A stretch of 64,000 bases of DNA, from contig JASTWF010000244.1 in the NCBI GenBank assembly GCA_030390025.1, positions 62,001 to 126,000 on the forward strand. The letters are read 5' to 3'. The notes beneath the pieces are model-generated. The model did no database searches, was not told the DNA's origin, and saw nothing but the letters and a program-made list of their open reading frames with translations. A program made the translations under genes and the position numbers. The DNA comes from Squalus acanthias. Lineage: Eukaryota. Shown here in pieces: positions 1-64,000 of the stretch. Numbering within the stretch: the stretch's first letter is position 1; each line of letters opens with the position of its first letter.

Positions 1-1433
1 CGCAAACGAGACTCCAGGATGGTATGTTGCCTCCCTGGTGCAAGGGTCAAGGATGTCTCGGAGCAGCTGCAGGGCATTCTGGAGGGGGAGGGTGAACAGC
101 CAGTTGTCGTGGTGCATATAGGTACCAACGATATAGGTAAAAAACGGGATGAGGTCCTAAAAGCTGAATATAGGGAGTTAGGGGGTAAATTAAAAAAATA
201 GGACCTCAAATGTAGTAATCTCAGGATTGCTACCAGTCCCACGTGCTAGTCAGAGTAGAAATAGAAGGATATTTCAGATGAATACGTGGCTAGAGGAATG
301 GTGCAAGGGGGAGGGATTCAAATTCCTGGGACATTGGAACCGGTTCTGGGGGGAGGTGGGACCAGTACAAACTGGACGGTTTGCACCTGGGCAGGACTGG
401 GACCGATGTCCTAGGGGGGAGTGTTTGCTGGTGCTGTTGGGGAGGGTTTAAACTAAAATGGCAGGGGGTTGGGAACCTGTGCAGGGAGACAGAGGAAAGG
501 GAAGCAAGGAGAGAAGCAAAAGACAGGAAGGAGAAAAGCAAAAGTGGAAGTCAGAGAAATCAAGGGAGTAAATCAAACATGGCCACAGTAAACAATAATT
601 CTAAAAGGTCTAAGAGTGTTAAAAAAAACAAGCCTGAAGGCTTTGTGTCTTAATGCAAGGAGCATTCGTAATAAGGTGGATGAATTAGCTGCGTAAATAG
701 ATGTAAACGGATAAGATATAATTGGGATTACGGAGACATGGCTCCAGGGTGACCAAGGCTGGGAATTCAACATCCAGGGGTATTCAATATTCAGGAAGGA
801 CAGGCAAAAAGGAAAAGGAGGTGGGGTAGCATTGCTGGTTAAAGAGGAGATTAACACAATAGTAAGGAAGGATATTAGCTCTATCAGCGAGTGCGAGTCA
901 GCAGAGAGTGCTGAGTTTGGGTAAGTGTGAGAGTTCTTTAATTGTTAGTTCTCTTTAAATCATTCTTGATAAGAGTACTTAAGCAGTTTATGTGAAGGGG
1001 AAAAGTTAAATATTTGGGATTCTGTTGGTTTAAGAAGAGTAAAACAAGGTTACACTGCAGTAGGAGTAAATTGGCACAGCAGGCAGTGGAAACCAGTTTT
1101 CTAATCAATCAGCAGGGGTGACTCATTTGGCTGTAAACAAACAAACAGTATAAAAAGACCAGTGCTAGTGCGAGTCAGCAGAGAGTGCTGAGTTTGGGTA
1201 AGTGTGAGTTTGGGTGAGTGGGGTGTAGGGTGCTCTTTTCAAACTTTAACTCTGTGGGTTGTAGTTAATAAGGCCTTTCTGGTGTAGAGTGACTGTTGGT
1301 AAACCATTTAACTGGTGTAATTTAGAGGGATTGATTTAATTTAAATCCAATTAATTAGAGGGGATACTAGCATCTATAATCGGGCAGAGAGTGTCCATAA
1401 CGCACAATAAATTTTTTTAATTAATTACATAGA

Positions 1434-2334
1434 ATGGAGCAGGTGATGTTACTGTTGCGAGATGTGGGAGCCGGTGGACCCCACTGAGGCTTACGGTGAT
1501 TACATCTGTGACAAGTGTCTGCTGCTACAGGAACTCCAGCTCCGTGTTGATGAGCTTCAGACACTGTGACACATCAGGGAGGGGGAGAAGTACCTGGACT
1601 CTGTGTTTCAGGAGGTGGTCACACCTATGAAGTTAATTAATTCAGATGTAGCCCATGGTCAGGGACAGGACGGTGTGACTACGAGTGAAGCAAGTACGGG
1701 GATCCAGGAGGTAGCTCTTGTCCAACAGGTTCGAGGTTCTTACTCCCTGTGGGGACAGGAGCAGGGCCTGCAGGGAGGATGAGCAACCTGGCCACAGCAC
1801 CGTGGAACGGGGGGCCATTCAAGAGGGGGGAGTAAATAGAAATGTTGTAGTGGTAGGGGATAGTATTATTAGGGGGATAGATAGAGTTCTCTGCAGCCGA
1901 GAGCGAGAGTCCCGTAGGCTGTGTTGCCTGCCCGGTGCCAGGGTTAAGGACATCTCCTCTGGGCTGGAAAGAAACTTGCAGTGGGAGGGGGTGGATCCAG
2001 TTGTCGTGGTCCGTGTTGGTACAAACGACGTAGATACGACAAGGAAGCCGGTTCTGTTAAAGGAGTATGAGCAGCTAGGGGTCAAATTAAAAAACAGAAC
2101 CTCAAGGGTAATAATGAGCCACGAGCGAATTTGGCTAGGTCAAATCAAATTAGAGAGTTAAATAAGTGGCTCAAAGACTGGTGTGGGAGAAATGGGTTTT
2201 GCTTCCTGGGACACTGGCACCAGTACTGGGGCAGGAGGGAGCTGTTCCGTTGGGACGGGCTTCACTTGGCCAGTGCTGGGACTAGAGTCCTGGCGGATCA
2301 TATAACTAGGGCTGTAGAGAGGGCTTTAAACTAA
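1434..2334 (+). pseudogene. CR1-B ORF1 (Cys zinc-finger, coiled coil, SGNH esterase), frameshifted
   Basis: CxxCEMWE...CDKC motif, then VVVVGDSIIRG, CCLPGA, GTND, DGLHL across broken frames. Confidence 0.85.
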
Positions 2335-2372
2335 CTAGTGGGGGGGAGGTTCCTAGAGAGCAAATAATAAAA

Positions 2373-5352
2373 ATGACAACAGAGAAGGTCATAGACTTAG
2401 GTAGCAGTGGGGAAATTAAAAACCAGAGTGTGTCAGGAAGGGGCAGAAGGTATGGAGTAAAAGGTAAAGTAATAAAAAGGGCAAAAGCAGGAACTAAGTG
2501 TCACAAAACATATTTGAAAGTTCTCTATCTGAATGCACGTAGCATTCGTAACAAAATAGACGAGTTAATGGCACAAATAACTACATATGGGTATGATCTT
2601 GTGGCCATTACAGAAACATGGCTGCAGGGTGACAATGCCTGGGAATTAAACATACCAGGTTATTTAACGATCAGGAAGGACAGGCAGGAAGGAAGGGGAG
2701 GTGGGGTGGCTATGTTAATAAAGGAAGGAATCACTGTAATACAGAGAAATGATATTGGGTCAAAAGATCAGGATAATGAAACAGTTTGGGTGGAGATAAG
2801 GAATAATAAGGGGAAAAAAACACTAGTGGGCGTAGTCTATAGGCCTCCGAACAGTTGCAACTCTGTTGGACGGAGTATCAATCAGGAAATAGTTGAGGCT
2901 TGTAATAAGGGAACATCTATAATTATGGGGGATTTTAACTATCATATTAATTGGACAAATCAAATTGGGCAGTGCTGCCTTGAGGATGAGTTCATTGAGA
3001 GTATTAGGGATGGGTTTCTTGAGCAGTATGTAACTGAACCGACCAGGGAGCAAGCAACCTTAGATCTGGTCCTGTGTAACGAGACAGGATTAATTAAAAA
3101 TGTCCAAGTAAAGGATCCCCTTGGAATGAGTGACCATAACATGGTTGAATTCCATATTCAATTAGAGGGTGAGAAAGTTGGATCTCAAACAAGCGTGCTA
3201 AGCTTGAATAAAGGTGACTATGAAGGTATGCGAGCGGAATTGAGTAGAGTGGATTGGGAAAATAGATTAAAGGGTAAGACGATACATGATCAGTGGTGTA
3301 CATTTAAGGAGTTATTTTACAACTTCCAAAAAAAATATATTCCACTGAGAAGAAAAGGGTGTAAAAGAAAAGACAGTCATCCGTGGCTAAGTAAAGAAAT
3401 TAAGGATAGTATTCGACTAAAAACAAGGGCTTATAAGGTAGCCAAATCTAGTGGGAGGATAGAGGATTGGGAAAACTTTAAAAGACAGCAAAAAGTAACA
3501 AAAAGATTGATTAAGAAAAGGGAGATAGATTATGAAAGTAAATTAGCAAAAAATATAAAAACAGATAGTAAGAGTTTTTATAGTTATATAAAAAGAAAAT
3601 GGGTGGCTAAAGTAAATGTTGGTCCCTTAGAGGATGAGACCGGGAAATTAATGGTGGGAAATATGGAGATGGCAAATACACTGAATGAATATTTTATATC
3701 AGTCTTTACAGTAGAGGACACTAAGAATATCCCAACACTGGACAAACAGGGGGCTATAGGGGGGGAGGAGCTAAACACGATCAAAATCACTAAGGAAGTG
3801 GTACTCGGTAAAATAATAGGACTCAAGGCGGATAAATCACCTGGACCTGATGGCTTACATCCTAGGGTCTTGAGGGAAGTGGCGGTAGGGATTGTGGATG
3901 CATTGGTAATAATTTTCCAAAACTCCCTGGACTCAGCAAAGATCCCGGCAGACTGGAAAACTGCTAATGAAACACCCTTATTTAAAAAGGGCAGTAGACA
4001 GAAGGCTGGAAACTATAGACCGGTTAGCCTAACATCTGTGGTAGGTAAAATTTTGGAGTCCATTATTAAGGAGACAGTAACGGGACATTTGGATAATCAT
4101 AATTTAATAGGATAAAGTCAGCATGGTTTTATGAAGGGGAAGTCATGTTTGACAAATTTGTTAAAGTTCTTTGAGGAAGTGAGGTGGATAAATGGGAACC
4201 AGTGGATGTGGTGTATTTAGACTTCCAAAAGGCATTTGACAAGGTGCCACACAAAAGATTATTGCTTAAGATAAAAAAAATCACGGGATTGGGGGTAATA
4301 TTCTGGCATGGATAGAGGATTGGCTATCTAACAGAAGGCAGAGAGTTGGGATAAATGGTTCATTCCCAGACTGGCAATCAGTAACTAGTGGTGTTCCGCA
4401 GGGGTCAGTGCTGGGTCCCCAACTCTTTACAATCTATATTAACGATTTGGAGGAGGGGACCGAGTGTAACATATCAAAGTTTGCAGATGATACTAAGATG
4501 GGAGGGAAAGTAGTGAGTGAGGAGGACATAAAAAATCTGCAAGGGGACATAGACAGGCTAAGTAAGTGGGCAGAGATTTGGCAGATGGAATACAATACTG
4601 GAAAGTGTGAGGTTATGCACTTTGGCAGGAAAAATAGTAGAGCCAGTTATTATCTTAATGGCAAGAAACTGGAAAGTACTGAAGTACAAAGGGATCTGGG
4701 GGTCCTGGTGCACAAAACTCAAAAGGTTAGTATGCAGGTGCAGCAAGTGATTAAGAAGGCCAATGGAATGTTGGCTTTCAGTGCTAGGGGGATAGAATAT
4801 AAAAATAGGGAGGTATTGCTTCAGTTGTGTAAGGTATTGGTGAGACCGCACCTGGAATACTGCATACAGTTTTGGTGTCCATACTTAAGAAAAGACATAC
4901 TTGCTCTCGAGTCAGTGCAAAGAAGGTTCACTCGGTTAATCCCAGGGATGAGGGGATGGACATATGAGGAGAGGTTGGGTAGATTGGGACTCTACTCATT
5001 GGAGTTCAGAAGAATGAGAGGCGATCTTATTGAAACATATAAGATTGTGAAGGGGTTGGATCGGGTGGATGCAGGGAGGATGTTTCCGATGATGGGTGAA
5101 ACTAGAACTAGGGGGCATAGTCTTAGAATAAGGGGCTGCTCTTTCAAAACTGAGATGAGAAGGAACTACTTCACTCAGAGGGTGGTAGGTCCATGGATTA
5201 TGCTGCCACAAAAAGCTGTAGAAGCTACATCATTAAATAAATTTAAAACAGAAATAGACAGTTTCCTAGAAGTAAAGGGAATTAGGGGTTACGGGGAGCG
5301 GGCAGGAATTTGGACATGTCTAGGTTCGGCTCGGTCATGGCCCTGTGGGTAG
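2373..5352 (+). pseudogene. CR1-B ORF2 (APE endonuclease + RT), disrupted
   Basis: ORFs 2373-4115 (NARSIRNK, ITETWL, GDFN, SDH) and 4408-5352 (FADD); stop at 4113-4115 and indels in between. Confidence 0.92.
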
Positions 5353-6357
5353 CGTAGCGGGCCCAGGGGCCGTGTAGCCTGATCCTGCTCCTATTTCGTG
5401 TGTCCAATTCTGTTAGGTTCAGGAGACGGTTCTGTGATAGTAGATTGGCGGTTAGGATCAGATCAGCCATGATCTTATTGAATGGCGGAGCAGGCTCGAG
5501 GGGCCAATTGGCCTACTGCTGCTCCTATTTCTTATGTTCTTATGATGTGGACTCTGTATGGGTAGAGCTGAGAAATACCATGGGGCAGAAAATGTTAGTG
5601 GGAGTTGTATACAGCCCCCCAAACAGTAATGCTGAGGTTGGGGATGGCATTAAACGGGAAATTAGAGACGCGTGCAATAAGGGCACAGCAGTTATCATGG
5701 GTGACTTTAATCTACATATAGATTGGGCTAACCAAATTAGTAACAATACTGTGGAGGAGGAATTCCTAGAGTGTATACGGCTTGGTTTCCTGGACCAATA
5801 TGTCGAGGAACCAACTAGAGATCAGGCCATCTTAGACTGGGTATTATGTAATGAGAAAGGATTAATTAGCAATCTTGTTGTGCGAGGCCTCTTGGGGAGG
5901 AGCGATCATAATATGATAGAATTCTTCATTAAGATGGAGAGTGAAGTAGTTGACTCAGAGACTAGGGTCCTGAATTTAAATAAAGGAAACTACGATGGTA
6001 TGAGGCGCGAGTTGGCTAGGATGGATTGGGGAATGTTACTTAAAGGGTTGACGGTGGATAGGCAATGGCAAACATTTAAAGATCGCATGGATGAACTACA
6101 GAATTTGTTCATCCTGTTTGGCATAAAAATAAAACAAAAAAGGTGACTCAACCGTGGCTAACAAGGGAAATTAGGGATAGCATAAGATCCAAGGAGAGGA
6201 CATATAATTGGCCAGAAAAAGCAGCAAACCTGAGAATTAGGAGCAGTTTAGGATTCAGCAAAGGAGGACAAAGGGATTAATTAAGAGGGGGGAAATAGAG
6301 TATGAGAGTAAGCTTTCAGGGAACATAAAAACTGACTGTAAAAGCTTCTATAGATAT

Positions 6358-8094
6358 GTGAAGAGAAAAAGATTGGTGAAGTCAAGCGCAGGTCCCTTGC
6401 AGTCAGAATCAGGGGAATTTATAATGGGGAACAAAGAAATGGCAGACCAATTAAATACATACTTTGGTTCTGTCTTCACAAAGGAGGACACAAATAACCT
6501 CCCAGAGATGTCGGGGAACAGAGGGTCTAATGAGAGGGAGGAACTGAATGAAATCAGTATTTGTAGGGAAATGGTGTTAGGGAAATTGACCGGATTGAAG
6601 GCCGATAAATCCCCAGCGCCTGATAATCTACATCCTAGGGTACTTAAGGAAGTGGCCCTAGAAATAGTAGATGCATTGCTGGTCATCTTCCAAAATTTTA
6701 TACACTCTGGAACAATTCCCATGGATTGGAGGGTAGCTAATGTAACCCCACTATTTAAAAAAGGTGGTAGAGAGAAAACGAGGAATTATAGACCGGTAAG
6801 CCTGACATCGGTAGTGGGGAAAATGCTAGAGTCCATTACAAAAGATGTAATAGCAGAGCACTTGGAAAACAGTGATAGGATCGGACAAAGTCAACATGGA
6901 TTTACAAAAGGTAAATCATGCTTGACTAATCTACTGAAATTTTTTGAGGATGTAACTGGTAGAATAGATAAGAGAGAACCAGTGGATGTGGTGTATTTGG
7001 ACTTTCAGAAGGCTTTCGATAAGGTCCCGCATAAGAGATTAGCGTGCAAAGTTAAAGCACATGGGATTGGGGGTAAGGTACTGACTTGGATAGAGAACTG
7101 GTTGGCAGACAGGAAGCAAAGAGTTGGAATAAACGGGTCTTTTTCCGAGTGGCAGGCAGTGACTAGTGGGGTACCGCAGGGATCGGTGCTAGGACCCCAG
7201 CTATTCACAATATATATTAATAATCTAGACAAGGGAACTAGATGTAATATCTCCAAGTTTACAGACGACACAAAGCTGGGTGGGCGTGTGTGCTGTGAGG
7301 AGGATGCAGAGAAAGTCCAGTATGATTTGGACAGGTTGGGTGATTGGGCAGATGCATGGCAGATGCAGTATAATGTGGATAAATGCGAGGTTATGCACTT
7401 TGGTGGCAAAAATAGGAAGGCAGATTATTATCTGAACGGCAATAGATTGGGAAAAGGGGAAGTGCAACGAGACCTGGGTGTCCTTGTGCACCAGTCGCTG
7501 AAGGTAAGCATGCAGGTGCAGCAGGCAGTTAAGAAAGCAAATGGTATGTTGGCCTTCATAGCGAGAGGATTCGAGTACAGGAGCAAGGATGTCTTGCTTC
7601 AGTTGTACAGGGCCTTGGTAAGACCACACCTTGAGTATTGTGTGCAGTTTTGGTCGCCTTATCTGAGGAAGGATGTTCTTGCCATGGAGGGGGTGCAGCA
7701 AAGATTCACCAGACTGATACCTGGGATGGCAGGAATGACGTATGAGGAGAGATTGGGTCGGTTAGGCTTATATTCGCTGGAATTTAGAAGAATGAGAGGG
7801 GATCTCATTGAATCTTATAAAATTCTAACAGGACTAGACACACTAGATGCAGGAAGGATGTTCCCGATGGCGGGGGAGTCCAGAACCAGGGGCCGCAGTC
7901 TAAGGATAAGGGGTAAGCCATTTAGGACTAAGATGAGGAGGAATTTCTTCACCCAGAGAGTGGTGAACCTGTGGAATTCTCTACCACACAAGGCAGTTGA
8001 GGCCAATTCATTAAATATATTCAAGAAGGAGTTAGATATATTTCTTAAGGCTAAAGGGATCAAGGGATATGGGGAGAAAGCAGGGACAGGGTAG
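6358..8094 (+). pseudogene. CR1-A ORF2 reverse transcriptase portion (upstream endonuclease part disrupted)
   Basis: 578-aa open frame with RT motifs; upstream ORF2 has stops, a frameshift near 6140 and a nested insertion. Confidence 0.9.
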
Positions 8095-8328
8095 TGAATT
8101 TGGATGATCAGCCATGATCTCATTAAATGGCGGAACAGGCTCGAGGGGCCAAATGGCCTACTCCTGCTCCTATCTTCTATGTTTCTATGTAATGCAGTTC
8201 TGCCATCTGTAGACTCTAAATCATAGAAAATTCAGACAGCAAAATAATATTTTCTTGCTCTTAATAACTCGTAAAAATTCTTTCAGTTTAAATAAGTGAT
8301 TTCTTTGTTTTGTTTTTCTTTCTCAAAG

Positions 8329-8709
8329 TGCCACCAAAGATTTCAAACATTGTGGTGGCACCTCACACCAATCATAATGAGTCTGTGGCCTTGGCTTGTC
8401 CAATCAATGGATTTAAACCAAGACCATTAAGTATCATATGGCAACAAATCGGAAAGAATAATGAATTGAAAGAAATCGTTCAGCTGGATAAGGACAACAA
8501 AACAATCTATCCTAGTGACAAAGGGAAGAAGTCCAAGTATCACCATTCCATCAGTGAGATGGAGTGTGACGACAAAACATACAACATCACCAGTGTACTC
8601 GTTATTGTGCCAGATATACTGCAAGACCAGGACACGAAGTTCATCTGTAAGGTGCAGCATGAGTGCACCGGCAGTGACCAACAGAGAGAAATAATTCTAA
8701 AGATTAGAG
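8329..8709 (+). CDS. Ig C1-set-like exon A, copy 1 (127 codons, phase 1-1)
   Basis: Polypyrimidine-AAAG acceptor, GTATGT donor at 8710; LACPINGFKP, W, FICKVQH motifs. Confidence 0.9.
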
Positions 8710-9169
8710 GTATGTAATATTTTTGACAATACCTTGTATAGAACAATGGATTACATTTTGTTTCCAGATACTGTTTCGTTGTTTTTTGTAATGCAACAAA
8801 ATTGCTAATTTTGTTTGGCAAATCCTGTGAAGAGTGACATGTCCTCAGCGCTGTATTTCTCTAATTACTCCTTGAAGACAGTGATAATTTTACAAGGGAA
8901 GTATTCAGAATGCATCCAAGAATATTCAGAACTCAAATATTTAATGGGGAAACATATTAGCTGATTACCCTGGAGTCACTGATTTAAATGAGCTTGTTGT
9001 GTAACTTTTTATTTTATACTTGGGTCTTATTTCAATATTTTCAGAACACAATGGATTAAATGTTCTGGTCATTGGCTGTGGATAGGCAGAGAATCTAGTC
9101 CACAATATCTCTAATCTGCTTGTGTTAAAGCCTGCGGTAATTTTCTTTTTGTGTGGTTTTTTTTTCCAG

Positions 9170-9466
9170 CCACTCCAAAACTGGACCCGATAAAGTATGA
9201 AGCAGAAGAGGCTGTGACTTTAAACTGTCGAATACATTCTTTTTACCCCATTAAAATCACAGTTACATGGCTCAAAAATGGTGAGAAAATGACAGAAAAA
9301 TCCAAAGTTAGTGCGGCAACTCTGGGAAAGGATGGACTCTATTACTTGACAAGTAGTGTGAAGATTGTACCTACCAGAGCTGATGTTGAGAAGAAATACA
9401 CATGTCAAGTAGAACATGAGAGCCTAACAGAGCCAGTGGAAGCTGACTGGGTACTCGGTCAACTGG
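9170..9466 (+). CDS. Canonical Ig C1-set exon B, copy 1 (99 codons, phase 1-1)
   Basis: TTTCCAG acceptor, GTAAGT donor at 9467; LNCRIHSFYP, VTWLKNG, YTCQVEHESL. Confidence 0.92.
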
Positions 9467-9669
9467 GTAAGTAACCAAGTTCTGACCAGAGTATGACTAT
9501 TACTATTTTTTTCTGAACATTTCTTATAAAAACATAACTTGCTGTGGCAGGGCATCGAACGGCATCTGCTGTTAGTTAGATTTGCCCTTGTATGATTTAG
9601 GTTTTAAAATTTTTGGCGTGGCAAGTTGCTGGAAGTGCGAGCTGATAACATCACAGCGAGGGAAACCAG

Positions 9670-10528
9670 GGCCTGAATTTTCCCAGTCCCAAGTGTGCGG
9701 GTTTGGGGGTGGGTCAGCAGTAAAAATCGCCGAAAAAAATAATTCTTAAAATTATTTAAACATGAAAAAACTTTAAAATTAGTTATAGGTTATTTTTAGA
9801 CCATTAAAATGTTTACATTTATTTTTCAAAAAATTAAATTGTTTTAATTGTTTAATTTAATTGTATTTTAATTAATTTTGAACATGTAATGATTTTATTT
9901 TTATTTACCTGGTGTGTAATTGTGTTTTTTAGGGGATTCCGTACGTAAATGGAATTCCCACAGGATAATGGGGTCCCCCTGTTTGGTTGGCCTGGCCTAC
10001 GTGATCCCAGGGACACTTGCGAACCGCATGCGCCCTGGGATACGTGGGCCTTTACGAATGTATGAATGGGGATCACTCAAAAAACACACTAAAACATTAA
10101 ATACATTTTTTTTTAATCACGTTTTTAAATGAGTTAAAAATATTTTAAACAAAAATTTAATTTATTGAATTTTTTTTTACTGGGCTAAAAATAAACTTTT
10201 TTAAAAAGTATTTTTAAATTATAAATGAGTGATTTTTTTTTACTTTTTTAATCTCTTTTGCTGGTAAAAGCAGGTCTTACGCCTGCTTTTACCAGGCGTA
10301 AGATTTTTAAAGGTTTTCAGCGGGCGGAGGTTCTGCAGAAAGCGGAACTCTCCACCCGCAGAGGCCCTTCTCCAGGGCAGGCGGATGATCTGTCAAGAGA
10401 ATTCTTGACAGATCGGAAGTGCCGGTTTTCAGTGCATGCACTTCAAATGCCTGAAACCGGCACTTGCGAGGCCCCGACAGGTGTGTACACAGCTCGAACA
10501 CAGCCATAGGTATCGGAAAATACGGGCC
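9670..10528. mobile_element. Harbinger-type MITE in the B-C intron (also in unit 2; truncated in unit 3)
   Basis: Imperfect TIRs GGCCTGAATTTTCC / GGAAAATACGGGCC, AT-rich internal inverted repeats, no ORF; TSD not clear. Confidence 0.6.
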
Positions 10529-10642
10529 ATTATCATGTCTTGTATATACACTTTTACCTGTAGTCCTAGCAAGAAAATAAAGCAGAGTAAACAAATGAGA
10601 ACATTTCGATTGTCAAGTTTTATTGACTTTTGTTTTGATTAG

Positions 10643-11083
10643 CTACTCCAAAAATTACTGAATTCAACAAAGCTCTCGACTTTCGCCATTTTGAGGTAGC
10701 CGTCATCCGTTGCCAAATTACCGGATTGAGACCACAGGGGATTAGACTTGCTTTATTCTTAAAGAGGAAGGGGGATGAAAACCAAAAGAAAATTTTTTGC
10801 TGGAATAGTATGGACCAGATCGCAAAGAACCAAGTAAAAACAAAGCACCACGGAAAACGAGATGAAGTGCAGCTTCTTATGAATGAGTATGAACAAGATG
10901 CATTCTTTAAGTCCTTGGAACCGGAATATGAAACTAACAGTGACGGAACTTCCAATTTAAAGTGCGCTATCAAAACGTATCCTGATTTATACAGCGATGA
11001 TGGGGCTGAATTAACTATTGAAGTTCAACATATAACTCTTGCGTCACCTGTTATGAAAACTGTAACACTGGATGTTAAAGGAG
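10643..11083 (+). CDS. Atypical Ig C1-like exon C, copy 1 (147 codons, phase 1-1)
   Basis: TTGATTAG acceptor, GTAAAT donor at 11084; ATPKI...IRCQITGLRP...NSDGT...LTIEVQH; open frame throughout. Confidence 0.85.
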
Positions 11084-11348
11084 GTAAATTATAAACATTT
11101 GCACTTAATCATTAATGTTTATGCTATGTGATTCTGTTCTTTTTTGTTAACTTGTGTATTTGTGCGTGTATTTGTGCGTATGAAGTGACATTCATGTGGT
11201 TAATAGTGGTAATGCAGTTCTGCCATCTGTAGACTCTAAATCATAGAAAATTCAGACAGCAAAATAATATTTTCTTGCTCTTATTAACTCGTAAAAATTC
11301 TTTCAGTTTAAATAAGCGATTTCTTTGTTTTGTTTTTCTTTCCCAAAG

Positions 11349-11729
11349 TGCCACCAAAGATTTCAAATATTGTGGTGCCACCTCACACCAATCATAATGA
11401 GTCTGTGGCCTTGGCTTGTCCAATCAATGGATTTAAACCAAGACCATTAAGTATCAAATGGCAACAAATCGGAAAGAATAATGATTTGAAAGAAATCGTT
11501 GCGCTGGATAAGGACAGCAGAACAATCTATCCTAGTGACAAAGGGAAGAAGTCCAAGTATCACCATTCCATCAGTGAGATGGAGTGTGACGACAAAACAT
11601 ACAACATCACCAGTGTACTAGTTATTGTGCCAGATATACTGCAAGACCAGGACACGAAGTTCATCTGTAAGGTACAGCATGAGTGCACCGGCAGTGACCA
11701 ACAGAGAGAAATAATTCTAAAGATTAGAG
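11349..11729 (+). CDS. Ig C1-set-like exon A, copy 2
   Basis: Same splice sites and motifs as copy 1; ORF 11330-11737. Confidence 0.9.
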
Positions 11730-12187
11730 GTATGTAATATTTTTGACAATACCTTGTATAGAACAATGGATTACATTTTGTTTCCAGATACTGTTTCCTT
11801 GTTTTTTGTAATGCAACAAAATTGCTAATTTTGTTTGGCAAATCCTGTGAAGAGTGACATGTCCTCAGCGCTGTATTTCTTTAATAACTCCTTGAAGACA
11901 GTGATACTTTTACAAGGGAAGTATTCAGAATGCATCCAAGAATATTCAGAACTCAAATATTTAATGGGGAAACATATTAGCTGATTACCCTGGAGTCACT
12001 GATTTAAATGAGCTTGTTGTGTAACTTTTTATTTTATACTTGGGTCTTATTTCAATATTTTCAGAACACAATGGATTAAATGTTCTGGTCATTGGCTGTG
12101 GATAGGCAGAGAATCTAGTCCACAATATCTCTAATCTGCTTGTGTTAAAGCCTGCGGTAATTTTCTTTTTGTGTGTTTTTTTTTCAG

Positions 12188-12499
12188 CCACTCCAAAACT
12201 GGACCCAATAAAGTATGAAGCAGAAAAACTAGTTGCAGAAGAGGCTGTGACTTTAAACTGTCGAATACATTCTTTTTACCCCAGTGAAATCACAGTTACA
12301 TGGCTCAAAAATGGTGAGAAAATGACAGAAAAATCCAAAGTTAGTGCGGCAACTCTGGGAAAGGATGGACTCTATTACTTGACAAGTAGTGTGAAGATTG
12401 TACCTACCAGAGCTGATGTTGAGAAGAAATACACATGTCAAGTAGAACATGAGAGCCTAACAGAGCCAGTGGAAGCTGACTGGGTACTCGGTCAACTGG
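12188..12499 (+). CDS. Ig C1-set exon B, copy 2 (104 codons)
   Basis: TTTCAG acceptor, GTAAGT donor; ORF 12142-12507. Confidence 0.92.
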
Positions 12500-13680
12500 G
12501 TAAGTAACCAAGTTCTGACCAGAGTATGACTATTACTATTTTTTTCTGAACATTTCTTATAAAAACATAACTTGCTGTGGCAGGGCATCGAACGGCATCT
12601 GCTGTTAGTTAGATTTGCCCTTGTATGATTTAGGTTTTAAAATTTTTGGCGTGGCAAGTTGCTGGAAGTGCGAGCTGATAACATCACAGCGAGGGAAACC
12701 AGGGCCTGAATTTTCCCAGTCCCGAGTGTGCGGGTTTGGGGGTGGGTCAGCAGTAAAAATCGCCGAAAAAAATAATTTTTAAAATTATTTAAACATGAAA
12801 AAACTTTAAAATTAGTTATAGGTTATTTTTAGCCCGTTAAAACGTTTACATTTATTTTTCAAAAAATTAAATTGTTTTAGTTGTTTAATTTAATTGTATT
12901 TTAATTAATTTTGAACATGTAATGATTTTATTTTTATTTACCTGGTGTGTAATTGTGTTTTTTAGGGGATTCCGTACGTAAATGGAATCCCCACAGGATA
13001 ATGGGTCCCCCTGTTTGATTGGTTGGCCTGGCCTACGTGATCCCAGGGACACTTGCGAACCGCATGCGCCCTGGGATACGTGGGCCTTTACGAATGTATG
13101 AATGGGGATCACTCAAAAAACACACTAAAACATTAAATACATTTTTTTTTAAATCACGTTTTTAAATGAGTTAAAAATATTTTAAACAAAAATTTAATTT
13201 ATTGAATTTTTTTTTACTGGGCTAAAAATAAACTTTTTTAAAAAGTATTTTTAAATTATAAATGAGTGATTTTTTTTTTACTTTTTTAAACTCTTTTGCT
13301 GGTAAAAGCAGGTCTTACGCCTGCTTTTACCAGGCGTAAGATTTTTAAAGGTTTTCAGCGGGCGGAGGTTCTGCAGAAAGCGGAACTCTCCACCCACAGA
13401 GGCCCTTCTCCAGGGCAGGCGGATGATCTGTCAAGAGAATTCTTGACAGATCGGAAGTGCCGGTTTTCAGTGCATGCACTTCAAATGCCTGAAACCGGCA
13501 CTTGCGAGGCCCCTACAGGTGTGTACACAGCTCGAACACAGCCATAGGGATCGGAAAATACGGGCCATTATCATGTCTTGTATATACACTTTTACCTGTA
13601 ATCCTAGCAAGAAAATAAAGCAGAGTAAACAAATGAGAACATTTCGATTGTCAAGTTTTATTGACTTTTGTTTTGATTAG

Positions 13681-14121
13681 CTACTCCAAAAATTACTGAA
13701 TTCAACATTCCTCTCGACATTCGCCATTTTGAGGTAGCTGTCATCCGTTGCCAAATTACCGGATTGAGACCACAGGGGATTAGACTTGCTTTATTCTTAA
13801 AGAGGAAGGGGGATGAAAACCAAAAGAAGATTTTTTGCTGGAATAGTATGGACCAGATTGCAAAGAACCAAATAAAAACAAAGCACCACGGAAAACGAGA
13901 TGAAGTGCAGCTTCCTATGAATGAGTATGAACAAGATGCATTCTTTAAGTCCTTGGAACCAGAATATGAAACTAACAGTGACGGAACTTCCAATTTAAAG
14001 TGCGATATCAAAACGTATCCTGATTTATACAGCGATGATGGGGCTCAATTAACTATTGAAGTTCAACATATAACTCTTGCGTCACCTGTTATGAAAACTG
14101 TAACACTGGATGTTAAAGGAG
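13681..14121 (+). CDS. Atypical Ig C1-like exon C, copy 2
   Basis: GATTAG acceptor ending 13680, GTAAAT donor; open frame. Confidence 0.85.
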
Positions 14122-14374
14122 GTAAATTATGAACATTTGCACTTAATCATTAATGTTTATGCTATGTGATTCTGTTCTTTTTTGTTAACTTGTGTATTTG
14201 TGCGTATGAAGTGACATTCATGTGGTTAATAGTGGTAATGCAGTTCTGCCATCTGTAGACTCTAAATCATAGAAAATTCAGACAGCAAAATAATATTTTC
14301 TTGCTCTTATTAACTCGTAAAAATTCTTTCAGTTTAAATAAGCGATTTCTTTGTTTTGTTTTTCTTTCCCAAAG

Positions 14375-14755
14375 TGCCACCAAAGATTTCAAATATTGTG
14401 GTGCCACCTCACACCAATCATAATGAGTCTGTGGCCTTGGCTTGTCCAATCAATGGATTTAAACCAAGACCATTAAGTATCAAATGGCAACAAATCGGAA
14501 AGAATAATGATTTGAAAGAAATCGTTGCGCTGGATAAGGACAGCAGAACAATCTATCCTAGTGACAAAGGGAAGAAGTCCAAGTATCACCATTCCATCAG
14601 TGAGATGGAGTGTGACGACAAAACATACAACATCACCAGTGTACTAGTTATTGTGCCAGATATACTGCAAGACCAGGACACGAAGTTCATCTGTAAGGTA
14701 CAGCATGAGTGCACCGGCAGTGAGCAACAGAGAGAAATAATTCTGAAGATTAGAG
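14375..14755 (+). CDS. Ig C1-set-like exon A, copy 3
   Basis: Same splice sites and motifs; ORF 14356-14763. Confidence 0.9.
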
Positions 14756-15214
14756 GTATGTAATATTTTTGACAATACCTTGTATAGAACAATGGATTAC
14801 ATTTTGTTTCCAGATACTGTTTCGTTGTTTTTTGTAATGCAACAAAATTGCTAATTTTGTTTGGCAAATCCTGTGAAGAGTGACATGTCCTCAGCGCTGT
14901 ATTTCTCTAATTACTCCTTGAAGACAGTGATACTTTTACAAGGGAAGTATTCAGAATGCATCCAAGAATATTCAGAACTCAAATATTTAATGGGGAAACA
15001 TATTAGCTGATTGCCCTGGAGTCACTGATTTAAATGAGCTTGTTGTGTAACTTTTTATTTTATACTTGGGTCTTATTTCAATATTTTCAGAACACAATGG
15101 ATTAAATGTTCTGGTCATTGGCTGTGGATAGGCAGAGAATCTAGTCCACAATATCTCTAATCTGCTTGTGTTAAAGCCTGCGGTAATTTTCTTTTTGTGT
15201 GTGTTTTTTTCCAG

Positions 15215-15526
15215 CCACTCCAAAACTGGACCCAATAAAGTATGAAGCAGAAAAACTAGTTGCAGAAGAGGCTGTGACTTTAAACTGTCGAATACATTCT
15301 TTTTACCCCAGTGAAATCACAGTTACATGGCTCAAAAATGGTGAGAAAATGACAGAAAAATCCAAAGTTAGTGCAGCAACTCTGGGAAAGGATGGACTCT
15401 ATTACTTGACAAGTAGTGTGAAGATTGTACCTACCAGAGCTGATGTTGAGAAGAAATACACATGTCAAGTCGAACATGAGAGCCTAACAGAGCCAGTGGA
15501 AGCTGACTGGGTACTCGGTAAACTGG
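15215..15526 (+). CDS. Ig C1-set exon B, copy 3
   Basis: TTCCAG acceptor, GTAAGT donor; ORF 15199-15534. Confidence 0.92.
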
Positions 15527-16549
15527 GTAAGTAACCAAGTTCTGACCAGAGTATGACTATTACTATTTTTTTCTGAACATTTCTTATAAAAACATAACTT
15601 GCTGTGGCAGGGCATCGAACGGCATCTGCTGTTAGTTAGATTTGCCCTTGTATGATTTAGGTTTTAAATTTTTGGCGTGGCAAGTTGCTGGAAGTGCGAG
15701 CTGATAACATCACAGCGAGGGAAACCAGGGCCTGAATTTTCCCAGTCCCGAGTGTGCGGGTTTGGGGGTGGGTCAGCAGTAAAAATCGCCGAAAAAAATA
15801 ATTTTTAAAAATTATTTAAACATGAAAAAACTTTAAAATTAGTTATAGGTTATTTTTAGCCCGTTAAAACGTTTACATTTATTTTTCAAAAAATTAAATT
15901 GTTTTAGTTGTTTAATTTAATTGTATTTTAATTAATTTTGAACATGTAATGATTTTATTTTTATTTACCTGGTGTGTAATTGTGTTTTTTAGGGGATTCC
16001 GTACGTAAATGGAAGCCCCACAGGATAATGGGGGGCCCCTGTTTGATTGGTTGGCCTGGCCTACGTGATCCCAGGGACACTTGCGAACCGCATGCGCCCT
16101 GGGATACGTGGGCCTTTACGAATGTATGAATGGGGATCACTCAAAAAACACACTAAAACATTAAATAAATTTTTTTTTTAAATCACGTTTTTAAAATGAG
16201 TTAAAATTACATTAAATTAAATATTTTAAACAAAAGTTAAATTTTTTGAAACAAAAAGTTCTTTACTGGGCTAAAAATAAACACCTTTTTTAAAAGTATT
16301 TTAAAATTATAAATGAGTGAAATTTTTTTAACTTTTTTAAACTCTTTTGCTGGTAAAAGCAGGTCTTACGCCTGCTTTTACCAGGCGTAAGATTTTTAAA
16401 GGTTTTCCGCGGTCGGAGGTTCTGCAGAAAGCAGAGATGTTAAATCATGAACATTTGACTTAATCATTAATGTTTATGCTATGTGATTCTGTTCTTTTTT
16501 GTTAACTTGTGTATTTGTGCGTATAAAGTGACATTCATGTGGTTAATAG

Positions 16550-16823
16550 TGCACTATGTGGGAAATCAGTGACACTTCCTGTGTCCCTGATGACCATGTG
16601 TGCGGGAAGTGTATCCAGCTGCAGCGACTGGCGCTGGAGCTGCGAATGGATGTATACTGGAGCATTTGCGATGCTGAGGACGTCGTGGATAGCACGTTTA
16701 ATGAGTTGGTCACACCGCAGGTAAAGGCTGCACAGGCAGGAAGGGAATGGGTGACCGCCAGGCAGAGTAGTAGTCGCAGATAGGTAGTGCAAGGGTCCCC
16801 TGTGGCCATCCCCCTCTCAAACA
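16550..16823 (+). mobile_element. CR1-A family ORF1 fragment (5'-truncated start)
   Basis: MWEISDTSCVPDDHVCGKC matches CR1-A ORF1 at 60446-60733. Confidence 0.9.
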
Positions 16824-16830
16824 TTTAATT

Positions 16831-16965
16831 ATGATGTGGAGATGCCGGTGTTGGACTGGGGTGGACAAATGTGAGAAGTCGCACAACACCAGGTTATAGT
16901 CCAACAGTTTTATTTGAAATCACAAGCTTTCGGAGCGATGCTCCTTCGTCAGGTGAAGTGAAGAG
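16831..16965 (-). mobile_element. Penelope-like element terminal fragment (family 1)
   Basis: Near-identical to 44838-44962; contains a minimal hammerhead core on the minus strand. Confidence 0.7.
16920..16956 (-). ncRNA. Minimal hammerhead ribozyme motif (Penelope-type)
   Basis: Minus strand: UCAC-CUGACGA-A-GGAGC-AUC-GCUCC-GAAA-GCU-U-GUGA; conserved core, 5-bp stem II, palindromic stem III, stem I UCAC/GUGA. Confidence 0.75.
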
Positions 16966-17074
16966 ATACATATAGGCACAGCATAGAAAGTCAGAGAACA
17001 CAGCCAGATGATTACAGTTAATCTTTCCAACTGCCCTTTATCACACCTCGGCAGAGAGATAATCACGGCAATCA

Positions 17075-17430
17075 AACTCACCTCTCCACACTCGCACCCA
17101 TCATTTACCTCCACAGCACACTTTTGCACCCCGCAGACCCCCGCAGACCCACTACACGCCCCGGTGACCCTGGCGGGGTTCGGAGCCTTCGGTAAGCCCG
17201 CACTTGTGTGGGCAAAATGCGGATAATCCTCTTATCTGCCTGTTAACAGGCAGTTAAGTGCCTGTAATCCCTTCCCGCCTCCAAGGAGACGGGACCCGGC
17301 ACGGGATGGCTACCCGCCTCCTGGCAAGATGGCACGGAGGCGGGTTGGGCACGCGCCCCCAAATTCTGCTATTTTCCCGGCAGTCCCGCCTCCATACCCG
17401 CCTCCTCAGGGCTGGCAAGATTGTGCCCCT
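17075..17430 (-). mobile_element. Partial Harbinger-type MITE (same family as 19721-20503, opposite orientation; duplicated at 21391-21743)
   Basis: Reverse complement matches 19721-20060; ends ...CAAGATTGTGCCCC. Confidence 0.7.
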
Positions 17431-18200
17431 TGTCTTAATTTTACGCAGCATTTCCCAGCTCTGCTGTTCTGTTAATTTAACCCCTTGATAGTTATATTTC
17501 AACTAATAGCCTCATTTTAAGGTATATTACACCAATAGCCTTGCCAAGAGGCAGTTGGAAATAAAGCAAAATATATAATTAACCTTATCTGTAAAGTTGT
17601 CCTCATTCTAACACTTTTCACCACAGGAGAAACACCCTGATGGCTTTGTTTCCTTCCAGTGTTTTTCTGTTACTCAGAGGCATTGAAATGATGTGGAAAT
17701 TTGGCAGAGTATTCTATTAGCACCCCCTGGCCTATTCTTACTACAACTGCCAGTGCCTAAGTTATACTTTATATTCAAGCAGTTTTTTATGATGTGATCT
17801 GAATCATGTTAGAACATAAATGGGACGTATTAAATAATTTTATACCCTGCTTTCATGAGGAAAACATAAAAGAGGGGGAAATACCACTCTAGTAACCAAG
17901 CTGTGGAATTCTGCCAGTACGACTCCAAACTAGTTGTCAAAGGCAGATTTAATTCAGCAAGAGAGGTCTACTGGCAGTTAATATTTTCAGAGGACCAAGT
18001 CTTCATTATTCTAAGATTCTCCAATGAGGAGGCAAGCTGAAAATTAATGACTTTTCCCTTTGGAAAAAGTGACATTTTGTTCAACTGAATACATGTGTTT
18101 TCTTTCAATATTGGCCAACAGTATTATCGCTGCTGTTTCTGCTCGTTTACACTATGGGGTTTACCCTACTTACAGTGTTATTTACTTTGCATTAATGTAG

Positions 18201-18343
18201 AATCTAAGAAAACCTGCACAGGAGAAGAAAGCAATACTGAGGAAACAAAGCAAGTCACCGATGATAACTGCAGGCAAGGAGTCGAGTTGCAGGAAAAAAA
18301 TAATCGGGAAACTGAAGGTGGAATTAGTAGCGAAGGTATCTGA
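18201..18343 (+). CDS. Candidate acidic tail exon 1 of the Ig gene (ESKKTCTGEESNTEE...EGI*)
   Basis: TTTACTTTGCATTAATGTAG acceptor, phase 1, purine-rich E/K/T frame; paralogous to 19269 and 22503. Confidence 0.45.
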
Positions 18344-19268
18344 TCTAATGAAAAGAATTTGTTATTTAATTAACGTGAAAGAGATGCAGGAAAGGAATAC
18401 ATTAATGCAACTCTACATTGTAGACCTTAAAGGGGAAAAGATGTCTAGGGTAGGTACTTTTATTTCAAATTACTCATATTTATGTGGAAAGAAACAATAG
18501 CTTCATCACAAATTTCATTGAGTACTATATTTTTAAAAACTGACTACTTTATTTTTGACATGGGGACTGTCAAGTAGAATTTTCCATCCTGGTACGGTGC
18601 TACATTAACGTTATATATGGCCACAGCCCATGCATTCTGCAGTGGTTGCTTTGCAAACAGTGAAGGCCAAGACCTCAAAATGTCAAAATCCATCAGATCC
18701 CAGGGGAACTTGCTACAAGCCACAAAATCTGCATCCTCCATCTTTAGCATGATTACCTGAGGTTGGGCAGTTCCAAAGTAGCTCTTAGGCCTGTTTGAAG
18801 TAATGCACACCAACACATCTCCACTGTCTTGTTTTGCTTCCACACTACTCCAAAATGCTTTTCGTAATTCATGTCACTGAAGTGGCCTTGCAGGGAGGGA
18901 GATTCCATTTGGGGTGTTTGTGCTGGCAAAAAATTGGTGGTTTTATAAATGTCAAAGGAATATATGGTAAGACTGCCATTTTCTTCTATAAAAAGAGCCA
19001 ATACTTTGAACAAAACAGTACCTCCCCCTTCAACATTTCTTTAACAAAATTCTGGAAATTTTAGTTAATTCATTTTACAAATGCAGATAACCGATGGAGT
19101 CAAATAACCTGTTCAAAATTCAACTGTTCTCCGTTACCTGGTATAAATTGTTCTGAAGTGAATTAGATAGTCGTCAATGAATAATACCATCCATATCTGT
19201 GATATTTCTGTTGCCTTTCATACTGGGTTTGCACTATTTTCAATGTTCCTTCCTTTGCATAAATGCAG

Positions 19269-19423
19269 AATCAAAACAAAAGGATATGGAAGAAGCAAAA
19301 GGAGACAATGAAGCAGAAAATACCCTTCAAGCTCAGACTGAGGAAGAAGGTAGGTCTACAGTAGTAAACAAGGCTGCAGAAAACAATAAAAAACTGAATG
19401 TAGAACGGATGGTGAAAGTATAA
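19269..19423 (+). CDS. Candidate acidic tail exon 2 (ESKQKDMEEAKGDNE...); internal phase-1 donor GTAGGT at 19350
   Basis: TTCCTTTGCATAAATGCAG acceptor; either an 81-bp symmetric exon (19269-19349) or a terminal exon to TAA at 19423. Confidence 0.45.
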
Positions 19424-19720
19424 AATGGAGTGATGTGATAAAACAGAAAGGATTTTCATTGGACTTGAAAATGATGAAGGAATGGAGCACAGTGATGAAA
19501 GTCATTATTGTATGATAACAAAATGCTGAAAAGTTGAGAATAAAATACACACTGAAGATCAATCACTAGGTTAATTCTACAAAACAATATGATAAATGCA
19601 ATTGAATATTATTAGTACAAAAGCAAAATACTGCGGATACAGGAAATCTGAAATAAAAACAAAAATTGCTGGGAATACTCAGCAGGTCAGGCATCATCTG
19701 TGGAGAGAGAAAGAGTTAAC

Positions 19721-20503
19721 GGGGGGAATTTTGCCAGCCCTGGGGAGGCGGGTATGGAGGCAGGACTGCCGGGAAAATGGCAGAAACTGGGAGCGGGTAC
19801 CGAACCCGCTCCCAACCCGCCTCCGTGCCATCTTCCCGTGAGGCAGGAAGGGGATTAGACCCAATTAGCTGCCTGTTAACAGGTAGTTAACAGGCAGTTA
19901 AGAGGCTTATCCCCATTTTACCCCTGCAAGTGCGGGCTTCGCGACAGCTGCGAACCTCGCCAGGGTCAGCGAGGCGAGCAGTGGGTCTGCGGGGGTGAGA
20001 GGGATCGAAAAGTCCGCTGTGTAGGTGAGTGATGGGTGCAAGTGTGGTGAGGTGAGTGTAAAGTGTTAGAAAAAGTTTACTTACCTTTGCTTCTTCCTGC
20101 AGGCTTCAAACCTTGGGGATCCGGAGGTGCCTCATCTCAATGGCAGAGATGACAGACTGGCTTCTGCATTCTCAGTTGCAGCAGCCATCTGATTTCTGCT
20201 GAGGAAAGAGGTTTTGGTGAGTCTTTGTGCAAGGGCTCACCTTAGAACAGAGATTGTCAGTGTTTGACTGCTTCTCAAAGCTGTCAAACGCTGACAATTC
20301 ATCTGACAAAAATTCTCGACAGATGAAACGTCATACGCTGATGTCCTCTGTCACCGGCTTTCCCTTAATTGGCCGGCTAAGCCCGCAGAGCGGGTTTAAC
20401 AAGGTCAATGAAGGGAAAATAACGTGGGTTGGCCGGACGTCGTTGGGGGCGGGACTGAAACACGACAACCAGCAGTTGCGCCCCCATTGAGAAAATCCAG
20501 CCC
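19721..20503 (+). mobile_element. Harbinger-type MITE with 3-bp TSD AAC
   Basis: AAC at 19718-19720 and 20504-20506; TIRs GGGGGGAATTTT / AAAATCCAGCCC; empty site visible in the paralogous segment at 22908-22920. Confidence 0.88.
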
Positions 20504-20996
20504 AACATTTTAGGTCGATGACCTTTCGTCAGAATTGGAAAAAGTTCGAGATGCAACAGGTTTTAAGCAAGTATTGAGGCAGGGAAAGGGGAGACGGGAG
20601 GAAAGAACAAAAGGGAAGGTCTGTGATAGGGTGGAAGGCAGGAGAGATTACATGACAAAAGGGATGATAGTGCAAGGCAAAAGTAGATGGTAATGGGGCA
20701 AGTAAATAAAGTAAAGTGTAGTAATAAAAGTTACAGCAGGTAATTTATGAATTTTGTAGATCACACAAACCCCTGCACACATGATGGTGGAAATCTCCAG
20801 CTGGAAATCGGCACCAGCATAAAGATATCTTGAAATATTATTTCCCTTCAGCATTACTGAGTAATCTGCTGGGCCGCGACAGAGTGCAGTTAAGGCTCAA
20901 CCACACTGGTGTGGGAGTGGAATCAGATATAGGCTAGACCGCATAAAGATTGCAGGTTTCATTCATTCCCTGAAGGATATTAGTTAACCAGTTTAC

Positions 20997-21379
20997 GGGA
21001 ACGGTAGCGTAGTGGTAATGTCACTGGGCTAGTAATCCAGAGGCCTGGACTAATGATCCAGAGACGTGAGTTCAAATCCCACCACGGCAGCTGGGGAATT
21101 TAAATTCAGTTAATTAAATAAATCTGGAATAAAAAGCTAGTATCAGTGATGGTAACCATGAAACTATCGGATTGTCGTAAAAACCCATCTGGTTCACTAA
21201 TGTCCTTTAGGGAAGGAAATCTGCCGTCCTTACCTGGTCTGGCCTATATGTGACTTCAGACCCACAGCAATGTGGTTGACTCTTAACTGCCCTCTGAAAT
21301 GGCCTAGCAAGTCACTCAGTTGTAACTAAACGCTACGAAACAAAATAATAAGAATGAAACCGGACGGACCACCCGGCAC
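20997..21379 (+). mobile_element. tRNA-derived SINE-like element
   Basis: A-box TAGCGTAGTGG and B-box GAGTTCAAATCC; degenerate related copies at ~20870-20993 (minus) and ~44400-44640. Confidence 0.75.
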
Positions 21380-22502
21380 TTACCTCAGATACTCACCTCT
21401 CCACACTCGCACCCATCATTTACCTCCACAGCACACTTTTGCACCCCTCCGACCCCCGCAGACCCACTACACGCCTCGGTGACCCTGGAGGGGTTCGGAG
21501 CCTTCGGTAAGCCCGCACTTGTGTGGGTAAAATGGGGATAATCCTCTTATCTGCCTGTTAACTACCTGTTAATACGCAGTTAAGTGGCTGTAATCCCTTC
21601 CCGCCTCCAAGGAGACGGGAATCGGCGCGGGGTGGCTACCTGCCTCCTGGCAAGATGGCACGGAGGCGGGTTGGGCACGCGCCCCCAAATTCTGCCATTT
21701 TCCCGGCAGTCCCGCCTCCCCAGGGCTGGCAAGATTGCGCCCCTTGTCTGAATTTTAAGCAACATTTCCCAGCTCTGCTGTTCTGTTAATTTAACCCCTT
21801 GATAGTTATATTTAAACTAATAGCCTCATTTTAAGGTATATTACACCAATAGCCTTGCCAGGAGGCAGTCGGAAATAAAGCAAAATATATAATTAACCTT
21901 ATCTGTAAAGTTGTCCTCATTCTAACACTTTTCACCACAGGAGAAATACACCCTGATGGCTTTGTTTCCTTCCAGTGTTTTTCTGTTACTCAGAGGCATT
22001 GAAAAGATGTGAAATTTTGGCAGAGTATTCTATTAGCACCCCCTGGCCTATTCTTACTGCAACTGCCAGTGCCGAAATTATACTTTATATTCAAGCAGTT
22101 TTTTATGATGTGATCTGAATCATGTTAGAACATAAATGGGACGTATTAAATAATTTTATACCCTGCTTTCATGAGGAAAACATAAAAGAGGGGGAAATAC
22201 CACTCTAGTAACCAAGCTGTGGAATTCTGCCAGTACGACTCCAAACTAGTTGTCAAAGGCAGATTTAATTCAGCAAGAGAGGTCTACTGGCAGTTAATAT
22301 TTTCAGAGGACCAAGTCTTCATTATTCTAAGATTCTCCAATGAGGAGGCAAGCTTAAAATGTATGACATTTCCCCTTTGAAGAAGTGACATTTTGTTCAA
22401 CTAAATACAGGTGTTTTCTTTCAATATTGGCCAACAGTATTATCGCTGCTCTTTCTGCTCGTTTACACTATTTACAATGTTATTTACTTTGCATTAATGT
22501 AG

Positions 22503-22597
22503 AATCAAAGACAACCTGCACAGGAGGAGAAAACAATACTGAGAAAACCGATGATAACTGCAAACAAGGAGATGAGTCGCAGGAAAAAAGTAATTGA
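22503..22597 (+). CDS. Candidate acidic tail exon 3 (ESKTTCTGGENNTEK...SN*), paralog of 18201 with an earlier stop
   Basis: Same acceptor as 18201; TGA where the paralog has CGG. Confidence 0.35.
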
Positions 22598-22907
22598 GAA
22601 GCTGAAGGTGGAATTAGTAGCTAAGCTATCTGATTTAATGAAAAGAATTTGTTCTTTAATTAAAGTGAAATTGAAAATGATGAAAGATTGGAGCACAGTG
22701 ATGAAAAACGGTATTTTATGAGAACAAAATCCTGAAAAGTTGAGAATAAAATGGAAACTGAAGATAAATCACTAGGTTAATTCTACAAAAAAGTATGTTA
22801 AATGCAATTGAATATTATTAGTACAAAAGCAAAATACTGCGGTTACTGGAAATTTAAAATAAAAACAGAAAATGCTGTCAGGCAGCATCTGTGGAGAGAG
22901 AAACAGA

Positions 22908-22942
22908 GTTAACGTTTCAGGTCGATGACCTTTCATCAGAAC
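22908..22942 (-). ncRNA. Minimal hammerhead ribozyme motif (Penelope-type, family 2)
   Basis: Minus strand: GUU-CUGAUGA-A-AGGUC-AUC-GACCU-GAAA-CGU-U-AAC; lies in a terminal fragment at ~22826-22970 also seen at 19619-20560 and 56665-56750. Confidence 0.75.
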
Positions 22943-23389
22943 AAGAAAAAGTTAGAGATGTAACAGGTTAAAAGAAACTTTTTAAAATCAATCTAACAAT
23001 TGTACAGTAGTTTAATTGGCATGATATATCATTTTAAAAAGCAAAACCCATTAGATACACTCAAAATATTTAGAATAGTATTGCTAAGTAATTCAAATCT
23101 GAAGGGTATTTGTCTTCTGTGCCATATTCTGGTCAAAATTATAAATTTATTCAATTATGTGTTGCAATTAGTCCTGATGCAACTTCGACCCGACTATCTG
23201 AGCACGGTTATAAATCTGCTGATTATACATCTGTCGTATCTTTTGTTTTCAACTGTAAGACTTCAGAAAGTGTATAAAGCTGAGAGAGATAGAGACGTGG
23301 ATGAGGAAAAGAGAGGAGAGAGAGAATATCTTGCTCCAGGCTAATGCTAGCTCAATTAAAAAAAAACACCAGCTGAATGTAAGGTGCCA

Positions 23390-23797
23390 GACTTGGTTCC
23401 GTGGTAGCTCGCTTGCCTCCAAGTCAGAAGGTCATGGGCTCAAGTCGCAATCCACCACTTGAGAACATAATCTATTATGGCACTTTGTCAGAGGTCCAGT
23501 CTTTTGAATGAGACATTAAACCAGGGTCCTGTCTACCTTATTCGGTGGACATAAAAGATCCCATGACACAATTTGAAGATGATCAGGGGAGTTTCCAGAT
23601 TTATCCCCCATCAAACATCATTTAGAAAAATTGTTGTCACTTATCTCATTGCTATTTGTGGAACCTTGCTATGCACAAATTAGCTGCCTTGTTTCCTACA
23701 GTGCAACAGTGGCTAAATATCAAAAGTACGTAATTGGCTGTGAAGTTGTTTTGGATGTCCTGAGCTCATAAAAGGCACTATATAAATGCAAGTTCTT
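23390..23797 (+). mobile_element. Deu-domain SINE (SacSINE1/AmnSINE-like) with L2-type tail
   Basis: tRNA-like head, AAGATCCCATG...ATTGCTATTTGTGG...CTTGCT core and AAGGCACTATATAAATGCAAG tail. Confidence 0.75.
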
Positions 23798-25701
23798 ACT
23801 TATCGCACCTGTACCTTGTTGACAATTGGAAAAAGTAATTGTTAATTACTTACCCTTGTGAGACAGATTTTAATTGCTAACACCTCTGAGACAACCAGAA
23901 AGAAAGGGACAGATAGACAAAGGCAGACACTTTCTTTCCTAATTCTAATTTGATTTTTTAAAATAATTAAATGTAATTTTAAAAGCAAATAAAGCCCAAA
24001 ACTCCACATTAGCAGAGGTGGGCATCCTGGAGAAAAAATGCATTTTGCTGTGACTTCTGAAGCAGGAAATGCAAATTTTGTTTCCCCCACCCGACCATTC
24101 CTTCTGTTAGACTCTCTGTTGACTAAATCCACTTGAATAACACTCCAGACTGAAACTCCTGGAATTGAAATAGGAGGTGAGTGGCAACAGTGAAGGAAGA
24201 AACCGTAGGGGACATGAGGTGCAATACTGAGGGGAAGGGAGGGGAGGGGAAGGAGAAATGATGCGGGAGATGAGGTTTAAAGTAAGGGGAAGGGGAGATT
24301 AATGCAAAAGCGGGTGATGGGAAGGGGAGATGAAAGGGGAAAGGGTGAGCGGCAACAGTGAGGGCAGAGAGAGAAGAGGAGAAGAAAAGGGAAACAGTGA
24401 GGGTGGCAAGGAGCGACAGTGAGAGGAGGGAGAGAACTGTCGATTGCACTTCCGATGGAGGAACCGTGGGAGCGTGCTGGGAGGCCAGTGCAATTTCAGG
24501 GCCATATTCCTTTTTTGATTCTTTGCTCCCACTCTAATATTTCACTTGAATAAGATTTTCTGGTGAGTTGTTTTGAATGAGAACTGGTTCTGCATGAATC
24601 CCATTTATCTATAAACCCAAGCAAGAAACCTCCTTAAAGGGAGTCAAATTCTTACATCAATAAAGGTTAAAACTGAATGTCAGGCTGCCTGAAGGGGAGA
24701 CATATTGCCCACTAATTGTGATAACAATCTGACTCAGATCACTGGAAATTTTGAAGCGGAAAGACATTTTTCTTTCTGGTAAAGAATGTATGAAAGTACA
24801 GGAAGTGAATGTTAAGAGGAATGGAGTTGCTGCAGGACCCAGGAAGCTGCTTCCTATCAGTGACATCACCACAACTACTCTGGAGGAAAAAAGTGGAAAT
24901 GGCAGTTTTCTATAAGGGGCAAGACATTTTTTTAATGTAATAATTATATAGACTTTGAACAGTAGGTATTCCCTTTAGACTCTCCTTTTAAATTAAGTCG
25001 ATCCACCCCCAATATTTTCCCAAATTGTTTTCTTGGTCTACAGTGTAAAACATGTACTGCCGTGATAAACCTACATGGAATTTGTTAACAAGTTCTAATG
25101 GTAGCCATGGCAGTCTTCATGCCCAGACTTTCTGCACCAAGATAATTGGCTATAAAAATTACTAGTAATCAACTGCTCCCTTCATCACTGAAGGGTATGA
25201 CATTCATTGATGCTAAAATTAAATTATTCTATAACAATACTTGAATGTTATAGTATTTTGTTTTCTTTGCACAGAGAATCCAAGTCAATAGCAGACCCTC
25301 AAGTGTAAGGCACGTGATGTTGGACTGCTACCACATGAAGATAATCTTCTACTAAAAGATCATGTTGAACTTCTGATGTCAGACAGACCCCAAATGCACC
25401 AAATGAACTGCTGGCCATGTCAATTTAGCTGTTTTCTCGCCATACTACATTTCTTCTGCTGTTGAAGCCGAGGACTGATCTGCATTGGCTGCTGATCCTA
25501 GTGGTCATTTTTTATAATTTATTTTAATTCACTTTATTATTTAAAGTGTCAGCCTTTGCTCAGTGCTAGCATTCTTTCCTCTGAGCTAGAGAGGAGTTGA
25601 ACAGCTATGTATATGTAAAATACATTCTGTGTAAATCACAAAACAGGTTCATCCTTAAAAAGGCCAACCAGCACCAGTTTATCTGGTCACCTGGAGATTT
25701 T

Positions 25702-26386
25702 GGGCTAGAAATTGGGTACCTTAGCACCTCCTGTTAGCGCCTCCGAGGGGTGTTAATGGGGCGCAAACGACTTTTTGCCTGGGTGCCGCTAATGACCCCC
25801 ACTAAATTCAGCGGGAGTTTAGCAGCGGCGGTAACTGGCCGCGCCCCGCGCCGCTGCACAGGTGATAATGACGTCATCACCGTGCGCAGCACCCCATTTT
25901 CGGCCCGCCTGCAATCTGCACCGGGTAATGACAGCGACCGATTCAGGGGGCAGGAATGGAGCGGCAGGAGGCTCGCGGGGCGCTAAGTAAAGGGGAGGTG
26001 GCGGGCGGGGAAAAACGATCGTTCAACTTGCTCGTCACAGCCTGTTGTGTCTTTGAACGCGGGGTCCGTGCCGCGATCTGGCAGCCCGGCACTCCTCTTG
26101 TGTGCCGGGCTACTGGCACGGCACCCCGCTCCCCGGTGGTCCAGGTAGGGCCCCGCAGAGTTGTGGGCTTGGGCCCTCCCCTTTAATGAGGGGAGGAGCC
26201 CTTCCATGCGGCAGCGCTACGTGGCCCAGTGCGTAGCGCTGCAGATTGCACCGCCCCGATATTCGGGGTTAGCGCTGTAAGAAGGAAGTGGAGCGCTTGA
26301 ATTAGCACTCCAACCCCTCTTGGGGCGCTAAAACTGAATTTTGCGGTGTTAGCGCCCCAAAATGGTCAAAACCGAATTTTTCCCCC
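25702..26386 (-). mobile_element. Non-autonomous Harbinger related to the element at 31681-35884, reversed
   Basis: TIRs GGGCTAGAAATT / AATTTTTCCCCC; subterminal TTAGCGCC/GGCGCTAA repeats; left end aligns to the reverse complement of 35820-35884. Confidence 0.8.
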
Positions 26387-26816
26387 GTTAGTTCTTCTTG
26401 ACATTGGTGCTGGTTTGATGTATTAACTGAGCCAGGAGGACATTGTTTCGGAGGTTAGAACAAATCCATTATCTACATCATTGAGTCATCCACTTTGGAA
26501 CTGGAGATTAACAAAAAGATAATTAAATAATCAAGATAGTTTAAGACAGTTTTGATAAAGTGCGCAGAAACAAAATGTTCTCTTCATATATTCTGCCTGA
26601 CCTGCTGAGTGTTTCCAGCAATTTCTGTTTTTTATCACTAAGAAAATTCAGCATTTTCTGCCCATATTGAATTCAATGTGAACACCAGGAAAATCAAAGA
26701 TAAAACAGGATATTTAATACTCTCTGGGAACTGAGAGGAAGTTTGAACCAGAAAAAGGAAACAAAGTTTTTTTAGAAACTGTGCCAAGAATGAGTACTGG
26801 AGTGAAAAAGATAGGT

Positions 26817-26960
26817 CATAGAGTTATACAGCACAGAAAGAGGCCCTTCGGCCCATCGTGTCTGCGCCGGCCATCAAGCCCTATCTATTCTAATCCCATT
26901 TTCCAGCACTTGGTTCGTAGCCTTGTGTGCTATGGTGTTTCAAGTGCTTATCTAAATGCT
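26817..26960 (-). mobile_element. CR1 3'-end fragment
   Basis: Reverse complement resembles the CR1 3' UTR/tail at ~38770-38830. Confidence 0.6.
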
Positions 26961-27400
26961 CATCTAAATAGGTGTGGTATAAAATAGGCCTGCCAATTTT
27001 ATACAGCCATTGTGTAAGAATAGTACTCTTCTGCATGGACTTTATTTGTTAATAGCACTTTAAACAAACCTAATAACACTATTTGAAGCCTAAACCGGCT
27101 TCAATCTCTCACCTGAAAAGTTTTCATCTGCCATGCTTGCAGTGGGGAAAGAGTTAAAATGACATCGCTGGCAGTTTCACTGAATGGTGTAAGAAAGACA
27201 GGTGCCAACATGAAAGGCCACATCTAAAAAGATGCGGTCAAGATAGCTGAGCTTTGAAGAGAAAAAAAGCAATTAAGTGGAGACAGGATGTCCAGCATTT
27301 CAACTGCCTTTAACAGCTTTATTACCTAGGTCGCATTCCAAGGTATCTTTTAATTAGCATTCAGCAGTTTGAGTGATTGATTGAGGAGGCAGCTTATATA

Positions 27401-27651
27401 TGTTTACATTAAGATTTGTAACCAATCCGTGAAGGTGCATGCGGGCCAAGATCCAATCAGGTGGCAGGAATGAATTGTGCATGAGCTGGACATATGTATT
27501 GTAATGTATAAAAATGTAGTGTTTGCTGTAACAATTTGGAGAAGTCTGGCTAAAGACAGAGCAGACTGTCTCCCCACCGGTGTAATAAAGACAACTTGAC
27601 TATCGATCCGAAAACCTTGTGTCGAGTGTTGGTTTAAAATACTCCACAACA
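27401..27651 (+). mobile_element. Partial LTR (U3 end, R, U5) related to the env-associated LTR
   Basis: Two CCAAT boxes, TATAAAA, AATAAA, ends ATACTCCACAACA; colinear with 35930-36147. Confidence 0.75.
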
Positions 27652-28667
27652 ATGCTTTCTTAGTAACTGAAATTTCCAGTTTTAACATTTCTAAGGGATT
27701 ATATAAAATAAATTTAAAAATATATTTCACAATAACAATTACATTTATCCATTGAATTGTCTTTTATATATTTTAATATTTTCACAGAGGTTTTACTTGA
27801 CTGCCTTAACCTCACAAACGACTGCACTTGGACTTGATATTCTTGTCCGGAGCTGTGACACTGTCAGCTGAATTTGGATTGTGCAGTGTACCCAATTTCC
27901 CAGGGTGCATCAGTACTGCTCAGTGCAGCATGAAGGCATCCTCCGTGCACAGGAACCTGATACAAAGGCGGACTGCAATCATGCTTGTACCCCACTGGGT
28001 GTCTGGTGCAAAAATTCCAGATTCTCATTCAGCTCCAACTGAAAATTCTCAATGGTTTCAGTGTGGAGCCCAGATTGCAGATGGATTATTTTAACATAGA
28101 ATCTTCCTCTTATTTTCTAATGATTCAGTATTAATGATCAGGCAAATAGCCTTGCAACCAGTGTTGTATCTATCAATGGTCCCTTCTTGCAGCTGATCAA
28201 TTATTCGGAGGCTTTGCCATATTGTATATTCTCTTCCATCTGTTGTAAAAACATGCCACTGAACAATTGCATTTGGCAGGACATTGAGTCCAGGTGGTGG
28301 TGTGGCCTTTATCATCTTGGTCTCTCCCTCTACACCTCTGGTACCATCTCCTTCAAGCACCTTGTAAATATAGGTGCACCAGGTAGAATAGTCATAGTAA
28401 GCCTTTGTTAATATAAATTATATATTCACATATTAAAGATGGATTCTATAGTGGTTGTAATGACTATACAAGGTCAGGCCTGGAATACAGGAGGCATTAC
28501 CTCATTAACCATCCATAAGAAGAGATAAGAAATATAGTAAGTATATTGTAAATCCATCAAGGATACTGTAGGGAGTGATCTGGTATGAAGAGCGCTTGTG
28601 TTCAATGTTTCCTCTAAAATAGAGGCATCATAAGTAGGATGCGACGAATAGATGCAGTGTCCATTGA

Positions 28668-31050
28668 ATGCCTCGACAATGCCGGGGCGCGGACGAGAAC
28701 ACCGGTACATGTAGTAAATCAAATGGAAGGTATGAAATAAGAAGGGGACAGAAGCCAACCCCGCCGCCCCCTCTGCCATGTCCCGAAATATGGGAGGGAG
28801 CCCGAGGCGGTCTGGTTGTGAAACAAACCAGAAAGGTGGGATATTTTGGAGTGTCCCACCAAACAATTAAAATTGCCCTTAATATCAGCAGGATAGCCTT
28901 ACCCGAGCAATGTGATAAACACACGACGGGATTATGGGAGAATTTATTAAAGAAACAATTAATAGGACCACAAGGGCGATTAAATAGGAAAAAGAGGGAG
29001 GTCCTAGAAATGGCAGGAGCAGGGTATGCGGCGGGGGTGGCAACTGTTAACACCTTTGACATAAGCAGTATAGACCAAGAAGTCCAAGGCTTAGCTCAAC
29101 GCTTAAAGACCCTTCTGAAGAAGGGTAACGATCTGACTTCCCGGTTATCAGTGATAGGGTGACCTGTAGGTTTGGATAACCTTTACATGTATATTATAGT
29201 TGCGTTAGAAGCCATGCTGTTAAAATGTTACTGTAACTGCAAGGCATGATGGGATGCTTGACCAAAACCAGACCAAAGCATAGTGTCAGCATTTAACAGT
29301 AGCAGTAGTTGTAATAAAGTTTCTTCACGAAACCTTGAATCCGGAACAATGAACAAAGATAATGGTAACTGAAGACTGGATAAGATAAACAAAACTGCAG
29401 AAAGGCAGAAGTAAGGACCTTGGGTCCGGGATAGTTGAGATAGCGGGAAGCATCTGTCCAAGCCTACGTAACCGGTAATTAACGGTTGATTATGTATAAA
29501 TAAACTGCCACGACCATTGTAAATTTGAGAGACTTCGGTACGCTGAAGGCTCTCCCCTGCATGCTTGTAATAAAGTTTCTCTCATATCGCAGCCTACCCT
29601 TGACTCCGAGTGGTTTCTTTCCACAACAACTTGGCAACTTAACTCTTTTAGAAATTGCGGGGGTCTCCTACCCGGCCCTCTCCTGGCCGTTGGAGAAACC
29701 TAAACTCGCGGGGGCCTCCTACCCACAGAGAGACTCCCTTTAACCTCTCTCCCCCGGCCCTCACCTGGACGTCGGAGAAAGTTAACTCTTTTAAGCTCAA
29801 CGCTTAAAGACCCTTCTGAAGAAGGGTAACGATCTGACTTCCCGGTTATCAGGAACAGGGGAAGAAATCGCTAGACAGATGCTACAGGTCGAGGAGATCC
29901 GAGAGCCTCATGCCCACACCATTAATAAAATAAGTGCACGACTGAATGATCTAACCCAAGAAACACATAAAGAACTCGTATGTGCAATGTACGGCACATG
30001 GTTACTGGGGAATATCCAACATAATATAAATCAGATGAAACAGGTAAGATACCCGATTGGATAAGTAATGATCAGTTGTCCAAATGGACACGTGACGGTA
30101 TTGCCCTCTGCGATGTGCGGAAGACAACACAAGTGTTCCTATCTCCAAGTAATTGCATTACTAAAAAACTGAAACTGATAGGTATGATTTTAGCTATTCC
30201 ACAAATAGAGGTCTCGGAGGCCGAACCTCTGTGGGCAGTACAGAACATAGGCGAAGTACAAGGTCAATCCCGGGTAAAATTCCACGATACGCCGCTTATG
30301 CGGTAAAACAAAGTGACACATTCCAAGGGGTGCAAATCGAAGGTTGCACTCAATATTTGGATGTGGTAGTGTGCGCACACCCCATGGAGGGAGGGCAATT
30401 CACGATGTGCAGGTTCACTCAGACGGTTAATTGCACGTTGGAGATTAGTCCCCTCAGTCATAGAGGAACTGAGGTGGCAGCCCAGGATAATGGGACGTAC
30501 TGTATATCTACTAACGAAAATAAGTACGATCATGGTGGTACTGAATGTGCGATCCCACAACCTAACTTCTGTTTTACGCCTAAAATTGTGGTCAAGCTGC
30601 AATCGATACCTATTCCCACAACGAGAGGAACACGCCGAGAACATCACCTTAAACAACCCGAGCTGAGATGATGAAATGAAACAATATGAGATACCGAGTT
30701 GGCAAGACATTCCACGTCTCGAAGAACACTTGACTCAATTGAAAAAGGACACTGAGAAGAGCATATGACATTATCATGAGATCTTGGAAGATTCCATACA
30801 GCATTCAAAGGACATCGAAGAAACCCTGAAAGACACTCAATGGTGGGAACGTGTATGGGATTGGGGACTGAATGTTGATTTACATCCATGGATTCATATA
30901 ATCTCACATGTATTGGTAATTGTGCAACTTGTATTGGTAATAATGTTACTCTTAATGGCATGTGCGGGATGTAAAAGAGTACAGAGGAAGAGAAAGGCAA
31001 AAGCTTTAGTGAAGGAACAGGAAAAATTAATGCGCTCTGGAATGATCTGA
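28668..31050 (+). pseudogene. env: Endogenous retrovirus-like env, paramyxo/pneumovirus F-like class I fusion glycoprotein (disrupted)
   Basis: Furin site RKKR, fusion peptide EVLEMAGAGYAAGVATVN, heptad repeat, Cys-rich beta region, second heptad, Trp-rich WWERVWDW, TM IISHVLVIVQLVLVIMLLLM, basic tail; about three frameshifts, stops and an insertion; followed by PPT and LTR. Confidence 0.85.
29152..29628 (+). mobile_element. LTR (TG...CA, 477 bp) inserted in env, followed by ~165 bp of extra sequence to 29793
   Basis: Starts TGATAGG, TATAAAT ~29494, AATAAA ~29569, ends CCACAACA then ACTTGGC (PBS-like start); flanked by a 59-bp direct repeat of env. Confidence 0.8.
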
Positions 31051-31119
31051 GTTACTAAGAATAAGCATAGGGAGAGAAATAGATTAATGGGCTCTTGTAG
31101 TGGTAGGCTTTTAATTAAT

Positions 31120-31132
31120 GGCAGGGGAAGGA
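31120..31132 (+). other. Polypurine tract
   Basis: GGCAGGGGAAGGA directly before TG at 31133, ~70 bp after the env stop. Confidence 0.7.
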
Positions 31133-32039
31133 TGAAATAACAATAATGCTCACAATTGACACACCTGAAGCCACACACCTCCTATGACCAAATTGAGCTG
31201 ATCACTCAAGATGTAATGGGAAAAGGAAGTGTGTGGGTTGGGTGATTTACTTGAACTATTGTGCAAGTTCCAAAAGCGGGGACTGAAGTGGGGCTTTCGA
31301 GCTCTACTATAATTAAAGGATTAAGAATGGGAATCGAATGAGCTAATAGGCCTTTGCAATAGTAAGCTTTTTCTAAGTTGCTGAACTGGCAGTTGAGATA
31401 ACCTAAGAATGACGTTGATTTTGCAGTAGAGTTAGAATGATTGACGACTGCAAGCTGTGTGACTTGGAGACAATTGCAAATAGCCGGACGTTGAACCATA
31501 AGAGGCCGAGAGGATGTAAGTTCTGCTCTGGCAGGAAAGTAGAACAATGAGTGGGAAGTAAAAAGGCCTAGAGGGGCAGGAAAGCAGGACAATGAGTCAG
31601 AAGTACAATGTTGGTGAGACCCCACCTGGCATAAACAAAGGTTATAGTTGCAACAACAGCTTGCGGTGATAACGGACATAGGGGTAGAAATTAGGTCGCG
31701 CCCCATTTGGGGCGCAAATATCGTCTGGACGCAAATATTAGCGCCTGGCGCTAATTATCGGCACTGACAGGAAACTTCACTTTTACCGCCCCGGGAGGTG
31801 AGTGGAGCGCTAAAGCAGGCGCTGCACACCTGTCTTAAGGCGCAAAGGCCAAGGAGTGAGGCGCTAACTCAGCGCGCGAGCGCAGCGCAGCTGCTGCCAG
31901 TTAGCGAGGGAACACAGACACACTGGCGCCGGACACTTCTTAAAGCGGGGGGGGGCCACTTGCTCCCCAGCCACACCCTGCTCATTGCAGCCTTGAATCT
32001 CAGCCTGGAGAGACCTGTGAATCCATTTTGCTGCCAAGC

Positions 32040-33915
32040 ATGGAGAGGGTGAGAGAACGCGCTCATCGCTTCACCGAGCGGGCCTTGGATGCTCTGGTTG
32101 GCGCAGTGGAGCGCAGACGATGTATGCTGTTCCCTGAGAGTGGCAGGAGGCCTTTGCCACGCGAGTTCAGAAGAGTGTGGAGGGAGGTGGCTCAGAGCGT
32201 CTCCTCCAGGAGCATGGTGCCCAGGACCCATACTCAATGCCGCAAAAAGTTCAACGACCTCACTCGGGTCGTCAGGGTGAGTGGCTTTTTCTCAATACCT
32301 CTCCATCCCTCCATCTCAACCTCACTCCATGGCCAGAGGGTCTTAAAACCCCAATGCACAACACTCATCCAACACCTATGGCCCGATCATCAAACACACA
32401 CACACATTCCACACTTTGCATACAGTAAGGGCTATTCACCTATGGGAGGCACATCAGGCAAGACCATGGCTGTATATTGTAAGGGCTATTCACCTATGGG
32501 AGGCACATCAGGCAAGACCATGGCTGTATATTGTAAGGGCTATTCACCTATGGGAGGCACATCAGGCAAGACCATGGCTGTATATTTACTCAGATGCTGT
32601 CCTTTTTCTTGCAGGCTAAGCTGGCTCATAATAGGAGACAGCAGCAACGGACAGGTGGAGGGCGGCCTCAGCTGCAACCCCTCAGCGATCTGGAGGAGCG
32701 CGTCCACAGGATTGTGGCAAGCCGGGTGATCGGTCCCGTCGCCACTGGAGACGCCGACCCCGTTCTGGACAGCAATGGTAAGGTCATCACCTTTTTGTCC
32801 TCTGTCCTTCCACTTGTCCCTCACAACACCAGCCTTTGACACTTTCAATCCAACTTGCTAACTCGCTGCACTTATTCCTCCCTTACTGCCACCCTGTCCT
32901 CACGCTAAAGCCACTCTTGTACCTCCCTGCTTTCAGATGGTGATTCACCAGCTGAGGAGACGGGCCCTGAAGCTGCCACTGGGAGTGATGCTGCAGCTGA
33001 GGAGGAAGAGGAAGCCAGAGCATCAGTGCCACCCTCTCCCGAGGAAGCCCATCCCCACACTGGGAACACGCCTTCCCCGGAGGGGAGCAGGGGGGAAGGG
33101 GCTGATGAGGGTGAAGCTCCAGGACCCAGCGGGCTGCAGCAACGCCATGGGGGGGTAGGGAAGAACGGGGGCCTTCTCCCCAGAGGGAGAGTATGCCAGA
33201 CACTCCTACTGCAATGGACGCAGAGGAGGAGCGGCTGATTGCAGAAATGAACACCCAGGCGGTGGGCATGCACACTGAGCTCATGGGTGCAGTGGGAAGG
33301 GTGCCCGAATGCATTGAGTCACTGGCAAGGAGTGTGGAGCACTTCGCTGTAGCACAGGCGGATGCCACACTAACGCTTAGTGCTGCAATTCAGTCACTGG
33401 CTGCCGTGATCCCATCTCTGACTGCTCTCATACAGACTCAGATGGAGGCCACGCGAGCACAGACTGCTGCCAACCTCGATGGTTCGTGCACATGTCCCTG
33501 GGGCTGTCACCGCGCCGCAGCAGGCCAGCAATCTGTTCTCCAGCAGATTGCTCCGGATGCTGAAGTGCTGCCCCGTGGGGGTGCCAGTGTGTCGGGCGAG
33601 CAGGGAGTTGCTGTCCTCTCTCACGATGACAGCATTCCTGCTGCCAACACTGTCACTTCTCCACTGCACTTGCCACCGCCTGTAGGACAGACTGCTGCCG
33701 CCCATGCAGAGTTGGTGCAGTCTGCAGCCGGGCCCTCCAGGCCCAGAAGTGGTCGAGGCCGTCCTTCAGGGGCATCTGCAGTGTCAGGGTCTGACGAGCA
33801 GCAGCCTTCCACCAGCCTTGCTGCAGCCACTGAGGTCCCATTACGGAGGAGCAGTAGGGTTAGAAGGGGGGAAGTGCGCAAGGGAAGGAGATCACCCTCG
33901 AAGGGCAAAAAGTAG
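32040..33915 (+). CDS. Harbinger Myb/SANT-like DNA-binding partner, 3 exons (32040-32276, 32615-32777, 32937-33915); 1-nt frameshift probably at G7 33149-33155
   Basis: RAHRFTERALDALV...W..VA..VS...RTHTQCRKKFNDL; GT-AG introns of phase 0 and 1; exon 2 has RTGGG motif; acidic linker then coiled coil. Confidence 0.85.
32425..32586 (+). repeat. 54-bp tandem repeat, 3 perfect copies, in Myb gene intron 1
   Basis: GTAAGGGCTATTCACCTATGGGAGGCACATCAGGCAAGACCATGGCTGTATATT at 32425, 32479 and 32533. Confidence 0.97.
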
Positions 33916-34209
33916 GAGGTGTGACAAAGTGCTGGTCATTTTTTTATTAAAGGCCGAGGTTCATGGTCCAACTTTTGTTTAGTGTTTTGGACATTATCTC
34001 CAGGTTGTGAGAACCAGTTATGTTATTGACTGTTTTTTTGTGTTTATTTCTATGAGTTTGTCATGAGGAATTGACACACACAGAGTTTGTAAAATAAATA
34101 AGTTTCTGTATTCAAAATATACATGGCTGGTGGTTGGAATTATTGGTGCCTTGGCCGGCTTAGGGGTTGCGTGCTGGGTTGATTAATGTTGGTAGCAATG
34201 GCAGGGGCC

Positions 34210-35439
34210 CTAGAAGCGGCTTGCTATTAGCCGTTGACGGACGGCCCTTGCAGTTTGACCATTGTGGGCCGCCCTCCCGCCTTGGTGCTGCTGCTGATCA
34301 TCGTCCTCGTCTTCTTCCTCCTCTTCCTCCTCCTCCTCTGGTGGTGCTACAAGGCCTGGTGGCATTGGCTGGGTCCTGAGGATTGCCATGTTGTGCAACA
34401 TGCAGCACACGACTACGAAGTTCGATACTTGCTCAGGCGAGTACTGCAGGGCTCCTCCGGAATGGTCCAGACAGCGGAACCGTTGTTTCAGCACGCCGAT
34501 TGTGCGCTCAATAATGTTCCTGGTTGCTTGATGGCTTTCATTGTACCGCAGCTCAGCAGGGGTGTTTGGCGTACGGAGCGGTGTCATCAGCCAGGTGCTC
34601 AATGCGTACCCCTTGTCCCCGAGAAGCCAACCAACTGGCTGATGCGGTGCCTCGAAAACTTCTGCCACAGTAGTCTGGCGCAGGATAAAAGCATCGTGGC
34701 AGCTGCCAGGATAGTGGGCATTGACAGCGAGTATCACCTGTCTGTGGTCACAGACCAACTGGACATTCAAGGAATGGAACCCCTTTCTGTTCCTGAATTC
34801 CTCTGCATTCTCACGCGGAGCACGCAAAGCCACATGCGGGCAGTCAATGGCGCCCTGCACCATGGGGAAGCCCGCTACCCTCGCAAAGCCCAGAGCGCAG
34901 TCACGCTGCTTGTCTGGGGTCATAGGGAAAGAGATGAACTCTCGTCTCCTTCTGAAGAGGGCATTGGTGACCTGCCGGATGCAGCGATGCACCGCGAACT
35001 GGGAGATATTGGCGAGGTCCCCAACAGCAGCTTGGAATGAGCCAGTGGCGTAGAAGTTCAAAGCCACTGTGACCTTCACTGCCACCGACAGAGACGTCCT
35101 GGACCTCAGCTGAGGCTGCAGATCTGGCTGCAGCAGGTGGCAGAGCTCAGTGACCACCTCCTTGCTGAATCGCAGCCTTCGCAAACACAGCTCCTCGGAC
35201 ATATGGATGTAGGAGAGCTGTTCACGATATACCCTGGGAGGGTAAGCTCTCCTGTACATGCGCCTGATGGCCCTCCTCCGTCTGGCCATCATTGCCACTC
35301 TCTGTCTGCATCTCTGTATCCTCCGATTCAGCTGGAGCAGGACGACGCCCCCAATCAGTGCAGCCCCCATATTCTCTTTGCCAGAAAAGTAATGAGGGAC
35401 AGCAACTAAAGTAGCAACAAAGTTAGGATGAATAGGCAA
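34210..35439 (-). CDS. Harbinger DDE transposase (HARBI1-like, DDE_Tnp_4), uninterrupted ORF
   Basis: ALNFYATGSFQ, GAIDCPHV, NRKGFHSLNVQLVCD, PGSCHDAFIL, LGDKGY, IERTIGVLKQRFRCL, CCMLHN; translation may start at the second Met (MGAALIGG). Confidence 0.93.
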   Translation of the reverse strand: MPIHPNFVATLVAVPHYFSGKENMGAALIGGVVLLQLNRRIQRCRQRVAMMARRRRAIRRMYRRAYPPRVYREQLSYIHMSEELCLRRLRFSKEVVTELCHLLQPDLQPQLRSRTSLSVAVKVTVALNFYATGSFQAAVGDLANISQFAVHRCIRQVTNALFRRRREFISFPMTPDKQRDCALGFARVAGFPMVQGAIDCPHVALRAPRENAEEFRNRKGFHSLNVQLVCDHRQVILAVNAHYPGSCHDAFILRQTTVAEVFEAPHQPVGWLLGDKGYALSTWLMTPLRTPNTPAELRYNESHQATRNIIERTIGVLKQRFRCLDHSGGALQYSPEQVSNFVVVCCMLHNMAILRTQPMPPGLVAPPEEEEEEEEEDEDDDQQQHQGGRAAHNGQTARAVRQRLIASRF

Positions 35440-36415
35440 AACTACCTCACAAAGCGTTGAGTCAATGTAGAAATCTCTCTCTCTCTCTCTCTCCGAATCT
35501 CTCTCTCTCTCTCAGAACGAGTGGTGCATAAATGTCGACCACAGAAAAAGACAGGAAGAGGCCCCCTTTAAATAGCGGCCCCCCCCAGCCCCACAGCGAT
35601 TGATAGCATTCCAGTCTTCCGGTCGTTGGAAGCGCCAGGCGGTAAGGCAGGGGGCGCCACTCAATTTCCGCTCCGGGGCGCCCCAAGGGCGTTGCACCAT
35701 GGAATGACGTCATAATCTGCGCGCGCAGGTGGTCGCAGCGGTAAGTTTTAGCGCCGCCGCACAATCTCAAGTTAAGTTCTCGAGCGGCGCAAACATCGCT
35801 GCGCCCGGGCGTTAGCGGCTTTGCGCCCCATTAGCGCCCTCTTAAGGCGCTAACGGGAGGCGCAACCAAGTGAATTTTTACCCCATATACTTTTCCGGTA
35901 ATAAAGGCGGTACCTTAATGTAACGCGGCACAGGCAACCAATCAGTGAATGTGCAGACGGGGCGAAACCCAATCAAATTGTTTAGATGGATCGTGCACGA
36001 GGCTAATTATGTACCAAAATTTTGTATCATTGGAGAGAAGCCTGGCTAGATGGATAGCAGGTTGTCCCCCCACCGGTGCGAATAAAGACTGCTTGAATCT
36101 TCAAACGCAGACTGGTGTTGAGTGTTTATTTCAAATACTCCACTTCAATAGTGAAATAAACAACCTAAGACATCAAAGGCATGCACAACAAATGTTAGCA
36201 GTTGTATCAGCAGTAGACACACAGAATATGATGCCATATGGTACACACATTTGTTCTACATAATTAAACCTGTAAAAGATACAATACATTGGAGCTCCTG
36301 GGGAACTGCAGTCTAGTCTTGCTGAAGCTAGCGTAAGCAGTCAAGACAACAAGCTTGCAACCGTATAAAAATATGTGAGTTATAATGTTAGAACATTATA
36401 ACATTCTTCTCCTAA

Positions 36416-39290
36416 GGTCCCCACCATCACAGAAGCCAGTCTTCAGTCAATTCGATTCACTCAACGTGATATCAAGAAACGACTGAGCATACTGGAGACA
36501 GCAAAGGCTATGGGCCCCAACAACATCCTGGCTATCGTGCTGAAGACTTGTGCTCCAGAACTAGCCATGCCTCTAGCCAAGTTGTTCCATTAAAGCTACA
36601 ATACTGACATCTAGCCGACAAAGTGGAAAATTGCCCAGGTATGTCCTGTCCACAAAAAGCAGGACAAATCCAATCTGGCCAATTACCACCCGATCAGCCT
36701 ACTCTCAATCATCAATAAATTGATGGAAGGGGTCGTAGACAGTGTTATCAAGCAGCGCTTACTCACCAATAACCTGCTCACAGATGCTCAGTTTGGGTTC
36801 CGCCAGGACCACTCGGCTCCAGACCTCATTACAGCCTTGGTCCAAACATGGCCAAAAGAGCTGAATTCCAGAGGTGAGTTGAGAGTGACTGCCCTTGACA
36901 TCAAGGCAGCATTTGACTGAGTGTGGCATCCACACAGCGGACCCGAGCGGGAGCAGTGGCAGCAACATAAGGAGCAGGAGCGGAAGCGGAGAAGGTTCAG
37001 GACACAGCGGACCTGAGCGACGATTTTTTAAAAAGGAGTGACATCACAGGACAGCAGGTAGGTGATTGATTGGTGAGTATTACAGTTCTTTATTAAACTA
37101 AGAGCTGGGGAATTATAACTATTACGTTATTAAATATTAATTTAACTAGATAAACTAATTAATTAATATAACTATAAATAATCGTTTGATTGAAAACTTT
37201 AACAAATTAATAAAGCAAATAAATAAAAAATTTCTAGAAATGGATAGGCAGGCTATGTGTCAGGACTGTAGTATGTGGGAGTTTGTGGACAGCGAGACTG
37301 TCCTGGATTCCCATAGCTGCAAGAAATGTCTCTGCCTTCAGTCACTCCGGCTCAGAGTCATTGAGCTGGAGTGGGAGTTGGAGACACTCTGAAACATAAG
37401 GGAGGGGGGGGAATTTCTGGATAGTTTTATCAAGAATACAGTCACACCCCAGAGGAAAGCACAGGTTCAGGAAAGGGAGGGTGTGACTGTTAGGGCGCCG
37501 GGTAGCAGGGACTTAGGAGAGGTTGAGAAGGAGGTCCCGCAGACACTGGTCCTGACCAACAGGTACAATGTACTCGCTACCTGTGAGGACAAAGAGAAAG
37601 ACTGTGGGGCGGACAGCCACAATGCAGACCAAGGCACTGTGGCTCAAAAGGCTGTCCAAGGTGGGGGAAGAGCAGAATAGAAATGTGGTAGTGATAGGGG
37701 ATTCTATCATTAGGGGGATAGATAGCGTTCTCTGCGGCCAAGAACGAGAATCCCGAAGGGTGTGTTGCCTACCCAGTGCCAGGGTAAGGGATATCTCGTG
37801 GCAGCTGGAGAGGAATTTGGAAAGGGAGAAGGTAAATCCAGTTGTCATGGTCCATGTCGGAACAAACGACTTAGGTAGGAAGAGAGAGGAGGTCCCGCAG
37901 AGGGAGTATCAGAAGTTAGGAGCTAAATTAAAAAGCAGGGCCTCGAGGACTGCAACAAATTACAAGAAGACATTAATAAACTTGCAGAATTGGCATATCA
38001 TTAGCAAATGAAATTCAACACAGATAAATGTGAGGTATTACATTTTGGTAAGAAAAATAGGGAAGTCACATATTACTTGGAAAATAAGAATCTAAATGGG
38101 GTAGAGGAGCAAAGGGATCTTGGAGTACAAATGCACAAATCACTAAAAGTATTGACACAGGTTAACAAGGCCATAAAAAAGCAAACCAAGCACTAGGGTT
38201 TATTTCTAGAGGGATAGAATTGAAAAGTAGTGAAGTTATGCTAAACTTGCATCGAACCTTGGTTAGACCATACTTGGAGTACTGCATGCAATTCTGGTTG
38301 CCATATTATAAAAAGGATATGGAGCCACTGGAGAGGGCACAGAGAAGATTTACAAGGATGATACCAGAAATGCGAGGGTGTACCTATCAGGAAAGGATGA
38401 ACAGGCTGGGTCTCTTTTCTCTTGAAAAGAGAAGGCTGAGGGGTGACCTAATAAAGGTCTTTAAAATCATGAAATATTTTGATAGAGTAGATACAGAGAG
38501 AGTGTTTCCACTTGTGGGGAAGAACAAAACTAGAGGCCATCAATATAAGATAGTCACCAAAAAACTCAAATAAAAATTCAGAAGAAACTTCTTTACCCAG
38601 AGAGTGGTGAGAATGTGGAACTCGCTACCACAGGGAGTGGCTGAAGTGAATAGTATAGATGTATTTAAGGGGAGGTTAGATAAGCATATGAGGGAGAAGG
38701 GAATAGAGGGTTATGCTGATAGAGTTAGATGAGGAAAGACGGGAGGAGGCTTGAGTGGAGCATAAACGCTGGCATGGACTGGTTGGGTCGAATGGCCTGT
38801 TTCTGTGCCGTATATCCTGTGTAATCCTATGTAATCAAGGAGCCCTAGTAAAATTGTAGTCAATGGGAATCAGGGGGAAAACTCTCCACTGGCTGGTGTC
38901 ATACCTAGCACAAAGGAAGATGGTTACGGTTGTTGGAGGCCAATCATCTCAGCCCCAGGTCATCGCTGCAGGAGTTCCTCAGGGCAGTGTCCTAGGCCCA
39001 ATCAACTTCAGCTGCTTCATCAATGACCTTCCCTCCAACATAAGGTCAGAAGTGGGGATGTTCGCTGATGATTGCACAGTGTTCAGTTTCATTCGCAACT
39101 CCTCAGATACTGAAGCAGTCCTTGCCTGCATGCAGCAAGACCTGGACGATATTCAGGCTTGGGCTTATAAGTGGCAAGTAACATTCACGCCACACAAGTG
39201 CCAGGCAATGACTATCTCTGAGAGAGTCTAAGTACCTCCCCTTGATATTCAATGGCATTACCATCATCGAATCCCCCACCATCAACATCC
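36416..39290 (+). mobile_element. Non-LTR retrotransposon RT fragment (CR1/jockey group), split by a nested CR1 at 36931-38833
   Basis: QFGFRQDHS, LDIKAAFD, GVPQGSVLGP, FADD; same family at 59665-60312, where the insertion site is empty (GTGTGGCATCAAGG). Confidence 0.88.
36931..38833 (+). mobile_element. Internally deleted CR1 ('CR1-C') with both ends retained
   Basis: 5' UTR, ORF1 (CQDCSMWE, VIGDSIIRG) fused at 37945-37948 to the ORF2 C-terminus, 3' UTR and tail; ATC on both flanks. Confidence 0.88.
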
Positions 39291-40557
39291 TGGAGCTCAT
39301 CCAAAACTCTGCTGTCCGTATCCTAACTTGATCAGAGTCCCATTCACCCATTACCCCTGTGCTCGCTGACCTGCATTGGCTCCCGATTCAGCAAGCCTCG
39401 ATTTTAACATTCTCATCCTTGTTTTCAAATCCCTCCATGGCCAGGGTCCTCCCTATCTCTGTAACCTCCTTCAGCCCTAGAACTCTCCGAGATCTCTGCG
39501 CTCCTCCAATTCTGGCCACTTGCGCATCCCCGATTGGGCTCCACCACTGGCGGCCGTGCCTTCAGCTGCCTAGGCCCTAAGCACTGGCATTCTTTCCATA
39601 AATCTTTCTGCCTCTCTAGCTCTTCTACTTTAAGACGCTCTTTAAAACCTACCTCTTTGACCTGTCATAACGGCCCGGAATTTGCGATGGATAATGATGG
39701 CGAACTGTCAGCGTTGACCGTTATTACCCCTTTGAAACTGACCGCAACTTCAGGGTGTATCACATGTGCATCCTAATGCGGAAATCCTGAAGTTGCGGTC
39801 AGTCATTCACTGCTCTGACACCGTGGAACTCCATGCACCCCCAACCCCTCCGACCACACCGCACCCCCCCCCCCGCCCCCCCCCCGGCTCCCCACAATAG
39901 CCGGCAATCAGAGAAATCAGTGAAACTGACAAAAACTTGGGCTTTTCCGCGGTAATAGTTGTTAAATAAACCATTAAAAGTTATAACTTGTTGGATTAGG
40001 TGAAACTGGGGTTTTAACAGCGTATTGACTGATAAACAAATGTTATCGCCCTGAAAAATAAACTTTTATATTTGTGGAGTGTCAAATTTCTCCATTATAA
40101 TAAAATTACAATTTTTAAGTAACTTTAAAAACAATTATATTTTTAAAAAGTTTTTTCATATTTATTTCCGGTTTATCATTTCCCCATGTGAGAGCCCCAG
40201 TCTTTGTAATGCTCCCTATAACATTTTTAAAAAGTCAGAATAAAAGCACTTCTTCACTTACTGCTTCCCTGTCTGTGAGAATTCTGTATTGTGATTGGCC
40301 GCTTAGACAGCTTGTTGACATCACAGCAGATCCCACTACGCTACACTGATCTCAATTGCACATCGATAAAGGCAAACTTCTCGCCACGGAGATCGCAAGA
40401 TCTTTGTGGGCAGCTTTCTTCGGGGTCAGCGGCGAACGCAAATTATGGGCCAATATTGCCGTACGTGGCTCTGTATCAACTTTGTTTGATAATGCTTCTG
40501 TGAAGCGCCTTGGGACGTTTTACTACATTAAAGGTGCTATATAAATGCAAGTTGTTC
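39291..40557 (+). mobile_element. L2-type LINE 3' fragment, interrupted by a MITE
   Basis: QNSAVRIL...HSPITPVLADLHWLP, GGRAFS; tail GTGAAGCGCCTTGGGACGTTTTACTAC...TATATAAATGCAAGTTG. Confidence 0.8.
39672..40451. mobile_element. Harbinger-type MITE
   Basis: TIRs GGCCCGGAATTTGCG / CGCAAATTATGGGCC; flanks AAC/AAT (3-bp TSD with one mismatch). Confidence 0.8.
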
Positions 40558-40559
40558 TT

Positions 40560-43500
40560 ATTGTCTTCACAACTCCCATTCTCTGCCATTAACCCACCAA
40601 GGTATACAAACTTTTTCACCTATTCAACTGCATCCCTTCCAACTGTAATGTGTGTATCTTCCTGATGCTTCCCTAATTACATGACCTTTGTCTTATCTTT
40701 GTTAATGTGTAATCAAAAGTTTCTACTCTCCACATAGACCTTATCAGTTAGTCTCTGAAAATCTGTTTTACATGTTGCTGTAAGATCAACGTCATCAGCA
40801 AATCTGAGATTGTTTAAAATCTTGCCAGACAAGGAGAGTCCTCCAATATCATCATTTAGTGCAAGATTCATTACTGCTTCTAGTACTAGATTAAATAAAT
40901 CAGGCGACTGTGTGCATCCTTATTTCACCCCGACTGTAGATCTGAACCATTCCGTGTGTTTCCTATCCACGCTAACAGCTTTCAGGGACTTATTATACGA
41001 GAGAAAGCTAGCTAGAAATATAAAAACAGATAGTAAGAGTTTCTATAGATATTTAAAAAAGAAAAGAGTTAACAAAGTGAGCGTTGGTCCTATAAAAAGC
41101 GAGTCTGGGGAATTAATAATGGAAAATAAGGAGATGGCAGTTGAATTGAACAGGTATTTTGCATCGGTCTTCACTATAGAGGATATAAGTAACATTCCAG
41201 AAATAGCTGTAAATCAGGAAATGGAAGGGAGGGAGGAACTCAAGAAAATTATAATCACCAGGGAAGTGGTACTGAGCAAATTGTTGGAGCTGTGGGCTGA
41301 CAAGTCCCCGGGTCCTGATGGACTTCATCCTAGGGTTTTAAAAGAAGTGGCTAGTGAGATAGTTGATGCGTTGGTTTTAATTTTCGAAAATTCCCTAGAT
41401 TTGGGGAAGGTACCATTAGATTGGAAAATAGCGAATGTAACTCCTTTATTCAAAAAGGGAGGGAGACAGAAAGCAGGAAACTACAGGCCAGTTAGCTTAA
41501 CATCTGTCATAGGGAAGATGTTAGAAGCTGTTATTAAAGACGTTATAGCAGGGCATTTAGAAAAGTTCAAAGTTATCAGGCAGAGTCAACATGGTTTTGT
41601 GCAAGGGAAATCATGTTTAAACAATTTATTGGAGTTCTATGAGGAAGTAACATGAACCGGTGGATGTACTGAACTTAGATTTCCAGAAGGCATTTGATAA
41701 GGTGCCACATCAAAGGTTATTGCGGAAAATAAAAGCTCATGGTGTAGTGGGTAACATATTGGCATGGATAGAAGATTGGCTAGCTAACAGGAAACAGAGA
41801 GTAGGCATAAATGGGTCATTTTCTGATTGGCAAAATGTAATGAGTGGTGTGCCACAGGGATCAGTGCTGGGGCCTCAACTTTTTACAATTTATATAAATG
41901 ACTTGGATGAAGGGACCGAAGGTATGGTTGCTAAATTTGCTTTTGACACAAAGATAGGTAGGAAAGTAAATTGTGAAGAGGACATAAGGAGGCTACAAAG
42001 GGATATAGATAAGTTAAGTGAGTGGGCAAAGATCTGGCAAATGGAGTATAATGTGGGAAAATATGAAGTTGTCCATTTTGGCAGGAAGAATAAAAAAGAA
42101 GCATATTATCTAAATGGTGAGAGATTGCAGAGCTCTGAGATGCAAAGGGATCTGGGTGTCCTAGTGCATGAATTACAAAAGGTTACTATGCAGTTACAGC
42201 AAGTAATTAGGAAAGCTAATAGAATGTTATCGTTTATTGCGAGGGGAATTGAATACAAAAGTAGGGAGGTTATGCTTCAGTTATACAGGGCATTGGTGAG
42301 ACCACATCTGGAGTACTGTGTACAGTATTGGTCTCCTTATTTAAGGAAGGATGTAAATGCGTTGGAAGCAGTTCAGAGAAGGTTTACTAGACTAATACCT
42401 GGAATGGGCGGGTTGTCTTATGAGGAAAGATTGGACAGGCTAGGCTTGTATCCGTTGGAGTTTAGAAGAATAAGAGGTGACTTGATTGAAACATATAAGA
42501 TCCTGAGAGGTCTGGACAGGGTGGATGTGGAGAGGATGTTTCCTCTTGTGGGAGAATCTCGAACTAGGGGTCACTGTTTAAAAATAAGGGGTCGTCCATT
42601 TAAGACAGAGATGAGGAGAAATTTTTTCTCACAGAGGGTCGTGAGTCTTTGGAACTCTCTTCCTCAGACGGCGGTGGAAGCAGAGTCTTTGAATATTTTT
42701 AAGGCAGAGGTAGATAGATTCTTGGTAAGCAAGGGGGTGAAAAGTTTATCGGGGGTAGGCGGGAATGTGGAGTAATCAGATCAGCCATGATCTTATTGAA
42801 TGGTAGAGCAGGCTCGAAGGGCCGAGTGGCCTACTCCTGCTCCTATCTTCTATGTTTCCATGTTTCTATCAGTCTGACTATACATCCTCAAGACCTGCCA
42901 TATTTCTTATCGCCATACACTGATTAAGGCCTGCTTAAAATGTATGAAGTTGTTGTAACAATGGATGTTGTGTTCTATAAATTTCTCCAAAATCTGTCTT
43001 ATCACAAACAGTTGATCTATTGAACTTCATCCTGGTCTAAAACCAGTTTGTTCTTCATGCAGTACCACTTTACATATCTTTTCATTCTCCTCTGCAGTGC
43101 CTATAGTAAATACTCTTCTGGGTATACTCAGTAAGCTGATTCCTCTGTAATTGCTACATTCACTCGCATCTCTCCTTGCCTACTTTGGTATTATTATCAC
43201 CTTTCCCAGTCTTCAGAGACTTGCTCTTATTAACAAATTTTGTTAAACAGCCTTTGCATCACTTTCACCGTATGTCCCTCATCCGCCCGGAATAACTCTC
43301 CAATTATATTATCCATACCAGGAGTCTTGTCCTTTTTCAAGGATTCTAGTTCTGATGGTGGCAAACACACCCTTTCTCTCAAAGAAAGACACAAAAAAGT
43401 GGATTTGGCTGTCACTTGATGGACAGATAAGAAATATGATAAATTTCATCATTGTAAATAGAAGATGGAAATCCAGTGTTATGTCATGCGGCTCCTTTGC

Positions 43501-43560
43501 GGCTGACGTTGGCCCTGGCCATAAGTTTGTTTTGGCACAGATAAGGTCGAGACTGAGAGC
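40560..43560 (-). mobile_element. RTE-clade LINE remnant, split by a CR1, with an inverted 5' segment (43351-43560 on +)
   Basis: Minus strand NLRFADD (~40790), GFRPG (~43035), KTPGMDNI (~43320); plus strand MVANT.F...W.WLSLDG...NFIIV.RRW...SCGSF endonuclease C-terminus. Confidence 0.8.
40995..42869 (+). mobile_element. 5'-truncated CR1 ('CR1-D') inserted in the RTE
   Basis: RT ORFs 40810-41655 and 41660-42775 (FAFD in place of FADD), CR1 3' UTR and TTTCTAT tail. Confidence 0.92.
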
Positions 43561-43886
43561 TGCTGGATTTACAGCAGTGCGGACTCCAAGCACGATTGAC
43601 GGGGGAATTACGAATTAATTTGCCATTCTGGCCAGGAATAGTGGTGTCAGTAGGTGCAGCCCTATCTGGCAGGAGTCCATCACAGGAATAAGGGCGTTGG
43701 TTCAGCCTCCGTCCCCGAAACATCTTTGTTGAATTGAATATAAAACAATGTACATATTCACCATCAAGAATATTTTACGGTTGCTGTTGTGGGTCGGCTG
43801 CAGACCCTACCTTAGCGACAAATATAACTTATTAAAAAGTTGCAGCAGTTTAGCTGGAGGAACCACGTGATCAACAAAACATGAAC

Positions 43887-43898
43887 GAAACTGAAAGT
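43887..43898 (+). promoter_or_regulatory. Interferon-stimulated response element (ISRE/IRF site)
   Basis: GAAACTGAAAGT fits GAAANNGAAA(G/C)T; E-box CACGTG at 43864; just upstream of a leader-like exon. Confidence 0.6.
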
Positions 43899-43926
43899 AA
43901 AGTTGTGCTTTTTTTAGTTTTACAAA

Positions 43927-44040
43927 ATGGTTGCTGTGGGTATATTCGGATTCAAATATCTCCAAATGACGGCTCAGGGTTGCGGGGTCCCGGGACCCTG
44001 GTGTGGGCTCTGCTCGCGGTGTGGCTCGTCTGTCCCGCAG
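43927..44040 (+). CDS. Putative first (signal-peptide) exon of a downstream gene, possibly frameshifted
   Basis: CpG-enriched; CAG|GTAAAG donor at 44041; frame LVWALLAVWLVCPA-G ends in phase 1; the strong-Kozak ATG at 43927 is in another frame. Confidence 0.5.
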
Positions 44041-44837
44041 GTAAAGAAACATTGCAGCGCTCAGTCCTCCAAATTCTCCAGTGTAAATTATGTAAAAAAA
44101 ACTTGGGCTGACAAAATGGAGTCTCAACAAACGAGAAGTTTCTCTTCCAGAGTCAGTCTCAGGAATTGTATATTTTAAGCAACCTTTCGTGTGTGTTTTA
44201 TTGCCAGTTCTTGTAGTGAAAGGCTGACGGTATATTTAGTTTTGTGTGGGGGAAAAAATTAAGTTTAGAAAATTATACTTTGTACGATGAGTCTAGCCAT
44301 TTTGCATTTGTTTAGTTTCCGTTTCAAAAAACATTAAATTCAGATTATTCTTTAGTAATAAAAACGGTTTTAAACAAAAATATTGTAATAAAAAGCTGGT
44401 ATCTGCAAAAGTGACCATGAAGATTGTGGTAAAAATCTTTACGAATGTCCTTTAGGGAAGGAAACCTGTCCCAATGTGGTCTAGAAGCGAGTCCAGTACA
44501 ACACTTAACGTGGTTGGTTCTGAACTGCCCTCTGAAGTGCAAGCCATTAAGTCGTATCAAATTATTATTAGTAGTTCAGTAAGAAGGCCCACCACCACCG
44601 TATCAAGGCAAGAAGGAATAGACAATAAATGTCAGCACCTTGAGAATTAATATTTTTAAAAAAACCTCTGAGCAATATTCCCTCAAATGTTTTTTTGTGA
44701 ACTCCTTTGACTGCGACCTTTTTGTCCGTGAGAAAATTTTAAAACAGCAACTTTTACAACAACAACAGCAACTACTTAAAACCTATATCCACTTAATGCT
44801 ATATTGCCACCCCACCGTCTCAAATCATGAGATAATC

Positions 44838-44962
44838 ATGATGCGGAGATGCCGGTGTTGGACTGGGGTGGACAAAAATGAGAAGTCGCACAACACCAGG
44901 TTATAGTCCAACAGTTTTATTTGAAATTACGAGCTTTCAGAGCTCTGCTCCTTCTTCAGGTA
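44838..44962 (-). mobile_element. Penelope-like terminal fragment (family 1) with hammerhead motif at 44928-44962
   Basis: Matches 16831-16956; minus strand UAC-CUGAAGA-A-GGAGC-AGA-GCUCU-GAAA-GCU-C-GUA. Confidence 0.72.
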
Positions 44963-45129
44963 CAGGTACAGTGAGGGAATACAAATCGATTACACAGTAT
45001 ATATAACAGAGAACAATGTGTCTGCAGAGATACAGTCAGGGAGGCATTACATCAAAGACACATCAGAGTACAGCTAAGATAATGAGGTGGGTCACAGGGG
45101 GTCCAACGTGTCAAATGCTGCCGTCTGCA

Positions 45130-45420
45130 GTTATCAGACAAGGTTCTATACAAGTTTAACATAACTTCTCTGCTTTTGAATTCTATTCATGTAGAAATGA
45201 ACACCATTGCTTTATTTGCAATTTTATGGCTTTTTTAACCTGCGTTGCTACTTTTAATGATTTGTGAATCTATACCCCTAGATCCCTTTGCACCTCTACT
45301 CCATTTAGACTCTTATTTTCCAAGGAGCAGGTCACCTCCTTATTCCTCCTACCAAAATGCACCACCTCACACTTACCTATATTGAAATTCATGTAATTTA
45401 CATGCCCATTCTGCAAGTTT
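45130..45420 (-). mobile_element. CR1 ORF2 fragment
   Basis: Reverse complement matches the FNxxKCEVVHFG...EVQRDLGV region. Confidence 0.7.
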
Positions 45421-47963
45421 GTTTACGGTAGAATTAATTAAAAGCTTTTAGTTCATCGTACAAACTCTATTTAAAAAGTAAATTACTTGTTAGAAATGAC
45501 TGGGATATAAAAGAACTGCATAATAATGCATTAACACTTCAGAAACGTCACTCAGTTACACTGCTATGCATCGACAAAAGCCCAAGGTGAGCTGAAAAAG
45601 GCATATTTATTCGTTCAATCTGTATTAATTTTAAAGTTTTCAATGTATTAGCCCATCCCTCATGTCACTATAGCGATGGCTGCACAAGCAGCAGGAGCAG
45701 CAGCTTTCCTATGGCGCTGACATGCTGTACGTCCACATAAGTGATTAGAATATTAATCACAATGCAACCAGACAACCAACAAATATAAAGTGCTGCAGTT
45801 CTTTAGTTCACAGTATTAAAAAAATTGAACAAAAATGGGTATCCGTATTTTCAACTTCAATCACTTCCGTAATAAATGTTGTCTTCTTGAACCAGCACAC
45901 CCCCCATGTAACATTTCAGAAATGCAGCACTTATTCACAAGTGCATAAAAACACATACACAATTTGCGTCACCGAATTAAAAACAAAAAGCAGGAAAAGC
46001 TATGATTTAACAGAAATAAACATTCATCTTTCTTCCTGAACAGGAGAACCAATCAGACTGACTTGGAAATGTTTACTAATATGTTGACGTAAAGATGTTA
46101 ATTTACGAATTTCGCTTCGAATGTTTTTCTCTCAAACATTCTCCACAATATTAATCCCTGCTCTTATCACGAAAAGTGTCGAATTATTTTAGGTACTTCG
46201 CAATTAAAAAGTGGGAAACAAACTTCATTGTACCCTCAATTTTTAATCTCCAATTTCAAACATTAAAATCAAATTGAAATTGTACATTATCAGTTTAATC
46301 CAAGTATTTCTGTGCCTTTCTCAATAAATAAATAGTATTTTCTTCTAAAGTAGCTTCCTGCAATTTTTATACGTCATTACATAACTCGTGTTTCTATTAA
46401 CACTCCACTAAACGTTTAAGAGGAAATCTATAGTTATATTATTCCTGGGACTTGTTAGGACGATAGAACAACAGACAAAATAAAATGGTTTGTGTTTTTC
46501 CCCCTTTTTGGATCTTTTCCTAAACATCTTAATGATACTTTTTATTGAATTTTTAAAAATATTATCTGTAACTCCTACAAATCCTCCCATGCCCTCACCC
46601 TCCTCAACAGCATGGTTGCATGTTTGTGGAAAGCTACTCACTTCTGTCGATCGTTCAAAATAAAATACTGAGAAATTTCAATTTAAAAAGTTTTAAGCAT
46701 TTCAGACCCTCTTTAAAAGCGTTTGGACTTGAAGACCTGGTTGAAACTTGCTGAGATGAGGGGAAAATTGATTTTTGTTTCTGTTTCTTCCAAAATCACA
46801 TTCGAAACATAGGGGGGAAAAAAAGTGTTTTTAACATTCACTTTTTTTAAAAGTTCATTAAAAATCTTTAAATTCTTTCAAGTCTCGTTGCAGCTTTGAC
46901 AGAAGAAGTTGCTCCAAGTTTCTCTTTGCCTCTTCAACGCTGTCATTAAATATACAACAAAGAAAAAGTTCTAATTATAAACGGAACTCAAATGAGCAAG
47001 TGAATAAAGTGGTGAAACTTCCTAAGAAGGCGGTGAGGTTATCTATCCCCAGCCTTGGCGATGAGTTGGGATCAGTTTTGGAGAAGTTGTTTCCTCTTTT
47101 TCTGCTGCCGTTCCCTCCGTCTCTCTCAGACTCTGAGGTACAAACAGGGGCACAAACTTTTTCCCCTCTCTCATAACATGACTTAAATAATCCTGATAGA
47201 CTCTTTCAAAAAGGGGACATCACCTGGCAAAATTTAACTGGAACTTACCGCGGGACATTCAACATAATTTTCCCAGTAATTTTTTCCGGCTTTAAACAAT
47301 TTTCTAAATTAATTCTTTTTTTCATATTTTTGTTTCCCCGGGGGCCTGAAACTTGTTTGCTTTAGCGTCCTTCCAGCGGCCCTTGTACATGTGCTGCGCC
47401 TCCACCGGTGTTGTTCCCAAGTGCGGCTGCGGCTCAGTCCCCGAGAACGGACTACGTGCGTCTGGATACTCGCCCCTCTCTCTCCCTGTCCCTCTCTCCC
47501 TCTGGGTCTCTCTCAGTCTCTCTCTGACCCCCTCCCTCTAAATCTCTCTCTCACCCCCCAGTCTCTCTACCTCACCCTCACCCAGTCTCTCTCTCTCTCT
47601 CTCCCCCCAGTCTCTCTCTCTCTCTCTCCCAGTTTATCTCTCTCTCTCCCCAGTCTCTCTCTCTCTCTCCCCCCAGTCTCTATCTCTCTCTCTCCCAGTC
47701 TATTTCTCTCTCTCCCCAGTCTCTCTCTCTCCCTCCAGTCTCTCTCTCTCGCTCTCCCAGTCTATCTCTCTCTCCCTAGTCTCTCTCTCCCCAGTCTCTC
47801 TCTCTCTCTCCCCCAGTCTCTCTCTCGCTCTTTCTATCCCCCTAGTCTCTCTCTCTTTATCTCTCTCTCCCCCCAGTCTCTCTCTCTCTTTATCTCTCTC
47901 TCCCCCCAGTCTCTCGCTCTCTCCCCCAGTCTCTCTCTTGCTCTCTCTCCCCAGTCTCTCTCT

Positions 47964-48131
47964 NNNNNNNNNNNNNNNNNNNNNNNNNNNNNNNNNNNNN
48001 NNNNNNNNNNNNNNNNNNNNNNNNNNNNNNNNNNNNNNNNNNNNNNNNNNNNNNNNNNNNNNNNNNNNNNNNNNNNNNNNNNNNNNNNNNNNNNNNNNNN
48101 NNNNNNNNNNNNNNNNNNNNNNNNNNNNNNN
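47964..48131. other. Assembly gap (168 N)
   Basis: Run of N. Confidence 1.
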
Positions 48132-48541
48132 TCTCGCTCTCCCCCCAGTCTCTCTCTCTCTCTTTCTCTCTCTCTCCCCCCAGTCTCTCTCTCTCTTTAT
48201 CTCTCTCTCCCCCCAGTCTCTCTCTCTCTCTCCCCCAGTCTCTCTCTCGCTCTCTCTCCCCCAGTCTCTCTCTCGCTCTCTCTCCCCCAGTCTCTCTCTC
48301 TCTCTTTCTATCCCCCTAGTCTCTCTCTCTCTTTAACTCTCTCTCCCCCCAGTCTCTCTCTCTATCTCTCTCTCCCCCCGTCTCTCTCTCTCTCAATCTC
48401 TCTCTCCCCCAGTCTCTCTCTCGCTCTCTCTCCCCAGTCTCTCTCTCACTCTCCCCCCAGTCTCTCTCTCTCTTTCTATCCCCCTAGTCTCTCTCTCTCT
48501 TTATCTCTCTCTCCCCCCAGTCTCTCTCTCTCTATCTCTCT

Positions 48542-50266
48542 TGTAAGGGATTCTGACCCTGCGTGTCTCGCAGCCTGTGAGATTCACGCGGCTCTGTGCA
48601 GCCTGTATGTCAGTGCGGGTCTAGGCCTTGTTGCCTGTTCTGGTCTCCAGCCAGTCTGGGAACACTAGACACACCTGTGAGTGGTTCGAATCACTCTCCC
48701 TTACGGTTCTAGACACTGGACTTAGATGCGAGAGCAGTAATGGAGATGAAACTCATGTAGACTCGGTTTGAATGGTACGAAATGGAAAATCTTTATTGCA
48801 TGATACTTAAGATTATGAAATACATGTCATAAGCACAGATTAATGACAGTACAATCTTACAAACAGTTATATAGTCGATCTTAGGGAAACGAGGAACGAA
48901 CGGCACAAAGTAAATCGGGGCACACATTACAAATATCCTTAATCCTTAAACCCTCCCCTATCAATATCTATCCTAAACTAGATTCGTAGGATTTCGAGAC
49001 TCATGCTCACCACTCGTGATAACTCGGAGAAATTCCGAATAGCTGATCGGATGTTTTTCACCGCAGCACCCACGTGTCGGTCAGGAGATCTCCTGGTCCC
49101 ACTTGTTTACTTGCTTCTGCTGCTCCGGCTAGCAGGCTGGACCGTCTGCTGTGATGAAGACCTGTGTTGGTTGGTTTAACAGGTACTCTTCGAGCACAGT
49201 TGTCAATATCGTCGATACGATATGTTTTCACGTTCCAGTTACTTTGGGCACAGTCCAGTTATCATCGATGCAATATGTTTCGTTATAAGTTCGAAGAAGT
49301 CTTCCTAGCAAGGAAAACTTGGATAATCGACCTACAGGCGCGGTCGGGATTTACTGACCGTGGCGATGGATATGGTCTTCCTCTCTTCTCATCTCATCTC
49401 ATCTCATCTCATCTCGGGCCTTCGGTTCCGCTGCCAGTTACCAACATAGGTCTTCGTTACGCGACACGAGGTAGATCCGAACGGATCAGAAAGTTCAACA
49501 GTCTTTTCAGAAGAGGCAACAGGCAAACAGGAGCGAGCCCAACTACGAGTACACAGGAGCAGCCACGAGGTTACGAATCGATCGGATAAGAGCACAGGAG
49601 CAGCCACGATGATAAGAGCAGCAAGAGCAAGAGAGAGAATGGACGGTTTGGAGCCTGCAATTATAGTGCAAAATCTTCCGTTTCCCGCCCAACTATAATG
49701 TCCATTCTTTTGTTTAGGGTTTGGCGCTCAAAATGTCTTGTATGGGTGATCTCCGTTCTTAATGGGTTTCGGGGCTACTCGTAAATGTCTGAGTACCTGT
49801 TAATATTTCTCCCATTGTTAAATCGGTCGGTGTTCTCCCTGGAGGGGTTTGGGGCTTCCAAGTGTCCTGTATAACTACCTGCTAACGGCTCTCTCATCGT
49901 AGAGTCGTTGGGATTTTACATATTAATGTCTTTTGGATGGGCCCTTGATTACTCGGTACAATGGCTTTCCTTTGTACCTGGGAGACCGATTTCAGTATCT
50001 ATGTGTATACTGCAAACCCATAATGTCTCGTGTATTATCTTCACTGTGCTGAATCTTAATCGATCTTGCACAAATGTTTATTGGAACGCCATCTTGTCTG
50101 CCTGTTGAAAAGTCTAGAATGTTCTGTCACGAGGTGCGGCGGCCATTTTACAGGCTGCTTGTGTCCACTTTAAACCTGCCAGCATTCTACTGAAATAAAA
50201 GCTGTTTGAACGAAACTTTGTGTTTTCTCCTTATTAATAAAATCGCGATATATTGCGAATTCTACA
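48542..50266 (-). mobile_element. Solo LTR, 1725 bp, 4-bp TSD CTCT
   Basis: TGTA...TACA termini; CTCT at 48538-48541 and 50267-50270; minus-strand TATAA ~49660 and AATAAA ~48795; no coding content. Confidence 0.75.
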
Positions 50267-51618
50267 CTCTCTCCCCCCAGTCTCTCTCACTCAATCTCTC
50301 TCTCCCCCCAGTCTCTCTCTCTATCTCTCTCTCCCCCCAGTCTCTCTCTCTCTCATTCTCTCTCTCCCCCAGTCTCTCTCTCAGCCAACAGTCTCTCTCT
50401 CTCTCCCCCCAGTCTCTCATTCTCTCGCTCTCCCCCCCAGTCTCTCTATCCCCCAGTCTCTCTCTCTCTCCTCCCAGTCTCTCATTCTCTCGCTCTCCCC
50501 CCCAGTCACTCTCTCTCTCCCCCAGTCTCTCTCTCTCCCCCCAGTCTCTCATTCTCTCGCTCTCCCCCCTGTCTCTCTCTCTCTCTCTCTCGCCCCCAGT
50601 CTCTCTCTCCCCCCCAGTCTCTCTCTCTCTCTCCCCCCAGTCTCTCTCTCTCTACCCCCAGTCACTCTCTCTCTCTCCCTGTCACTCTCTCGCTCTCCCC
50701 TTAGTCTCTCTCTCTTCCCCAGTCTCTCTCACTACCCCCAGTCTCTCTCTCGATCTCTCCCCAGTCTCTCTCTCGCTCTCTCCCCAGTCTCTCTCTCACT
50801 CTCCCCCCAGTCTCTCTCTCCCTCTTCCCCCAGTTTCTCTCCCGCTCTCTCCCCAGGCTCTCTCTCCCTCCCCCCAGTCTCTCTCACTCACCCCCCAGTC
50901 TCTCTCTCTCTCCCCCAGTCTCTCTCTCGCTCTCACCCCCCAGTCTCTCTCGCTCCCTCCCCCCAGTCTCTCTCTCTCTCTCCATCCCCCCAGTCTCTCT
51001 CTCTCTCTCTCCCCCAGTCTCTCTCTCTCTCCCCCCAGACTCTTTCTCTCTTTCCCCCCAGTCTCTCTCTCCTCCCCCAGTCTCTCTCTCTCTTCCCCCA
51101 GTCTCTCTCTCTCTTCCCCCGTCTCTCTCTCTCTCACCCCCAGTCTCTCTCTCTCTCTCTCTCCCAGTCTCTCTCTCTCGCCTCCTTCCCCCAGCCTCTC
51201 TCTCTCAACCCCCAGTCTCTCTCTCTCTCTATCCCCCCAGTCTCTCTCTCTCTCTCTCCCCAGTCTCTCTCTCTCTCTCCCCCCAGTCTCTCTCCCACAG
51301 TCTCTATTTCTCTCTCTCTCCAGTCTCTCTCTCGCTCTCTGCCCCCAATCTCTCTCTCTCTCTCACCCCCCAGTCTCTCTCTCGGTCTCTCCCCAGTCTT
51401 TCTCTCACTCTCTCTCGCCCCAGTCTCTCTCTCTCCCCCAGTCTCTTTCTCGCTCTCTCCCCCAGTATCTCTCTTGCTCTCTCCCCCCAGTCTCTCTCTC
51501 GCTCTCTCCCCTCAGTCTCTCTCTCTCTCTCTCACCCCCCAGTCTCTCTCTCGCTCTCTCAACCCCAGTCTCTCTCTCGCTCTCTCCCCCCAGTCTCTTT
51601 TTCTCTCTCTCTCCCCCC

Positions 51619-51650
<32 letters not shown>

Positions 51651-51995
51651 CCAGTCTCTCTCTCTCCCCCCAGTCACTCTCTCTCTCTCTCCCATCACTC
51701 TCTCGCTCTCCCCCCCGTCTCTCTCTCGCTCTCTCCCAGTCTCTCTCTCTTCCCCCAGTCTCTCTCTCTTCCCCCAGTCTCTCTCTCTCCCCCTAGTCTC
51801 TCTCTCACCCCCCAGTCTCTCTCTGCCCCCAGTCTCTCTCTCTCTCTCCCCCAGTCTCTCTCTCTCCCTCTTCCCTCAGTCTCTCTCTCTCTCTCTCTCT
51901 CTCACCCCAGTCCCTCTCTCTCTTTATCTTTCTCTCCCCCGTCTCTCTCCCTCTCTATCTCTCTCTCCCCCCAGTCTCTCTCTCTCACCCCCCAG

Positions 51996-52027
<32 letters not shown>

Positions 52028-52876
52028 CCCCACCTCTCTCTCTCTCTATCTCTCTCTCCCTCCAGTCTCTCTCTCTCTCACACCCCCCAGTCTCTCTCTC
52101 TCTCTCCCCAGTCTCTCTCTCTCTCAACCCCCAGTCTCTCTCGCTCCCTCCCCCCAGTCTCTCTCTCTCTCTCTCCATCCCCCAGTCTCTCTCTCTCTCC
52201 CCAGTCTCTCTCTCTCTCACCCACCAGTGACTCTCTCTCTCTCTTTCCCCCAGTCTCTCTCTCTCTCTCCCCAGTCTCTCTCTCTCTCTCCCCCCGTCAC
52301 TCACTCTCTCTCTCACCCCCAGTCTCTCTCTCTCTCTCACACCCCCAGTCTCTCTCTCTCTCTCTTTCCCCCAGTCTCTCTCTCTCTCCCCCCGTCTCTC
52401 TCTCTCTCTGTCAACACCCAGTCTTTCTCTCTCTCTCTCCCCCCAGTCTCTCTCTCTGACCCCCAGTCACTCTATCTCTCTCCCCGTCACTCTCTCGCTC
52501 TCCCCCCGTCTCTCTCTCACTCTCCCCCAGTCTCTCTCTCTCCCCACGTCTCTCTCTCTCCCCCAGTCTCTCTCTCTCTGCCCCGTCTCTCTCTCACCCC
52601 CCAGTCTCTCTCTCCCCCCAGTCTCTCTCTATCTCTCTCTCTCTCCCCCAGTCTCTGTCTCTCTCCCAGTATCTCTCTCACTCTCACCCCCAGTCTCTCT
52701 CTCTCTCTCTCTCCCCCAGTCTATCTCTCTCTCTCTCTCTCTCCCCCCAGTCTCTCTCTCTCTCGCCCCAGTCTCTCTCTCTTTCCCCCCAGTCTATTTC
52801 TCTCTTTCCCCCCAGTCTCTCTCTCTCTGCCCCCATTCTCTCTCTCCCTCCCCAGTCGCTCTCTCTCACCCCCCAG

Positions 52877-52910
<34 letters not shown>

Positions 52911-53939
52911 CCAGTCTCTCTCTCGCTCTCACCCCCCAGTCTCTCTCGCTCCCTCCCCCCAGTTTCTCTCTCTCTCCATCCCCCGTCTCTCTCTCCCTCA
53001 CCCCCCAGTCTCTCTCTCTCTCTCCCCCCAGTCTCTCTCTCTCTCTCTCTTTCCCCCAGTCTCTCTATCTATCTCTCCCCAGTCTCTCTCACTCTCACTC
53101 CCCCCAGTCTCTCTCTCGATCTCCCCCCAGTCTCTCTCTCGCTCTCCCCCCAGTCTCTCTCTCACTCTTCCCCCAGTTTCTCTCTCGCTCTCTCCTCAGG
53201 CTCTCTCTCCCTCCCCCCAGTCTCTCTCTCTCACCCCCCAGTCTCTCTCTCTCTCTCTCCCCCAGTCTCTCTCTCTCTCAACCCCCCAGTCTCTCTCTCT
53301 CTCCCACCAGTCTCTCTCTCTCTGCCCCCAGTCTCTCTCTCTCTCCCCCAGTCTCTCTCTCTCACCCCCCAGTCTCTCTCTCTCTCTCTCTCTTTCCCCA
53401 GTCTCTCTCTCGATCTCACCCCCCAGTCTCTCTCGCTCCCTCCCCCCAGTCTCTCTCTCTCTCTCTCACCATCCCCCCAGTCTCTCTCTCTCTCACCCCC
53501 CAGTCTCTCTCTCTCTCTCTCACCCCCAGTCTCTCTCTCTCTCTCTTTCCCCCAGTCTCTCTCTCTCTATCTCTCCCCAGTCTCTCTCACTCTCACTCCC
53601 CCCAGTCTCTCTCTCGCTCTCTCCCCAGTCTCTCTCTCGCTCTCTCCCCAGTCTCTCTCTCTCCCTCCCCCAGTCTCTCTCTCTCACCCCCCAGCCTCTC
53701 TCTCTCTCTCTCTCTCCCCCAGCCTCTCTCTCTCTCACCAACCAGTCTCTCTCTCTCTCTCTTTCCCCCAGTCTCTCTCTCTCTCTCTCTCTCCCCCCAG
53801 TCACTCTCTCTCTCTCTCACCCCCAGTCTCTCTCTCTCTCTCTCACCCCCCAGTCTCTCTCTCTCTCTCTTTCCCCCAGTCTCTCTCTCTCTCTCCCCAG
53901 TCTCTCGCTCTCTCTCTCCCCCCCAATTCTCTCTTCCCC

Positions 53940-55406
53940 CCTCTGGCCTCCATACTAGTTCTCATTGTAAATGGTTCCTCCTCCCTTTCAACACCACTAC
54001 CATTATCCACTTCTCAAAAAACCCACCCTCGACCCCTTCGGTCCTTGCTAATTTTCACCTTATTTCCAATCTTCTTTTCCTCTTCATCGATGAACGTATT
54101 GTTGCTTTCCAAAATCCATGCCAATCTCTTTCTGTTGAATCTCTCCAATCAAATTACCACCCCTCCCACAGCAGCAAAGCAGCTTTAACCAGACTTGCTT
54201 TGTAACTGTGACTGTGGTTCATTATCCCTCTTCATTCCTTCTAACCTTTCTGTAGCCTTTCACATGGTCGACCGTGCCATACTTCTCCAGTGCCTGTCTT
54301 CCATTATCTAATTCGGTGGGACTGCCCTTGCATCGTTCCACTCACACCTATTCAATTGTCGCCAGAGTAACTCCAGCAATGGCTTCTCTTTCTGCCCTCA
54401 GACCATTCATTACCTCTGGCAATCCCCCAAGGATCTATCTGGGGCCCTCTCTTCCTCATCTACATGCTAGTCCTTGGTGACATCACAGACATGGGATTAG
54501 CTTCCACATATACATTAATGATACCCAGCTCTAACTCTCCACTGCTTCTCTCAACCCCTCCACTGACACTGTACTGTCAGACTGCTTGTCTGACATCCAG
54601 TCTTGGATGAGCTGCAATTTCTTTCAGCTAAATATTGGGAAGACCAAAGCCATTGTCCTTAGCCCCGAGCATCAATTCGATACTCTTACCAACAACTCCA
54701 TTCCCCTTCCCCAATGTCTTAGGCTGAACCAGAGCCTCAGTATTCTCCTTGACCCTGAGCTGAGCTTCCAACCCCATATCCTCTGCAACACAAAGATTAT
54801 CTACTTCCATCTCTGTAATATCACCTGCCTTAATGCTATCTTAGCCCATCTGCTGCTGAAATCGTAAACTATGCTTTTGTCATCTCTAGACAATTCCCAG
54901 CTAGCCTCCCATCCAACACCTTCTGTAAAATTCAGCTCATCCAAAACCATGCTGCCCATATTTATCCTGCACCAAGTCCCGCTCATCCATTATCCCTGTG
55001 CTCGCTGACGTCAACTGATTCTCGGTCTCCCAGTCCCTCATTGAAAATTCTCATCCTTGTATTTGAATCTCTTCATGGCCTTTAGCCTTACAACCTCCAT
55101 CCTCTGTCCACAAACTCTTCATACTGCTTATTCTGACCTCTTGTGTATCCCCTCTCCTTCTACCTCTCACTGTTGGCTGTGCCTTCAGCCGCCTAGGCCC
55201 CACTCTCTTGAATTCCCTCCCTATACTCTTCCGCCTCCCCCTGTTCTATTAGCACTATCCTTAAAACCAATCTCTTCCATTTAGCCTTTGGTAAACCCTC
55301 CTAATATCTGCCTCCATTAGCTCGTCATCCATTTTTTGATTACACCTCTGTGAAATGCTTTGGGATGTTTTTCCAGTTAAAGGCGCTATATAAATGCATG
55401 TTGTTG
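53940..55406 (+). mobile_element. Degenerate L2-type LINE
   Basis: DIQSWMSCNFFQLNIGKTKAI motif and AAGGCGCTATATAAATGCATGTTG tail. Confidence 0.82.
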
Positions 55407-56058
55407 TGGGGGAAGATTAGGGGCAGCCGGGGTCGAGAGGTAGTGGAGAGTTTGAGCTGGGTGTCGTGACCATAAGTGTGGAAGTTGACCGTATGTCTCT
55501 GGATGATGGTCACTGGCAGTGCATTTCGAGGAATTTTCTTTAACATTGAAATGGTGCATTCTGGGTATTTAGAAAATGTTTTGCTTCACCTAAATGTATC
55601 CAAATACAACAGGTCCAGCCAAACTATCCATTCCCCAAAGGCTACCTTAAAACTTCTTTTCCCTCTGCAAAGAGGCAATCTAACTCCTACCACTAGTTCA
55701 CAGAGACACTCTTTCCCCCTCCAACTGCACCCCGTTTAGATAGGCCATGTGTATCACCCAGTTTAGAGACACTTTGGCCCCAATATTTGCGGGGAGGGTG
55801 CGGGTGAAGCTGAAAACAACCGATTAACCTGGCAAGGCTGGGGACGCGGAGGCCCTGCCAATCTTAACAGCAGGGCCTCATTTGCATCTTTTAGCCACCT
55901 CCCGCTCAGCAGCCGTCCAAAAGGACAATCTGACCAGTGGGCAGGAGGGAACACTAGCGGCAGAAGGCTGCAATCAGGGACCCTTGGGAACGGGCCCTGG
56001 AAATCGAGCGGGGGAGGGAGGACGCTCCGGTTGGTAATTGGTGAGTCGAGGGAGGCTT

Positions 56059-56140
56059 AAGGTTGAGGTAAAGATCAGCCATGATCTTATTGAATGGGCC
56101 ATATGGCCTAATCCTGCTCCTATTTCTTATGTTCTTATGA
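56059..56140 (+). mobile_element. ~80-bp CR1 3'-UTR-only insertion, TSD AGGCTT
   Basis: GATCAGCCATGATCTTATTGAATGG...TTCTTATGTTCTTATG; AGGCTT at 56053-56058 and 56141-56146. Confidence 0.75.
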
Positions 56141-56171
56141 AGGCTTCCTTGAGGGGTCTGGGGGAGCACTC

Positions 56172-56660
56172 CTGCTCAAGAGGCCAGAGTTAGAGGAGCG
56201 CAGATATCTCGGAGAGGTGTGGGGCTGGAGGAGGTTACAGTGATAGAGAGGGGCGAGGCCATGGAGGGATTTGAAAACAACAATGAGAATTTGAAAATCA
56301 AGACGTTGCTTAATTGGGAGCCTATGTAGATCAGCGAACACAGGGGTGATAGGTGAATGGGACTTGGTGCGAGTAAGGACGCAGGCAGCAGAGTTTTAGA
56401 TGACCAAGTTTACGGAGAGTAGAACGTGGGAGGCCAGCCAGGAATATGTTGGAATAGTCAAGTGTAGATTGAGGTAACAAAGGCATGGATGAGGGTTTCA
56501 GCAGCAGATGAGCTGAGGCAGGGGCGGAGTCGGGTGATGTTCCAGAGTTGAAAATAGGCGGTCTTAGTGATGGCGCGGATATGTGGTTGGAAGCTCATCT
56601 CGGGGTCAGATATGACACCAAGGTTGTGAACAGTCTGGTTCAGCCTCAGACAATTGCCCT
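56172..56660 (-). mobile_element. L2-type LINE fragment
   Basis: Minus strand VHNLGVISDPEMSF...AETLIHAFVTS and FADLHRLP. Confidence 0.82.
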
Positions 56661-58679
56661 TGTATTTGAAATAAAAACAGAAAATGCTGGAAATACTCAG
56701 CAGGTCAGGCAGCATCTGTGGAGAGAAAAACAGAGTTAATGTTTCAGGTCTGCATTTGGTTTACTGGAATACATGACATGCCGCCACTGTTTGTCTTTCC
56801 TGGGTGAGTTTTATATGCAGTGTATCGGAATGAGGCTCAGTCTATAAACCAACAAACAAATTGGTTCAGTGTTAAAAAGGTAAGTAACTGGTAGTTGGTA
56901 CAAAGGGTATACCTACATTAGTTTCAACCTTTGCTATTCTCCTCATTGTCAAAAGAACTAAGATGCTTATCCTGGCTACCACCAATGTAAAATTTATTTT
57001 TGAAACTCCGTTTATGGTGAAACACTACCAAAGAGTCACTGATAAAGCAGTCTGCCTCCTGGCTTTAGACAAACTGGCGAGCTGAGCACAGGGTGACAAA
57101 CATTAGCTCATAATCGGAAGCTCCTGGCCACAGAGCTGTAACTCAGAGACTACAAAGAATTGTGGGCTCTGCTTCCCCTCATAGACCTGGCTTACATCTT
57201 CCCCTCAGTCACAGCTGTCAATCAAAACCACGACCTCAGACACCTAGGATGATGGAATTGCACGGGTTGGCTTGATTCATTGATCTGTGCCAAATACTTT
57301 CAGTGACAATCCCCGTCCAGGTACAATGTGAACATCCCATGCACACCAATGAATTGCAGAATTGTGCATGTCTCTATCTTGCCTTGAAATATGAATATTA
57401 GCTAGATTGTATTGTGGATTCCCTCCAGCTTGCAAAAAGCATTATGCAATAACTGATTGTAATGTTATAGCCAGTAATAAAGCCAGTAATAGAAAATCTA
57501 CCAATGACTTTTTGTCACAGAAGAGACTTGGCCCTTTTCAGCAATTCAGTCAGTCTGCTGCTCACTTACTCTGCATCAGTGTCTCCATATTCCACATTCT
57601 GAACTGAGACCTCCCCTTTGTCCTCCTGGCACAGAGGTTCATGCTGAAGTGTTAGTCAGCAATTGGGACTTCCCTTGATGTTGTCTGGGCTGGCTGATCA
57701 TTAAGAAAAAATGGCTTTCCCACTGCCCATCTGCGAGAGCAATTGGATTTGTGAGCAGCAGAACTCAAGGAATTCACATTGTGGGAAACTCTCTTCAATG
57801 GCAGGACACCATACCTCAGCACCCTGGCTCCATTTAACCACTGGTCTGTGTCCCACCTACAGTGAGATTAAGTTAGCGGTTCTCATGTACACTTTTTTAT
57901 CCCCATATTTGCTGCTCCAGTGGATAAGAAGCATTCATTGGCTGCTGATTATGACTATGGCCATTTACTGCCCCTCTAACTTCTAGAGTTGGTTTATATG
58001 TTGTTTAACCTCCTGTTTATTTGTATTTCCCTTGTGCTATTCTATCTGTCCTGTGGTGTTATTTGGTTTGTCACTGGCCTGTAAAGTATTTTATGGAACT
58101 GTGGGTGGTCATATTTGCTGCTCCCTGTAGCCTGTTCTCATCTTCCCATCCCTTGTTCACCGGTGCAATCAGGGTCAGCAGGAAGCCACGATGGTCTGCA
58201 CTAAAAGGGATAGCTCCTTTTTGCCCATGCAACAACAGTGGGTGCATTTCAAAAGTAATTCATTGACTGTGAAGCATTTGGGACACCGTGAGGCTGTGAT
58301 AGGTGCTCTGTAAATGCAAGTTTGTTTGTTCATTTGTAGTGTAAAATAAGAAAGACGCACAAATAGCTGGACCTAGTCCTTCCATGTCTTGTTCCCTGGT
58401 GCAGTCCAAAGACTTCTTTCCTTCTTAAATGAAAAAGCTTCTATTCATTGGGAAAAATGTAGTAATTATTTTAGAAACAGCTTTAAAATCAAGGAATTAT
58501 TTTACAGTTTATATTAATATTGGACTTGGATAAAGAATATATATGTAGAATTAGAGGGCCTTGCGTAATGTTGATGTATGGAATGTTAGAACAGACTGTG
58601 ATTAGATAGATGTAATACATAAAGAAAGGTTGGGATTTAGGTTTAGGTTTCTCTCTTTTTATCCTCTCTTGACCAATCC

Positions 58680-59222
58680 AAATGTCTTCAGAACATCTCC
58701 AGCAATTGCTTCTTTTCCTTCCCCTGCACCGTTACCTCTGGAGTCTCCTAAAGATCTATACTTGGCTCCTTCCTCCGACTTATCTACATGCTGCCCCTTG
58801 GTGACATCATCTGAAGACACGGGTCAGGTTCCACATATATACTGAAAACACCCAGCTCTAACTCTCCACCTCCTGTATTGACCCCTCCACTGCCTCTGTG
58901 TTGTCAGACTTTGTCTGACGTCTGGTCCTAGATGAGTCACAATTTCCTCCAATTGTACATCGGGAACACCAAAGCCATTGTCTTTGGACATCACCACAAA
59001 CTCCGTACTCTCGCCTCCGATTCCATCCCCTTTCCCAGCCACTGTCTTGGGTTGAACTAAAGTGTTTGCGACCTCGACAACCCATTTGACTCTGTGCTGA
59101 GCCTCCTGCTCCATATCACTCCATCACAAGGACTGCCTCTGTAACATCGCCCTACTCCACCTCTGTCCACCTGCTGCTGAAATCCTCATGCCTGCCTTTG
59201 TCACATCCAGACTCGACTACTT
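58680..59222 (+). mobile_element. Degenerate L2-type LINE fragment
   Basis: Homologous to ~54380-54890. Confidence 0.75.
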
Positions 59223-59664
59223 TTACAACATTGTTGGAAATATTGCCCCACACATACTTGTGATATAAACCACAGAGAAGAGAGAGTCAGGCTAAGTACA
59301 AGTTGATTTTTATGCTTTATATTCCAGTACCTGTGTGAAAATGGCAAGGCACATGGTTATAGGCTGCATGTTGAAAAGGGGTCTTGTTTTGCAGTGTATT
59401 AGTGATCTTGGAGACAAGCTATTAGAAAAGATGACTTTCCATACAGATCAGGAAGGTTGCAGTTTGACCCATAATCTGTGATGAGAAAGCTGATCAGAAA
59501 TGGAAATATGATGAAGGCAGGTAGTCCCGAGAAATTGGGCCTCCGGCCTCATGTAAAGTAGGCCCCAGGCAAGTCACCAGCAATGCAGTTGTAAATTGCG
59601 GGCTGCTAAATCACCGGTGACAACGGTCGTCAGGACTGCTGAGGTACTGCCAAGAGCAATCCTG

Positions 59665-60312
59665 CTCCTGAGGTCACCACCATCACAGAAGCCAGTCTTC
59701 TGCCAATTTGATTCACTCCACGTGATATCAAGAAACGGATGAGCACAGTGGATACAGAAAAGGCTATGGGCCCCAACAACATCCCGGCTATCGTGCTGAA
59801 CACTTGTGCTCCAGATATAGCCGCACCTCTAGCCAAGCTGTTCCAATACAGCTACAACACTGGCATCTATCCGACAATGTGGAAAACTGCCCAGGTATGT
59901 CCTGTCCATAAAAAGCAGGACAAATCCAACCCGGCCAATTACCGCCCCATCAGTCTACTCTCAATCATCAGCAAAGTGATGGAAGGTGTCATCGACAGTG
60001 CTATCAAGCGGAACTTACTCACCAATAACCTGCTCACTGATGCCCAGTTTGGGTTCCGCCAAGACCACTCGGCCCCTGAACTCATTACAGCCTTGGTCCA
60101 AACATGGACAAAGGAGCTGAATTCCAGAGGTGAGGTAAGAGTGACTGCCCTTGACATCAAGGCAGCATTTGACCGAGTGTGGCATCAAGGAGTCCAAGTA
60201 AAACTGAAGTCAATGGGAATCGGGAGGGAAAATGCTCCACTGGCTGGAGTCATACATGGCACAAAGGAACATGATTGTGGTGGTTGAAGATCAATCATCA
60301 CAGCCCCAGGAC
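59665..60312 (+). mobile_element. Non-LTR RT fragment (same family as 36416-39290)
   Basis: ORF 59739-60287 with NYRPISLLS, QFGFR, LDIKAAFDRVWH. Confidence 0.88.
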
Positions 60313-63300
60313 TGTTAAACAAGGGCCCTTGAGTATATTATTTAATTGTAGTGTAATTAGTGGTATTGATTTGATTTAATTTAATTTGAATTAATTAAAG
60401 GGTAAGTCATGGCAGCACAGCTCGGCCCCATGGCATGCTCCTCCTGCACTATGTGGGAAATCAGGGACAGTTTCTGTGTCCCTGACAACCATGTGTGTGG
60501 GAAGTGTATCCAGCTGCAGCTACTGGCAGACCGCATTGTGGCGCTGGAGCTGCGAATGGATACATGCTGGAGCATTCGCGATGCTGAGGACGTCGTGGAT
60601 AGTACGTTTAGGGAGTTGGTCACACCGCAGGTAAAGGCTGCACAGGCAGGAAGGGAATTGGTGACCACCAAGCAGAGTAGTAGGCGCAGGCAGGTAGTGC
60701 GGGAGTCCCCTGTGGACATCCCCCTCTCAAACAGATATACCGCTTTGGATATTCTCGAGGGAGATGGCTTATCGGGGGAAGGCAGCAGCAGCCAACTTCC
60801 TGGCACCATGGGTGGTTGTGCTAACAGGACGGGAGTAAAAAGAGGGGTAGAGCTATAGTGACAGGGGATTCTATTGTAAGGGGAATAGATAGGCATTTCT
60901 GCGGCCGCAAACGAGACTCCAGGATGGTATGTTGCCTCCCTGGTGCAAGGGTCAAGGATTTCTCGGAGCGCCTGCAGGGCATTCTGGAGGGGGAGGGTGA
61001 ACAGCCAGTTGTCGTGGTGCATATAGATACAAAAGTGGATGAGGTCCTAAAAGCTGAATATAGGGAGTTAGGAAGTAAATTAAAAAATAGGACCTCAAAG
61101 GTAGTAATCTCAGGATTGCTACCAGTGCCATGTGCTAATCAGAGTAGAAAAAGAAGGATATTTCAAATGAATACGTGGCTAGAGGAATGGTGCAACGGGG
61201 AGGGATTCAAATTCCTGGGACATTGGAACCGGTTCTGGGGGAGGTGGGACCAGTACAAACTGGACGGTTTGCACCTGGGCAGGACCGGGACCGATGTCCA
61301 AGGGGGAGTGTTTGCTAGTACTGTTGGGGAGGGTTTAAACTAAAATGGCAGGGGGTTGGGAACCTGTGCATGGAGCCAGAGGAAAGGGAAGCAAGGATAG
61401 AAGCAAAAGAAAGGAAGGAGAAAAGCAAAAGTTGAAGGCAGAGAAATCAAGGGTGTAAATCAATCAGGGCCACAGTAAATAATAATTCTAAAAGGATTAA
61501 GAGTGTTAAAAAAAAAGCCTGAAGGCTTTGTGTCTTAATGCGAGGAGCATTCGTAATAAGGTGGATGAATTAGCTGCACAAATAGATGTATACAGATATG
61601 ATATAATTGGGATTACGGAGACATGGCTCCAGGGTGACCAAGGCTGGAAATTAAACAACCAGGGGTATTCAATATTCAGGAAGGACAGGCAAAAAGGAAA
61701 AGGAGGTGGGGTGGCATTGCTGGTTAAAGAGGAGATTAACACAATAGTAAGGAAGGATATTAGCTCTGATGATGTGGAGTCTGTATGGGTAGAGCTGAGA
61801 AATACCAAGGGGCAGAAAACGTTAGTGGGAGTTGTATACAGACCCCCAAACAGTAATGCTGAGGTTGGGGATGGCATTAAATGGGAAATTAGAGACGCGT
61901 GCAATAAGGGCACAGCAGTTATCATGGGTGACTTTAATCTACATATAGATTGGGCTAACCAAATTAGTAACAATACCGTGGAGGAGGAATTCCTAGAGTG
62001 TATACGGGATGGTTGCCTGGACCAATATGTCGAGGAACCAACTAGAGATCAGGCCATCTTAGACTGGGTATTAAGTAATGAGAAATGATTAATTAGCAAT
62101 CTTGTTGTGCGAGGCCCCTTCGGCAGGAGCGATCATAATATGATAGAATTCTTCATTAAGATGGAGAGTGAAGTAGTTGACTCAGAGACTAGGGTCCTGA
62201 ATTTAAATAAAGGAAACTACGATGGTATGAGGCGCGAGTTGGCTAGGATGGATTGGGGAACATTACTTAAAGGGTTGACGGTGGATAGGCAATGGCAAAC
62301 ATTTAAAGATCGCATGGATGAACTACAGAATTTGTTCATCCCTGTTTGGCATAAAAATAAAACAAAAAAGGTGACTCAACTGTGGCTAACAAGGGAAATT
62401 AGGGATAGCATAAGATCCAAGGAGAGGACATATAAATTGGCCAGAAAAAGCAGCAAACCTGAGGATTGGGAGCAATTTAGGATTCAGCAAAGGAGGACAA
62501 AGGGATTAATTAAGAGAGGGAAAATAGAGTATGAGAGTAAGCTTTCAGGGAACATAAAAACTGACTGTAAAAGCTTCTATAGATATGTAAAGAGAAAAAG
62601 ATTGGTGAAGTCAAGCGTAGGTCCCTTGCAGTCAGAATCAGGGGAATTTATAATGGGGAACAAAGAAATGGCAGACCAATTAAATACATAGGGGGAGAAA
62701 TTCAGTATCGCCCCATTTGGGGCTCAATTATCGGCTGGGCGCAAAGATTAGCGCCTGGCGCTAATTATCGCCTCCGACTGCAAACTTGGCTTTTATCACC
62801 CCTGGATGTGATTGGAGCGCTAAATCAGGCGCTTCACAACTGTCTTAAGGCGCAAAGGCCGAGGAGCGAGGCGTTACCTCAGAGCACTGGTGATGCTCAT
62901 GTGATGTCAGTCAGCAATAGAACACAGACACAATGGCGCCGGCCAGTTCTTAAAGGGAAGGGTTCATCTTGCTCTCCATCCACATCCTGCTCATTGCAGC
63001 CTTGAATCTCGGTCTGGAGAGACCTGTACATCAAATCTGCTGGAAAGAACAATGGAGAGTTCCCAGGGAAAGAGCTCAGAGTGCAGTCCCCACAGTCTCT
63101 TCTAAATCGATACAAGGAAGGGCAAATCAAAATGAACCTGCAAAGTGCTGCTTAGTACCCAAAACTCCTTCACACAGCGTTGAATCTCTCCAAGAAGTCT
63201 CTCTCTCTCTCTCTCTCTCTCAGAATGCGTGATGCAAAAATGTCACCAACAAAAAAAGGCAGGAAGCGGTCGCCTTTAAATAGCACTTCCCCAGTCCCTT

Positions 63301-64000
63301 CCTGACTGCAAAACGCTCCCCTCAACCTGTCGTTGATAGCGGCAGGTGGTAAGGCAGGGGGCGCCACTCAATATCCGGTCCGGGGCGCTACCGGAGCGTT
63401 GCGCACTCGACTGACGTCACGATCTGCCGGCGCAGGAGATCGTGGCGGTAGTGTTTAGCGCCACCGCAAAATGTCTAATTAATTTTGTGAGCGGCGCAAA
63501 CATCGCCACGCACGGGCGCTAGTTGCTTTGCGCCCCATTATTGCCCTCTTAAGGCGCTAATGGGAGGCGCAAACCAACTGAATTTTTCAACCATACTTTG
63601 GTTCTGTCTTCACAAAGGAGGACACAAATAACCTCCCAGAGATGTCGGGGAACACAGGGTATAATGAGAGGGAGGAACTGAATGAAATCAGTATTTGTCG
63701 GGAAATGGTGTTCGGGAAATTGATGGGATTGAAGCCGAAAAATCCCAAGGGCCTGATAATCTACATCCTAGGGTACTTAAGGAAGTGGCCCTAGAAATAT
63801 TAGATGCATTGCTGGTCATCTTCCAAAATTCTATACACTCTGGAGGGTAGTAAATGTAACCCCACTATTTAAAAAAGGTGGTAGAGAGAAAACGGGGAAT
63901 TATAGAGCGGTAAGCCTGACATCGGTAGTGGGGAAAATGCTAGAGTCCATTATAAAAGATGTAATAGCAGAGCACTGGGAAAACAGCGACAGGATCGGAC
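60313..64000 (+). mobile_element. CR1-A family LINE (ORF1 and ORF2 5' half), runs off the window
   Basis: ORF1 60409-61343 (CSSCTMWE, GDSIVRG, DGLHL), endonuclease 61528-62088, stops and frameshifts; MITE inside. Confidence 0.95.
62691..63592 (+). mobile_element. Non-autonomous internal-deletion relative of the 31681-35884 Harbinger (902 bp), TSD ATA
   Basis: ATA at 62688-62690 and 63593-63595; empty site TTAAATACATACTTTGG at 6451-6467; both ends colinear with the full-length element. Confidence 0.93.

What the first reader, a model, noticed from the sequence alone, without database searches (positions are those of the whole stretch)
8329..15526. Ig-superfamily gene expanding by tandem duplication of a three-domain C1 module
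Seen: eight intact exons, A-B-C-A-B-C-A-B, all phase 1-1 with canonical splice sites and open frames, in ~3.02-kb near-identical units. Known: C1-set domains are largely confined to jawed-vertebrate adaptive-immune molecules (Ig, TCR, MHC, B2M, tapasin, SIRP, B7-H6/NCR3LG1), mostly with a few C1 domains each. Inference: a long poly-C1 protein whose length changes by unequal crossing-over. I cannot match it to an Ig/TCR/MHC constant region; it may be an uncharacterised immune gene family. Best candidate for a new system here.
Basis: partly seen in the sequence, partly recalled or inferred. Interest (0 to 1): 0.85.

Follow-up and report, generated by a model that had tools for sequence, protein, structure and literature searches.

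The report
Shark B7-H6 with multiplied intracellular tail
These eight exons belong to a shark copy of the natural-killer-cell ligand gene B7-H6 in which three antibody-like domains, predicted to sit inside the cell, have been multiplied by tandem duplication to fifteen and appear spliced in likely RNA data, which may change how the protein is trafficked or signals.

Summary
Observation confirmed: eight open, phase 1-1, AG/GT exons A-B-C-A-B-C-A-B in ~3.02-kb units, 95.6-97.3% identical. This is not a new family. Upstream of the window lie V, C1 and transmembrane exons. The V matches human B7-H6 best (E 4e-14) and keeps the NKp30-contact TPxK loop; the cluster lies between RPS13 and KCNJ11. The true module is C-A-B. 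It follows the membrane helix, so it is predicted cytosolic. Homologues from chimaera to frog carry one C each (33 of 33). This paralogue has 4 C, 5 A and 6 B intact exons, and ends in a tail exon taken from another paralogue instead of domains D-G. RNA-type contigs from three samples (one study) show the array-specific B-to-C splice; two show B joined to a tail exon. Coding changes among copies are depleted (pN/pS 0.50, p 0.011). Not shown: that the array's transcript includes the membrane exon, protein, or function. The scan found the B7-H6 cytosolic Ig tail four times before (once in this genome); what this window adds is the module expansion and tail swap. Verdict: new variant of a known gene.

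The parts
8189..16435 (+). Tandem array, ~3.02-kb units (pre-C intron, C, A, B, post-B intron, transposon filler)
   Evidence: self-blastn; unit = 2.75 kb of the single-module gene plus ~320 nt filler
8329..8709 (+). Exon A1, C1-set domain with both canonical cysteines
9170..9466 (+). Exon B1, C1-set domain (15-nt in-frame shorter form)
9736..10056 (.). High-copy repeat filler at the module junction, between post-B and pre-C intron DNA; the same junction is in all three B-C introns of the gene
   Evidence: 96.9-100% between the three junction introns; very high DNA contig depth
10643..11083 (+). Exon C1, divergent C1-fold domain without the canonical disulfide, with a long disordered loop
10861..10878 (+). 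Acidic dileucine-type motif (D-x-x-x-L-L) in the disordered loop of C1; intact here
   Evidence: loop pLDDT < 50 at residues 65-80
11349..11729 (+). Exon A2
   Evidence: C-to-A splice in RNA-type contigs
12188..12499 (+). Exon B2
13681..14121 (+). Exon C2 (dileucine motif broken: second Leu is Pro)
14375..14755 (+). Exon A3
15215..15526 (+). Exon B3, last Ig exon of the gene
16441..16551 (+). Post-C intron remnant: the third C exon is deleted just before it
   Evidence: matches 11085-11208 and 14123-14234
18201..18343 (+). Charged, tyrosine-free terminal exon t18, derived from another paralogue type
   Evidence: 95-99% to copies behind C' exons; loose end in X6, read as a blend of t18 and t19 (my inference)
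19269..19423 (+). Charged terminal or near-terminal exon t19 (internal GT donor after 19350)
   Evidence: B-to-t19 loose end in X8, 29 of 30 letters
22503..22597 (+). Third, t18-like tail exon copy; use not seen
6241..8189 (+). LINE-like reverse-transcriptase element ending exactly at the array's left edge, inside a C-A intron; the gene continues upstream of it
   Evidence: family name CR1 recalled, not from a call

Best explanation
The array is the tandemly multiplied C-A-B part of a shark B7-H6 (NCR3LG1) paralogue, lying after the gene's transmembrane exon and so predicted to form a cytoplasmic chain of 15 C1-fold domains that likely tunes trafficking or signalling of an NKp30-type ligand. 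Shown: gene order V-C1-TM-(C A B C A* B A B A B C A B C A B)-tail on contig C1615, with an open frame of 2136-2140 codons from V to stop when the interrupted A* and the second C1 copy are skipped; array-specific splices in RNA-type contigs; one shared transposon-filled junction between B and C. Inferred origin: one break joined the intron after B to the intron before C through a repeat, making a head-to-tail unit; unequal crossing-over then changed copy number, larger LINE-bearing duplications added A-B pairs, and a further rearrangement replaced D-E-F-linker-G with charged tail exons of another paralogue. Inferred function: the V domain engages an NCR3/NKp30-family receptor through its FG loop; the cytosolic chain is a beads-on-a-string scaffold; each C carries a loop with an acidic dileucine sorting signal (intact in 2 of 4 copies), so the expansion would raise the dose of adaptor-binding sites while the tail swap removes the tyrosine motif of the parent gene's linker. 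The likely net effect is a ligand with altered surface level or reverse signalling.
For: Identity: V best PDB hits are three human B7-H6 chains, E 4-5e-14, next family 5e-8; the ectodomain C1 hits B7-H6 at E 5-9e-13, ranks 2-4 of 29; TP-x-K/R in 24 of 24 homologue V domains and in this gene, the residues that make nearly half the NKp30 contacts (PMC3135353 passages). Synteny: RPS13-family hit at C10:45.047 Mb, Kir6.2/KCNJ11 at C10:45.694 Mb, cluster between them; C1615:1-158 kb is colinear with C10:45.57-45.62 Mb. Topology: V-C1-TM-C-A in 23 of 24 plus 9 of 9 homologues (the exception is a partial model without TM); no hydrophobic segment in the eight exons (max 0.82 against 2.16 for the TM exon); canonical cysteine pair kept in V 23 of 24 and C1 24 of 24 but in C 0 of 24, D 1 of 23, E 1 of 14, F 1 of 12, G 1 of 18; TM-to-C splice in X6 and X9. 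Expression: B-to-C GT..AG joint in X6 (depth 175) and X8 (149), absent from both DNA runs; B-to-A in X8; B sequence before C in X6, X8, X10. The expressed C contig has 2 differences in 400 nt from window C1, while the single-module paralogue has 15. Selection: 21 synonymous against 40 non-synonymous variants, pN/pS 0.50, binomial p 0.011; indels 1 (in frame) in 1134 exon columns against 19 in 1636 intron columns. Dileucine motif 12 of 24 homologues against 18 of 667 background windows.
Against: The TM-to-C joints seen carry the TM variants of the single-module paralogues, not of this gene, so inclusion of the membrane exon in the array's own transcript is not shown. The leader exon lies beyond the contig start and was not found. 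A and B keep both cysteines in 24 of 24 and 23 of 23 homologues, which a reducing cytosol does not require. N-glycan sequons are only mildly rarer after the TM (0.61 against 0.88 per 100 residues). Variable columns are as frequent in exons (70 of 1134) as in introns (98 of 1636) in the four-unit alignment. The locus shows decay: one A interrupted by a 1.6-kb insertion, a deleted C, and a broken neighbour copy. B-to-C support comes from one study, from runs only guessed to be RNA, and a back-splice could give the same joint. The dileucine window was chosen after seeing the motif and homologues are related. No functional data.
Confidence: 0.62

Rival explanations
1. Transcribed but decaying copy-number variant: the array is a by-product of an unstable, repeat-rich B7-H6 cluster, still spliced but with no selected function.
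For: Interrupted A, deleted third C, loss of D-G, frameshifted leader of the neighbour copy, frameshift in C of the C10 copy; exon and intron variable-column rates are similar; copies are recent (1-4% apart), so intact frames can be chance.
Against: pN/pS 0.50 (p 0.011) and no frameshift in 15 intact exons against 19 intron indel events; spliced contigs at depth 150-200 in three samples; rays show independent module repeats in the same tail.
Confidence: 0.18
2. The array is expressed mainly without the membrane exon: either V-C1 splices straight to C (all exons phase 1), giving a secreted poly-Ig decoy, or an internal start gives a free cytosolic poly-C1 protein.
For: All exons are phase 1-1, so skipping TM keeps the frame; the TM-to-C joints seen are of the single-module TM type; A and B keep their disulfide cysteines.
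Against: The gene's TM exon is intact with AG/GT; no C1-to-C joint or loose end is among the rows shown; five of seven post-TM domain types have lost the disulfide family-wide.
Confidence: 0.12
3. The tandem array is an assembly expansion of one C-A-B unit, and the B-to-C RNA joint is a back-splice (circular RNA) from a single-module gene.
For: C1615 is an unplaced contig that overlaps C10 sequence, and C10 has one module at the matching place; no DNA contig spans the repeat-filled junction.
Against: Units differ by substitutions and a recurring in-frame 15-nt variant, not random indels; the junction holds ~320 nt that neither parent intron has at that place; the B-to-C joint is as deep as C-to-A (175 against 172) and the C contig is of array type; B-to-A and B-to-tail joints match the assembled order.
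Confidence: 0.05
4. A new antibody-like or UrIg-like gene with an extracellular poly-C1 stalk.
For: Exon B hits Ig, MHC, SIRP and UrIg2 constant domains; UrIg2 shows near-identical duplicated C exon pairs (PMC12227049 section 7).
Against: V is B7-H6-like, not Ig-like; the repeated exons follow the TM; locus is the KCNJ11-linked cluster.
Confidence: 0.03

Closest known systems
Human B7-H6 (NCR3LG1), ligand of NKp30
   Same: V + C1 ectodomain, single TM, FG-loop Thr-Pro-x-Lys, position beside KCNJ11 (PMC11846969 passage places human NCR3LG1 beside ABCC8 and KCNJ11).
   Different: Human protein is 454 aa with a Gag-like cytoplasmic domain (PMC2715080 passage). Here the tail is a chain of C1-fold domains and the gene is one of at least seven V-bearing paralogues on C1615.
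Database B7-H6-like proteins of sharks, rays, chimaera, bichirs and frogs (P0001-P0033; mostly 'uncharacterized', one named NCR3LG1)
   Same: V-C1-TM-C-A-B architecture; 59-80% identity per exon to the sawshark protein P0001.
   Different: All 33 have one C domain; the commonest full form continues D-E-F-G. This gene has C x4, A x5, B x6, lacks D-G and the tyrosine-bearing linker, and ends in a borrowed charged exon. Rays repeat other modules: B-D x4 (P0002), D x6 (P0017).
Shark UrIg2
   Same: Near-identical C1 exon modules multiplied by tandem duplication, number varying between species (PMC12227049 section 7).
   Different: UrIg2 has a VJ domain and its C1 repeats precede the TM; it lies in the antigen-receptor complex. 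The repeats here follow the TM of a B7-family gene.

Membership tests
B7-H6 / NCR3LG1 | IgV + IgC1 ectodomain most similar to B7-H6 | tested here: met
   (V and C1 exons at C1615:13245-13586 and 17350-17670)
B7-H6 / NCR3LG1 | NKp30-contact FG loop (Thr127, Pro128, Lys130) | tested here: met
   Phe82 is not kept, Gly83 is (alignment)
B7-H6 / NCR3LG1 | Conserved position next to KCNJ11 | tested here: met
   shown for the C10 cluster, to which unplaced C1615 is homologous; RPS13 as human neighbour is recalled
B7-H6 / NCR3LG1 | Type I membrane protein: one TM exon after V-C1, on the same transcript | tested here: inconclusive
   TM exon intact in the gene and TM-to-C splice seen for paralogue-type alleles; not shown for this gene's own allele; leader exon off the contig
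B7-H6 / NCR3LG1 | Binds NKp30/NCR3 and activates cytotoxic cells | not testable with these tools
   no shark NCR3 sequence was fetched; no binding data
Human-type B7-H6 tail | Gag-homologous cytoplasmic domain | tested here: not met
   post-TM exons are Ig folds; the feature is described for the human protein, so this separates tail types, not family membership
C1-set Ig domain | Pfam C1-set over cut-off, B/F-strand cysteines and C-strand tryptophan (exons A, B) | tested here: met
C1-set Ig domain | Same sequence hallmarks in exon C | tested here: not met
   no Pfam hit, cysteine pair in 0 of 24; the fold alone is C1-like
Ig / TCR / UrIg constant region | C1 domains extracellular, before any TM, behind a VJ-type V domain | tested here: not met

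The most novel reading that the evidence does not exclude
Cytoplasmic C1-domain chains are the ancestral, signalling end of B7-H6 and behave as an accordion under selection: sharks and rays independently multiply and swap tail modules (C-A-B here, B-D and D in rays) behind a conserved NKp30-binding head, so that copy number sets how much ligand stays on the cell surface, or supplies intracellular decoys for pathogen proteins that target B7-H6 trafficking. This would be a length-polymorphic intracellular Ig system in vertebrate innate immunity.
Probability: 0.2. Interest if true: 0.8.

Novelty: new variant of a known kind. Interest (0 to 1): 0.5.

Why it matters
C1-set domains are normally extracellular, disulfide-bonded parts of antigen receptors and MHC. 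A long chain of them behind the membrane of an NK-ligand is unexpected, and ten paper searches found no description of it in the held library (two likely subscription papers could not be read). This locus is a natural experiment: the same genome holds a single-module gene with the full D-G tail, this 15-domain version with a swapped tail, and versions with only a C-type domain. Comparing them in one cell line would test what the cytosolic Ig chain does and what the human Gag-like tail replaced.

Tried and rejected
UrIg/UrIg2 lead from a PDB hit: rejected on V-domain identity and topology. PDB sequence search with exon C: only one chance hit. ESM Atlas for exon C: best score 0.89, C1/C2-set clusters, lead only. 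A weak second hydrophobic stretch at the start of domain A in 5 of 24 homologues (1.65-1.85): rejected as a TM, it is the first strands of A in the model and absent in this gene. Sequencing-run search: no holder on record as RNA; four runs guessed as RNA were laid. TM exon uncovered in X8 and X10: a hole in contigs, not used as evidence. DNA contigs X1 and X5 fragment in the repeat and do not span the junction; no copy-number estimate, as no single-copy control was laid. Trees of copies were unresolved: only the two single-module B regions group with support, so no order of duplication is claimed. Homodimer prediction of C-A-B: tool not available, nothing folded, so self-association is untested. 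Flajnik 2012 (PMC3709836) and a shark NCR3 paper (DOI recalled) are not held. PMC10751288 and PMC3964593 mention B7H6 only in reference lists.
Full report
OBSERVATION. The eight exons are real and intact: A 8329-8709, B 9170-9466, C 10643-11083, A 11349-11729, B 12188-12499, C 13681-14121, A 14375-14755, B 15215-15526; all phase 1-1 with AG/GT ends, 981 codons without a stop. The repeat covers 8189-16435 with units 95.6-97.3% identical. A and B pass Pfam's C1-set cut-off; C has no Pfam match and one chance PDB sequence hit, but a model built on 14 sequences (pLDDT 78.4) matches MHC II beta-2 and beta-2-microglobulin C1 domains (E about 1e-5). So all three are C1-type folds, C being divergent with a disordered loop at residues 65-80.

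WHAT THE GENE IS. Exon C found one database protein among 99 candidates, a 1102-aa sawshark protein laid out leader-V-C1-TM-C-A-B-D-E-F-linker-G. Its model shows a helix at 264-280 followed by seven beta-sandwich domains, with pTM 0.39, as expected for loosely linked domains. Two more searches gave 33 proteins in all from sharks, rays, chimaera, bichirs and frogs, one named NCR3LG1. The window is G000:C1615:62001-126000. On that contig, upstream of the window, lie V (13245), C1 (17350, with a second copy at 27751) and TM (36703) exons, then C A B C A* B, A B, and the window's eight exons. A* carries a 1.6-kb insertion. Fifteen post-TM exons are intact (4 C, 5 A, 6 B) and the frame is open for 2136 or 2140 codons from V to a stop in a tail exon. 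The V exon's best solved relatives are three human B7-H6 chains (E 4-5e-14; 14 hits in all; next CD276 at 5e-8). The ectodomain C1 also hits B7-H6. Thr127, Pro128 and Lys130 of human B7-H6 contact NKp30, the first two making 44% of contacts (PMC3135353, passages); T-P-x-K/R is in 24 of 24 homologues and in this gene. The related cluster on chromosome-scale C10 (45.42-45.67 Mb) lies between an RPS13-family hit at 45.047 Mb and a channel at 45.694 Mb whose best matches are KCNJ11; human NCR3LG1 lies beside KCNJ11 and ABCC8 (PMC11846969, passage; RPS13 as neighbour is recalled). C1615:1-158 kb is colinear with C10:45.57-45.62 Mb at 91-98.5% over the non-repeat blocks, with about 90 kb extra where the array sits. 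Whether C1615 is another allele or extra copies is open.

TOPOLOGY. V-C1-TM precedes C-A in 23 of 24 and 9 of 9 homologues; the exception is a partial model. The eight window exons have no hydrophobic segment. The canonical cysteine pair is kept in V (23 of 24) and C1 (24 of 24) but lost in C (0 of 24), D (1 of 23), E (1 of 14), F (1 of 12) and G (1 of 18). Against a clean story, A (24 of 24) and B (23 of 23) keep it, and sequon density differs only mildly (0.88 against 0.61 per 100). A type I protein with a cytosolic Ig chain is the plain reading; it is predicted, not measured.

HOW THE ARRAY AROSE. Each unit is 2.75 kb of the single-module gene, from inside the TM-C intron to 270 nt into the B-D intron. 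The B-C intron is 269 nt of post-B intron, about 320 nt of high-copy repeat, and 586 nt of pre-C intron, and all three such introns are 96.9-100% alike: one founding junction, then copy-number change (unequal crossing-over inferred). I found no direct homology between the two parent introns, so simple homologous recombination between them is not supported. Larger duplications of 5.7-7.3 kb that include LINE DNA added A-B pairs. A LINE ends at 8189 in a C-A intron, and the third C of the window is deleted. Behind B3, window 17428-30512 comes from a different paralogue type and supplies charged exons t18, t19, t22. D-G and the linker tyrosine motif are thereby absent. All 33 homologues have one C; rays repeat B-D or D instead (gene models, unchecked).

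IS IT EXPRESSED AND SELECTED? No run was on record as RNA. I laid 6 of the 24 listed runs: two guessed DNA (X1, X5) and four guessed RNA (X6, X8, X10, X9). X6 and X8 show a GT..AG joint from B to C (depth 175, 149), C to A (172, 174) and, in X8, B to A (94); the DNA runs show none. B sequence precedes C in X6, X8 and X10: three samples, one study. X9, another organism, shows no such row among those listed. B-to-C does not exist in a single-module gene, and B-to-A matches the assembled A-B pairs. The X6 C contig differs from window C1 at 2 of 400 letters, while the single-module C differs at 15. Loose ends behind B match t19 (29 of 30 letters, X8) and, by my reading, a blend of t18 and t19 (X6). 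TM-to-C joints appear in X6 (47.5) and X9 (306) but with the TM variants of the single-module paralogues, so the array's own link to the membrane exon is unproven. A back-splice could mimic B-to-C; equal depth with C-to-A and the genomic copies argue against it. Among the 15 array exons there are 21 synonymous and 40 non-synonymous variants on 232 and 893 sites (ratio 0.50, p 0.011, a rough count without a tree); in four aligned units there is 1 in-frame exon indel against 19 intron indels, but variable columns are 6.2% in exons and 6.0% in introns. Constraint looks real but modest.

LIKELY MECHANISM. Inferred: the V domain binds an NCR3-family receptor; the cytosolic chain is an adaptor scaffold. 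An earlier scan note suggested a sorting signal in the first cytosolic domain. I tested it: [DE]xxxL[LI] lies in the C loop of 12 of 24 homologues against 18 of 667 background windows (looser form 21 of 24 against 32 of 667), and is intact in 2 of the 4 array copies. The window was chosen after the motif was seen and the proteins are related, so this is a lead. Expansion would multiply such sites while the tail swap removes the tyrosine motif, giving a ligand with different surface level or reverse signalling. Self-association through C1-C1 contacts could not be tested. Rivals: decaying transcribed variant (0.18), TM-less product (0.12), assembly artefact with circular RNA (0.05), new antibody-like family (0.03).

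WHAT IS KNOWN. Human B7-H6 has a Gag-like tail (PMC2715080, passages). UrIg2 is the published precedent for duplicated near-identical C1 exons in sharks, but extracellular (PMC12227049, passages and section 7). Ten searches of the held library (listings only, apart from the papers named) showed no description of a cytoplasmic Ig tail on B7-H6. Two likely papers are not held and no supplements were read, so a prior description is not excluded; one earlier scan note says a nurse-shark B7H6 with this layout is deposited, which I did not check. The scan itself reported the cytosolic Ig tail four times, once in this genome; no note on this place or on module expansion came up.

VERDICT. Observation confirmed, interpretation partly supported. 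Family identity B7-H6: high confidence (about 0.95). Functional membrane protein with an expanded cytosolic chain: 0.62. Novelty: new variant of a known kind. Interest 0.5: the intracellular C1 chain is strange and this locus makes it testable, but the family and its layout are already in databases and in earlier notes.

Noticed in passing
window 43927-44040 (+); G000:C1615:127307-142186: Leader exon of a second, broken copy of the gene, frameshifted by a 10-nt loss against the intact paralogue. Its V, C1, TM and C are missing; downstream of the window come a partial A, a split B, a truncated D and an intact G.
   Followed up: partly
G000:C1615:357000 to 309389 (-): Apparently intact single-module parent-type gene (leader, V, C1, TM, C, A, B, D, E, F, linker, G). 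Its linker exon reads acidic residues then Y-I-N-M; Y-x-N after acidic residues is in 5 of the 10 homologues whose linker was located. Likeness to a Grb2/PI3K docking site is recalled.
   Followed up: partly
G000:C10:45582720-45609120 (+): Chromosomal single-module copy with a frameshift in exon C.
   Followed up: no
G000:C1615:234851-265737 (+): Another chimera: type-1 V, C1 and TM joined to a different, truncated C-type exon and the t18/t19/t22 tail exons. Window 17428-30512 is 96-97% identical to this region.
   Followed up: partly
G000:C10:45498124-45517549; C1615:454404-470665: A second kind of tandem expansion in the cluster: four (C10) and two (C1615) copies of a C-type exon with tail exons.
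   Followed up: no
G000:C10:45419845-45445845 (+): Paralogue with V, C1 and five D-like domains; may be the gene of earlier finding e1-8584054.
   Followed up: no
P0002, P0017, P0014: Ray models with near-identical repeats of B-D (x4, 197-199 of 200 identical) and D (x6); a skate model with a doubled V-C1 ectodomain. Not checked against reads.
   Followed up: partly
window 31681-35886: Harbinger-like transposon: DDE_Tnp_4 ORF at 34210-35511 (-) and Myb/SANT ORF at 31944-32729 (+); copies at C1615:604-608 kb, 634-638 kb and on C10.
   Followed up: partly
window 28668-31050 (+): Broken ORF pieces that look like a membrane-fusion (envelope-like) glycoprotein by eye; the four scanned have no Pfam family over cut-off. 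Duplicated elsewhere on C1615. Described only.
   Followed up: no
window 47476-53955: About 6.5 kb of CT-rich simple repeat with an N run at 47964-48131.
   Followed up: no
G000:C1615:42470-44071: 1.6-kb insertion inside one A exon, with 72% relatives at 472-485 kb of the same contig.
   Followed up: no
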